A stretch of 64,000 nucleotides of DNA from Emiliania huxleyi CCMP1516 (GCF_000372725.1 NW_005201286.1:1-64000), one strand, 5' to 3'; shown: positions 1-64,000, counted from the stretch's first letter. Numbers and translations: made by a program. Notes: a model not told the origin generated them from the letters alone.

Positions 1-616
1 GGAGGGGGGTGGGGCTGGGGGGCTGGGGGGGTGGGGCTGGGTAGGGGGGCGGGGGCGGCGGCGGTTGGATCGAGGCGAGAGAAGGTCGGACGCTCGCGGC
101 TAGAGGCGGCGTCCAGAGCACTGCGCTCGCCGCTCGAGCGTGCGATAACTGAGCGTGCGTGCCGGACGCCTCTCGGAGGTGTCTCGGAAGTGTCTCGGAA
201 GCGTCCGCCGCGCGCCTTCGCGCTTGATCCGCTCTTGCGGGAGGGAGACGGGGACGGGGATGTCCTTGAGCTTGGTCTGCAGCTCGGTGGTGTTGATTGT
301 GTCCTCCTCCTGCGCACAACACACCGCGCCGGTGGCTCGGACACATCGCGTGCAGAGGCGCGCGCGGCGCGGGCGGGCTTGCGTCGGCGCTCGCGGCGCC
401 AGCGGCCGCTGCCGCTGCATGCCCCCCGGTGAGGCGGGAGGGCGCGGGAGGGTTGCGGAGGGCGGGCCGCGCCTGATCGTTCTGCACCAGCGTCGCGTCT
501 TCATCCAGCGCGAGCTCCTGGTTCGAGCGCATCAGCGGCAACTTTTTGTTGACGTCAATCGGCCGGCGCCGCATGCCGCCCGCCACGCCCGAGGCGCCAT
601 GGCCGGTGGAGGGCAT
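1..616 (-). CDS. Enhancer of Polycomb-like (EPL1/EPC) protein, 5' exons; gene runs off the window start
   Basis: ATG at 616 gives MPSTGHGASGVAGGMRRRPIDVNKKLPLMRS, resembling the EPC N-terminal R-x-R-P-I/L-D-x-x-K-K-L-P motif. Next exon starts at 309 after CAG (EEDTINTTELQTKLKDIPVP). GC donors. Confidence 0.6.
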   Translation of the reverse strand, partial: MPSTGHGASGVAGGMRRRPIDVNKKLPLMRSNQELALDEDATLVQNDQARPALRNPPAPSRLTGGHAAAAAAGAASADASPPAPRAPLHAMCPSHRRGVLCAGGGHNQHHRAADQAQGHPRPRLPPARADQARRRAADASETLPRHLREASGTHAQLSHARAASAVLWTPPLAASVRPSLASIQPPPPPPPYPAPPPQPPSPTPL

Positions 617-943
617 AGCGCGGCAACTGTCACTCTAAACGCGCGGGCCGATCGGCCTAGAAGGGCGGGAGGCGTCGCGCCGGCGAGCGGCGCGCGGCGC
701 TGCTGTGCACCCGCTGCGACCAGCTCACACCTTATTTATTAATTCACGGGCCGGCGAGGAGTGTGTGTGTGTGTGTGTGAGCGCACCACCCCCCAGCACG
801 GGGCGGTGGCTTCGGCGGCTTCGGCCGCTCTGGCGGCTACCGTAGGTGGTAGCCGCAGAATCATCCGCCACCCCGCCGGCATGACCGTCTACTACCACCT
901 CGGCATGAGCGACGAGTACCTGTACGCGCTCGACGACTACTAC

Positions 944-1738
944 CTAACTAGGCAACCTGGACGACTACCTACTCTTCTACATCCCCGTGCTCCCGCTCGA
1001 GATCCTCCTCGTTGCCCTAGCTCGGCGAGCAGGGAGGCCCCCGAGCTGAACGGCACACGCCGACGCACGCCCGCACTAGGGGCGAGGGCCCGGGACCGGA
1101 CAGGGGCCCGGGACCCGAACACCGTCGGTGGCGTCCCGGCGGCGCTGATAGTGCACAGCGCCGCCGTGGGGGGGACGCTGCAAGTCTGTCTGGGGGATAC
1201 CTCCCACCGCTCTGCATGCCTGCGCCGCGGGGCCGCACCGCGTAGCCGCCCGACGGGGCCGCCTTGAGCGGCTGGTCGGCGAGGCCGGCGGGAGCGGCTG
1301 GCGGCGCGCGGGGCAGAGAGTCGGTGCCCCAGGCGAGGCGACACCCGGAAATTCGGTAGAAGCCCTAGGACACGAGAGCCCGCCAGCCTGCTTGCAGGCA
1401 CCTCTCCCCAGAGGGGCGGGGGATCGGGGCCATACCGAGCGAACCCCGCGGTGCAAGGCCGTCCACCGAAGCCGTCTCGGGGCAGGTCTGTCTCGAATGG
1501 ATAGCCTCCTTGGGCTCGGCCGGGTGGCTCGGCTAGCACGAGACGTGGGGACGTGTAACGACTCGACACGGGTGGGCGAGAGCTTGAGATAGAGTCTAGC
1601 CGCCTCGAGAGAGGTTGCCCTGCTTAGTGGGGCGGAACCCCGCGAACAGGTGCACCAGGGTTCTCTTCCCTGGGGCCGTAGGTCTCGGACTAGCACACAG
1701 TCCGACCCTGTCCATAGCTAGCGTGTGTTTCGTTAGCT
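944..1738. mobile_element. Possible ~800 bp insertion splitting a short ORF
   Basis: MTVYYHLGMSDEYLYALDDYY (881-943) would continue in frame as KIYAWVRDRG at 1739. Insert has short inverted ends (ctaac/gttag) and hairpins near 1655-1706. Confidence 0.3.
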
Positions 1739-1788
1739 AAGATCTACGCCTGGGTGCGGGACCGCGGCGCAGCCAGTGCCGCGGCGAG

Positions 1789-2026
1789 GCCTCCGGCTGT
1801 TTGCGGCGGGCGGCTTGCTGCTCGCGGCGATGGCGAAAAACTCGTCTCGCCACACGCCAAGGGCTTATGCTCTGGCGAGACGTGAGGCGCATGCGCCCAG
1901 GAGGGGAGGGGGCATGTGTAACGACACTGCTAGAGATGCCTTTCGGGGCCCAGAGATAAAACTTCTGTGATGCCATGCGTGACCTAGTAGTGTCCCCAGC
2001 TATGGGCGTGTCCACGTTGGAGCCAG
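1789..2026. repeat. Dispersed ~238 bp repeat, inverted copy of 63329-63566
   Basis: Near-identical reverse complement. Both copies give the same spurious ORF text (MASQKFYLWAPKG...). Confidence 0.9.
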
Positions 2027-2529
2027 GTGTGGTGTGGGCGCGAGAATAGCTCCGCCGTTCATGGAGGCAACCGATGCGAGTCGACTGGTGTGTGTCGTCG
2101 TGGTTTCTTATCAAGAATACTCACTCACACACACCGGCGAGGTTCCCTAAGAATTAAAATCGTCCTCCGGCTCACTGGCGCACACTAGCACAAACACACG
2201 TCGGCACACCCGCGACGATGGGAAAAGACTGGGCGGTGCGCACGCGACTGGCACGCAGTGGCAGACTAACTAACACGGGCGGGTAAGCGTATTAGCGTAT
2301 ACAAAAATCGCGAGGCAGGTGGCGAACGCACAAGCATACATCGGCACACATTACGCACATTATTCACGGCAACTTCTCGACGACCCTAGACGTAAATATT
2401 TGCTTTCATTGCTGTTGCTGCAAGTGCAGAGCGGCCTCACTCAACCTTGCCTCTGCCCGCCTGTCTGTGCTGCACCTCGCGAGCAAGCTCCTCGTGGCGC
2501 AAGAGGCGTGGTAATCACAAAAATAGAGG

Positions 2530-2805
2530 TGCTCAGCCAGAGGTCCTCAGGAGAGGTCCTCAACCAGAGGTCCTCTCACAGGGTCGGAGAGGCTATCACT
2601 CAACGCATGTCAGGCTTGGCCGCCGCACCCGCGGCGGCGAGGCTGAGGGTCTCTCTTCGGTTTGTACCGCAAGAAGGACGCATTACTCAATACAACCTCT
2701 CCCTCTCTACCTCCTCTACGCGAACAGCCGCGTCGAAGTACGGAGGGGCCCTTTGCAGAGGAGGTCCTCAGGGGGGGGGGAGGTCCTCAGCCAGAGGTCC
2801 TCACG
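2530..2805. repeat. Cluster of GAGGTCCTC(A) motifs
   Basis: At least 6 copies. The same motif clusters at 4885-5100 and 55240-55560. Confidence 0.75.
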
Positions 2806-3083
2806 AACACTGCTCGCATAGGCCATAGCCGCCGCCCTGTCACTCAAAATTAGCGTCCTCGACGTACCGTCGAGGCCTGACCAAATTGCAGGGCCTCGCG
2901 CTCGTACTTACTGCTCTTCTGTGGATTCTTGCTTGGACGAGCGGTTTGCGTTTACTCGCTCTCGACCTGGTCAATCGAAGTAGGTAAGGGGATGAGTTCA
3001 AAGACAATACTGTTGGTGCGTGGGGTGTGTTGACAATGGTGATTTTTCTTCTTTTCGAGCCTGACACCCCTTCGGCACCATAT

Positions 3084-4066
3084 ATGCTGGCGCTCTGCTC
3101 CGCAATCCATGTCGGCTTCACGCTGCCGCCGCCCGAGCCAGGCCGCCGCGCAGCCCTGGTCGGCGCTGCGAGCGCGCTGTCGCTCGGCGTGCCGCTGGTG
3201 GCGACGGCGGACGAGAAGCCCGTCATCTCCCCCGTCCCGCTGGGCGAGCAGGCGACCAGCCTAGCAGCAGTCTAGCGAGCAGCCTATAGCGATACATCGC
3301 CACTTACGGCCTTTACTTCATCGCTTCAGGTTCCGGTCGGCGATGCACCGGGCAAGGCCACGCCGACGGTCAAGCTGCCGCAGTACAAGAACGACCCCAA
3401 CAAAGGGACGTGCAACTGGCGGTCGGCCGACAAGACTGGTGCCAAGTCGTCGTGCGTCAAGACGCAGGTGCTCGAGCCGTACAACGTCCGGCTGGCGCAG
3501 GCCTTCAACGGCGACTTCACCGACCCGGCGCACCCGCAAGGCTACCGCCGCGTCCTCGTGACCGGCTTCGGCGACGTCGAGATCAAGGGCTCGGACGAGC
3601 AGCGGTTCTGCGGAGGCCCAAACGACACCTCCACCACCTGCGCGAACTTCAAGGAGTTCACCCTCACCGGCACGATGGCCAAGGACGGCAAGAGCCTCAC
3701 CATCGACTTTTCGCCAAAGGGCGGCCCCACCGACCTGCTGGCGAAGAAGGTCTTCAAGAATGGCGTCACTGGGCATGAGCACCTAGACGCAGCAGAGTAC
3801 AAACCTAGAACTAGCTCTGCCAAGCAACCTCTGGCACCTAGAGAGACGCCGCAGTGTGGGCTGCACTCGGCTGATCCGCATCGTCATTCTCTGTACGCCA
3901 TGAGAATGCGCGATGAGAGGGGACGCTGGTCACTGCGCGTCACACCGTACCACCCCACAGTTTCCCTGTCCTCGCCAGGCTTGAGTTCCCCGATGGCAAC
4001 GTCTGGAGCAAGGTTTACTATGGGCCGATGACGCAGAGGCTGCTCGACGCACACGGCCCAATCTAA
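3084..4066 (+). CDS. Conserved algal hypothetical protein, probable plastid/thylakoid-lumen targeted; exons 3084-3251, 3330-3772, 3979-4066
   Basis: Signal-like start, twin-Arg motif plus hydrophobic stretch (GRRAALVGAASALSL...ATA). Motifs GDFTDPAHPQGYR, IDFSPKGGP and FPDGNVWSK join in frame across two GC-AG introns. Confidence 0.7.
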
Positions 4067-4468
4067 AACGGGGAGAGGCATGCATCATTTGCGCGCGGAG
4101 GGCGCGGCGCGTACGCCCGGTGGTTTGCCACCGGGTCTGCGGGGTCGCGCCACGTAACGTACGTTTCATTCATTCGTGCTGAACAGCGCCTCCGGTTTGA
4201 TCTCTATGCCGGGGAGACCTCGGTGTGTGTATTCAGGCCGTCGCTCTTGAGAGTTTGTCAGTTTGTGACATAGCAAGTACAGGGAGGGCCGCGAGGGAGA
4301 CGCCCGACCGCACGCAGCCTGGTTCGCACGCAGCAGTGCAGTGCTCAGGCAGTCCGGAGGCAGCAGCAGCAGTCGTTCCCAACCAGCCTCTGAACACATA
4401 CCGGAGATGGACACTTTGAGAGATGAAAGGGTTTGCGATGATGCAATTTTTTTGCACATCTTCTATCA

Positions 4469-4820
4469 GCACATCTCAAAGAACATACTGATTACTGTAT
4501 GTGACATGATCTCTCTATCATCTACGCTCCTTTTGCGGAATTTTGTCTCGTCTGTGTTGGAAGATTTGGCTGGCAGCACAGGATGACTGACTGGCGTCGG
4601 GTGGTTGGCAAACAAAACACGTGGCTGACTGAATGTGATGCAGCGCTGCATGTGATCAGCACATTTGAAAGAACATCTGTGACATATCTCTCTATCATCT
4701 ACGCTCCTTTGCGGACTTTTGTCTCTGTGTTGGATGGCTGGCAGCACAGGATGACTGACTGGCGTGCCCGTGGGTGGTTTGCAAACAAAAAACTTGGCTG
4801 AATGAATGTGATGCAGCGCT
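4469..4820. repeat. Diverged tandem duplication of a ~180 bp AT-richer unit
   Basis: ctctctatcatctacgctcc...ggctggcagcacaggatgactgactggcgt...gaatgtgatgcagcgctg occurs twice. Confidence 0.85.
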
Positions 4821-4884
4821 GGCCGCCCCGGAACATGCCGCATTTAAATTACGCACGCTGCGAGTTACTGTCACACGCTGCATT

Positions 4885-5100
4885 TGAGGACCTCTTTGAT
4901 GAGGACCTCTTGCCTCTGAGGACCTCTTGAAGGATGAGGACCTCTTCGTCTGCGGCTCTCGATGAGGCACGTCGTTCAAACCCAGAGAGAGCAACCACCT
5001 GCTACCCCACCGAGGGCGCGAGACAGAGAGATAGAGCGCGAGAAGGTCCTCACTGGCAGGTAAGCTAAGAGGTCCTCACGGCCACAGAGGTCCTCACGGA
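4885..5100. repeat. GAGGACCTC/GAGGTCCTC motif cluster that switches orientation
   Basis: 4 copies of tgaggacctct at 4885-4945, then aggtcctcac copies at 5044-5098. Confidence 0.75.
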
Positions 5101-5814
5101 TGACCTCCTCGCGAGCGCATAGAGCTCGATTCGACCCCCGTCCGACCCCCCTCCCCCCCCCCCCCGCCCGCCCGACCGACCGCCCCTCCTGGCCCAATAA
5201 CTGCCTGATAATTGACTGTCTCCGACCTTATTCCGCTTTGTGCCTGTGCCTGGCAGAATCCAGGAATCCAAAAAGCAAGAAGACGCAAGATTGAAGAAAG
5301 AAAGAAAGAAGGAAGGGTCGCTGATTGTGCAAGTGGTCGAGCACGGATGGCTTCAGAAGTTTTATCTATCTGCGAGAGACGCCCGCCCCCGCCGTTGGGT
5401 CGCGATGATCCTTAGGATCGTGGAGGACCGTACCTGTCCTCCCATAATCTCGTGTCTCGGAGAACGTACGATGACACATGCGCCTTCCTATCTATCTATC
5501 TGGCACACGTTGCAGAGAGTGAGTGAGTGTGACACACACACACACACACTCACACACGCCAATTACCATATCTCACCCCCCCCCCCCCTCCCCCCCCGCG
5601 GGTCGCTGATTGTGCATGTCCGCGAGCCGCACGCGTACTTATTTGTTTGTATTCGTTCCTCCTAGACTAGAGAAATGCAAGGCGGGAAACCGACCGACCT
5701 TCCTTCGACCAATGAGGTTTTTCCGTCTTTCATAACGAGAGAGAAACGAACGACCCTGACTGACTGAGTGAGTACATACACACAGAGAGGGGGGGGGGGG
5801 GGGAAAAAAAAAAT

Positions 5815-6068
5815 GTGTGTCTCCCCCCTTGCGGGGGGGGAGCGGAAAAGAGGAACCTCTTCTCAAGAGCACCACTCTGGGAGTGCCGCCACTACCACTC
5901 AGAGCGCTGCAAGTAGCGCCGGGCAATGACGGCTTACCGGCCACCCAGACCCCCCTAGGCACACCCCGGCAGACAATGTGTGACGGCTCGAACCCGCTAA
6001 GCCATCCCGCAAGCGGGATAGCCCGCCACTCGAACCCGCAAGCGGGCGTACGAACCGCGAGCGGCTCG
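5815..6068. repeat. Dispersed ~255 bp repeat, direct copy of ~60216-60468, abutting a (GA)n tract
   Basis: High identity by eye. Internal hairpins atcccgcaagcgggat and cccgcaagcggg. Confidence 0.9.
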
Positions 6069-6069
6069 C

Positions 6070-6073
<4 letters not shown>

Positions 6074-6152
<79 letters not shown>
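6074..6152. repeat. (GA)n microsatellite
   Basis: Direct inspection. Confidence 0.95.
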
Positions 6153-6155
<3 letters not shown>

Positions 6156-6247
6156 CTCAGTAGTGTCGTAACCGGGTAGGTACTCGAGTACCTCTTTGCC
6201 GATTACCACATCACGGCCCACCGCAGCGACACTGCGAACCTCACAGG

Positions 6248-8620
6248 ATGCGCTTCCTCGTTCTTGCGCTCCTCGCGGCGGGCACCTCCGCATTGCTAGC
6301 ACCGCTCCGGGCTCGTCCGGCCTACCGCGTCGCCCGCATCTCTCTTTCCGAGCCAGTGGCGGACGACGCGATTGTGGACGAGGCGACAAACGCCGCCGCT
6401 GAGACGGACGCTACGACCGTCGAGGTCGAGGTGGCCCTGCCGGCAGCAGCGAGCGTCGCGGAGAAGGAGGAGACGCCCGACCGTCGCCTCATCCTTGGCG
6501 GCGGCGCCGGCGTTCTCGCGCTACTCGCCTCCAAAACCATCTTTGCTCCTCCTCCTCCGCCGCCGCCACCGCCTCCGGCAGCCAAGGGGAAGAAGGGCGA
6601 GAAGGCGAGCAAGCCGGCGAGCAAGTCGACCGCGGCTGCGGTCAAGGCGGCGCCAAGGAAGTCCGCAAAGGCGCCGCCTCCCGCCAAGGCCGGCAAGGCC
6701 AAGCCGGCGGCAAAGGCTCCGGCGCCGGCGTCAGCAGCGGCGGGCAGTTTCTCGAACGCCGCCATCGCTGCAAATGCAGTCACGCTCGCCGTCGCGGCGG
6801 TCGCGGCGAGTTCGCCGTCCGCGCCCGACCCGCGCTTCTCCTCCGTCCGTCGTCGCCGCAGCCCCGTCGCCGCTGCGCCGCGCCGCGCCGTCGCGCCAAG
6901 CTACAAGCCGAGCGCAACGACCGGCAGCGGCGCGTCACAGGAGGCATCAGCAAGCCTGATATACACTCGACCTCTCGGCTCTTGTGCCAGCTCTTCGCCC
7001 CCGCATCCTCGACGGCTTCCTCCTGCCCTCCGCCCTCTCTCCTCTCCTCTCTCCTCTCCTCTCTCCTCTCCTCTCTCCTCTCCTCTCTCCTCTCCTCTCT
7101 CCTCTCCTCTCTCCTCTCCTCTCTCCTCCCCACCTCGCCTCCGCACGCCTCCGCCCTCCCAACGTAAGCTCCCGCCTCCTCTACTTCCTCGAACACAGGC
7201 ACTTGCGCGGAGGCGTGCGGTGCTGCGGGGCTGGGCGGCGCAGGCTCGCGCCTCAAAGGGGTCGACCTCCCGCCCCGCCGCGCAGAGCCGGCCGGCGGCC
7301 GCTCGCCGGGTAACGGCGGCGCCGCGGCCTCCGACCCGCGCGACCCCCTCTCCCAGCAAGGCTGCCAGCAGGCAGGCGGCGGCGATCGCTGCGGCGGACG
7401 CGCGGCTCTTCCCGGCCACCGCGGCGGCCGAGAAGGCGGCCAAGGCGAAGACGCGCGCCACTTCTCCCGCCGCCAGGAAGCCGACACCCGCACGTGCCTC
7501 CTCGCTTGCCGGCAAGTCACCCTCCGCCGCCAAGGCGGCGGCAGCCAAGGCGGCGGCAGCCAAGGCGGCGGCAGCCAAGAGGGCGGCGGCGGCAAAGGCG
7601 GCGGCGGCGGCGAAGGCGAAACTCGCAAAGGCGACGGCCGCGAAGAGGCAGGCTGCGGCTAAGGCGGCGGCGGCAAAGAAGGTGATTCTCTCACCCTGCT
7701 CTCACCCACGCGCACCCCGCCTTGCGGTCTGAAGGCTGCGGGGTACCTTCCAACTAGCCAGCCTTTGAGACGCGTATTTCACTCTTCCTGTGTACTTCAG
7801 GCGGCCGATGCAAAGAAGGCGGCGGCGGCGGCGAAGAAGACGGCGGCAGCGAAGCTCGCGGCGGCGAAGAAGGTGCCGACCGTAGACACTTCCTAGACAC
7901 TTCCTAGACACTTCCTAGAGAAGAAGGTGCCGACCCAAGCCCTCTCCCTCTCCAGCTCCTCTCCAGCTCCTCTCTAGCTCCTCTCTGCCCGCTCCTGTCT
8001 GGCTCCTCGCCCGCTCCTGCTCTCGACACCTCCCGTCTCCTCTTGCCCCCCCCCCCCACCCCCCCCCCCACACACACGCTCACACCCACACCCACCACAC
8101 CACACCACACCAACACACACACACCCCTATCCCCCGCCGCCCGGGTCCCGTCCGCAGACGCCGGTCAAGAAGGCTGCCAAAAAGGCGCAAGGCCAGGGAG
8201 GGGAGGGTGGAGTGGGGTNNNNNNNNNNNNNNNNNNNNNNNNNNNNNNNNNNNNNNNNNNNNNNNNNNNNNNNNNNNNNNNNNNNNNNNNNNNNNNNNNN
8301 NNNNNNNNNNNNNNNNNNTAAGAACACACAAGCCCGGCGTAGCCGAATCACATAGCGCTACGGAGCTCGGTGCAAAAAGTTCCCAACCCACGCAACGGGT
8401 AGTTCATCGCTTCGTGAAGACACAGTCTCGCTGTTACGCGCTCAAAAGAGATAACAGCGGCAGGGGAGGCTTGGGGGAGCTCTTCACAGCCCGCGCGTGT
8501 GTGGACAGGCCGTCAAGAAGATCGTCGTCAAGCGGCCCGCGCCAAAGGCCCGCCACTCCCCCCCCCCATCCCCACCCCCTTTCTCCTTTCAAGAGGTCAC
8601 CGTGCCGCCCCTGCCTTCCC
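6248..8620 (+). CDS. Multi-exon Ala/Lys/Pro-rich protein with signal peptide plus transit-like peptide; spans a gap, 3' end uncertain
   Basis: MRFLVLALLAAGTSALLAPLRAR..., an internal hydrophobic segment and AAAKA repeats. Exons separated by ctctcctctcct and tagacacttcc arrays. Confidence 0.55.
8219..8319. other. Assembly gap
   Basis: Run of N. Confidence 1.
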
Positions 8621-9479
8621 GTAGGCCCGCCCCGCTCTCTCCCGCGCGCGCTGAACACCGCGCCGCGCCTCTGCCCCGGAGGCGTTATGGGCGTCCCTTC
8701 CTTTTGCACTAAGCCATTGCGCGTCCGAGAGGGCGCAGGTTGGAGAGGCGCGGGGCATATCGCGATGAGGAAGGAACTCGAATCTGACGCGCTCCCGCAC
8801 GCGAGCGCTGTCCGTGTGAGTGCATGGTCTGTTTTTAGACGCATACTGATATGTGCGAGATGGAGGTAAGTTGGTTTGAATGTCGTGCGTGAAGACTGAA
8901 GATGTGAAGTGAGACGGACCTGAGACACGAGAGTCGAGAGTAGGATTTAGCGTGCTCGAGTACTCAGTCGTCAGTGGACGCCCTACAACGATCGACTCGA
9001 GGAGATAATCTACACGCGGCAAAAAAACAAAAACGATAAACGTCCAACTCCTTACGCGGCATAAAGCCGTACGGGCGGGGACCTGCTCCTTTTTTGTTTT
9101 CACCCATCTCACAGTAGAGAGGTGTCCGTTTTTATTTATTTATTACGTGTGAGAGCCGCGGGGAGGGAGCGACGCAAGCTGTCACGATACAGACGAGAGT
9201 CCGCAGAAGCCAAAGGCAAACCAAAGCAGCCGCAGCGAGAGACCCTCCCGGGCGGTGAGCAGCACAGAGCAAGAAGAGAGAGCATCGGGCGAGGCAACGG
9301 GGCGAGGCGCCGTCTAGGGCTCACGGCGCCAACCGGCCCCGCTGCTGCCGGCGCGGTGATGACATGTGCCGCCCTACGCGGCTCCGCGGCCTGCCCACCT
9401 CTGGCGCAGAATGGCGCGCGGGCTAGCCGAGCGAGCCGGATCCGCCGTCTGCGCCCGCCGCCGCCGCCACCGCGCCGTC

Positions 9480-10979
9480 GCTGGCCTAGGTCCGTCAGCA
9501 CCGGCGAATCAGCGTGTGTGAGCACTCGAATACAGCCCCTCAGCGGAGTACATCCAAAGACGCGTCCTCTCGACGGCCAGCCGCGCGGCAATGCACCGCC
9601 CTTTGGCGTTTCCGCATCTATAGGGCCGCTGGCCGATTGGACCGAGAGCGGGTCCAGGAAGGGCTCCTAAACAAGACAAGAGTGCCACCCGTAAAAGGAG
9701 GGTGCGTGGACGCAAGACCAAGGTCGCGTCCAGCACGGCGCTCCGTCGGCACGACCACACCCTCCGGCTTGGGGGCAGACTCGGCCGCCGCAGGGGCCGC
9801 CGCCGCCGCCGCCGCCTTGTGGCAGGTTGGGTAAGGCTGANNNNNNNNNNNNNNNNNNNNNNNNNNNNNNNNNNNNNNNNNNNNNNNNNNNNNNNNNNNN
9901 NNNNNNNNNNNNNNNNNNNNNNNNNNNNNNNNNNNNNNNNGGGGGGGGGGGGGGCCTTCGTGTCGGCGCTCGGCGACGATCCGCCCGCGGCGGCGGCGGC
10001 GGCCAGGAGGGCGGCGGCGGCGCCGAGGATCGGAAGGAGCGGCGGGCCGGTTGGCTTTGGCTTCGGCGGCGCGGGCCTGTGCGAGGGCAGGCAGGGGTAG
10101 AGGCACGCGCACGGCATATCTCCCCATATCTCCCCATAAGGTAGAGGCACGCGCACGGCATCGATGACCGGCTCTACGTCGGCATGACTACCGTCTCTCG
10201 TCTAGTGCTTCTCCTTCGCGCCGCTGTTCTGAGCGGTACTCTGGCGGATGTGCGTCTCTCCGAGGGCTGATAGGGCGACATGCGGGTAGCTGGCGATTAT
10301 TCGGCATCTGGGCGTGCGGGCTTGAAGAAGAGCGCGTAGCCGGCGAGGAGGGAGAGGGAGGCGACGCCTTGCGCGCGGCGGTCGACGTACGTGCGCGAGC
10401 CAACCACCTTTGGCCCTGAGGGCGAGAGGGAGGGAGGAGGAGGTGGATGAGGAAAGGTGGTGAGCGCGGCGGTGAGGGTTGCGGTGAGGGTGACGGTTGG
10501 GAGGGTGGCAGTGGCGGGGTGGGGACCTGCGAGCGTGATCTTCTTCTTGTCGTAGCCTGTGCGCGAGATGCCGCGCCGGCCGGTCACCTAGAGGAGGGAT
10601 GCGGGCATCACAGGCCGGCTAGTCCGCGGCGTTCAAGTGCAAGGTTGGAACGGCGATGGCAGGCAGCACATACCTTGTTGGCGTCACGAGCGGCGAGGTA
10701 GCTTCCCGAGGACGAGGGTAACATCGAGTCCTTCCACGAGGGGTTCCAGCCCTTTGCCGCGTACCGCGCGTCGGCGCTGCCGCGAGCGGCCGGCCTAGCA
10801 GGGGTGGGCTTCGCCGCCGGCCGCTTTGGCTTTGCGACGCTGACGCGCGGCCGGGACGCCTTTCCCGACGTGCGAGGCGGGGGCGTGACCTGCATGATCG
10901 GTTGCGCCGCTCGGGCCGGCGCGGTCGCTGCCAGAAGCGCGTGCGTCGGCGCGAGGAGACAGATGAGAGCACCGAGCAT
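9480..10979 (-). CDS. Multi-exon probable plastid-targeted Pro/Ala/Lys-rich protein; spans a gap, 3' end uncertain
   Basis: MLGALICLLAPTHALLAATAPARAAQPIMQ (bipartite-like leader), GT donor after DANK, later exons with hydrophobic segments (SLSLLAGYALFF; LLPILGAAAALL). Confidence 0.5.
9841..9940. other. Assembly gap
   Basis: Run of N. Confidence 1.
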
Positions 10980-11379
10980 CCCAACTCAGATGAAGCCTGT
11001 CGAGGGTGCCGGTGTGGTTCCTCTGTGCCCATTCTTTATTCTTTTTTAAGATTGTACTGGTCCGGCTGCTGCTACGGAGGCTACACTCTAGGCGTTCGAC
11101 ACTCTAATGCATTCGACACAGGCGTCGTCCACCCTCTTCCCGGGCTACATCACTTTGGGGAGAAGGCGAAGATCCTTTTGATGTGTTCACAGAGCGACGG
11201 GCGAAAAAATGACGAACTCGGTGTAGGAATCCTATGAGAAGCCGGCGCCCTTACTTGGGCTCCTCGATTCACCACCTTGGGCAAGCACCTAACGACGCCG
11301 ACGCCGAGCACCTTTGCCGAGCACCTCGAACGACGCCGACGCCGAGCACCTTTGCCGAAGTCCTTCTTCTGAGTTCTCG

Positions 11380-12063
11380 ATGGGAGCCTGCGCGAGCTCC
11401 CCGTGCAATCCGCTTCACAGGACTGCCACCTATACGCTCGCCGATGACAAGGTGATGCAGCTAATCTCTGCAGAGCGATGTTCTGAACGCTGTGCCGACG
11501 GCCGTTATGCGCTGCACTATGCTGCGGCCAGCGGCTGCGCGTCTGCCTCGATTTGCGCGGCCATCCTGGACGCCTATCCCGAGGCGGTGCGCACACCGGA
11601 TCGCGACGGCCACCTCCCTGCCCACGCTGCCGCCCAGTCTTGCGGTTCGGTGGCTGTCGCCGAAAAGATCCTCTCCGCCTACCCGGAAGCTGTGCACAAG
11701 AAGACAATGGCGCGTAGCTGCGCCGCCGCCCGACCCCGCTCCGCTTCCCACTCTCACCGCGAGCATATTCCTCTGCGCAGTTCGGCAAGACGCCACCTGA
11801 CCGGGCGAGGGCATACAATCCGAGTGACGAGGCTCAGCAACGCCTCGCATGTCAACTCAGCATCCATGTAGAGGCACACTGTCACGCCCGCCATGCTGCA
11901 CTCGCAGGTCAAGGCAATCTTCGAGGCGGTGGCCGCCGAGCTCCCGCCGCCGCCGTCGCGCCAGCCGACGACCGACCGCACGCGGCGATCCAGCCGCTCC
12001 GCAGCCAGGTCGGGCTCATCGCGCAGCGTCCACTTCTCGGCCGCCGTCGCCGTGGCCGTCTGA
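11380..12063 (+). CDS. Small ankyrin-repeat protein with MG-x-C acylation-type N-terminus; exons ~11380-11709, 11781-11831, 11908-12063
   Basis: MGACASS start. Ankyrin-like GRYALHYAA, DGHLPAHAAA and FGKTP. In-frame GC-AG introns. Confidence 0.65.
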
Positions 12064-12853
12064 GCTGTAAGCGACGCGCAGGCGAGCGAGCCGCTCGCTC
12101 GCGTGCGCCGAAGTGAGACGGCGGCCTCTCTTCTGGCCTCGCACGGGTGACACATTTGGGGTGGGTAGGCAGTGGAGACGGGAGAGACGTGTGGTCTCGA
12201 GCAACTGTGCGTGTAGTGTGTGATCTGGTCGTGTGGCGCTGGTAAGGTGGCGCTCTTACGTATTAGTCTGTCTGGGACTGTCTCGCACACAGCAAACAAA
12301 CACAAAATCAGAGAGAGCACAATACCAACCCAACTCAAAAAACAAATATAAGACGCTCACAAATCATTTGGGGCCTGGAGCCCTAAAAGATCAGCCAAGC
12401 CGCAGCCTCCGACGAAAAGAGAGGAGACAGAGCCTGAGAGTGCATCTCCATCTGACTATCTCCCGGATCCTGCTGAACAAGTTCCTCTTGATGTTTGTCC
12501 TCTTGTAGCTCGATCGGTCACACCGCCATCGCCGTCGGGCAGAGGGGGGACGACACTGCTTCAGCAGCGTGCACCTCGATCCTGTACCGTGTTTGTTATG
12601 ACCCCCCCCAATGAACACACCAGTGAGGGAGGGCGAGACGATCGAGGGGTCCCGTACCATGCGGAATCGACCCTATCCAGTGCTCAAGTGCTCAAGGAGA
12701 CAGAGCATTTATTAGATGACGGCCAAAGCAGGTATGAGCAAACAAACTATCCGTAGGCGCGAGGGAAGGTTCTTTTTCGGGAGTTTTAGCCGTACAAGCT
12801 GATCATCCTCGACGAGGCGAGATATAGCCGAGAGGTTGTAAAATTCTTTTTCG

Positions 12854-12930
12854 GCTCTCCGTGGTGTACCTGTGTTAGTGCCAGTGCGCGCCAGTCCCGC
12901 GCCTAGTGTTGCATTGTGAGAATAAAAATT
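12854..12930 (+). repeat. Truncated copy of dispersed 'gtggtgtacctgtgttagtgccagtgcgcgccagtccc...aaaattc' family
   Basis: Matches copies at 22655, 25197, 53706 and 62458 (reverse). Confidence 0.85.
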
Positions 12931-13049
12931 CGGGGTTCGGTCGCGTGTCGATCATCGGATGATCTCGGTGAATAGAAGACGCTGTCAGCATCTGGACCTA
13001 CGAGGACCAGGCATCACGGTCCACCAAAATAGCAAGCCAAGCTTCGCTC

Positions 13050-13532
13050 ATGGCGGCGCATTTCCCTGCATGGCAGCGCCCTTTGGAGCGCCCGGGCAAA
13101 GAAGAAGGTCGCGACAGCATGCTTGCCCAAGCCTTCCTGTCCTCTGCCGTGGCAGCGCCCCAACCACCGCAGCGACCGCCGCCGCGGCGTGAGGGCGGCA
13201 TGCTGCGCAAGAAGAAGCCTTTGCCTAGCTTGCCGGAGAGAAGATCCTCGCCGCAGGCGACTCGGGGGGCGAGCAGCAGGGCGAGCAGCAGGGCGAGGTA
13301 TGGCGAACCACGTCAGGACGCGCTGTGCAGCAATTGGAGGGCCGCAGCGCCCGTGACTGCCGCAGCGAACGGCTCAAAGGCTCCTGCGGACCCCGAGATG
13401 GTTCGCAAGGCGAGGCTGTGCGAGGAGAAGGCAGTGCGTCAGGAGCGTTGGGTGGCGATGTGGGACAGACCAATTTCTGACCGGGGCTCGACGCCGAGGA
13501 CGCCAGAAAATAATCCGTACTCGCTGAGCTGA
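13050..13532 (+). CDS. Hypothetical protein (160 aa)
   Basis: ATG-initiated ORF with non-repetitive composition. No recognised domain. Confidence 0.35.
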   Translation: MAAHFPAWQRPLERPGKEEGRDSMLAQAFLSSAVAAPQPPQRPPPRREGGMLRKKKPLPSLPERRSSPQATRGASSRASSRARYGEPRQDALCSNWRAAAPVTAAANGSKAPADPEMVRKARLCEEKAVRQERWVAMWDRPISDRGSTPRTPENNPYSLS

Positions 13533-14117
13533 CTGTGAGGGCGCGTGGCTTGACCTTGCACCTTGGCCCGCCACGCACCGAAGGCTTGGCCGAAAGCCCT
13601 ACATTGCACCGCCAGGCCTACCGCAGGTGTGCTGAGCGCGAACGGGCGGATGCGCACCAGAGGGGTCCGCCTCCCGGGGGACTGTGCTGTGTGCTGTCGG
13701 CTGGTGAAAGCGCGTCCCTCGCGTACCAAGGTACGGCTTTATGGGGATTATGCTGACGTACCTTGTGTGGACGCGCAGTGGCAGAAATTGGGGATGATGT
13801 AATGCATGTCCGGGTGAGTATCAAGCAATCTCTGTATTCGCCCAAATAATACACACACGCGCGCGCGGAGCGCAGCTGCCACACCCACAGCGGTCAGCGC
13901 GCTGCACCTGCAGGTGCAGCTCTCTGCCTCTGGGTCTGCTCAAAGCTCCGTCTCCTGTCGCTCTCTCACTCTCTCCTCTCTCGACAGCGAGCGCCCATCT
14001 AGATAGCCTCGGGCCTACGCGCGCCTCTTCGCCCCCATAGATTGCCGGCGCGAGGACTCTCTTGCCCCCGGCAGCAAGCGACGAACCACCACCGCCGCCC
14101 TCTCGACTCTTCCCTCC

Positions 14118-15947
14118 TCAGTGCAAGCTCTCGAGCCTCGCCACGCCATCGCGACGCCGTGCCGCCACGCGCGCCGCCACGAGGAGCGGCAGAGCGGCGG
14201 CAACGAGCACGAGCGCCGCGGAGAGGAGGGCCCGCGCTGATACCGCGCCCGCGAAGCCGCGCACTGTGGCGGCTGGTTGATCGGGCAGCAGCCACCAGCC
14301 GCCGCCGGCCTGCGGGTGGCGGGTGTTTGTGTGGCGGGTGTGTGTGGCGGGTGTGTGTGGCGGGTGTGTGTGTGTGTGTGTGTGGCGGGTGTGTGTGGCG
14401 GGTGTGTGTGAGAGGGGCGAGGTGGGGGGGGGAGGGGGGGGGGGCTTCACGTGGGAGCGAGACGATGAGGGGAGTGAGGCGTCGGGGGGGGGGGGCTACC
14501 ATATCACCCACGGGACCGAACCCACACTGGGTTCGATCCTCTGGAGGTATGGTAGGCCTGAGCGAGTCCTCTCCACCGGGGGGGAGGGGGCATATGTGCA
14601 GGCCCCCAGTACGGATGTCGGGGCTCCTCACCACCCCCCGAGGTCCACCGGTGTGAAGGGGTACCCGCTGGGGGGTACCCGCAGTGTCAATCCGCCGAGT
14701 GTGGGTGGGAGACGCAGCCACTGGGTGGGGCAGACGCAGCCGGGCACGCGACGGGCACGGCGCTACGCCTCGCCTCCTCGGGCGGCACACCGTAGCCGTC
14801 GCACACGCCGCAAGTCGCGCGGCAGACGCGGGAGGCAAGAGAGGGCGCGGCGGCACACACGCCGCGGCTGTCGTCGGAGCAGCCTGAGGAGCCCACACTG
14901 AGAGCGCTCATGGGGGGGGAGGAAGGAAGGGGCAGAAGGCGTGGCTGTCGGCGGAGAGCAGCCTGCGACATCACTAGGAAGTGTCTAGGAAGTGTCTAGG
15001 AAGTGTCTAGGAAGTGACTAGGCGGAGAGCAGCCTGCGACGGTGTCGACACACGGCGGCAGAGCGGGCGGCAGCGGCGGAGGTGCTGGCGGCGACGTGGC
15101 GGTGCAACATCCTGCGCACGCGTCTCCGCAGAGCAAGGCAGCCTCCTCACAGTGCTGTCCGATGCGCCGCATCTCCAAGCAAGTCGCGCGGCCGCACATC
15201 GCGCGGCACGCCGGAGGGGCGGTCTGGGGCGGCGGGTGAGGGGCTGGCGGAGGAGGCCGCGCCGCCGCCGCCGCTGCTTTGTCCGCCAGCCTGCCAAGCT
15301 GTTGCTGCTGCTGCCGCTGCTGCTGCTGCGCGCTGACACGCGCTGGGCCGTTGCTGCCCAGGCGCTGGTACTCGTCCTCCGCGCCGGGCAGGGACAGCCC
15401 GGAGCCGGCGAAGCCGGCCTTTTGCAGCGCCGCACGGCCATTGCCGGTCAGCTCGTTGCCGAGTAGCCCCAGCGTCTCCAGGGCGGTGTTTCGCTCGAGC
15501 GCAGCGCCGAGGGCAATGGCGCCGCGGTCTCCGATCGCGTTGTTCTCGAGGTAGAGCGTCGCCAGCCCCGAGCCAGGCGAGGAGAGCGCGTCGGCGAGGG
15601 CGACGCAGCCCTGTCCGGCGGAGGCACGGTGTGAGTCGGCGGAGATTGGTGAGGCGTCGAGTGGCCGTGAGTGGCCGTGACCATTGGCGCACCTCGTCGC
15701 CGATTCCGTTGTTAATCAGGCTCAGCTCCAGGACGCTCGGAGCATCGGCCAGTGATGTAGCAAGCACCTTGACTCCGGAGTCACCAAGGCCAGCGTCGCT
15801 CAGGGAGAGCACGGTGCAATCCTTGAGCTTGAACGACCAGCCCGGTGCCCATGGCAGCCTCCTCCCGACGTCTTTGATTACGCACTCCTTGGAAAAAGCG
15901 CCACCGAGCAGCAGCGTCGTGAGGCCAAACGTGGAGAGGGAAGGCAT
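14118..15947 (-). CDS. Signal peptide + RNI-like leucine-rich repeats + Cys-rich ShK-like modules + C-terminal TM; multi-exon
   Basis: MPSLSTFGLTTLLLGGAFS leader. LRRs LSLSDAGLGDSG, LSLINNGIGDE and LYLENNAIGDRG. Cys motifs CGDACAGC and CRATCGVC. Terminal hydrophobic ALLSAALVLVAAALPLLV. Confidence 0.6.
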
Positions 15948-16683
15948 CTCGGCTGCTTCTTTGGCCTTGTGGGCGGGCCTCTGACGTCGGACCAAGGCGG
16001 TGACGTTGGGCTTCGAAAAAACGAGATTGGAGAGGGCCTCGTGTAGCCCTCCTTTTGGTATATATAATAAAAAAACGATGCCGAGGCGGCGTTGCCGTGC
16101 TTCAGCATGTAGCGCGCGATGATCGCCTCCTTCGTGGGCCGCAAGCACAGGTACTTCGCGTTCTATTCCGCGCCGGTGAGCTGCGTGCGGGAAGTGCTTG
16201 CCCGGGACCACCACGTCCATGCCCATGGTCTGGAGCGTCGTGTTGGCTGGCGGCATGAGAGCTGAGGCTGTTCGTTTCGCGCGACGGTGCACAGCTTATT
16301 CGCGCGCACCGCTGGTGTGAACCAAAAAGAACGGGGGAAAACAGGCAGAATCTTGGAGAGCGAGAGAGAGAGAGAGAGCGAGAGAGAGAGAGGCTTTGAG
16401 AGAGATTCTTGAGGAGGCTTTGTACAATCTGTGACGCAGCCGCTACGCTGCCACCGCGCGCAAAATAGCGGCTTAGGCGCGCGAGCGCATGCCTGCTTTT
16501 CTCTATACTCTTTACCCACACCCGCCCGGGGGATCTACAGCAAGCAGCCGCCAGCCCATTGCGACACAGATCGTGTGCTGTTCGGCGAAACTGCGTTTAA
16601 GCTTTTTCTTTTTGGAGAGCGCATTCTTCGCGCGACTTTTTCTTTTTTGCTTGGCCAATCCAGTGTTTGCTCGACCCTCGACG

Positions 16684-17544
16684 ATGGGCTGCTCGTCGAG
16701 CAAGCCGGACGCTACGGCCGCGCAGAAGCAGGCTGGAGCTCCGGAGCAGGCTGGGCCTCCGGATGCGGATACCAAGGACACCAGGGCGGCGGCTGCAAAG
16801 GATGCCTTCGCGACTGTCGACAAGTCAGGAGACGGTAAGGTCTCGATGCCCGAGGCGAAGAAGGCGCTCGAGGCAGCCTTCCCAAAGCTCGGTAAGTATG
16901 TCGCCAAGGCCTTCCTGGCGTCGGACGACGACGGCAGCTTCTATCTCGACCGGGAGGAGTACGAGGCGGTGCACGCATGCCTCGCCTCGTTTGCTGCGGT
17001 CGACACGAGCGCCGACGGCAAGGTGAGCGTGATGGAGGCGAAAGCGGCCCTCGCAGCCGAGTTCGCCGCGGTGACGATCCCGACCACCTTCTTCTTGACG
17101 TCCGATGCAGACGGCGATTTTTACCTCTCCTTGCCGGAGCTCGTCGGGTTGCGGCAATCGGTCGCCGCGTATGCGGACGCTGACAAGAGCGGCGACGGAA
17201 AGATCTCGATGCCGGAGGCCAAGAAGCTGCTCGTCGCGCGCTTTCCAAGGCGCGCAAACACGGTCGCCGAGTTCTTCCTCGCGGCAGACGAGACGAAAGA
17301 CTTTTATCTCTCGCTGGTCGAATTCTCGTCGCTCATGCGCACCTTCGCGTCCTTTACGAAGGCCGACCGCAGTGGCGACGGCAAGGTCTCACTGCCTGAA
17401 GCCAAGAAGGCCGTCGCGAATGATTTCGGTGAGGGGCCGCTCAAGAAGCTCACTGCGCTTTTCATGGAGTACGACGGAAAGGGCGGCGACTTTTACTTGC
17501 AGCCCAAGGAGTACTATGCGCTGCATAAGGCGCTTGCGGCGTAG
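16684..17544 (+). CDS. Intronless multi-EF-hand calcium-binding protein with MGCSSSK myristoylation/palmitoylation motif
   Basis: Four paired units DKSGDGKVSMPE / D-x-DGDFYLS-x-x-E (about 8 EF-hand-like loops). Confidence 0.85.
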   Translation: MGCSSSKPDATAAQKQAGAPEQAGPPDADTKDTRAAAAKDAFATVDKSGDGKVSMPEAKKALEAAFPKLGKYVAKAFLASDDDGSFYLDREEYEAVHACLASFAAVDTSADGKVSVMEAKAALAAEFAAVTIPTTFFLTSDADGDFYLSLPELVGLRQSVAAYADADKSGDGKISMPEAKKLLVARFPRRANTVAEFFLAADETKDFYLSLVEFSSLMRTFASFTKADRSGDGKVSLPEAKKAVANDFGEGPLKKLTALFMEYDGKGGDFYLQPKEYYALHKALAA

Positions 17545-20500
17545 AGGTCTCAGAAATCGAGACATGGGGTGTGGAGGTGCTCACACGCTGGTTCGCTGTT
17601 GGGCCGACCCGAGCCACTTGGCTTGGCGTGCCTTCTGCGCTCTGATGACTGCTGGCCTGGGGCTGCCGAAAAACGGCTGCTACGTCTAAGAGCGGACCGC
17701 GCGTGCGCATATGTAGTGGGGTCCCGTAGAGGCCAGGTAGAGGCCTCCTGGCCGGGCTCGTAACGATTCTGAAACTCAAAATTCCTAAAGGCTCGAGCCT
17801 CGCCGCGGCGCCTCTCACGGTCCCGGCAGAGACCAGAGTCGGCCTAGACAGCCACACGCTCTCGAACGTCCCTATCATTGAAAGTAGCAGAGGGGTCGCG
17901 CCACACGCTCTCCGAATGGGATTTTCTGCCCTGCCCCTGTCACGGCCCCGCCTACCTCCCGGAGGCCCGCCCGGCCATGCAATCCGCCGCCGGACCGCCC
18001 GGCGGGTCCAACCCGAAGCGGGCGACCGGCCGTTCGCACCGCTCGGCCGGCGGGGCGAGCCCCGCGGCCCTCGATCGCTCGCCCCGGGACGTGGCCCGAC
18101 CGGCCCACGCGCACGGCCTGGCCTCTACCGCCACTTTCGGCGGCGCAATTTGCGCCTTCATCGCTCTCTGGATCGTCCTGGCACCCATCGGACTCCTCCC
18201 GACGGTCGGCGGCGCCCACTCCGTGCACTTTGAGTCAGACTCGCTCTTCGGCAGGCACGCTCTTCGGCAAAAAGTCGCCGCCGGCTGTCCACGCCGAGCC
18301 GGCCTGCTGCCGGCTCGCACGGCAGCCTTTTCCTCTCGACCAGCCTCAACTTCCGTACAGTCAACATTTTGTCGCTGCGTGCTCGTTGCGAGCCGGGCGG
18401 CGGTCAAAGTTTGCCCAGACGAGCGCCAGGCGATAGTCCCGTCTCTGTTCGCCCTGTGCATGTCAGGCCAGGCTGCAGCGGGGCACGACCATCGTGCTGC
18501 CCTGTTGCAGCCTGACGTTTCCCACTGTGCACAGCCGCCAGAGCACCACCACCGCCCGGCATCGTGTCACGGCGAGCTCCTTCTGCACCCGTTCGCGAGG
18601 CTCTTGCGCTGGCACACTTCGGCCTTCCGCTGCTCGCGTTCGGCGAGCTCTTCTCCGCACTCCTGCCACGGTGCCGTCGCCACACACCTTCTGGCCGGCC
18701 TGAGCCACGCGGACTCGACCTCTCTCCCTCTCTGGTGCACGCCACGGGCCGCGACGGCTGCTGGCAGCCGGCCGGCGTGAGGAGGCAGCGTTGCCGGCAC
18801 AGTCGAGCTGGAGTATCCGCTTCTTGATGCTTCTGCGGTCAAGCTTGACCTTATGTGACATGATATGCCACAATACTGCATGCTCTCACCCCTCAAAGTG
18901 TCGAATTTTTGTTTAGTACCGTGTGCCTTTCTTCAAACGAACAGGCTTCGAGGTTCGACAATCGCTAAAAGCTGCTTTTTGGGGGGGGGGGGGGGGGCAC
19001 CGCTGCGACTCCATTGGGGATGCCTGAGGCCACCCCAAGCACTCCCCAAGCCTTACGTGGACGAATTCAACCCTACTTTTTGTTCGTCTACCCACATTAG
19101 CAACTTCGTGCTCATGTCAACGCCATGCCAGCGCTAGCCCATTCAACCCCGCCCCCATTGGGGGCGGGGCCCTTCAAGGGCCTAACTCTAGTAGTTATTA
19201 TTGCAATCGAGGGACGTTTATCGACAGACGACAGCCCTTTCGCGATCAAAGCGACCATACCGACGCGGCGCAGCGTTTAACACCCTCTGATCGGTCGTTC
19301 AAAAGGACTGACGCTCCTACCTATACTCGTACCGTGCTACGGCTTTACCAGAGGTAGTAAGTCGCCCTCGCAGTCGCCCTCGCCGTCACACGCCCGCGCA
19401 ACCCCCGCTGTAGAGGGAGCGGACCGTGAGTTGAGGAAATCGGAGGACGCGACCCACTTCGCCACAGACGGTCCCGCGCCTCGCCGCTATGACGGGCACA
19501 CGCCCCGCACCGTCCGCTGTGTGCCCGTCTTTGTCCGGAGTGAATACTCCAACGCGCTCGTCGGTGACGGTGTCCTCCAACCTGCGCCGCGCTCGGCGAA
19601 CCTCGACAGCGCTTTCGGTGGCATGCAGCTCTTTGCGCCTGAAGCCTGGAGAGCAGCTCCTCGGCTGCTCACACACTCTGCACAGTTGACACAGCCTATT
19701 GTGCGGCTGCCACAGCTGTGACAGCGATGGGCTCGCCCTCACTGGCCCTCAGTCACTTGTGCTGCGGCTTGTGTGAGCGACACTGCTCGGCGACTGCCGG
19801 CACACTGTGAGACCATGGGTGTGAGGTTAAACCACGCTACCAGCGCTTGGTCACATCGGCCCCGAGGTCAGATCCTTCTACTCTGTTAGTGACAAGACTT
19901 GTCTACTCGCTGGAGCCGAGCAGGAGGGCCCAGCGCACAACCCCTGGTCAACTCACGGTCCACACCCCGTACAGCGCTCAGCGGGCCGAGCACGAGCCGC
20001 GGGTCGGGAAAGGCGTCCTGCGCCCGCGTGACGTCGTCGAAGGACACAACGCCCGGAAGGTCGTGTGTCCTCGGGCGGCGCATCGAGAGCTGATAATGGA
20101 CGTGCGGTGGCCAGCCTCCATTCTCGCGGCGCAGCGAGTCACCCATGGCACCGTGCGCCGGCGCGCAGCAGTGCGGAAACGGGGCTCCGGCTCCGTTAGT
20201 CTCCGTTAGCACCAACTTCCCGAATGATCACGGTTGATCAGAGGGCAGATTTGGAGAGATCTCGAGGAGTACATACAGATAGACCCTCCAACCATCAGAA
20301 ACCTCCGACCTGATCGGTCGTACTGACCGCCGACAGATCACTCCAGACAGCAGACAGGCCGACGAGCGACGTCAGCACACGGCCGGCCGGGCGAGAGGCT
20401 TGACACGATCCGGCCCTGCGACCCTGACGCTGCTGCTCTAGCTATCAGACATGCGCTGCTGACTGCTGCCACAATGTGCGACAGTGCTGGCCCACTTGGC

Positions 20501-21009
20501 GGCTTTCCCGGTCAGTGGTGAGGCGCAGTTCAGAGCTGTCGATGGCGCGATGCCGCACTGACTGGTCCCACATTGGTGATAAGCTCGTGCTCGAGGGCGT
20601 GAACCACATGCCTCGCAGCCTCATCGGCCACCTCGTCACTCCCAAGGGCTCCAAGGAGCACCCTTGGTGTATGGCTATGGGAGCGACAGCACGCTCGATG
20701 AGTGGTTGCCATGGCTCCGAAGAGGCGCGATGTGAGGCGATCTCTCTCTCCCTGTATCCTTTGTTTGGTTGCGCTAGAAAATGCCCCCGCCGGATTGCTC
20801 TGAGTACCCCAACTGCACACAAACACAAGACTTGTGTTTGTGTCATGTCTCTTAGCCTCAAGCTCAACGTCGACTCCGGACAGGGTGCACCCGAACGCGC
20901 GAGGCCGAAGGCCGAGCCGAATGGGGCGGCTGGACGCACAAGTGGTCTCCACAGGATCGTCTATCTGCGCTACGGCTGCCAGCCTGCGGAGGAGGCTTCG
21001 GAGAAGTCG

Positions 21010-22474
21010 CTAAAGGTGCAGCACCTTGGCCATCGCGGTGGTGGCCTCGGCCGGGCAGTACGGGCACTTGAACCGGACGGTGCGGCTTCCGCGCGCGAGT
21101 TTCGTCAGCGAGCCGAGCGCGAGCACGTGGCCGCACGGCAGCAGCATGGGCGGGTTTCCCGGCGTGGTCGGCTCCTTGGAGACGGGGCACGCAAAGATGG
21201 AGTGGTGCATGCGGTGCGTCGGGGGCAGCTCGAGCTCAACCGGGAGCTCGCCGCCCGACCTGGCAGCCAAGCTAGCTGAGTGTCGGTTGTGAGTCTGTGA
21301 GTCTGTGTGTCCCTCCAGCGTGCCGTCCTCTCCTGTCCCGCGTCCCCACCCACACCGCGCATGTGCCCAGTCCGAGCCGCTGTCTGCTCTTCTCTTCGCC
21401 TCAGTATCTATCTATCTGCCCGACCGCCACACGTCGACAAACTTGGGGCCGAGGAGGGAGGAGAGCTTGACCAGCCGAGGCAGCACCGCCTCCCCCGCCG
21501 CCACGCAGGAGCTGAGGGCAGACCCGCGCGGCAGGCCTAGACAAAAGAAAAGGCCGTCGTCCGCCCGAGATTTCGCTTTCGGGCGTCTCCGGCGGCTCGT
21601 CGAGCAAACCGAGCGCCGCGAGCGCCTCGCACGTGAGCGCCTCACAAGCCTCCTCCGCCAGGCTGGGCTCGAGCAGCCACTCATACCGCGAGCCGCGCAG
21701 CGCCGGCGCGAATGCGAGCGAGCCCATCAGAGACCGCACAGCTGCGATCCCGTGCGCGCACTCGCCCGCCGCCGCACCGCGCAGCACCGTCGCCGACAGC
21801 TCGATCTTGCCCCGGGGGGAGCGGCAGCCCTCACCGAGCGCGAGCGGGAGCAACCGCTCCCGAGCGAGCGCGAGGGCGGCCAGCGTCTCGCCTTTCTCGA
21901 GATGTGACACAAAGGCGAGTCGCGCGAGCAGGAACGGCAGCCGCGACCCGAGAGCCTCGAGCCGCTCTCGGTGGTCCGCCGCCCATGCCAGCGCCGGCGA
22001 GAGATCGCGAGCGCGCAAGGCGGAGAGGGCGGCGTGCAGCGCCTCGAGCGGCGCACGCAGCTGCAGCGTCGGCGCCGCGATCGCGTCGGCGGCTTCCCGC
22101 TCGAGGGCGAGCGCCACGTCGAACCGTCCGGCGCAGAGCATGTGCACGTAGAGCACCTGGACCAGCGCGCCGTCGTCGAGCGGCACGTCCGGCAGCGTGG
22201 GCTGGGGCATGGCCTTGCACACGGCCTTGCCCAGCTTGCGCACCGACGACTCGAGCTCGCGCGCCGTCGAGCTCTCTCCTTGCGCCACGCCAACCGCCTC
22301 GAGCTTGCTGCCGAGTGAGGCGAGCGCCGCAGCGCGAGAGTCGTCGTCAGCACCCGAGTCTTCCCAGGAGTCGAGGATCTGGAGCATCTCGTCCAGGCGC
22401 TGGGGAACGGTGTCGACCCGCTGCTTCTTGGCAACCTTGTCGAGCAGGCTGCTGATCAGGTCGATCTCCGACAT
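21010..22474 (-). CDS. RMND5: RMND5/GID2-like CTLH-complex RING subunit (about 3 exons)
   Basis: LisH/CTLH-like region (ALAWAADHRERL...LPFLLARLAFV) and C-terminal HSIFACPVSKE...NPPMLLPCGHVL...FKCPYCP, characteristic of RMND5/Gid2. Confidence 0.85.
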
Positions 22475-22654
22475 ACGGCCGTAACGTGGCGGACGGCGAG
22501 AGCCTGCGAGCCCATGGGATGCAGTCGTGTGAGCGGAGAGGGCTGGCCGGGATGGTGGGGGGTGGAATGGTGGGGTTAGTAGCACACACAGCCCGGCGAA
22601 GTGGATGGCCGGCTGTCTCCGCGGGGGTATTTCTTCTTGAGCGGGTGTACGGAG

Positions 22655-22930
22655 CTAAGTGCCTCGCCACCCTCGCAGGAGTCGCTTAGGCGGCTCCCGT
22701 GGTGTACCTGTGTTAGTGCCAGTGCGCGCCAGTCCCGTGCCCAGTGTTGTGCGAGGGAGTTTTGTTGTAAAATTCTTCTTGAGCTTGCCTTCCCGGTGGT
22801 GAGCCGGTGTCTGTTCTTCACCTTTCTACCTACCTACCTACCTACCGGTGTGTGTGCCAGTCCGCGCCAGTCCGCGCCCTTGTCGTGCCAGTGTGCTGTG
22901 AGAGAGGCTTGTATTTTAAGAATTCTTCTT
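22655..22930 (+). repeat. Two tandem copies of the dispersed 3'-anchored repeat family, separated by (CTAC)n
   Basis: ctaagtgcctcgccaccctcgcaggagtcgcttaggcggctcccgtggtg...gtaaaattc followed by a diverged shorter copy. Confidence 0.85.
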
Positions 22931-23632
22931 GAGAGCTGGTCCGCAGCGGCCCCCTGAGGTTTTTTGCTCAATCAAGACACAGAGCTCACACAAGATCACA
23001 GCGGGAGGAAAGCGGCGAGTCGCAATTCCTGGGGTCCTTGTGGCGGGCCACCCCTTCGGGAGAGCGAACATCTCGGGATACGTTTCACGGTGTCCTCCGC
23101 CGGGCGACATGAAGGCGTCAGTTGTTGTAGAGTACTTAAACGGTCCCTTGCCAAACCCGTCCCACCCTTTGCTGTGCTGCGCCAACACTCGGACGTGCCT
23201 CGGCACCACGACGGCGTGCCTCGGCACCACGACGGCCAGCGACCCAGCGAGGCTGGCGTGTGCGGTGAAAGGAGCGGCGACGGATTTACTCTAAACGCGA
23301 CGCTTGGCGTGGCGGCGATGATGAAGGCGCTGAGGCAAGAAGCGCGCCTCGCTTAATATTAGAAGCACGGACATTGCGCTCGTTTTTCTCAATTTTCGCG
23401 CCCACCGATCGCCTCGACGCGCTCTCGAGCCCCCGCTCGAGCCCCCGCTCGAGCCCCCGCCCCAGACCTCAGCGGCTGCGCCGGGTCGTCGTCGGCGCGC
23501 GGGCCGCCCAAGGACGCCGCCCAAGCGCGCGTCCGCCTCGGCGCCCGTGCACCGCGAGAGAGCCATCCGCTGGCGGGCGCCGTGCGACACACCGCCCTCT
23601 CTGACGTAGCCGCCGCGTCTCGACTCGGTGAT

Positions 23633-24988
23633 ATGGCGCCCGCCGCGAGCCCGCCCGCCACGCTGCTCGCCGACATCGCCGCCGCCGACCTCGCCTCGCT
23701 GCACGCCCACCTCTCCGGCCGGCGGACGCGCGGCAGTCTCAACGCGCGGCACGACACCGAGAGGCAGGACACGCTGCTGACTTGGGCGGCTCGTCACGGG
23801 CAGGCCGAGGCGGTGCGGCTGCTGCTTGGGGCCGGCGCGAGCGTCGGGGCGACAACGGGCGGCGACGGTGGTAGCAGCGTCGGCGCGTCGGCGCTGCTCA
23901 TCGCGTGCTCGACCGGCCACCTCGAGTGCGCCCGGCTGCTCCTCGAGGCGGGCGCGGCGAAGGACCAAGCCGCAGCGGACGGCGCCACGCCGCTGTTCGA
24001 TGCGTGCGAGTATGGCCACGTCGAGTGCGCCCGGCTGCTCCTCGAGGCCAGCGCGGCGGTCAACCAAGCCAACGCCAGAGGCGCCACGCCGCTGTTCATT
24101 GCGTGCGAGAATGGCCAACTCGAGTGCGTGCGGCTGCTCCTCGGCGCCGGCGCTTCGCTCAACCAGGCCACGGATTACGGCACCACGCCGCTGTTCATGG
24201 CGTGCCAGGAGGGCCACCTCGAGATCGCCCGGCTGCTGCGCGAGGCTGGCGCGGCGATCGACCAAGCTGACGCTGAAGGCGTCACACCGCTGAGTGCTGC
24301 GAGCCAGGAGGGCGAGGTCGATTGCGTCCGGCTGATGATCGCCGCTGGCGCTGCGGTGAACCAAGCAGATTCTGACGGCGTGACACCGCTGCTCGTTGCG
24401 TGCCAGGAGGGCCACCACAGCTGCGCCCGGCTGCTCCTCGAGGCTGGCGCGGCGGTCAACCAAGCCGCGGAGGACGGCGTCACGCCGCTGAACATCGCGT
24501 GCCAGGAGGGCCACCTCGAGGTCGCCAAGCTCCTCTCCTCCTACGGCGCCTCCCGCGCCGCTACGCCCCTCGGCACGCCCGAGGAGAACGCAACCAGCGC
24601 AGGCCACGCCGACCTCGCCGCCTGGCTGGTCGCCAGCCGCGGCTGGACGCCGCTCGCGCACCTTGAGACCCTCACCGCCGCCCGCGCTCTCTCCCTGCTG
24701 CGCAGCGGCGCAAGCCTGCACGAGGGCGAGCCGACGCCGCTGCAGCGCGCCGCGGGCGGCGAGGGCGAGGTGGCGGCGCTGGTCCGGCGGGCGGCGGCGC
24801 CGTGGTCGCCGGCAAGCCACTCGCTCTTCCCCGCGGCGGCCCGCGCGCAGGCGGCGCTCCTCGTCCTCTCGCTCTACGAGATCCACGAGCGGCAGCATCT
24901 CGATTCGGCAGGAGCCACGAACGGCATCGCGGCGCGCGACTTTGTCACGTGCGTGCTGCGCTTCGCGATCACGCGCGAGACGGAGTAG
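23633..24988 (+). CDS. Intronless ankyrin-repeat protein (about 8-9 repeats) with C-terminal WSPASHSLFP region
   Basis: Repeated G-x-TPL-x-x-ACQEGHLECARLLLEAGAAVNQA. Confidence 0.9.
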   Translation: MAPAASPPATLLADIAAADLASLHAHLSGRRTRGSLNARHDTERQDTLLTWAARHGQAEAVRLLLGAGASVGATTGGDGGSSVGASALLIACSTGHLECARLLLEAGAAKDQAAADGATPLFDACEYGHVECARLLLEASAAVNQANARGATPLFIACENGQLECVRLLLGAGASLNQATDYGTTPLFMACQEGHLEIARLLREAGAAIDQADAEGVTPLSAASQEGEVDCVRLMIAAGAAVNQADSDGVTPLLVACQEGHHSCARLLLEAGAAVNQAAEDGVTPLNIACQEGHLEVAKLLSSYGASRAATPLGTPEENATSAGHADLAAWLVASRGWTPLAHLETLTAARALSLLRSGASLHEGEPTPLQRAAGGEGEVAALVRRAAAPWSPASHSLFPAAARAQAALLVLSLYEIHERQHLDSAGATNGIAARDFVTCVLRFAITRETE

Positions 24989-25196
24989 GGGGTAGAACTC
25001 GAGGAGACGAGCGGGAACTTTTATTATTCTTGATACTCGGGACTCGCATCCCGCAAGCAAAGGCCTGCGGCATGAACCCCATGAACGGCGGAGCTCTATA
25101 CACGATAGCCGTATATTCTCTAGGAAGCGTCCACAATCTGCGCGGGTTGGGAACCGGGTTGCTGATGCTGTGCTTCGCCTTCCTATCAATCAATCT

Positions 25197-25275
25197 GTAG
25201 TGCCAGTGCGCGCCAGTCCCGTGTGCGCCTGCGCCCAGTGTTCTGCGAGGGCCTGTGTGTCCTATAAATTCTGTT
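25197..25275 (+). repeat. Truncated copy of the 3'-anchored repeat family
   Basis: gtagtgccagtgcgcgccagtcccgtg...ataaattc. Confidence 0.75.
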
Positions 25276-25463
25276 TTTTTGCGCGGGTTGGGCACCCCAG
25301 TCCCCACCCCCGCCCCCCCCCTCCCAGCCTGCAGCCATCTCGCTTCTGCATCTCTCCTACGTAGTACCTAGAAGTTCAGATCTTAGTGAAGCTCTCTTCT
25401 TCATGATTTATTGTGCGGACGCCGATGTGTACAAACCGCGCCCGCGTCCAGAGGAGCGCATCC

Positions 25464-27217
25464 CTAAAAGAGGCGCGCTTCCATCTGGTGGCCCTCAACC
25501 TCGCTGTACCTACCAACCGCCTCCTGGTCGTCGTCCTCCTCGCTCACCCGCTGCGGCCGCCCCCTGGGGCTGGCCAGCTCAGGCACGCGCACGGCCCGGC
25601 TCACCAGCGCTAGAGCCAAAACTAGGGCGCCCATGCCCGCAGTCACCGCAAGAGTTGCGTCCCTCTGCTGCTGCGTGGGTCCGCGGAAGCCGCGAATGGG
25701 ACGCATCTCGCCCAGAGACACAAACGGCGGCTGGAGCGGTCTTGGCGGCGGTGGCGTGAGGGGCTGCGGCGGCGGCGGCGGTGGGGGTGGCGGCGGCGGC
25801 TCCTCGGGGCTAGGCGGCGGCGACGTGGGCGGAGGCGGCAGAGGCGGAGGCGGCAGAGGCGGAGGCGGCAGAGGCGGAGGCAGGCTGGGTCGAGGGGGAG
25901 GCGGTGGCGGTGGCTGAAGTGGAGGCGGCAGCGAAGGCGGCAGCGGAGGCGGCAAGAATGGCAGCAGCGGAGGCGAAAGAGGTGGTGGCAGGGGTGGGGG
26001 CAGCAACGGCGGTAGCAACGGACTCCGCAGCGGCGGCAACCGCGGCGGCGGCGGCAACCGCGGCGCTGGCGGCGGCAGCGGCGGCAGCGGCGCTGGCGGA
26101 GGTAGCGGCGGCGGTGGAGGTGCCGGCGGCAGAACCGGCGGTGGCGTGATGGCGGCAAGTGCTGCTGCCGCAAGCTGTGCCCTTGCCTTTGCCGCCGCTG
26201 CCTTCTCCTTTGCATCGCGCGCCACCGAGTCCGCAGCGATTGCGGAGACCTTGGACGCTGCGGCGGCGGCATGGGCGTCTGCGGCCTCGGATGCGGCTTG
26301 CGCAAGCCTGGAGGCCTCCCTCGCCGCCTCCGCCTCCGTCTCTGCCGCCTCTGCCTCCGCTTCCGCCTCTGCTAGGGCGAGCCGCGCCGACTCGAGGCAC
26401 CACTCGTCCGACTGGCCCTCGCACGAGGAGGGGCTCGTCAGGTTGTGAGCGGCGGCGCCCGCATCGACGTCTGGTGCCGGCCGAGGCGGAGGCGTCGGCT
26501 CTTGCAACGGAGGAGGAGGCTGTGTTGTCGGCGAGCGCGCTTGTGGCGGCAGCAACGGCAATGCGCGCTCAGCGGTGTGCGGTGACGGCAGCAAAGGCGG
26601 CGGCGGTGGCGGCGGCGGCGATGGCGGCGGAGGCGGCGGCGGAGGTGTAGGCGGCGGCGGCGGTGGCGGCGGCGTAGGCGGCGGCGGCGGTGGCGGCGGC
26701 GGGTTCGGCGTAGGGTGGCACTGGCATGACTGCCAGTCGAGGTACACGTTGACGCCGAGCCGCATGACCTGCTCCTTTTGCAGCTTGGTCGAGGCGTAGC
26801 ACGTGTTGGTGAGCAGCTGCTCGTCCTCAAAGAGGGGCCAGATCTCTGCAAGGGGGGAGGCACGCAGCTTGGGAAGTCATCCGGATGCCGGCCCAGGCTG
26901 CGGCAGCCGCGGGTGCCCATGCACGTGACGCCTCTCTCTACATCTGGTGCAACTGGGGGAGGGTGCGCGCCTGGCCGGCCGCAGAAGAAGATCTTTTGCG
27001 GCGGCGGCGGCGGCCTCGCCGGCTGCGGCGGCGGCGCCGGCGGCGTCGGGAGGCATGCGCAGCTCTCCTCGGAGTCAAAGACGGTGACGCCCGACTCTTC
27101 GAGCTCCTTTCGCCCAGAGGAGGAAGTGGTGTAGCAATGCGTGGTGATGAGGGGGTTGGAGTCGGAGATGTGAAAGTACGAGTTGGCCGCCGCGCTGCCG
27201 CAGTACCAGAGACGCAT
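25464..27217 (-). CDS. Proline-rich probable membrane protein with two small Cys modules and C-terminal TM; at least one intron
   Basis: Two similar modules (YCG...LITTHCY...GVTVFDSEESCAC and FCG...LLTNTCY...GVNVYLDWQSCQC), poly-Pro linkers, TM LAVTAGMGALVLALALV. Confidence 0.55.
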
Positions 27218-27448
27218 ACGCCTAGCGAGCCGGCCCGGCCGGCATATGGGCGGCCAGCCAAGTCTTTTGCCGCGACCCGCCGTCCTGAGCGCGCTTTTAT
27301 TTACGGCGGCCGCTCGGATTATCTCATAGCGGGGGGGGGGGGGGGAGTTCTAAATTTCGCTTTCTTCTTATCTGAAACGCGCGCGGGGGCCGCCCGCCGC
27401 GGACTATAGCAAGGGAGATTCGAGAGCTGCGCTCGAGCGAGCAGGTCC

Positions 27449-28012
27449 ATGTGCAAGCGCAAACGTGACGACACGGCCACCGAGGCCGAAGCCTTTGTCG
27501 CCAACGCCGCACCTGCCGTGGCCTCAGAAGCAAGTGCGCTGACCAGGGGGCTGACGCTCAAGGGCGCGCTGTACAATCACTGCATCCTCAACGGTCACAA
27601 GCGGGTGGAGAACCGGCCCTTTCGTATCAAGCCAGGTTGGTACGCGCTACACACTGGCGTCGGAAAGTTGGCGGCCGAGGACGCGAAGCGGATTCACGCG
27701 CGGATGGGCGGCGCCTGCCTCCCTGATGAGTGCTCGCTTCCGCACGGCGTCATCGTTGGCGCTGTCCACTTCTGTGGCGGCCTCAAGCACTCCGACTGCG
27801 CCGAGGATCATTGGGCCACCGGCCCGATATGCAATGTGATTGACGCCTATTGCGCGCTGAGGCGGCCTGTTCCCCACCGGGGAGCGCTCAGTCTGTGGAA
27901 GATCAAGCCTGACGCCCTCGCCGAAGTGCAGGCGCAGCTGGCGAGCGCACCCGTCCACCTCAATGCCGACGTGTCCTCTTTCTTCTTGCGTGGCCGCCCG
28001 TCGATAGCCTGA
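27449..28012 (+). CDS. ASCH-domain protein (ASC-1-like)
   Basis: GLTLK...ILNGHKRVENR (GxKxxExR), ALHTG, LPHGVIVGAV, WATGP, PVPHRGALSLWKI. Confidence 0.85.
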   Translation: MCKRKRDDTATEAEAFVANAAPAVASEASALTRGLTLKGALYNHCILNGHKRVENRPFRIKPGWYALHTGVGKLAAEDAKRIHARMGGACLPDECSLPHGVIVGAVHFCGGLKHSDCAEDHWATGPICNVIDAYCALRRPVPHRGALSLWKIKPDALAEVQAQLASAPVHLNADVSSFFLRGRPSIA

Positions 28013-28389
28013 CCCCCGCGCGGGTCCGACGGGATGTGGACGCCACGCAACACGCTGGCAGCACGGTTGCACACGAGTCAACTCGCGTTCCGGGACGCGC
28101 GCAAAGGCTCGATTGAGTCTTTTTGCGTGCTGTCTCGCCCTTCTCAACTGTCTGTGCGTGTGCGTCTTGGGCTCGGGGTTGTGCTTGTGTGGCGCATTTT
28201 GTTGAGAGAGCGGGGAAAATCGGAAAGCGCGGGGTGAAATATCTCTACTAGTACGGCTAGAGTACATCAGCATCAGATAGGCTCCTCTCTCTACGCAGGC
28301 TTTAGCTGAAAAGGCACATTCGACAAAGGAGACAACTATACAACACGTGACTGCTAATCAACTGCGCTAAAATAAAGAACGCGAGGGCT

Positions 28390-31300
28390 CACTCTACAGG
28401 GCTCACTCGGAAGAGAGAACTTCGCCAATGTTGCGCGTCTCTGTTCCTCATTCCCGCGGGCCCTGACCCAGGCAGCTGCCCACCCCCACCCCCACCCCTC
28501 GCGCGCGCAACACGTCTGGATGCAGCGAGATTGCCCGATATTACTCGAGATTGCCCGAGGGGTGCAGCACGTCTGGGTGCAGCGAGCAGCCGATGTGCTC
28601 TCCCGCCGCCAGGCCGCAATCGAACCCCGCCTGGTTGCAGTCACACGCCACGCTGGTGAGACAACCGTGTCACGCCCCCCCCCCCCCCCTCCTCCTTTGG
28701 CAAGCAGGGCGGCCGCCCGCCTCCTTCCACGCCCGGTGCATCGTGCCGGGCCGCTCGTCAAAGAGTATGTCGTCGCCGCACCTGACACCGACATGGGCGG
28801 CCAGTCACTTCTCGTCGGGAGCCAGACCAGACGTCAGGCAAGACTCCGTCGCCGCACCAGCGCGTCGCGTAGCCTCGCCTGCGGCGCGTCGAGCTGGCCG
28901 GGTTGCCTGCGGGCTCCGAGCAGGCAAGGTCAGGCACACTTCTCCACACGCACGCGCGGTGGTAGGGCAGGGGTCCAGCGCAGCCCTCGCATCTCCGCAT
29001 CCTGACAGGCAGGAGCCCCACGGCACATCCCCTGCGCCATCGCGGCGTGGGAGAATCTCGAGTAATCTCGGCTGCCGCTCGGCTGCCTCTCGGCTGCCTC
29101 TCGGCTGTGTCTCGGCTCGCCTGGGGCGCCGTGCATCATCGCAGAGTAGAAGAGGAGCACGTCGCCCGGCGCCTTCAGGGAGGATCGGACAAGCTCCGGG
29201 AGAGGGTTTGGAGAGGGTTTGGAGGAGGGGTGGAGGGGGGTTGGAGGAGGGTTGGAGGAGGTTCGCAGGGTTCGGAGGGTTCGAACGGGGCGGTGGAGCC
29301 ACTCTGGGCGAGTCTCGGCGTATCTCGGCGGCCATTCTCGGCACCATGTCCCAGCCGAGCAGCTCGTACTGGCCGCTGGCGACGCCCGCGTCGATGTCCG
29401 GCACGGGCGGGTAGCCTTCTGCGCCGTGGTACACGTTGCGCGAGTCCACCTGCAAGGGGGGCGGAGGTATCTGCATTATCTCGGCAGTATCTCAAGTTAT
29501 CTCGGCAGTATCTCGGCTACATCTCGGCCAGGAAGTGTCTCAGAAGTGTCTCGGAAGTGTCTCAGAAGTGTCTCAGAAGTGTCTCGGAAGTGTCTCGGAA
29601 GTGTCTCAGAAGTGTCTCAGAAGTGTCTCGGAAGTGTCTCAGAAGTGTCTCAGAAGTGTCTCGGAAGTGTCTCAGAAGTGTCTCGGAAGTGTCTCAGAAG
29701 TGTCTCGGAAGTGTCTCGGAGGTGTCTCGGAAGTGTCTCAGAAGTGTCCCGGAAGCGTCTCTGACCTCGTCCGAGCCGGAGAAGTTTGTGATGCGGTGCG
29801 TCAGGCCCCAGGTGTGCGAGCCTGTCATGCACCACAGCACCGATGTCATAAAGTGAGATCACTAGCAGCAAGAATGGAGCCGAGCCCCCAAGAGGGCGAG
29901 CCTGCAATGCACACTGCTCATCAGCGATACCCTACCCAAGACTGCACCATGCCGCCGCCCCGAGTGCGCGGCCTTTGACATACGCGAGGCCTACAGACAG
30001 GCTCCGACCCGAGACAGCTCCAAGAGCGTCCTGCACGCTGCCTGTCATCGTAGACTGAGCTCTGAGCGCACACGAGCGCATCAGAGCTCATGAGAGATTA
30101 CGTCGTGTCTGTCCGTGTGTCGGCACTCACCTCTCTCCCTCGGCACCTGCTCACAGCCGGAGGCGCGTGAACAGACGCTCTTCACAGCCGCGCGCCCCTC
30201 TCTCTCCCTCGGCACTTCGTCGAGGGCGAGCCAGACCGAGCAGACCTGCAGATATGGGGAGATCTGGGGAGATCTGGGGAGATCTGGGGAGATCTGGGGA
30301 GATATGGGGAGATCTGGGGAGATCTGGGGAGATCTGGGGAGATGTGGGCGAGCCAGACCGAGCAGACCTGCAGTGTGTGACATACACGTAGGTGCTAAGT
30401 TTCTCCGAGACCTCGCGAGCGGGCAGTTATTCACAGCTGGGCAGTGTGGCGAGGGCAGGGGTGGGTGGTGTGTGACACATGCCGTCACATCGCATCACAC
30501 GACAGCGGCAGGAGCAACCACATGCCATGTGGAGTGTGCATGTGCTATCCTGTCACACCATATAGCCAGCATAGCACGGCCAGACCGACCGGAGCCTGCC
30601 GCCCCCGAAGCAAGTGACTGTGGCTCTGCTGCAGCGGTCACCCCCCGCTAAGCTGGCGACGGGCGCCTGCTTCCCATCCGTATGCTGGTGCTCTCCTCCG
30701 TATCATGAGATCAGAATGAAGGGACTACTAAGACCATTTGGCAGGCGCCTGCTTCCCGCGCAAATGCCAGTAGGACGTGTCGTTGTGCCACGGGGTCGGC
30801 GCCTGCAAAAGGGTTCCAGGACAGGTCTAGGACGGGTCTTGTGCCGGTAGGGCGTGTCGTTGTGCCGTGGGGTCGGCGCCGCGGTGCCCGGCTCCTTGAC
30901 GAAGAGCTGGTCGTAGAGGATGTGCGCCTGTCCACAGCGACATGGCTGTGAAGAGACGCCGTCCACACCCACTTTGGCCTGCACCTCGAGCGCATTTTGC
31001 CTGTCCACAGGGCTGCAGCAGCCGTGACGAGACGGCCTCTCGCCAACGACTGGCCGAGCTTCTGACTGCGCCGTCCGCGACCCCATTGCACGTGCGGCGA
31101 TGGCGCCCGCGCCTGAGGTGAGTGGCAACGACGCGTCGGTGGGCGGAGGTGGCGACGACGGCGGCGAGGGTGGCAGCAGCAGCAGCAGTGGGAGCGGGAG
31201 GTGGGGCGGGGCGCTGCAGAGCAAGGCGGAGGCAGGGCGGCGGCGGTTGTCACAGTGAGAGCGCGGTTGCGACGGGGGCGGCGAGAGGAGGCGCGGGAGA

Positions 31301-31884
31301 GGGGGGGGGGGGGGGGCCAAAAAAAAAGGGGCCAGCGGGAAGGGTGAGAGCAGAGACGCCGGCGAGCCACACTGCTCTCACCCGCGCGGAGCACAAAGTC
31401 TGCAAAGATGGCGTGGCGGTGCCAGAGGAACTGGTCGTCGTGGAAGCGTCCTCCGGTGCCGGCGGCGGCGGCGTGCTCGTCGCAGAGCGGGCCTGTGGGG
31501 GAAGGCCGTCCCGAGACGGCTGAGGCGAGGCTCCGACAAGGGACTCGGTGAGCCCACCACAGAGCGGCGGGCCTGGGTCGGAGAGGTTCGCCTCGGCGCC
31601 TTCGCGCATCGCCTCCACCCACGGCGCGAACGTGCCGCGCAGGACGATGGCGCCGTCCTAATAGCAGCGGCGAGGACATTGGAGCCGGTCACGCCAGGTG
31701 ACAGTGCGGCTGTGCCACTCTCCTGATTGAAGCGCGAAATGTCGGCATCGGTGAGCACGGAGGCGTCGACGCTGGGCAGCGAGGCGGACGCGGCGCTGGA
31801 CGTCGGCAGCGTGCCGGGTGTTGGTAAAGGAGCGGTCGAGAACAGGCGCCGCCCGGCGCTAGGACGGCGTCGCAGGCACTGCAT
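28390..31884 (-). CDS. PhyH-family Fe(II)/2-oxoglutarate dioxygenase, many small exons, mitochondrial-type presequence; 3' end approximate
   Basis: Spliced motifs FNQ|DGAIVLRG, YDQLFVKEPG, TPWHNDTSYW (HxD), VCSVWLALD, LAYVK|GSH, PGDVLLF...MHGAPGN, RRGYATRW. Confidence 0.85.
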
Positions 31885-32029
31885 TGGACAAGTGTCGTGT
31901 TGGGCCGGCGATGGGTAGGTTCAACATCTTTGGGGGCAGGTGGCTACGCGGGTAGTGGCCGTGACGCGCGATACACGACATGTACATGTGGTTCCACCAC
32001 CCCTCAAGGCCTAGCCTCTGATCGCCACC

Positions 32030-32530
32030 GTTCCCAGGCTGCCTAATGGGATGGAAAGGAAGGAAGGCTGGGCGAGCGTATAGAAGCGTGCTCGACCTCG
32101 TCGTGGCAACCTGCAAGGCAGCGCTGGCAGGCGCGATGAGCGTCGTGCCACCTGACCCGAGACGAGTCGCAGGCGTCGTACCGAGCGTGTCGAGACCGTG
32201 TACTGATGTGATCTGCACGGGCGAGTCACGTCGGCGTCAACAACTGCACTCCAAGTGCTCCAAGTGCGAGTCCTCGTCGACAACAAACCCTGCAGTGGTC
32301 GGCATCAGCGCGCCGGGCGCCGCAGCAGCTCGACGAGGTCCAGGAGGACCTCCTTGTGCCGCGTCTGGTGGCCCGCCGCGCCGTCGTTCTGCGCCACGTC
32401 GCCAAGGGCGTCAAAGGGCAGATCGTGCTGGCTGTAGATGCCGTCCGCCATAACGATCGTCATCATCGACAGGTGCAATCCGAAGCGGCGCTGCAGCGCG
32501 AAGCGCAGCACGTACGAGGGCAGACGGAAG
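32030..32530 (-). mobile_element. Possible degenerate non-LTR retrotransposon fragment
   Basis: FALQRRFGL...DALGD...GHQTRHKEVL resembles the pre-endonuclease region of CRE-type elements. Disrupted by stops. Confidence 0.3.
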
Positions 32531-32604
32531 TGCGCGCGGGTCGGGATGGGTTTTGATTTTTTTCCAAGGTTCGTCACACTCCCCCCCGAGACCGCCGCGT
32601 GCCG

Positions 32605-33764
32605 ATGGCCTCCCACCGCATCGGCGCCCGCGTCTCGAGCCTCTCGCCAGCGCAGCTGTGCGCCATCATCGAGGCGCAGGCGGGCGCGAGCGACGCCGCG
32701 CTGCGCGTGGCGGAGGAGCACGCCGCTCGGCTCGTGGAGCAGCCCGAGTGGGTGCTCTCCGAGGTCCTCCTCTCGCCGGACCTCGCCCCGCACGTCCTCG
32801 CCCAGCTGCCGATCAAGGCGCACGCCGCCAAGGGGACGTGCCGCGCGTGGCGCCGCGGCTGGAAGGAGACGCTGAAGAAGCGCGAGAGGCCGCGCCTGCT
32901 CGTGATCGGCGGCGAAGACCGCGAGGGCGAGTTCCTCAGCTCGATGGAGCGGTACGACCCGTCCACAAACGAATGGGAGGAGGAGGCTGTGGCGCCGATG
33001 CCAACGACACGCAGGTGTGTCCGCACGGCGGTGCTCGATGGCAAGCTCTACGCGGCGGGCGGCCGTGGGGCTGACGGCGCAACTTCCAACCTGGTGGAGC
33101 GGTACGACCTTGCTGCGAACGCGTGGGATGCGGTGGCGCCGATGGTGACAGCACGGGATGCTCACGGCATGGCGGTGCTCAACGGCATGCTGTACGGCGT
33201 TGGCGGGTATGCTATTGACGACGTCCTCAGCTCGACGGAGCGGTACGACCCTCTGTTGGATCGATGGGAGGCAGTGGCGCCGTTGAGGACGGCTCGGGGT
33301 TGTCCGGCTGTGGCGGTGATCGACGGCAAGCTGTATGCGGTGGGCGGACAGGCTGACGACTTTGCCCTCCTGCGCTCGGTGGAACGGTACGACCCCGCTA
33401 CGGACGCGTGGGTCGCAGTGTCGCCGATGAGGACGGCGCGATGAGTCCGGCCGTGGCGGTGCTCGACGGCAAGCTGTACGCCGTGGGCGGGCTTGGCGAT
33501 GGAGGCGCTCTCCTCTCGGTCGAGCGGTACGATCCGGCGGCAGACGAGTGGAGGGTGGTGGCTTCGATGGCCACGGCTACGCAATCTCCGGGCGCGGCGG
33601 TGTTGGATGGCAAGCTGTATGCTGCGGGTGGGCGCAACGACGGTGGCGGTGCCGTCCTCAGCTCGGTCGCGCGGTACGACCCGGCGAGGAATTCGTGGGA
33701 GGGGGTGGCGCCGATGGCGACGCCAGTGGCCTGTCCTCTCGCTGTCTTTATCCCGTCAGTCTAG
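32605..33764 (+). pseudogene. F-box-like + kelch-repeat (about 6 blades) gene with frameshift near 33440
   Basis: Repeated VLDGKLYAVGG...SVERYDP...W..VAPM. Frame breaks at ...ACG GCG CGA TGA and resumes MSPAVAVLDGKLY. Could be a sequencing error. Confidence 0.75.
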
Positions 33765-34259
33765 GCGTGGGTAGCGGGTCAGCTTGAGCAGGTGAGCGCC
33801 GAGGGGAGGGCGGGCTGCGAGATGCTGTGTGTGCCCTCCCCCCACGGCGGCTGCTGTGTGCCGCCGTGCCGAGCGCGAGGGTCGCCGACGGCGCGTGCGC
33901 CTCGCTCGACACCATCCTCACTGCATGACACATCTCTCGTGGACCTTTCTTCTCCGTGGACCTAAATTTAGTTCACTAACCTCTTCGTCCTTCCACCTTC
34001 GCGCATCACGGTTCGAATTCGAGCACGCCCCTCGTCCACGGCCGGCGGCCGGCGCGGCGAGGTTTGGGCTGAACCCGGGGTTTGGGCTGCGTTCGTTCGC
34101 GTTCGAGTCACGAAAATTCGCGTGAACTCGAAGGGCTGCGGCCCGTCCCCTCAGCCCTCTCATACGACATACCCTCACTCCCCTCCCTCTCTCTACACTC
34201 GTGTGAGTGAGGGAGACATACTCTACACTCGTCCCTGGCGATACCCAAGAGGAACTGGC

Positions 34260-34340
34260 AGAGAATACAAGAAGAATTTAGACAAAACAACTCTCTCTCA
34301 CAGCAGACAGGCTCGACACAGGTAGGTAGGTAGGTAGGAA
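34260..34340 (-). repeat. Diverged reverse copy of the 3'-anchored repeat family next to (GTAG)n
   Basis: Reverse complement reads (ctac)n...ctgctgtgagagagag...taaattcttcttg, similar to 22820-22930. Confidence 0.6.
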
Positions 34341-34473
34341 GGTGAAGAACAGTCAGGCTCGGACTGGACACCAACGCGGTATGGGTGGACGCAAGACAGA
34401 TGATGACGACACGCACGAGCGACACACAGACACAAACAAGCTCACAAGACACACAGCCAGCTGGCTGCCACAC

Positions 34474-34588
34474 ACCCTGAGTTGGCGTACACATAACTCA
34501 GGGCCACATTCCTCCTGTCGCCCCCCCCAGCACTCCAAGGTGCCAAGAGAAACAAACAAGGGCACAACATCACAACAGACGACAGGAG
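34474..34588. repeat. ~110 bp dispersed repeat, inverted copy at ~45117-45227
   Basis: acacataactca...cctgtcgccccccccagcactcca.ggtgccaagag...acaacagacgacagga shared. Confidence 0.85.
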
Positions 34589-35698
34589 GTAATATGCGAG
34601 GCTAGAGCAGGCTTGCTCCACCTCTAGCAATCTCGCCGCCCGGCGAGGCACGGACGAGACCGTGTGTGGGGTTAGTGAGGTGTCTATGGTCGCCCTCCTC
34701 ACGGGCTGGCCGCCAGCGGCCAGCCCTATCTCGCACTCACTGGCGGTGACAATTCAATGTGTGAGTGTTAGCGAACAGAGGCACGTGTGCTAATTCTAGG
34801 CCGCACGTCGTGGCACTATGACGAAGGTAGACGTGCGGCTGCAGCGCGCCCGCCGCAGGCTCGGCGGTGCGCGCGTGTTAGCGATAAAGTTGCGGGTAGA
34901 GCCGTTCCCGACTTGTCGAATGCGAGGCCTCTGCGACGAGTGCCAGTCGCGCTGCGGAGCCACGCTCTTCGAGCCGCCTCCCGTCGGCACTACCCTCGAG
35001 TGCGTGTCGCTTTGGTTGGCGACACCCACTCGTCGAGGGCAGTCCGGCCGACGGGAGCCTGTCGCGCGCCGGCGACGAATGCGGCGGGGTGGGTGTGGGT
35101 ACAAAGCGCCGCTTCGACGAAGCGAGGTTGGCAGGCGCCCCTCACGAGTCCGTTCAGACATGCCACACGCCCCTCGCAAGCGAGGTTAGTAGGCGCCCCT
35201 GGCGAGACCCGCAAGAGATGCCACACCACCCTCGTACCTATACTCCACCAATGAGAAGGTGAAAAGATCTTATCAGCTAGGCGGGCAGGGCAGGCGGGCA
35301 GGCGGGCGGGGTCAGCGAAGAGGGCCCTCGGGTTACGCCTCGCCCGGCACCCTCCGAGGGGGGAAGGGGAAAGAGGGGGGCCCTCGGGGTGCGCCTCTCC
35401 CGGCCCCCTCCGAGGGGGGAAGGGAACTATTCTCTGTCCATCTACAGCGTGGGTGGTGGTACACTGCGTCGAGACAGCTCCGCCTCGCGCCCTGCCTTCC
35501 TGGAATACTTGCCAATACCCGACGCGGAATACAATACGTAATTAATTAATGAATTAACTAATTAGGTTAGGACGTGGAATACAGCACTCGAGCGACACAG
35601 GTGCGAACTGGCGCGTATACAAGAAGAAATCGACGACTGACGGCGAACAACTCGCTACGCTCTCGCTCTCGAGCTGCGGTGGCCCCGCCGGCGCCGGG

Positions 35699-38500
35699 AT
35701 GGACGCGGGCGAGGCCGGCGAGAGCGCGATGGCGGCCGCCGCCGCCACTGGACAAGCGGAGGAGGTCGACGCGCCTCCTGCGTGCGGCGTGAAGAGGGAC
35801 CGCCCTTCAGCGGTCCGCCCCTCTGATGCGGACAGCCCGGGAAGGTCCTCCCCGCTGATGCGCGCCTCCGAGGAGGGCGACGCGCGCACGGCCACCAAGC
35901 TCCTTGAGAGCGGCGCGGTGGCCGATGCCAAGGATGCCGATGGCTACACTGCGCTGACACGTGCCGCCGAGAAGGGCGACTTGGCGGAGGTGGAGGCGCT
36001 GCTGGACAGCGGGGTGGACCACCGAGCCGCTCTCAAGGCACTGCTGCGCGCCGTGAAGCACGGCTCCACGCCAGTGGTCGCCAAATCACGGCTCCACGCC
36101 AGTGGTCGCCAAACTGCTCAATCACGGCGCGGACATCAACGCTGAGGACCTCTATGGCCACAGCGCGGGAGAGTACGGCCAGAGCGCGCTCTGCCTCGTT
36201 GTGGAGAGAGGTGTCCTCGACGAGCTCGCGCGGAGCCTTCTCGACCATCTGCGGAGGCCCGGCGACGGGGCGCGACTGGCCGCGCCCGGCCCGCTCCCGT
36301 CCCACCCCTCCTCACCTTTCCTCACGCCGTTCCCTGCCCGCCAGCCCGAGGCGCAAGCCAAGGAGCCCGAGGCGCGGGTCAGGGAGCCCGAGGCGGGCGG
36401 CGAGGAGATGGAGGTGGACGAGATCGAGCCGACTGGGGCGGAGACGGCCGCTGCGGTGGCGGCGAGCGGGGGGATTGGCAGCTCGGCCGCGGCGCCCGAC
36501 TCCGGCACGGGCGCCGCCTCGAGCACGGGTGCGGGGACGTCAGCCGACGGGGCGGCGCCCCTGGCGGGTCCGCCGCCGCTGCGGCGGCCGCCATGGGTAC
36601 GGGAGAGAGTGAACGGGTTCTCCTGTTTCTTCTCGTTCAGCGCGCCGGACGATGTTGAGGACGGCATGTTCGACGACTACTACGAGCCCGTGGACTCCGG
36701 CAGAGGCCGCCCTCCGCTCGTGCACGCCTTGACCGAGTCCATCGGCCCCTGCGCTCACTACGACGAGGACGATCTGATGTGCGAGTTGTACACCGTCGAC
36801 AGCGTGGTGTGGGTGACGTCGATCGTGCTGTCGGAGAGCCCCGAGGGCGCCACCCACATCGCGACCGTCGCGAAGCAGCCGAGCTTCCTCGCGAGCGTGG
36901 CGGAGAAGCTCGAGGTGGACTCTGCTGGGCTCCACTTTGTCGAGCAGCCCTCCACGGCGGGCCCGGTGCGCGTCGACGCGCCATCGCCGCCGCCTCTGCA
37001 GCGGCTGCTCCGCGGTCAGAGGAGCGAGGTCGAGATCCTGGACGCGACCTTCGACTACTTCGACCTCGGCGATATCTACCTGCCAGAGCAGCGAGCGGCG
37101 TGGAGGGCTTCCGGGGAGATGAGGCTGGCGGCGGCAGAAAGGCTGGCGATATGCGAGCAGATGAGAACCTAGGAGAGGTCGGGCACGGTGTCCGAGGAGA
37201 AGTTCCGCGCGTTCGCCGAGAGAGAGAGGGCGCGGGGCTCCGGCGGGAGGCGACCGCGTGCGTGCAAGATCCGCCTCCAGGACGGCAGCGAGTTTTCCCC
37301 GACCGGCCGGGTGACGCAGCTCCGGCCGGTCGGCGCGGGGAAGGGCGCGCCCTACCAGGTGCTGCTCGACGACGGCCGGTACGTGTACCCGCGGGAGGAC
37401 GACGAAGAGTACATCAAGAATGCTGCCGGGCCGCCGGGCCGCCGACCGGTGCTTCACGGCGGGGTATCAAGCAGGCCTCGGCGGGCGGGCGGTGCTCACG
37501 GCGGAGGAGGTGGAGGCGCTGCTCTCGGACGATGGCCTGGACCTGTTGCGCGACGTCTACGAGACGTTCTACGACTCGGAGACCCGGAGCCGGAACCATC
37601 TACTCGGAGGAGTCGCCACCTTGCTCCGAGGTTTTGTGGTTCGCTGCCGGGCGGCGGTCCTCCTCCCCGGGGAGCCGCTGTACGCGCCAGCGCGCATCGT
37701 CGGTGTCCACAAGTCGGAGGCGCGGCTCGATCTGAAGATGGACATCGACGGCAAGGCGCGGCTCGAGCGTGACGTGCCGCTGTGGCGCCTCTCCAACGCG
37801 ATCGCGAGCCTCCTGCCGGGCACATCCATTACCCGAGAGTGCGTGCCGTCGCGTTGGCGCTCTCCTGCGGCGAGGGTGCGGAGCGGCTCGATCGGCTCGT
37901 CGTGGGGAGGGCGAGCGCGCGATTGGGCGTCGCCGCCATCGACAAGTGGCGCGAGCTGCTGATGCGCGCGGGCGTGTGCGAGGACGAGCCCGCCGCGGGC
38001 GACACCAGGCTGGTGACTGTCGGTGAGTACTCGCACCACGCCATCCTCTACTCGCGCTTGCACGGCGCGCACGAGGCGCTGGTGGACTTTCTGATCGAGA
38101 TCACCGACCCCGGGATGGATACTGCGGAGGTGTGGCAGCGCGGGCACGTGGAGCGGTACGACGAGTGGCCCCTCGACCGGCGCGACGTGGCGGTGGAGTG
38201 GCTGGAGTGGCTGCTCCGGCCGGACGAGCGGCGGGCTGGCTTCCCCGCTCTGTGCGGGTTTATCGCGCACGAGAATGGCCTGTCGCGCGAGGAGCACATT
38301 GCCCGCGACGACGCCGGTCGCTACAGCCTGGTGAGGGCGGCGGACGACGCGCTGAGCGGGTATGTGCACGAGCTCGTGTCAGACGGTAAGATGGAGAGTT
38401 TGCCGGGCATGGACTCCCCCGGCTGCGCCATCTGCCCGCGCGCGGTGCGGAGCTGCGCAAGGTGGGCGCAGCTGCAGCCGTGCCGAAACTGGTTGGTGGA
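35699..38500 (+). pseudogene. Ankyrin-repeat multidomain gene with several frame disruptions; structure unresolved
   Basis: Ankyrin motifs GRSSPLMRASEEG, DGYTALTRAAEKG and LLNHGADINAED. 28-bp tandem duplication at 36059-36113 shifts frame. Later GAPYQVLLDDGRYVYP segment. Further frame changes near 37170, 37440 and 37860. Confidence 0.5.
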
Positions 38501-39545
38501 CCTAGATACGCAACGCCCTCGCCGCCTCCCTCGCCGCCTCCCTCGCCGCCTCCCTCGCCTCCTCCTCCCTCGCTTCCTCCTCCCTCGCCGCCTCCCTCGC
38601 CGCCTCCCACGCCCCCTCCAGTCTCGGCGTCGCACTCCTCGACGACCTCAAGCTGCGCGCGCGCTCTGCAGTGCGCGCCGCGTCAGCGCCCGACGCCCGC
38701 GCCGGCCTCGCGGGCCATGGCGGCGGGGGAGGCCTCGAGTCGGTGCGTTGGGAGGTGTGCCCCTCGCTGGAGGGGGCGGGGTGGCAGGCGGCCGCCGCGT
38801 CCTCGCTCGCCCGAGCGCGGGGGGAGGGGGGGGGGGCTCGGCGGGCGGGGATCGCCCCGCGGCCGCGCGAGGGCGGGCGGGCGGGCCGAGGGGGAGGAGG
38901 GGAGGGAGGAGGGGAGGGAGGAGGGGAGGGAGGGGAGGGGAGGACCCAGGACGAGGGGCGGCATGTGCTCCACCGTTCTCGGACGTGAGGAGGGTATACG
39001 TCTCAATAGATTATTTACAAAAAATAGCAAAAACAATTTCGTGGCATCCATACAGTAGACAGCCGCCGCTGTCGTGTCGGCAGGAACAGCGGAGTGGAGA
39101 GCGTGTGGGGAGTGCGCGCCACCGCCGGGGTGCGCGTGCGGTCTCGTCTCGACACTGTCGTTACGACACACTCTCGCTCCCTTCCCCCACGGTGGCGTCG
39201 GTGCAACGATCGTACCCACGTTGCCACGTATACACGCCAATGCTCTCATCTCCGCCCTCGGCCCTCGCGCAGGCAGTAGCAGCGTGGCCATAATGCGCCA
39301 ACCAACTCTCCGGGCCCCGGGCGCGCCGCGAGCTCACCTCGTGGGTCCTCGGGCCCCACACCGGCCGGCCTCACCTGAGACGCAAGACCGACTAGAAGGC
39401 CCACCTCCGCCTCTTTCTTTCTTACCCAAGTACAGGTTAAGGTAAAATGAACCGCTTCTCCACCCGCACACGAGGTGTCGGGTGTATAACGTATAACTAT
39501 AAGTGGACTGTGGAGTCAAGAGGATGCGGTGATCTCCTCTGCTAG

Positions 39546-39716
39546 CTACCCCTGCACCCATGCCTCGACCTTCTTGGGCAGCAGCTGGTCCGACAGGTAC
39601 TCTCCGTGGCCTAGGCAGCTGTCCTCGCCCTTGCCCCAGGTCAAGAAGGCGCCGTCGGCCGAGATGGCGAGGCTATGGTACGCTCCAGCAGACACAACGA
39701 CCACGCGCTGGCCTGC
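39546..39716 (-). pseudogene. Orphan C-terminal RCC1-repeat fragment
   Basis: VVVVSAGAYHSLAISADGAFLTWGKGEDSCLGHG...LLPKKV*. Upstream sequence is repeat-like. Confidence 0.7.
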
Positions 39717-40277
39717 TCCCCTCCCCCCCTCGGGAGGGCCGAACTGAGGCGCCCGAGGGGACCCCGCAATTCCCTTCCCCCCTCGGAGGGCCGGACTGAG
39801 GCGTCGAGGGCCCCACTCTTTCCTTCGCATAGCGGCCACTCTTCGGATCGCTGGTCGAGCGACCCGGGGGATGCCCCGCGCGCCTGACCCAGCACCCAGG
39901 CGCGGAAACGAATCTGCGAGGAGGCGTGGCCGCTCATGCGGCCCGATGGGGAGGAGGGGAAGACGTAGGGCGTGCTTGCGCGCCTTTCCGAGGCCCCTCC
40001 AACCCACCCGCGCTAGGTCTCGGGTTTGACGCATGGGGTCACTCCCGCGAAACTCGGGAACTAGCCGGGGCAGTCGGAGAAGTGGCAACTCCGTGCACTG
40101 ACGGTCGGCCGTCAGAAAACACGCCTCCGTGGCTCGGGTTACACCAATCCTCGCTACCCAACGCGGCCAAAGGATATCCACCTCGAGAACCTCGAGAGGA
40201 CCGCTCGCAAGAGACCATTGGGTTTGTACTATTAACAACGAAGGCGCTCTCAAAAAAATCGCGCCGCGCCGCCGCGA

Positions 40278-41613
40278 ATGCTCGCCTCCGCCCGCTACGA
40301 GCTGCGGCTCGCCGTTCTTCCGCCCGATGCCCTGATCGCGATCACCGCCGGCGCGATGCGGGACAGCCCCGCTGCAAACAGGAGGGCCGAGGCGCTCCTC
40401 GCCCACCACAGCCCTCCGCCCGCCGTCGCGACCGACGTCCTCGCAGACCCGGACCTTGCGCCGTGCGTGCTCGAGAGGACGGGCCTGCGCCACGCGGCCG
40501 TGTGCAAGCGGTGGTCCCTGATCTGCGCGCCGCGCGGTGCCTTCGCGCGGCTGGTGGAGACCGCTGGCGATGCCTCCACCAAGCGGCTGTCGGGAGAGGA
40601 GGCCGGCAGCAGGCGGGTGGACGCGCTCATCGGTCTCTTGCAGGTTGGAGACGAGGACGAGAAGGCGGACGTCGCGGCAACGCTCCAGGAGCTTGCCCGG
40701 GACGGCGATGAGAGCCGGGTGGCGATTGCGGCAGCCGGCGGCCTCGAGGTGCTAGTGTCGTTGGCTCGCGACGGGAATGAGGCGCAGAAGGAGCGTGCGG
40801 CGGCGGCGCTGTGGAACCTCTCTGCCGACCACGACAACAGCGTGGCGATCGCTGCGGCCGGCGGGGTCGAGGCCCTCGTCGCGCTGGCTCGCGACGGGAA
40901 TGAGGGAGAAGGAGAAAGCGGCGGGGGCGCTGTGGAACCTCTCTGTCAACGCCGACAACAGAGTCGCGATAGCCGCGGCCGGGGGCATCGAGGTCCTCGT
41001 GTCACTGGCTCGGGACGGGAATCAGGGGCAGAAGGAGCGTGCGGCGGCGGCGCTGTGGAACCTCGCTTACAACGACGACAACAGAGTGGCGATAGCCGCG
41101 GCCGGCGGGATCGAGGTGCTCGTGTCACTGGCTAGCGACGGGAATGAGGTGCAGAAGGAGCTGGCCGCGGGGGCGCTCAGCAACATGATTGAGGTAGCGT
41201 CTGGCACGCACGAGGGCGTCGTGGAGGCTGGCGGTGTGGCGGTCCTCTCCTCTCTCACGCAGGAGGCAGGCGCCCCGGGCGACTGCAAGCTCGCTGCTGC
41301 CATGGCACTTGTGTACCTGGCCGGCAGCTGTCCCGACCTCGCGGCTGACGACACTTGCCTCTCGCTGCTCCTCTCGCGGCTGGATCAGCCCGAGGAAGAT
41401 GGCTGGCGCAGAGACAGCATCGTCGCCCTCCTCGCCCTCGCAACCTCCTCGTCTGCGTGCGCTGAGCAGTGGCACCGGGTCGGCGGCGTGGCGGCGCTGC
41501 AGGCGCTGGCGCGAGAGACGGCGGAGGAGGGGGTGGAGAGGCAGGCGGAGAGGTGCGACGAGGCGCTAGTCAGCCTCGGCGTGAGGAGGGTGCGCAGGCG
41601 GACGGCCGCGTGA
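40278..41613 (+). pseudogene. F-box-like + armadillo-repeat gene with frameshift near 40903
   Basis: Repeated NRVAIAAAGGIEVLVSLARDGN..QKERAAAALWNL. One repeat is 2 nt short (gggaatgagggagaaggag), shifting frame. Confidence 0.75.
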
Positions 41614-41906
41614 GCGCCCCAACGGAGCCGCGCGAGAGATTCATTTGAGAGATCGAGTCTTTCGTTTTCCTAGAATTCTTTTTTGCAAGGCATCCCACTT
41701 GTATTGGTGCCGCCGGCCTAGTCGTGCAATTCACGTTTACGACTACTAAAAATGCTTCCCGGTGCGAAAAAAAACTCGGAGGCACACCACCGAAAAGGGC
41801 TCGGCGAGATCTATCGATTGGCACTATTTCCGAAAAATCGACTGGATTTTCCTCCCCCGCCTTCGACTGTGTGCACCGCCTTCGACTAGTGACTGTCGGT
41901 GACAAG

Positions 41907-42512
41907 TGCGTCCAGACGAAGGCCAGCAGAGCCCACGGCGCCCAGTGCGGCACCATCAACGCGAACCCGCCGTACACCATCATCTCGCCCGCGTAAGTGG
42001 GATGCCTCACGAGCGCAAACGGCCCGTCGGTGACGAGGCCGCGCTTGTGGCGCAGGGTCACGTGCTTGTAGAGGTCGGCGACCACCATCAGCACGACGCC
42101 GACAGCGTAGACAATCATCGCGGCGCAGCACCGCAGGTGCGACGGCTCGGGCGCGATGCCCGATATCAAGAGGCACGCCGCGATCCAGTAGGGACCGAGC
42201 ACGAACAGGAAGCTCATGAGCTGGCTGAGCACCGTTGTCCTCACCTCCCACTATGCAGTGCTTGAGCAGCCAGATCAGGCCGTAGCTCCCGTGTGCGGCC
42301 GCGTAAAAGCAAGCGCTGGCGCTGTAGTTGTCAAAGTACCACATGAGGCCGAGCACAAACGGAAGCGTACCTGCAGGTTGATGATCACGTACCACGGCAC
42401 GCAGTGAGGGCCGGGCGGGAAATCCACGCCGATGAGCTGATTGAGTGCCGCTTGCGCGCGCGGGACTGCGTTGGCCTGGTACTTTGGCAAATTACGGCAG
42501 TGAAGGATGCGT
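41907..42512 (-). pseudogene. Steroid 5-alpha-reductase-like / DUF1295-type membrane protein pseudogene
   Basis: YVIINLQ, GTLPFVLGLMWYFDNYS, HGSYGLIWLLK and GLVTDGPFALVRHPTYAGEMMVY lie in changing frames (two apparent deletions). 3' end truncated. Confidence 0.7.
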
Positions 42513-44502
42513 TGCTCAGCCGGCCAGATTCGTCACGCCGAAGCGGCGCTGAGAGCGGCGGGAGCGCGTGTCAAGCTGCTCGACGTGTCACACGGCTTCC
42601 ACTCCGCGCTGCCTTCGCCTCTTCTCTTTCGACCGTTGTGGATCAAGCATACACCGTCCCTAGGACAGAGGCGGTCCCAACCTTCTCCCGCATTGACAGG
42701 ACCTCCTGGTGGTGGGAACCGAGCCAGACGCCCACCGCTCCGTAGCCAGTCGCAATTCCTGCCGTTCCAAGAGAAGCCCCCTTCGCGAGAAGTTTCTCAT
42801 GCCCAGAGATGGAGGAGACAAAACTGCAGACGAGCTGGACGCCGCCGTGCGCTGTCAACAGAATGCACCCGAGCCTCGTACTGGCACGTGCAGCAAGTGT
42901 CACTTGGGCGAGCAAGACCAGGCATGCGAGCACAGCAGCCAGGTGGATGAGGCGGTGCTCCTCTCCAAGATCCGCCAGATTCACGGACACAAGCCCGATG
43001 ATGAGCACCGCAACGTGGATCGGCTGACTCTGCCGCGTTTTCGCTGTTAGATCGCACGGCAGAGTTGGCGGCGACGGTGGCGACGAGATGCAGGATGATG
43101 GCGGCTCCGGCGCGCCGGCAGAGTCGTGAGGCTGCTCGCACTGAATCGTGGTGGCGGCAGCGGCAGCGGCGGTGAAGCCATTCGGAGCATTTGGCTGTGC
43201 GGAGGGTGTGGCATGTGGAGCGTCGAGGAGGTGGAGCAGCAGGGCTCGCTGCTGCCTCTGCAGCATCAACAGCTGCTGATGATGATGCACCGGCAACTGT
43301 CTGCCAACGGGCTCCAGTTGCTGGTGGAGTGCCGCAAGCGCATGAGTCGGGAAGCGGGAGGCGAATTGGTGCCACGGCAATGTGACCCGGGCAGGAGCTG
43401 GTGGAGCAGAGCTCGAGGCCGATGATGCCGGCCTCCCCTGCTGCTGGTTAGAATCGCCGAGAGTGGTCGTCTCGTCGCGCCCACCCTCCATACAACACAT
43501 GCAACGCGCCGGAGTTTTTCTGAGTGTCGTCGGTCTCACGGGAAAAAAATCTGTCCCCGTTCTCCCGGCCGGGGTGGGGCGCGCGCGGGGGCGGCGGGTG
43601 TGAGGCGAGTGTGCGGGATGTCTGTGGGCCCGAGAGCGATATGCCATGTCCGCCTTGCTTTGTTTCCTAACATCGAAGGCTAAGCTCAAAAAATCTCTCT
43701 CTGGCTGTTCATCTCCTCATCTCTTTCCCACCAAGGCGGGGGGCGGTGGGCGTGTGCGCGCGGCGCGGCGGTGTGTGTGTGGTGTGACTGCGATAGAGGG
43801 TGCGCAGCGTCCTAATCCAAAATCTTAGGATTCAGGATTCAGGCATCGCTTCAGTGGGGCCAAACAAAGTGAGTTTATTGATGTGTGAGGAAGGTACGGG
43901 ACACGAGGAGTCACGCGGACCGACTCGTCGGTGACTCTGCTGCACGCCGTTTCAGATTTTTTCTCAGCGTGAGCGAGACGTGGTCGTGGAAGAGTGCCAC
44001 CGTCGGGTAGGACGGGTCGGCCCGGAGCATCAGAGTAGCCGTCGTGGTCGCGGCGAGCAGCGCCGGCCACTCCGGCGCCGCGTCGGCAACATGGGAGCAT
44101 GTCCACCGGCGCCACTGGATTTTGGGGCGCTGCGCACGCCCCCTAACTGCGACAAGGGACCAACCAGCCGCGGCCGGGAGAAAGAAGCAGCGCGGCGACG
44201 CGAAGCATGAACTTCGCAAAAAAATACTAAACGTGCAACCTGCCACACGAGCCGCCACACGCAGTGCAGGAACGCTCACGATAGCGCTCTACCGGTGGGG
44301 GGAGAATCGTGGGTTGCAGACGCGTCTGTCTATATCTCTTCTACGGCCCCTACCTAACTATGGAAATCTCGACGATTCACAGTAGACGCGGATGTCCACG
44401 CGAGAGAGAGCCGCTCGGCGACACTCGATTGCCACCTTAATATGTCTATCCTCTCGAGCGGTGTGCAGCACTGCAGACGGCTCTGCCGAGTTCTTGCCGA
44501 TA

Positions 44503-44988
44503 TTACACGAGCACAGGCCGAGGGTTTTGCCGTGCCGACATCGACCCCCTCGCTGCAAAAGCAGCCGTCGCTGTGAGCAAGCTCGCCGCAAATTCCACGC
44601 CAAGTCCGGCCCAAAACACATAGGCAATGGTCGCTGTGAGGAAGCCGGCAGCGAAGCCGGTGATGCTGCGGCGCGGCCTCGGCGCGGCGCCACTTTCCAT
44701 GCTGAGGGACGCCCATTCACCCGGCAAGATCCCACTGCCAATTTCTTCTGTGACTGTTCCGTCCTCCTCGTCGTCGTCCTCGTCGTCGTCCTCGGCGTCG
44801 TCCTCGTCGTCGTCCTCAGGTTTGAGAGATCTCGCGCGCACGGCACCGAGCCCCGCCTGCTTTGTTTCTTCGGGTGGCGCCTCGGGCGGCGCTTCCGTCG
44901 CTTGGAGGCCAGTGACCAACTTCGCCTGACCGTCGGCGAGAAGAGCGATGGCCAACGTGACTGAGGTGCTGAGCAAAGCCTTCCGCAT
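44503..44988 (-). CDS. Small protein with signal peptide, acidic tract and C-terminal hydrophobic segments
   Basis: MRKALLSTSVTLAIALLADG, EDDDEDDAEDDD, FAAGFLTATIAYVFWAGL. Confidence 0.55.
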   Translation of the reverse strand: MRKALLSTSVTLAIALLADGQAKLVTGLQATEAPPEAPPEETKQAGLGAVRARSLKPEDDDEDDAEDDDEDDDEEDGTVTEEIGSGILPGEWASLSMESGAAPRPRRSITGFAAGFLTATIAYVFWAGLGVEFAASLLTATAAFAARGSMSARQNPRPVLV

Positions 44989-45436
44989 CTTCCACCTTCG
45001 GTCCTCGGTGAACGGGGGTGCGGTCCGCCGACAAGCAATGGCACCGACTTTCTTCTTTTCCGAGTTGCTGCAGCAGTAGCTATATGAGCAAGCCTGCTCT
45101 AGCCTCGCATGTCACTTCCTGTCGTCTGTTGTGTCGTTGTGCCCTTGTTTGTACTCTTGGCACCGTGGAGTGCTGGGGGGGGCGACAGGGAGGATATGGC
45201 CTTGAGTTATGTGTAAGCCGACTCAGTAAAGAGAGTGGGCGCACATGTGGGTGACAGAGCACCAGGAATTCCTTTCTTTTTTGGCTCGATTCTTTTTTCG
45301 AGATCGCTCCGGTTTGAAAAATTCGTCTTGTCTTTGAAGCGCTACCCAACGCGGCCAAAGGATATCCACCTCGAGACCTCGAGACCTCGAGAAAGCGTAA
45401 CGCGATTGCTTGCTGCGCGGCGTCGCTCCTTGACCA

Positions 45437-47284
45437 ATGGAGGCTGGTGTCGAGCGGCCCGCGTCGGCGGAGCGGGCGCTCGACAAGGTGGAGACGGGTC
45501 TGAAGATTGCCGACTCCGTACTCAAGCTCGGCGAAAACTCTGGGCTACCACTCCTGCCGGCCGTTTGCAGCACGGCTCGCGGCGTCCTTGAAGTCGTGCA
45601 AGCGTCGCAAACTGTGATCAATGATGCGCTGTCGATTGCGCAGCGCACGATCGACGTCCTCGAGCTGCTGCAGCGCATGGCTCAAAACGTGAAACGCATG
45701 GACGTGACGAGCCGCGCTCGCGTCGAGGACCGGATGCGCGAGTTGCAGCGGCTGCTCGAAGACGTGCGCTCGGCTGTTGATGCCTTGGGCAAGCAGGGCT
45801 GGCTGCGACACGTGCTCAACGTGGGCAGGCGCACCACGCTCTCGCAGCTCGACTCGGATATCACCAGCCAGCTTGACGACCTGTTCAAGTTCTACAACCT
45901 CGCCCGCGACGCGCACATCCTCGTCCGGCTGCAGGCGCGCGAGTATGCTGTCGAGGCGGAGGTGGAGCGGCAGGTGGCCGAGCGGAAGAGGCTGGGCGAG
46001 GCTGCCGACGCGGAGGCGCTCGAGAAGGACTGCGAGGTCGTGCGCGGCATCGCCGTCTCCTCGGGCGTGTCGGACGCCGACTTCCGTAGCGAGCTTCGCG
46101 ACCTTCCCGCTGAGGTGCGGGAGGCATTTGAGAAGCACGGCCTCAAGCTTGACAAGGTGCTCGAGCTGAACCAGCAGCAGAACATCAAACAGGACCAGAT
46201 CCTCGAAAAGCTGACGAATCTTTCAATGGGCGTAGTGCAGTCGACCCAGATCTCACGACTGTCGCTCTACGCGTACGACCGCAAGCCGGACGCGCCCCCC
46301 AGCAAGAAGGACAAGCCCGCCGCGTGGCTTGGCAGCGGGACGTTCGGCAGCACGTACCGTATGCGCAAGAAGGACGGTATCGACGAGCTGCGGTACGCGG
46401 TTAAGTTCATAGAGGACAGAGACTCGGAGCTGCCGCAGTCGAGGCTGGCCGAGGAGGCGCGGCTGCTGGCAAAGCTCGACCACCCCCACACGGTGCGCTA
46501 CTTCGACTCCTTCTGGCACACGGTCAAGGCGCGTGACGAGGACGAGGAGGACAAGTCGCAGTTTATCATCGTCATGGAGCTGCTTTCGGGGGGCTCGCTG
46601 GAGCTGAAGATGACCACGCCACCGCAGCCGCCGAGCGCAGCGGCCACATGGGTGCAGCAGGCCGCCTCGGGCCTCGCGTACATGCACTCGCTCAACCTGC
46701 AGCACCGCGACCTCAAGCCGGCCAACGTGATGCTCGACTCGACGGGCCGCGCGAAGATAATCGACTTTGGGCTCGCGTGCGTCTCTTCCGCCTCGCGGTC
46801 GCGCACCAAGACCAAGGTGGGCACGAACGCATACATGTCGCCGGAGAAGACCGCGGAGAAGCGGTACGGGCCGGCGGACGACGTGTGGGCGGCCGGCTGC
46901 ATCCTCGCCGAGCTTCTGCTCGGCCGCCCGATCGGCAACGTGGCGCTCGACGCGGCAAAGCGGCAGCGCGCGATCGCCGAGAGCAAGGTTGCGAGCAAGC
47001 AGCTGGGCTCGTGGGTCGAGGGTTGTCTGCAGGAGAGCCCGGGGCGGCGCCCGGCAGCGAGGGTGCTGGAGCAGGGGCTGGCGTCGGGTGGCCCGGGTGC
47101 GCGCGAGGCGGAAGAGCGTCGGGTGGCCCGGGTGCGCGCGATCGCCGAGGCAGCAGCGTCTGCAGCAGTGGCAGATGAGAAGGTTCGCGCGCGGAAGGAG
47201 GCTGTCGAACGCTCTCGGAGGGAGGCGGAGGAGGAGCGCGCTCAGCAAAAGGCGGCGGGAAGCGCACGCCAGGAAGCGGCGGCT
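45437..47284 (+). CDS. Ser/Thr protein kinase with MLKL-N-terminal-like helical domain; ORF continues in frame into RING gene
   Basis: LGSGTFGSTY, YAVK, HRDLKPANV, DFG, GTNAYMSPE, DVWAAG. N-terminal amphipathic helices ending GWLRHVL...LSQLDSDI. Phase-0 GTAAGT donor at 47285. Confidence 0.85.
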
Positions 47285-47362
47285 GTAAGTGTTCGGAGCA
47301 CGCCCCATACCGGTAAGGAGCCGAACCCGAACCTCCCCGCCAACACGCCCACTTCGTCGCGC

Positions 47363-50300
47363 ATGCGCCACGAGCGCGAGGCGCTGGGCCTCGAGCACTC
47401 GCCGCGCTCCATCTTCAAGATGCTCAACGAGGCGGAGCACTCCGAGTCGCTGGTTTACCTCACCTGTTCGATCTGCGAGGAGGTTCTGGAGGACCCGCTC
47501 TTCACGCCGTGCCACCACACCTTTTGCGGTGCGTGCATCCGCGGCCGGCTGCGCGAAGGCGAGGAGAGCTGCGCCGAGTGCCTCGCGCCTCTGAAAGAGG
47601 GCGACCTGCAGCCAAACCTGATGGCGGCCAAGCTGCTCTCGCGCATGCGCTCGTGCTGCATCTACAAGGCGCACGGCTGCAGCTGGAAGGGACGCGTCTC
47701 CGAGCTCTCGAAGCACTACCGCAGCTGCTCGTACGCGGCCGGCCCCTGCCCGTTTGGGTGCGGCCGCAACCTCACGCCCGCGAGCTACGCCTCGCACGTG
47801 CTCTCCTGTGAGCTGCGGACGGTGGGCGACTGCCCGTGCGGGAGGAAGTACAGGTTCTCGGAGCAGCAGACGCACCGCGCCGTGTGCCTGCCCTACCAGA
47901 GAGAGGCGCGCCGCAGGGCGGAGCGGGAGGCCATCTCGCAAAAACTCCGAAGCTCGCGCAGGCACACCGCAGAGCTGCGAGCCACCTCCCGCTCGGTACG
48001 GCTCGGGGGCGCGCACGAGGCGGTCGAACTCGTCTCAGAGTCGCTGATCCCGCACCTCGTGGCGCTCGCCCTCTTCGCCATGCTGATCCAGCCGCTTCGG
48101 CGCGACGGCACGTTTTCCGCTGCAGTGTACAACATCACCGCCGCATACTCGCAGCAGGGCCCGCTTCTCCACTTCGGCGCCGTGCTGCTCGCAGCGTCGC
48201 TCGCGGCAGACGGCCTGTGGCGCGTGTGCCCTAGAAGCGGAAGACGGAACTCTTGTCTTCCAACTAGCGCTCGAGAGGACACGCACTCCGCTGCACTCGG
48301 CCGCATTCCGCCGTGTTCGTGGCACTACTCACATCCCTCGTATTCGCGCGGTGCTCTGAATGCTCTGCACACGGCCGCACTCCCGCCCTGAGTCTGGCGT
48401 ATCCACCGCCAACACTCTCTGCACAATACCGCACTCCCGCCCCGAGTCTGGCGCATTCGCCCTGCAGGCTCGTGGCGGGCGTGCACTCCTCAGACCCATC
48501 CCTCCTCTCCTTCCCGCCCTCGCCCCCCTCCTCCGCCCCGCTCCTCCCGCGCGGCGGCGCGGACGGCGGCGGCGGGGCGGCCGGCGGCGGCGGCGGCGCG
48601 GCGGGTGCAGGGGATGCGGCGGGCGGGGACCCGTACACACTGATGGAGAGAGCGCTCGGGTGGGCCGCCTCGATGCGCGCAAACGACGAGACGCTCACGC
48701 ACCTCTTCCTGCTGCTGCCGATCATCACCCTCAAGGCGGTCTGCCTCTTCCTCCTCGCCGAGGGACGCAAGGCCACCGGCCAGCGCGACGCCGCCGCGGC
48801 GCGAGCGGCGGGTCGCAACGCCAATCGGGGCGGGGGCCTCCCGACCAGCGGCGCCGAGAGCGGCGCTGGCGGGCTCTGCGGTGGCGAAGACCTCGGCGCG
48901 GCGCTGGAGAAGTACTTGGGCCGCGCCCTCCTCCTCGCGGGCTGCGTCCTCTCGCTGCTGCGCGCCGACGCGTCGTGCGCGCTCGGGCTCCTCGCCACGC
49001 TCGGGCAGCACGAGTCGAGGCTTTACTTCTCCCGCGCCCTGCTCGGCACCGCCCTGCTCGCGCTCGCAATGGACGCCGACTGGCTTGGCGTCGGAGGAGC
49101 GCGGGAGGGCGCGCCTTGCCGGCCGGGCCTGGCCGGCGTGCCTTGCGCCGCGGGGCTTGCCGCGGGTGAAGCGTGGCTGAACCCGACCTACCTCTGGTCG
49201 CTGCTGCTGCAGGGGCGGCTCGCGCTGCTCTGCACGGTGCTCGCCGCGCCACTCAAGCTCGCGCTCCTCCTCATCGGCGCCTACCTCAACTACTCGCAGC
49301 CGGCGGCGCCCACGCGGCCGTTCCGCTTCCCCGAGGCGCGGCGAGATTACCCGAGATTACCCGAGATTACCCGAGAATACCTACGCGGCCGTTCCGATTC
49401 CCCGAGGCGCGGCTCGAGCATGCGGCGGTGGCGCGAGTCTTCAAGCTGCGCCAGAGGAGCGCGCGGCTAGGCGTGCGCCGCCATCTCGCGCCATCTCGCG
49501 CCATCTCGCGCCATCTCGGGCCATCTCGGGCCATCTCGCGCCATCTCGGGTAATCTCGCGGCCAGGCGGCGCTGCCGAGGACGTCGACGAGGCGGAGGCG
49601 CGCTCGGCTATCGCAGGCGACATGCTGTCGAGGGACGCGGCAGAGGAGCTCGCCGAGGGGTTCCGGCGGCAGAGGGCGGAGGAGCGGCAGCTCGCGCTCT
49701 CAAAGTCGCTCTTCGCGTTGGGCTTCCTCTCGCTGCTGCTCGGCTCCGTCGGCGTCCTCTACGGCAGCGAGGGGATCGCGCCGTCCCTCTCCGCGCCGCT
49801 GCTCGAGCTCCCTGTCCTCTCGATGGTCGCCGCGTTCGGCTGCCTCTGCGACTCGCGCACGCGCCGCTCCCCGGAAGTGTCCCGGAAGTGTCCCGGAAGT
49901 GTCTAGGCTGCCTCCGCGACTCGGGCACGTGCCGCTCGTCACCACGCAAGTGCACTCGCTTCCTCTGGTCGACCGTGTACCTGCACTGCACGCTGCTGCT
50001 GCTGCTCTCGTCCGCGCTCGCCCTCTACGCCGCCGAGCTCGCGCACGCACCCGCTTGCTGCGGCTTCGCCCACCTCTCCCTCTTTGAGCAGCTGCAGCTC
50101 TGCACCGTCGTCGCGCTGATCCTCGTCCACGGCCACCGCCTAGACACGTCCTGGACACGCCCTAGACACGCCCTAGACACGTCGTCCTTCACGTCTTCTC
50201 GTCCACGGCCCCCTGCGCCGCCGATGGCCTCTCACGCCCCCCCCCCCCCCCCGGATCCCCCTCCCCCGGTGCGCACAGGCCTCGCCATCGCGACCGTCAC

Positions 50301-52155
50301 GCAGCTACTCGCCGCCATCTCGTCGCTCGCCTCGGCCGACGGCCTGCACGTCCTCAAGGCGGCCGCTCGGAGGGGCCTCTCCGTCGCGTGGGCGCTGCTG
50401 GTTGCCTCGCTGCTCATGCTGCTCGTGCGCCTCGACGTGGACATCGCCCTCGCCCTCCTCGCCCTCGTGGCGCTGTACGAGCTCCGCGCCGCGACCACCG
50501 CCGCCGCCGCCGTCGCCCTCGCGGCCGACGATGAGGGCGAGGACGTCGCCCTCCTCGCGCGCTCTCCGCACCGCGTGCCGGGCGGCGGGCTCACCGTGCT
50601 GCTGCTGCTGCCGGCGGCGGTGGCGGTGGACGTGGTCGACGGGTACGAGAGGCTCACGGGCTGGGCGGCGAGCGACGTTGGCGCGCGGGGCGAGGCGCAG
50701 GCGATGGTGTACACCGAGGCGGCGCTGCTGCTGCTCTGCGGCCTCAAGCTGCTCCTCAAGCTCCGCCTCGCCCTCGCCCTGTGGCGGGTGCGCGCGCTCG
50801 GCCGCCCCGCCGCGCTGGACGGGGGCGAGGTGCGCCGGCTGGGATGCACTGAGCGGGTCCTCTTCGCCGCGTGCGTGCTGAGCCTGGCCGCCGCGCTGGG
50901 CGCGCTCGACGCGTCGCTGCTCCCGTCCTCGCGGACGCTCGGCAGCCTGGGGCAGCCGCGCGACGAGGGCGGGGCGGCGGCGCAGGGCGGCAACGCGACG
51001 CTCGCCGCCCTCGCGGGGGGCGCCCTCCCCGCCAACGCGTCGCCGCACCACCACTTGGACGAGCGCCTGTCGAGCCGCGCATTCTTCGGCGGCCTCCTGC
51101 TGGCGCCGCGGGACACGTCCAGGACACGTCCAGGACACGTCCAGGACACGTCCCTCAGGCGGCTTCCTCCTGGCGCGGCGGGACACCTCGCTGCTCGGCG
51201 CGGCCCTCCGCTCCCCGCCGGCCGCGACCGACGGCGGCGACGGCGGCGAGGGAGGGCAGGGCGGGCAGGGCGGGCAGGGCGGGCAGAAGACTCGCCTCAC
51301 CCTCTCCGAGTGGCTCTCCCCCGACGGCGCCGCCGCCGCACTCAGCGCGGGACCGCTCGCGCTCCTCGCCGCCGCCGGCTGCACCCTCGCCCTCGGCGGC
51401 GGCGGGACGGCCCACTCCTAGAAGCGGAAGACGCATTCCTGGATTGCAATCAGCGAGAGGACGCGTCTCCGCTGCACTCGGCCCGCATTCGGCTGTACTC
51501 CCTCCCTTCACATCCCTCGTGATTCCCGCGGTGCTCGGACTCCTCTGCACAACGCTTTGGTCCCTCCCTGACTTCGATGTGATTCATGGCACAGGTTCCC
51601 ACCCTCGCCGACCTGCCCACCCTCGCGCCGATGGTTGCCGCCGGAGCGCCGGTGCTAGCCGTCGCCTCCGCGGCAGTGCTGCGGCGCGGCCCGCTGCAGG
51701 CGACGCCGCTCGAGGCCTTCCTCGGCATGCTCGCGGGCGGGAGGGGGAAGGAGGAGTGGTCAGAGGTTGGTGTCGGCACCGCCCTCTCGTCGTGGTTCCT
51801 CTCGCTTCAGGTGCCGCTCCTCCTCCTCGTCGCCGCCGCCGCGGTGGCGCTCATCCACAAGCGGCTGAGCGGCGCGGCAAGCGCGGACGCGACGCCGGCG
51901 CCACGCGCCCCTCGGCCGCAGTCGAGGGCGGTGGCCCGCGGTGCGAGCGGCGGGGGTGGCGGTGGCAAGGCCGCCGCCGGCGCCGCCACCGCCGGCTTTG
52001 GCGATGCGCGCGTCGCAGCGGAGGATGCGCTTCCCGAGGCGCGCGGCGGCTGTGCTCTCGCGACGCGCCGCAGCGAGACACGCGCAGCCTTCAGCACGCA
52101 TGCGTCGGCTCTGAACCGTACGGGGAGGCTGCGGTCCTCTCGCCCCGTCCCCTGA
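47363..52155 (+). CDS. C3HC4 RING + TRAF/SIAH-type Zn fingers followed by multi-exon multipass membrane region
   Basis: CSICEEVLEDPLFTPCHHTFCGAC...CAEC; C..KAHGCSWKG...HYRSC; CPFGC...HVLSC; CPCG...HRAVC. Many hydrophobic exons joined by GC-AG introns to a stop at 52155. Confidence 0.65.
48220..48467 (+). mobile_element. Introner-like intron, copy A
   Basis: GC...AG intron containing ctagaagcggaagacg...gagaggac...catccctcgt...cgcggtgctc...ctgcaca. Confidence 0.65.
51410..51594 (+). mobile_element. Introner-like intron, copy B
   Basis: Same sequence family. Phase-0 GC-AG intron. Confidence 0.65.
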
Positions 52156-52679
52156 GCGGCGACCCGCGACCACGCCGTCTCCCTCGCCACGCCGTCGCGC
52201 AACGTCGCCTTGGCGAGGACGCGTCCCCACCGCCGCCGCAGGAAGCGGCGGAGGCAGAGGCGCGGGCGGCGGAAGCGGCAACGGTGGCGAGGGCGCGGGG
52301 CGCGGGAGCGGCAAGAGCAGCGAATGCGGCGGCAGCGGCGGAAACGTCGGGGGAGGCGGCGGAAGCGGCGGCGGCGGAGGCGGCGGCGGAAGCGGCGGCG
52401 GAAGCGGTGGCCGAAGCAGTCGCGGAAGCGGCGGCGGAGGCAGCAGCGGTGGAGACGGAGGCGGAGGGGGCAGCAGCGCGGCTGCTCCGGGTCGGGCGTC
52501 GCCGCAGAGGAGCGATGCACTTTGGAAGTGCCGCGCTTGCTCCATCCTGAACAAGCCCGCCGCCCGCACCTGTCGGGTGTGCGCGCAGCCGCGGCCGCGT
52601 TACGCTTCGCCGCGCCGAGAGGGCGGTGCCGACACCAACCTCTGACCACTCCTCCTTCCCCCTCCCGCTCGCGCCTCGG

Positions 52680-52960
52680 TGCCCGACGTGCCAGCTCTGG
52701 TGGCGCTTGCAGAGGCGGGTGATTTCGCGCCGCTGGTGGCGTTGGCTCGCGACGGCATGGACGGGCAGAAGGAGAAGGCCGCGCATGCGCTTGGGATCCT
52801 CGCCTGCAACGCCGACAATCACCGCGGCGATCGCGAGGGCGGGCGGGCCCGCCTCTGGTGGCGCTGGCTCGCGGCGGCTCGGACTGGCAGAAGGAGCAGG
52901 CCACGAGGGCGCTGGGGAACCTTCGAAGGCGGGCGGCATCCCGGCGATGGCGCCGTGCGC
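52680..52960 (+). pseudogene. Degenerate armadillo-repeat fragment
   Basis: APLVALARDGMDGQKEKAAHALGILACNADN, then frameshifted repeats related to the 40278 gene. Confidence 0.65.
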
Positions 52961-53705
52961 TGGTCTGTGAGAGGTTGAGGTGCGAGCCCTGGAGGCCCTG
53001 GGAATGGGGGGGTCACACAAAAACACAACCCCGCGGTTCACAGCTAGATTCGAGTATCCCCCAAAAGATACATTTGAAATCTTCATTTGACTATAAAGAT
53101 TAAAGATACACTTGACTATGTTACACATTTCAAGCGGTGTATCTTCGAAGTGTATCTTCGAAGTGTACGCGGTCCGTGAAGATACTCTCGTGGCCAATTG
53201 CACGGAGTACGATCTCCACGCGTTTCTCGCGCCGGGCGCCTCTGCCACCCACGCCTCCCTCCCCGAGCACGAGGCGCGTGCCTCCGCCTCCACCGAGGAC
53301 GCGGCGGGCGGGACGATGGTGGCGGAGGTCGCCCTCTCGGCCGCGCTCCCCGACTACGCGGCCGTGCGCGAGGCGGTGGCGCAGCGGGGGGGGGCGGGCA
53401 TGGCGGCGGAGGCATCGCCGCCCTCCGTCAGGCGATCACAGACGGCGCGGCGGTGGCATGGCGGGCGGAGGCTGCTCCCGACGCCAGTCTGGTGCGCGCC
53501 CTCCAACGGGCTCGGCTGGTGCGCGACGAGCATGTTGCGTTTGACGTGCGCGCTGCGGGCTGGGAGCGTCTCGACTGCCGCCGGGCTCGTAGGAGGCGGC
53601 GGCCGAGGCGGAGCGGCGCGAGCGGGCGCGGCTCGACCGAGAGAGGCGAGCAGCCGGCGCCCACCGCGCTAGCGACGCCTCCGTCTCTGCGCCGCCCTCC
53701 TCCTC

Positions 53706-53800
53706 CGCTTAGGCGGCTCCCGTGGTGTACCTGTGCTAGTGCCAGTGCGCGCCAGTCCCGTGCCTAGTGTCGTGCGAGGGAGTTTCTTTGTAAAATTCTT
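53706..53800 (+). repeat. Copy of the 3'-anchored repeat family
   Basis: cgcttaggcggctcccgtggtgtacctgtgctagtgccag...gtaaaattc. Confidence 0.85.
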
Positions 53801-55239
53801 TCTTTGCTTGCCCATCGGAGTTCCCTCGCGTTGCGAAAATTCTTTGCCGCATCTCTAGTGACTTAGTTGCTCCGACCCCCCCGCCCCCCCCCCCTCTCCC
53901 CGGACCGAGGCGCGCGCAAGGCGCGAGACACACTGTCACCTCGAACACGTCGCGGCGCTCGCTTGCTTGCCGTCGCTGGCTGGGGTGGCTGGGCTTTGTC
54001 TGCCACCCACGCACCCCTTTGGAAACAGAGCAGTCCCCCCCCCCCCCGACCACCCGACCGAGCGATTTCTTGTCCTTTTTGTTTTGTTTTGTCGTCGCTG
54101 GCTGGTGGTGGCTGGGCTTAGTTTGGTAGAGAGAGAGATTTTTAGCAATACCAAACAGTTTTGTTGTAGTTTGTTTGCCACACACACGCACCCCTTTGGG
54201 GTCACAGCCCCCCCCCCCCCTCCCCTCCCCACGCACTACGATTTATTTTCCTTGTTCTTTTCGGTTCTTGTTTTTAAAACGCGCGCGCATGCTATTTCTT
54301 TTAGTATGAATTCTTTCCGCCCGTACACTGTACCCCTAGGTTCATCTTGGCCTACTAGTAGATAAGTTAAAATGAAGAATTCTCAAAATACAAGCCACAC
54401 TGGCACGACAAGTGTGTGTGTGTGTGTGCGGCGGGGAGCGAGGAACAGAGAGGAGGAGAGGGCTTATCCGAGGAGGAGGGTGGTGATGATGCATCGACGA
54501 TAGGGGGAGGAACCGAGGTGGTGGGGATGGTGCAATCAGCCGAGGAAGGAGAAGAGGGAGGAGAGGGGAAAGGAGAGGACGCTGGGCACTTCGACTCTGC
54601 GCCATGGATGAGTGCGCAGCGCGAGGAGGCGATCGTGCAGGTTCAACATCTTTGGGGGTAGGGTGGACACGCTGACGAGGCGCAGAGCGCGCCATTGGTG
54701 CGGCGCCGCGCGGCCGCGAGGGGCCGTGGGAGGAGGCTAGCGGGTTGGAGGGCTCAAGGGGGAGGGAGCGGGGGCACCCACACACACACACACGCTGACG
54801 TGAGACGGTTAAAGAGTTACGATCCGGCGGAGTATTTCTTGCTCCGATCGAGTTACAAGAGGAGCTTGATGTTCAGCGAGATTTAAGGTGATACTCTCTG
54901 TGTACGAGTTGCGTCTCTATGCACTATGGTGGATCAGTGGTGGATTTTCACAATCATGCGATGGTGCAAACCGGAGTTTAGCGCTAGCACATCGTGTAGA
55001 GGGTGTCTGCACTCTATCATCATCACTCTTTTTTCACATGTACATGTACATGTTACATGTTCTCAACGTATGTGAATGCGGTGCAAGACGGCCTCGGGCT
55101 CTGTGTTACTATCTTCTTACCCGAGGATGCACATGTTGAGGTGGCCCCCTTTATGGCGGCGCTGGCCTAGCTTACCTTGGCGTGAGCTGCGGCCAGGGCG
55201 CACTCGCCCCCGATGGCATGCCCGCGAGAGTCTCAGAGC

Positions 55240-55560
55240 CGAGAGGTCCTCACAAGAGGTCCTCAATTGATGTTCCGAGAGGACCTCACAGCAGTCCATG
55301 AGGAGCTCAGTCTTTGACTCCGCTCCCACTTGCCCCCACTGGTAATAGTGCCAGTCTGACAAGGGTACTGCTCCAGCCGATCAAGGCCAACATGTAGGTT
55401 GATGTGCGTGACACCGACGACCCGTGTAGGTCCTCTGCTGCTCTTTGATTTATGCTGCCTCTGATCTGACTGTTCCGTGAGGACCTCTCTATCCGTGAGG
55501 ACCTCTGTCCGTGAGGACCTCTTGTCACTCCCCGCGTAGAGTCGCGGCCGGACCTCAGGC
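55240..55560. repeat. GAGGTCCTC motif cluster, forward on the left and reverse on the right (MITE-like)
   Basis: gaggtcctca x2 at left, gtgaggacctct x3 at right. Confidence 0.65.
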
Positions 55561-55891
55561 CACTGCTCAGACCGAGGTAGACCGAAGGCTCGGTAGCCGA
55601 TTTCCCCCTTCAATATCCAGCCGTCAAACAGACAGGGCAGGCCAGTTGGCTCTGCTGCTCTTACTAGATATCAACACGGAGGAAGTGTGCGGTTGTATAC
55701 CTCATCAGCACTGAAATTGCTACTCGTTCGCCTTTGACTCTGTTTCCACCCTCCATCCTCGCACCCCGTCCACTGCTCCAATTTCTCAGTGATGGCAGTG
55801 ATGTTTCCCTCTCGCATTGAGTCCTCCACCACCTCTGAGGGGAATAATCCTCCACCCGCCTTTTCCCACTTGCCCTCCGGGGTAGTCCCTT

Positions 55892-55934
<43 letters not shown>

Positions 55935-56052
55935 CGCACGCACGTCGCGGCGATGAATTCTTTTTGCGCGTACCCCCAGCCGGTTCATCTTCGCGCTCTG
56001 GCATCTCTTGCCGCAAAACACGCAATTCGCGGATCATTCATCCTCCGCCGTC

Positions 56053-59000
56053 ATGCACCGCCGCGCTCTCTCGCGCGTCGCCGCCTCTTCGCGGCCGCGA
56101 CTGCTCTCGCGCCACCTCTTGAGGCGGATGAGCACTGCCGCGGCCGAGATTGCCGAGCGAGGCGCCGCCGCCGGCCTCAAGTTCTACCAGTTCTCCTTCG
56201 TCGACCTCTTTGGTGTGCAGCGAAGCAAGCTCGTGCCAGCCTCTCGCGTCGCGGAGATTGCAGAGGGTGGCGCGGGCTTCGCAGGCTTCGCAGCGCACCT
56301 CGACATGGACCCGACGATGGGCGATCTGCTCGCCGTTCCGGACGCAGCGACGCTCACGCCGCTGCCGTGGCAGCCCGAGGTCGGCTGGCTCAGCTGCAAC
56401 CTTGTGCACGAGGACACGGAGCTCGCCCACGGCCCTCGCAACGTGCTGCGCAGCGTGCAGGCCAAGCCAGCAGTAGTACCTAGTAGGTGATCTGAGCAGC
56501 AATAGTAGGCGACCTGAGCTGCACAGATCGGACCACTATCCACGCCCAAGTGACTGGCGGCAGGAAACGTGGCTTCAACCCGCACAGGGACCGGGGAGAC
56601 GGGACACGCACGCACTGAGACAGAGAGTGAGCGGCGAGAACAGGAGAGCACGCATCATACTCAAGACTACTTACCCTGTATCAATTTACCCTGTATCAAT
56701 TCCTGTATGAACTACGGCTGCGCAGGCCAAGCGGCCGAGCGTGACTCTCGAGCTCACTGACCATGAGTCGATCTGAGTCCCTGTCGTGCCCACGTGCCGT
56801 TAACCAGTATGAGCTCCTCTCGGTGCAGGCCAGGCTGGCCGAGCACGGCGTGGCGCTCAAGACGGGCGTAGAGTGCGAGTTCTTCCTCCTCGACGGCAGC
56901 GCGCCCGCCGCCCGCCCGGCGCTCTCCGACCCGCTCGACGTGCAGGCGAAGCCGTGGTATGACGCGGGCGATCTCGGGTGATCTCGGGTATTCTCGGGTA
57001 TTCTCGGGCAATCTCGGGCAATCTCGGGCGATCTCGGGCAATCTAGGATGACCTCGGGTGATCTCGGGTGATCTCGGGTGATCTCGGGTGATCTCGGGTG
57101 ACCTCGGGTGATCTCGACGTGCAGGCGAAGCCGTGCTATGACGCGCACGCGCTCATGCGCCGGTACGAGCTCATCACCCCATGTCTCCCCATGTCTCCCC
57201 ATATCTCCCCGTATCTCCCCGTACCTCCCCGTACCTCCCCGTACCTCCCCATATCTCCCCGTATCTCCCCATATCTCCCCGTACCTCCCCATATCTCCCC
57301 GCAGGTACGAGCTCATCTCGACGCTGGTGAGCCACATGGAGCAACTCGGCTGGGGCCCGTACCAGGCGGACCACGAGGACGCCAACGGCCCCGACCGCGA
57401 CCGATGCGGAGGGTCCTCCGTGCGCGCGCGTGGCACTGAGCAGTGCCGACCCTTCCGAACAGGCCAGTTCGAGATCAACTGGGACTTTGACGACGCCCTG
57501 GCGAGAGTGCCCGAGAGACCCGAGATTGCCCGAGATTACGAGAGATGACTCGAGATTGCCCGAGATGACCCGAGATTGCCCGAGATTGCCCGAGGTTGCT
57601 TCGACGACGCCCCCGTGACCGCCGACCGCGTTGTGCTGCGCGAGCGGTCAAGTTGGCTCGAGCGAACTCATGCACTCACAGGTGACCGCCGACCGCGTGG
57701 TGCTCTTCAAGTACATGGTGCGCTCGCTGGCCGAGCGGGCCGGCCTCCGCGCGACGTTTATGCCAAAGCCCTTCGCGTCGCTGACCGGCTCCGGCTGCCA
57801 CGCACACGTCTCGCTGCACGAGCCGGGCACGGGCAAGAACCTTTGCCAGGGCGGCGCGCCCGAGGCGCACCTCGGCCTCACCCTCGGCCTCACCTCGGCC
57901 TCACCTCGGCCTCACCTCGGCCTCACCTCGGCCTCACCTCGGCCTCACCTCGGCCTCACCTCGGCCTCACCTCGGCCTCACCTCGGCCTCACCTCGGCCT
58001 CACCTCGGCCTCACCTCGGCGATTTCTCGGCGATTTCTCGGCTATGCCTCGGCTATGCCTCGGCTATGCCTCGGCTATACCTCGGTTGCACCTCGGCTGT
58101 ATCTCGGCTATACCTCGGCGATACCTCGCCTATATCTCCCCCCCTCGAGATGCACGGGCTATCACCGCTGGCGCTCTCCTTCACCGCCGGCCTGCTCGCC
58201 CACGCGCCGGCGCTCACGGCGCTCACCAACCCGACCGTCAACTCGTACAAGGTAAGCCTCGGGCAACCTCGGGCAATCTCGGGCCCATCTCGGCCCATCT
58301 CGGTCCCATCTCAAGCCACCAACCCAACCCTCGGCTCGTCCAAGCGGCTGGGCGCGCGCATGACTTCTTCGGGGGCGACGTGGTGCACTGACAGCCGTGA
58401 TTAGCCGAGAGTAGCCGAGAGTAGCCGAGAGTAGCCGAGAGTAGCCGAGAGTAGCCGAGAGTAGCCGAGAGTAGCCGAGAGTAGCCGAGAGTAGCCGAGA
58501 GTAGCCGAGAGTAGCCGAGAGCACATGTGCATGTGCTGTGTGACTACTCCGCGTGGGGGGTCCCCTACCCCCGGTATAGCCGAACCCATTTCTACCCTGC
58601 CAAGAGTCGAGGTCCTCTGTCGGTCCGGGGACCCGCATGACAGGGTCACACATGCATTGGCAGGTCGCCGACGGCCGCCACGTGGGCGGGGAACAACCGC
58701 ACCGCAGCCCTAGAGGCGGAAGACGCATTCTCGTGCTCCGAGTAGCGCTCGAGAGGACACGGACTCCGCCGTATTCACTGTCCTCGCACCCCTCGTACTC
58801 ACGCGGTGCTCTGAAGACACTGCACAATACCGTACTCCCGCCCCGAGGCTGGCGCCTTCAGCACGGTAGGCACCGCGCTTATCCGCGTCCCCGACGAGCA
58901 CCGCATGGAGCTGCGGCTCGACACGGACAGGAGCGCGAAGCCGAACCCACCGACTCACCAGCCGACAGTGGGCTACCTCCCAATAGGCTGGCCGACATGA

Positions 59001-59694
59001 GCGCCAATCCGTACCTGATGGCGGCCGCCATCGGCGCGGCCGGCCTCGACGGCCTGCGAGCGCGGAGTGTGCCGCCGCCGCCGACGGATCGCAAGCCTAG
59101 ACTACCCGAGATTACCCGAGATTACCCGAGATTACCCGAGAGTACCCGAGATTGCCCGAGATTGGCCGAGACTACCCGAGATTACCCGACGGACCACACG
59201 CCTAGAGTTACCCGAGATTGCCCGAGATTACCCGAGATTGCCCGAGATTACCCGAGCCTCCCTGGTGTGCAGGACCGCAACATGTACGACGCCTCCGATC
59301 CGGTCGTCGCCGCCGCCATCAAGGCCGCCGCCCCCCCTTCTCCCCCCCGCCACTCATCACTCACCCACAGCCACAGTTGCATTACACTTCTGCATTTTGC
59401 ATTCACACGTGCATGACATGATTTACTGCGGTGCCCCTCTGTCGCGAGGGCTGCCCGGCCCTTGCCCCACCACCTTGCGCGTGTGGAAGAGTTGACCTTG
59501 CCCCACCTCAGGCCTCCCCGCCGCTGCCGAGCAACCTGGCCGGCGCGCTCGAGGCGCTCGATGCCTCGAGCCCGCTCCGGTCGGGCCTGGGCGACGCTTT
59601 CGTGGACAGCTACCTCAAGTTGCGCCGGGCGCACTGGGCCGAGTACATGGCGCAGCTCACGCCGTGGGAGCTGGAGACGTATCTCGACGCCTAG
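56053..59694 (+). CDS. GlnT/GmaS-type glutamine synthetase family enzyme, 13 exons, mitochondrial-type presequence
   Basis: FVDLFGVQRSKLVPA, GAGFAGFA, KTGVECEFFL, YQADHEDANGQFEINW, ATFMPKPF..LTGSGCHAH, NPTVNSYKR, SGATWSP...GNNRT, ELRLAD..ANPYL. Exons 56053-56460, 56829-56945, 57125-57162, 57305-57387, 57463-57500, 57682-57864, 58150-58251, 58345-58382, 58664-58698, 58870-58915, 58987-59086, 59273-59323, 59512-59694. Confidence 0.9.
58699..58869 (+). mobile_element. Introner-like intron, copy C, with 7-bp duplication gcaccgc
   Basis: Removal restores NNRTALIRVP. Same family as 48220 and 51410. Confidence 0.7.
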
Positions 59695-59929
59695 AGCGAT
59701 CTCGGGTGATCTCGAGTGATCTCGATCTCGGCGTCGCTGGGGGACGACCGCTCACTTAAGTATAAAAGACACGCGCCGGCAGTCCAGACCCCAACGCGTA
59801 CAATTGCTACGGTAGAGGGCGTCAACCGTCATGTACTCTTCTTGGTTTGTTTCAAATAAAAAGACCGCCACATACACTGAAAAAGACGCCCCCCGCCCCC
59901 CCCCCCCCTCTTACCGTATATCATGTATC

Positions 59930-60960
59930 ATGTATCGCGCCTTGCAGGGGGGGGCGCGGAAAAGAGGAACCTCTTAAGCGCCATCGCCATGGTGCTGCAA
60001 CGAATCGTTGGCAACGTGCAAGCAGCGCCGAGCGACGACGACTTACTTACCGCCTCCCGGTTCTCCCCCTCGGCACTGGCGAGGTACTTCCAGCCTGCTG
60101 TGGGAACAGCTGAGGAGACGCAGTCTCGCCGAGGCTCGCCCCAGGTTGACTCGGCCAGACAAAAACCCCGAGACTCGGCACACCTCGCAGTCTCGCCAGC
60201 CTCGGCAACCTTGTTGTGTCTCGCGCCTTGCGGGGGGGGGGAGCGGAAAGGAGGAACCTCTTCCCAAGAGCACCACTCTTGGAGCGCCGCCACTACCACC
60301 CAGAGCGCTGCAAGCAGCGCCGGGCAATGACGGCTTACCGCCCACCCAGCCCCCCCTCGGCACACCCCGGCAGCCAATGTGTGACGGCTCGAACCCGCTA
60401 AGCCATCCCGCAAGCGGGATGGCCCGCCACTCGAACCCGCAAGCGGGCGTACGAACCGCGAGCGGCTCACACTCGTGACACGCAGGCGTCCGCCAGACGG
60501 CGCCGGGGAAGAGGAACTACGGCAAGAACCGCACACCACCCGCTGACGAGCGCTCGCGGAACTGGTCCGCGGCGCCCGCCAGGGGCGTGCGCGAGACAGG
60601 GCTCGGAGCCCTTTTCTGTGAGCAGGGATTCCCTCCCGGCGGGGGTTGTGGCGGAGAGCCGGCATGGGAATCGCCGGCCCCCACCCAGGGGGTGCCCCTG
60701 CCAGGCGCCGCAAGCGGTGCCCGACCGGGGCGGGTGCCCCCACCCCGAGGGGTGGGGGCGGGGGCGGGGCCCAACGTGATTCGGCCTATCGCCTCGGCAA
60801 GGTCCTCGGTGCGATTCTCCACGGTGTCGTCGAGCGAAAGCGCGGTAGCCGCGGAGGTGATGACGTCGACATCGGTGGAATCGGCTGGGTCAACGTCAAT
60901 GTCGATAGCTCTTTCACGCCGGATCCCCTTGTTGTCTCCGATGTGTCGCGCCTGCGCGCT
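59930..60960 (-). mobile_element. Probable retroelement terminal remnant including the 255 bp repeat
   Basis: Copy of 5815-6068 at ~60216-60468, partial direct copy of its left end at ~59932-59975, and a minus-strand ORF ending at 60517. Confidence 0.4.
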
Positions 60961-61132
60961 CGGCGTGTATGAAATCCATATCACCCCCTGCTCCACGATG
61001 GGAGCTTTAGGCGACGAGGGCGGGGCGCTCGCGGTTCGCGAATCCGCTGTGTTATTTTTGACGACTCGAACCCGAAGCTTCCCCGTGCGCGGCCCCGGCC
61101 TCGACCTCCTTTTGCCAGTCCCGTGGGAAGCC

Positions 61133-62059
61133 ATGCTGATCGGCGACTTGCCGCTCGTGCTCCTCGAGCATATTTTGCTGAGCCTCAGCGCCGCGGAGCT
61201 GGCCCGCGTGGTGACGGCGGGTCGTTGCTTCCGCGACGCATTGCCTGGCGTCGTGCAATTCCAAGCGACGCAACTCGGCGTGCTACTCCCTGGAACACGC
61301 GCTTCGCTAACGCGCTGGCTCAAGCGCATCACGGGTGAGGTGGTGCGCGTGCACGCCCTGCTCCTCGAGCTGCGCGAGCTCGCAGTACTGCATGAAGGGC
61401 GTACAATGCACGAAGACGAGCTGCGCCGGATGCATGTCACTGTGATTGACGCCCAGATGCCAGCTCTCTTGCAGCTGGTGAGCTCAGCGCCGGGCGAGGG
61501 TGGCGCTACAAGGGCAGGGCAAATAGTGGTGCTCTCGCTCCTGGGGAAACGGGCGCGTCCACAGCAGCTCACCGCGTTCGTAGCGGCATGCGTTCGATGG
61601 ATCATGGCGGAAAGCACCTTGTACTACAGTATCCACAATTACGTAGACACAGGAGCCGCACAAGCGTCCGTGGCGATCCTGCTCAAAGTCCCCGCCGAGG
61701 CCATCGTCCCCTTCGCGCCGGCCTTGGCGGCGCTCCTCGATCAGGCCGAAGTGGATGCGCCCGCGAAAGCTGGCCGAAGTCTGTTCACCGAGTCGATTAT
61801 GGTCATGCTCTCCAAGCTCCCTCCGAGCGCGCTCGTGCCACACGCCGCCTCCCTGCCGCGCTGGCTCAGCCGGCCACCGCAGGTCTGGGAGGGGCAGGCG
61901 GCCATCCTCCGCCCATGCCTCACCGCGCTCATGAAGCTGCCGCCCGAGATGCTCGTCGAGCACCTGCCCGCGCTTGAGCGGCCGCGCTGGCCGCCGTCAA
62001 AGCTGCTGATCAACAAGGTGCGCCGCGCCACCGGACGACCGCGGGTCTCTTGGGATTGA
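61133..62059 (+). CDS. Intronless F-box protein with helical-repeat C-terminus
   Basis: MLIGDLPLVLLEHILLSLSAAELARVVTAGRCFRDA fits the F-box pattern. Repeated L.KLPP..LV.H..AL. Confidence 0.7.
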   Translation: MLIGDLPLVLLEHILLSLSAAELARVVTAGRCFRDALPGVVQFQATQLGVLLPGTRASLTRWLKRITGEVVRVHALLLELRELAVLHEGRTMHEDELRRMHVTVIDAQMPALLQLVSSAPGEGGATRAGQIVVLSLLGKRARPQQLTAFVAACVRWIMAESTLYYSIHNYVDTGAAQASVAILLKVPAEAIVPFAPALAALLDQAEVDAPAKAGRSLFTESIMVMLSKLPPSALVPHAASLPRWLSRPPQVWEGQAAILRPCLTALMKLPPEMLVEHLPALERPRWPPSKLLINKVRRATGRPRVSWD

Positions 62060-62457
62060 CCAATCACCGCCTGCAAAGGACGCGATGGCAACCCGCCGCA
62101 ACGTACGTGATTTTTCGTCTTCCGGGCGGCGATGAGCGGGGTTGAACACTAAGGAGGCTTCGTCCTTTATGGTCCGACGGTGGTGTGATGCCGTTGTACA
62201 CCACTAGCACGGGGCCAGCGGTGTCCCCATTGAAACTCTGCGCAGACACCCCGTCTGCGTTGAAGTGCAGGCGCGTGCATGGGGCGACCGCTCGGCCCAA
62301 CCGCTCCTTCCATTAGAGGGCGCCGCGCCGATGTTGCCAGATCTCTTACACCGCATGTAGAAGAAGAGGTCGATCTCCTCAGCCAGCCTCGGGGTCCTCG
62401 CCGGCATCAAGCGCCGCGTCCTGCTTGCGGAGTGAGAGCTGCTTGAAGGGCATAATT

Positions 62458-62586
62458 AGAATTTACAACAAAACTCCCTCGCACGACACTGGGGACTGGG
62501 CACGGGACTGGCGCGCACTGGCACTAACACAGGTACACCACGGGAGCCGCCTAAGCGACTCCTGCGAGGGCGGCGAGGCACTTAGC
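62458..62586 (-). repeat. Reverse copy of the 3'-anchored repeat family
   Basis: Reverse complement of 22655-22780. Confidence 0.9.
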
Positions 62587-62713
62587 ACGTATTTAGAATA
62601 ACACGTGGGGTGCGGCGAGGTGCATGCACACTGCGAGCACATGGCGAGGAGAAGATCCAGCCCTCCGGGTCGGGTCGGGTGGGAGAGGCAGAGGGGCTTA
62701 GGGGGGCCCTAGG

Positions 62714-63288
62714 GAGGGCCGGATTTTTTTAACCTTTTAAGAAATGAGGAGATTGGGGGCTTAAATTGCCATTTAAGAAAATGCAGGCACGGGGGGTCAC
62801 TATTTTAAGACCGTGGTTAAGAAAATCCTTAGGGGACCCCTAGGCTTAAAAGGGTGGGCCCTGGGGCGCCTGCGGCTTAAACGGCTTAAAACTTGCCTAG
62901 GCAAGTTTTAAGAGCTGCTGGGCCGCCGATTCCTTAAACGGTCTTAAACGGTCAAACGACTCGGCAGCCTCCCCGCGCCCTTAAACGCGATCACACCATG
63001 AATGGTCTATACTCAAAACTTGCCGACGGGCGGCAAAAGCTCTTCGCTCGGCCCCGAGAGCGCTTCGCTCTCTGCCGCCCGCCCGCCCGCTCGCTCGCCC
63101 GCCCGCCCGCCAGCCTCCCCGCGCTTAAACGCTCTAAATGGCTCAAATGGCTCAGGTTGGGCGCGGTGTGCGATTCTCTTAAATGGTCTCTTAAATGGGA
63201 GCGGCAGCATGGGCCCAATCTCTTAAACGCACCGAGGCGGCTCTGGAGCCGCCAATCTCTTAAAAGGTCTTAAAAAAATCCGGCCCTC
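62714..63288. mobile_element. MITE-like element, ~30 bp terminal inverted repeats, TTAA-rich interior
   Basis: Left gagggccggatttttttaaccttttaaga versus right tcttaaaaggtcttaaaaaaatccggccctc. Many cttaa/ttaag motifs. Confidence 0.8.
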
Positions 63289-63328
63289 AGAACCCTAGGG
63301 GTCCCCTAAGAGAAAATCGGCCTCGCAT

Positions 63329-63563
63329 CTGGCTCCAACGTGGACACGCCCATAGCTGGGGACACTACTAGGTCACGCATGGCATCACAGAAGTTTTATC
63401 TCTGGGCCCCGAAAGGCATCTCTAGCAGTGTCGTTACACATGCCCCCTCCCCTCCTGGGCGCATGCGCCTCACGTCTCGCCAGAGCATAAGCCCTTGGCG
63501 TGTGGCGAGACGAGTTTTTCGCCATCGCAGCGAGCAGCAAGCCGCCCGCCGCAAACAGCCGGA

Positions 63564-63609
<46 letters not shown>
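63329..63609. repeat. 238 bp dispersed repeat (inverted copy of 1789-2026) followed by (CT)n
   Basis: Direct comparison. Confidence 0.9.
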
Positions 63610-63613
<4 letters not shown>

Positions 63614-63694
63614 CATTTGTAGTCCCAGTCCGAGCCAGTCTGCTGTGAGAGGGGCTTGTATAGTAAAATTCCTTTCCCGCTCTCTTTCGGCCCC

Positions 63695-64000
63695 ATGCAC
63701 CCCAAGCACGCTCCCACCAGCACGCTGCTTCTCCCCACCCGCGACGGCCTGCACGAGCTGCACGTGGCCGAGTACGGCGCGCCGGGCGGCACGCCCATCG
63801 TCTACCTCCACGGCGGCCCGGGTGGCGGCACTCCTCCCGACGTGCCGCGGCTGTTCGACCCGGCCGTCTTCCGGCTCGTCACCTTTGACCAGCGCGGGTG
63901 CGGCCGCTCGCGGTGCGCCGACCGGCTGCTCGCCAACACCACGGCCCTGCTCATCGACGACGTCGAGGCCGTCCGCTGCCGCCTCGGGATCGAGCGCTGG
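63695..64000 (+). CDS. pip: Proline iminopeptidase (alpha/beta hydrolase S33), 5' part; runs off the window
   Basis: LHELHVAEYGAPGGTPIVYLHGGPGGG...FDPAVFRLVTFDQRGCGRS...NTTALLIDDVEAVRCRLGIERW. Absent from the ORF track because it is incomplete. Confidence 0.9.
   Translation, partial: MHPKHAPTSTLLLPTRDGLHELHVAEYGAPGGTPIVYLHGGPGGGTPPDVPRLFDPAVFRLVTFDQRGCGRSRCADRLLANTTALLIDDVEAVRCRLGIERW

Follow-up and report, generated by a model that had tools for sequence, protein, structure and literature searches.

The type III glutamate-ammonia ligase gene (GlnT/GmaS-like) of Emiliania huxleyi CCMP1516 contains introns in which a run of 10-11-nt repeats stands between two copies of the exon junction, and the question raised by this locus is how such introns were born. 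Spliceosomal intron birth outside the classical transposon bursts is an open question, and for break repair and duplication only a small number of cases, in which the repeats are short, has been put forward. A preliminary description of this DNA had read the duplications as long target-site duplications, produced by staggered breaks that were filled by templated repeat addition. In the analysis given here, duplication plus repeat run was probably left behind when repeats were copied in from another part of the genome.

The window (the whole stretch of DNA analysed, 64 kb) was compared with eight transcript-like runs, an independent contig (L001) and 120 homologous proteins. The runs were taken as RNA by guess; since spliced joints were present, they contain cDNA. 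Splicing of the GlnT gene was assessed in four runs from four studies. Transcript mapping over 19.5 kb was dominated by repeat-derived joints, and only contig pieces and one joint were counted. Published papers are quoted from excerpts of their text.

The GlnT/GmaS-like gene and its introns

Exon 1 was matched by the E. huxleyi CCMP1516 protein P0001 with 100% identity over 82% of the exon length, and the close homologs P0002 and P0029 scored above the TIGR03105 cut-off (type III glutamate-ammonia ligase). With introns 1-8 and 12 placed from transcript contigs and introns 9-11 from homology only, the 12-intron model (Table 1) gave a 473-aa frame that was identical to P0002 at 363 of 456 aligned residues (80%), in two blocks. 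Most junctions at 56053-59694 were misplaced or missed by the public gene model, P0001, in which two residues are dropped at intron 2, intron 4 is read through and exons are skipped. In a quick tree of 63 of the 120 homologs, rooted at the midpoint, the gene grouped with a wide range of algal sequences and stood well apart from bacterial ones, which indicates that it is old in algae; dating of the introns by horizontal transfer was rejected on this ground.

Table 1. Coordinates of the GlnT/GmaS-like gene, its introns and the duplication-flanked arrays of the window (arrow, exon junction).
Feature	Position	Strand	Description
Type III glutamate-ammonia ligase (GlnT/GmaS-like) gene	56053..59694	+	13 exons, 12 introns, 473 aa
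Intron 1	56461..56828	+	GC-AG; without 10-11-mer array; internal exon-junction copy 56722-56740
Intron 2	56946..57124	+	GC-AG, 179 nt; both splice sites from duplicated AG↓GC
Intron 2, duplication copy 1	56934..56966	+	33 nt, last 21 nt intronic; mismatch at 56957
Intron 2, array	56967..57112	+	14.6 ten-mers, GATCTCGGGT type, mixed variants
Intron 2, duplication copy 2	57113..57145	+	First 12 nt intronic
Intron 3	57163..57304	+	GT-AG, 142 nt; 12.4 ten-mers (ATCTCCCCAT type); duplication 57158-57175 / 57300-57317
Intron 5	57501..57681	+	GC-AG, compound: array, then 39-nt junction copy, then 44-nt non-array filler
Intron 6	57865..58149	+	GC-AG; 11-mer arrays; short decayed duplication (10 nt, 2 mismatches)
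Intron 7	58252..58344	+	GT-AG, 93 nt; donor is array start, acceptor is duplication copy 2
Intron 10	58916..58986	+	GC-AG, no array; decayed 22-nt exon 11 copy at 58926-58947; boundaries by homology only
Intron 11 (predicted)	59087..59272	+	GA-AG; two arrays, three junction copies, nested duplication 59081-59101 / 59186-59206
Kinase/RING-gene intron	49336..49406	+	34-nt duplication, 3.7 ten-mers; both sites from duplication; X1 and X5 contigs fit exactly
Kinase/RING-gene intron	49839..49906	+	32-nt duplication, 3.3 eleven-mers; acceptor completed by array end; X9 joins 49837 to 49906
Predicted intron of the same kind	51089..51158	+	32-nt duplication, 3.5 eleven-mers; 9-nt target/array microhomology
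Event	7866..7935		16-nt perfect duplication around 3.5 eleven-mers
Event	10096..10161		22-nt perfect duplication around 2.2 ten-mers
Event	14950..15040		20-nt perfect duplication around 4.6 eleven-mers
Event	28507..28586		23-nt duplication around 3.4 ten-mers; no GT/GC-AG register
Event	30224..30373		28-nt perfect duplication around 9.4 ten-mers

The nucleosome repeat is about 182 bp, and five of the 12 introns (171-188 nt) and the one of 368 nt lie near such lengths; CG periodicity in the window showed only a weak bump at 175-205 nt. Three exons of the gene are exactly 38 nt long. A short 10-mer array at 59694-59729 begins at the stop codon, is flanked by two imperfect copies of 9 nt and may have replaced the old protein end of the gene.

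Introns 2, 3 and 7, with the duplications reported for them in the preliminary description, were recovered by in-register comparison. The intron 2 copies differed at one position of 33 (56957); the cut could not be placed by RNA within 23 identical letters, and AG↓GC was the sole GT/GC-AG register. At intron 3 the duplication was identical over 14 nt, or 18 nt with one mismatch, and at intron 7 (58224-58251 / 58317-58344) it extended over 28 nt with five mismatches. Exons 2, 3 and 4 were joined in one contig in three of the four runs, while the fourth contained the joint 57161>57304, with 14 shared letters. Splicing of intron 7 was supported by the protein alignment and by a loose end of 23 letters in run X7, which matched the next exon and fell below the 31-letter bridging threshold. 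Transcript joints and a 473-aa frame alignable to P0002 bear out the earlier statement that splicing is precise and restores the protein.

Assembly artefact or chance similarity was considered as a source of these structures, the reference assembly being known to contain artificial duplications (PMC4028052). The independent contig L001 nevertheless carried introns 1-3 with both duplications and with 0 differences over 646 exon nt; its array 2 differed from that of the window at 4 of 146 bases, and its array 3 was two units shorter. Unspliced contig pieces from three runs also spanned second copies (X4, 57082-57161; X2 and X7, 58282-58367). The unchanged structure in L001 rules out an artefact at introns 2 and 3. 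Taken with the divergence of the copies and with control rates of only 0.7-6% (given below), this leaves artefact or chance hardly credible as a general explanation. Upstream of window position ~55960, L001:1440-1543 was unrelated to the window, with a different microsatellite.

Both copies contain the joined exon junction, and duplication plus array make up the whole of introns 2, 3 and 7. The target was therefore intronless when it was duplicated, and there is good support for the gain of introns where none had been. No empty site was seen in L001, the one further allele, which has introns 1-3 as well. Each event preserves a dated record in its two copies of the original junction, of which one is under selection and the other unconstrained. 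It had been proposed that the intronic copy carries the mutations; this was true of 56957, where the exon copy keeps a conserved Cys, and of four of the five differences of the intron 7 pair (TNPTVNSYK in the exon, TNPTLGSSK in the intronic copy), the fifth being silent and not polarisable.

Splice sites were drawn from three sources. Both sites came from duplicated AG↓GY at intron 2 and 49336; the donor came from the duplication and the acceptor was completed by the array end at intron 3, 49839 and 51089; and at intron 7 the array gave the donor and the duplication the acceptor. The earlier rule of a donor from copy 1 and an acceptor from copy 2 thus applies to intron 2 and fails for the donor of intron 7, which consists of the first bases of the array. 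An acceptor derived wholly from the duplication was likewise too strict a rule, because the array end contributes part of it in several events.

A copy of neighbouring exon sequence (score of at least 20) was retained in 7 of the 12 introns, against 8 of 132 cross comparisons. Short in-register copies were present in introns 6 and 9, and no exon copy above background was found in introns 4, 8 and 12. Introns 1 and 11 each contained three copies of their own junction. Long duplications without the 10-11-mer period occurred at introns 1 and 10 and in the inner part of intron 5. The 39-nt copy of the exon 5/exon 6 junction in intron 5 (57599-57637) stays unspliced, and this intron is the product of two successive events, the array having arrived at a pre-existing donor. 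For intron 11 no transcript joint was seen in the runs, and only a GA donor restores the conserved protein. Where an existing splice site was struck (introns 1, 5 and 11; 50132-50278), an older intron was merely lengthened; not every duplication event yields a new intron.

Duplication-flanked arrays across the window

Thirty-seven stretches of period 10 or 11 were detected by an autocorrelation scan, and 26 arrays were left after 10 low-complexity rows had been removed and two neighbours merged. Flanking direct repeats (score of at least 24) were found at 10 of the 26 arrays, and at 7 of the 23 outside the three focal introns. In the controls such repeats occurred at a rate of 0.67% among 600 mismatched flank pairs and of 6.3% among 4422 random pairs of the same spacing (P ~2e-6 against the higher rate). 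An excess of junction duplications over controls, as the preliminary description had anticipated, is therefore present in this window. A strong flanking duplication was absent at 16 of the 26 arrays, including the long homogeneous ones at 58393-58521 and 29532-29761.

Nine of the ten duplications abut their array and, with three further ones, form a set of 12 clean events; an event at 50122 was excluded, non-array sequence lying between its second copy and the array. In this set, which was selected for having a duplication, the duplications measured 16-34 nt (21 mismatches in 307 nt total) and the fillers 22-146 nt (2.2-14.6 units), in both orientations and with no fixed ends. In two genes together, five introns built of a duplication and an array are backed by transcripts. 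Removal of six introns from the adjoining kinase/RING gene left 1756 codons with no stop. No transcript joint for 51089..51158 was seen in the runs.

A register restoring GT/GC-AG splicing was found in 11 of the 12 events, against 5.0-5.5 expected for random targets (P ~0.001), a count that includes the 59081 event, whose register lies on the non-coding strand and is due to chance. Outside the focal introns the count was 8 of 9 (P 0.005-0.01). Such an excess is a prediction of selection on exonic insertions. In 10.4 kb of coding sequence of the window, 93 of the 123 AG↓GY sites (76%) were AG↓GC; GC donors make up about 65% of 270 E. huxleyi junctions in PMC4028052, where they are ascribed to high GC content. 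The nearness of the two shares fits co-option of donors from exons, without proving it.

A strand bias of the arrays was ruled out, both orientations being present in two plus-strand genes. Arrays were concentrated in a few intron-rich genes of the window, and the EF-hand (16477-17541), ankyrin (23363-24985), kelch (32557-33441) and armadillo (40236-41610) frames were array-free; insertions may favour certain genes. At 14863-14956 a duplication of at least 17 nt surrounds a 60-nt non-array filler and adjoins the 14950 event, forming with it another nested pair at one splice site. Transcript contigs differed from the window by about 5% at 47359-48218 and by 0% in glutamine synthetase exon 1, which may mean that a divergent allele or a paralog is present in the window.

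Origin of the repeats and route of insertion

In 11 of the 12 events the modal unit was closer to another array (9-11 of 10-11 nt) than to its own target (6-8), so that the filler appears to be imported; judged by these sequence matches, it was likely templated in trans. In line with this, 229-324 contigs per run aligned to a 2-kb stretch, with the depth highest on the arrays. No donor array with an identical order of unit variants was found within the window. The duplications, variable at 16-34 nt, behave around the inserted filler as the long target-site duplications that had been proposed.

In the reverse order, a tandem duplication of exon sequence would have made a tiny intron first, and local slippage at its junction would have enlarged the array afterwards. 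In favour of this, the unit of the 51088 event agrees with its own target in 10 of 11 nt, arrays do change after insertion (intron 3 is two units shorter in L001), and tandem genomic duplication counts among the listed ways of gaining introns (PMC3296678). This order would require introns of 16-34 nt initially, however, and arrays adjoin both copies in 12 of 12 events, with units common to unrelated loci. The donor of intron 7, moreover, lies inside the array, so that the duplication alone would have been unspliceable. We regard this order of events as very unlikely.

Neighbouring units match at only 0.88-0.89 (11-12% of positions differ) in events whose duplications have 0-1 mismatch. The young arrays are thus already heterogeneous, and their variants were either copied in or made during synthesis. 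Their blocks of variants weigh against a dedicated telomerase-like enzyme acting on staggered breaks, where it would use a short RNA as template for the de novo addition of 10-11-nt repeats. So do the perfect-duplication events, which use at least two unrelated-looking unit types, the occurrence of non-array fillers, and a telomeric repeat reported as TTAGGG in E. huxleyi (bioRxiv 2024.05.26.595999). Such an enzyme would fit arrays that are primed on short overlaps and have no set phase at either end; the shortest young fillers (7866, 10096) are homogeneous, the majority of long-duplication fillers are pure array, and the unit types share, by eye, a GAGAY/TAGAC core. On balance it is an unlikely source. 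Of the earlier proposal of staggered breaks with templated repeat addition, staggered nicks may be kept, whereas de novo addition fits less well than the copying of a diversified array.

Junction microhomology in the 12 events summed to 24 bases on the left and 20 on the right, where 4.3 and 5.8 were expected. Without the strongest event the sums were 15 and 20 (3.8 and 5.3 expected); selection for AG↓G is able to inflate the right-hand values. Most junctions of the 12 events had 0-5 non-periodic bases. The reading preferred here, held tentatively and with a nearly even chance of being correct, is one of staggered nicks and microhomology-primed copying of an existing array, probably from RNA by a borrowed retroelement reverse transcriptase. 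Such an enzyme is favoured because the duplications of LINE and Penelope-like elements are long and variable, mobilisation in trans is known, and RNA with retained introns is abundant. Duplications of variable length are a signature of nick resolution by both kinds of element (PMC9977147), and Penelope-like elements, which leave a 30-40-bp tail, can mobilise intron-containing host RNA in trans (PMC8557442). Retained reads were reported in 478 of 535 inspected E. huxleyi introns (PMC4028052), which points to an abundant RNA template. One introner family of another haptophyte has a Chlamys element as its best hit (PMC12130899 dataset). No poly(A) tail, inverted repeat or constant end was found in any event. 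Of the 74 long frames of the window 53 were scanned, and none of these belonged to a family of reverse transcriptases, endonucleases or transposases, a result that says little on the genome.

Microhomology at both ends is equally typical of DNA-templated repair. In polymerase-theta-type end joining, or in replication template switching, part of another array would be copied in trans from DNA, and re-annealing 16-34 nt upstream would give a duplication plus filler. The microhomology at both junctions, the small number of non-periodic bases at most of them, the lack of fixed ends and of a tail, and the existence of non-array fillers all fit such copying. Such repair usually copies sequence beside the break, whereas in 11 of the 12 events the unit is closer to distant arrays, and the narrow 16-34-nt range of the duplications is unexplained by such repair itself. 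Break repair that leaves filler DNA and direct repeats is an established proposal for intron gain (PMC3296678), and DNA-templated repair or template switching is the main rival, close behind the reverse-transcriptase reading, possible but doubtful.

For copying by a reverse transcriptase, the following course may be envisaged. A staggered pair of nicks would open the target, and a nicked end would pair with an array over a few bases and prime the copying of 2-15 units. The copy would rejoin the other end through a second short overlap, and fill-in of the stagger would produce the 16-34-nt duplication. An exonic insertion would persist only if spliceable, either through doubling of a target AG↓GC or AG↓GT or through an array end that gives one site, and insertions that strike an old splice site would become part of the intron already there. 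Every new intron would in turn serve as a further template, and the repeats would spread themselves while encoding nothing.

By extension, the 10-11-mer minisatellites of E. huxleyi might form a non-coding selfish replicator, in which intron arrays are copied into exon sites with long duplications, the units carry splice-site halves, and a large share of the introns and GC donors has this source; this is a tentative possibility, its chances well short of even. Such a replicator would be a mass intron-gain engine without element boundaries, invisible to introner screens. If true genome-wide, these findings would mean thousands of datable gains in a major bloom-forming alga, would link the intronic 10-11-bp repeats with the ~65% of GC donors, and would account for E. 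huxleyi gene models that are often wrong at junctions.

Comparison with known systems of intron gain

Read et al. in 2013 reportedly found 10-11-bp repeats to be enriched in E. huxleyi introns and ascribed to them a role in splicing. Neither flanking duplications nor intron birth are mentioned in the excerpts of PMC4028052. A description of duplication-flanked arrays was not found in the literature, on which the supplements of the 2013 genome paper and of a 2022 introner preprint may bear, and none is given in the excerpts of PMC13518057, PMC10290126, PMC2784329, bioRxiv 2024.05.26.595999 and PMC10288648. The array patterns had no match in viral contigs. Four prokaryote-genome matches (L002-L005) were rejected, since they are short runs of 10-mers within bacterial sequence and show no sign of being related.

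Introners are said to have been presented as intron-generating transposons by Huff et al. in 2016. The present events resemble them in exon insertion, in precise spliceosomal removal and in the recurrence of related sequence in unrelated genes (PMC12130899), as well as in taking splice sites from the insert or from a co-opted target duplication. Unlike Introners, the fillers (22-146 nt) start and end in any phase, share only their units and are not alignable end to end; there is no fixed length, inverted repeat or LTR, and the duplications vary from 16 to 34 nt. With neither terminal inverted repeats nor fixed ends in the events, the distinction drawn earlier from classical TIR Introners is upheld. 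Three introner families (6, 5 and 45 copies) are listed for E. huxleyi, two unclassified and one called LTR, and one is noted with 10-bp terminal direct repeats (PMC12130899). Automated duplication values for these families, where given, are 2-4 nt, against 16-34 nt here. The arrays are set apart from them by description, not by sequence, and the two may overlap; families similar to one another through simple repeats or satellites were filtered out of that survey (PMC12130899).

Three introns of two genes in the window (48220-48467, 51410-51594 and 58699-58869) consist of one dispersed element of 171-248 nt, with a conserved start and about 69% mean column identity. It is preceded by a 7-8-nt copy of the first bases of the next exon, which provides the GC donor, and the intron at 48220-48467 is spliced in X3. 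This element looks like a conventional Introner family, of lengths unlike the three listed for the species. An AT-rich, MITE-like segment at 62714-63288 is bounded by a terminal inverted repeat of 19 nt without mismatch, with a second pair nested in it.

Intron gain by double-strand-break repair was reportedly described in Daphnia by Li et al. in 2009. The arrays share with this route a filler from elsewhere, direct repeats, junction microhomology and an intronless site (PMC3296678). The repeats here are far longer than its 5-bp threshold, at which no excess was seen in Drosophila (19 of 77 versus 26 of 100; PMC3296678), and in place of unique or mitochondrial DNA the filler is a repeat family that recurs genome-wide.

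Tandem genomic duplication as a route of intron gain is said to go back to Rogers in 1989. As in that route, a duplicated AG↓GY provides the donor from copy 1 and the acceptor from copy 2 at intron 2 and at 49336-49406. In contrast to it, foreign filler lies between the copies in 12 of 12 events and makes up most of the intron, and in some events it supplies a splice site.

Target-primed reverse transcription by LINE and Penelope-like (Chlamys/Naiad) elements also leaves variable and sometimes long duplications (PMC8557442, PMC9977147), and, in the excerpts of these papers, very short truncated inserts and the trans mobilisation of other RNAs are features resembling the events. No element body, tail, pseudo-LTR or constant 3' end was seen in the 12 events, and Chlamys inserts into (C)n or (CA)n tracts, whereas the events consist of 10-11-mers; Emiliania was not found named in the excerpts of either paper. 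Among these systems the duplication-flanked repeat arrays are best filed as a variant of insertion-driven intron gain that is widespread in the window, and the copying of repeats from other places would be a route to new introns that is undescribed and open to test.
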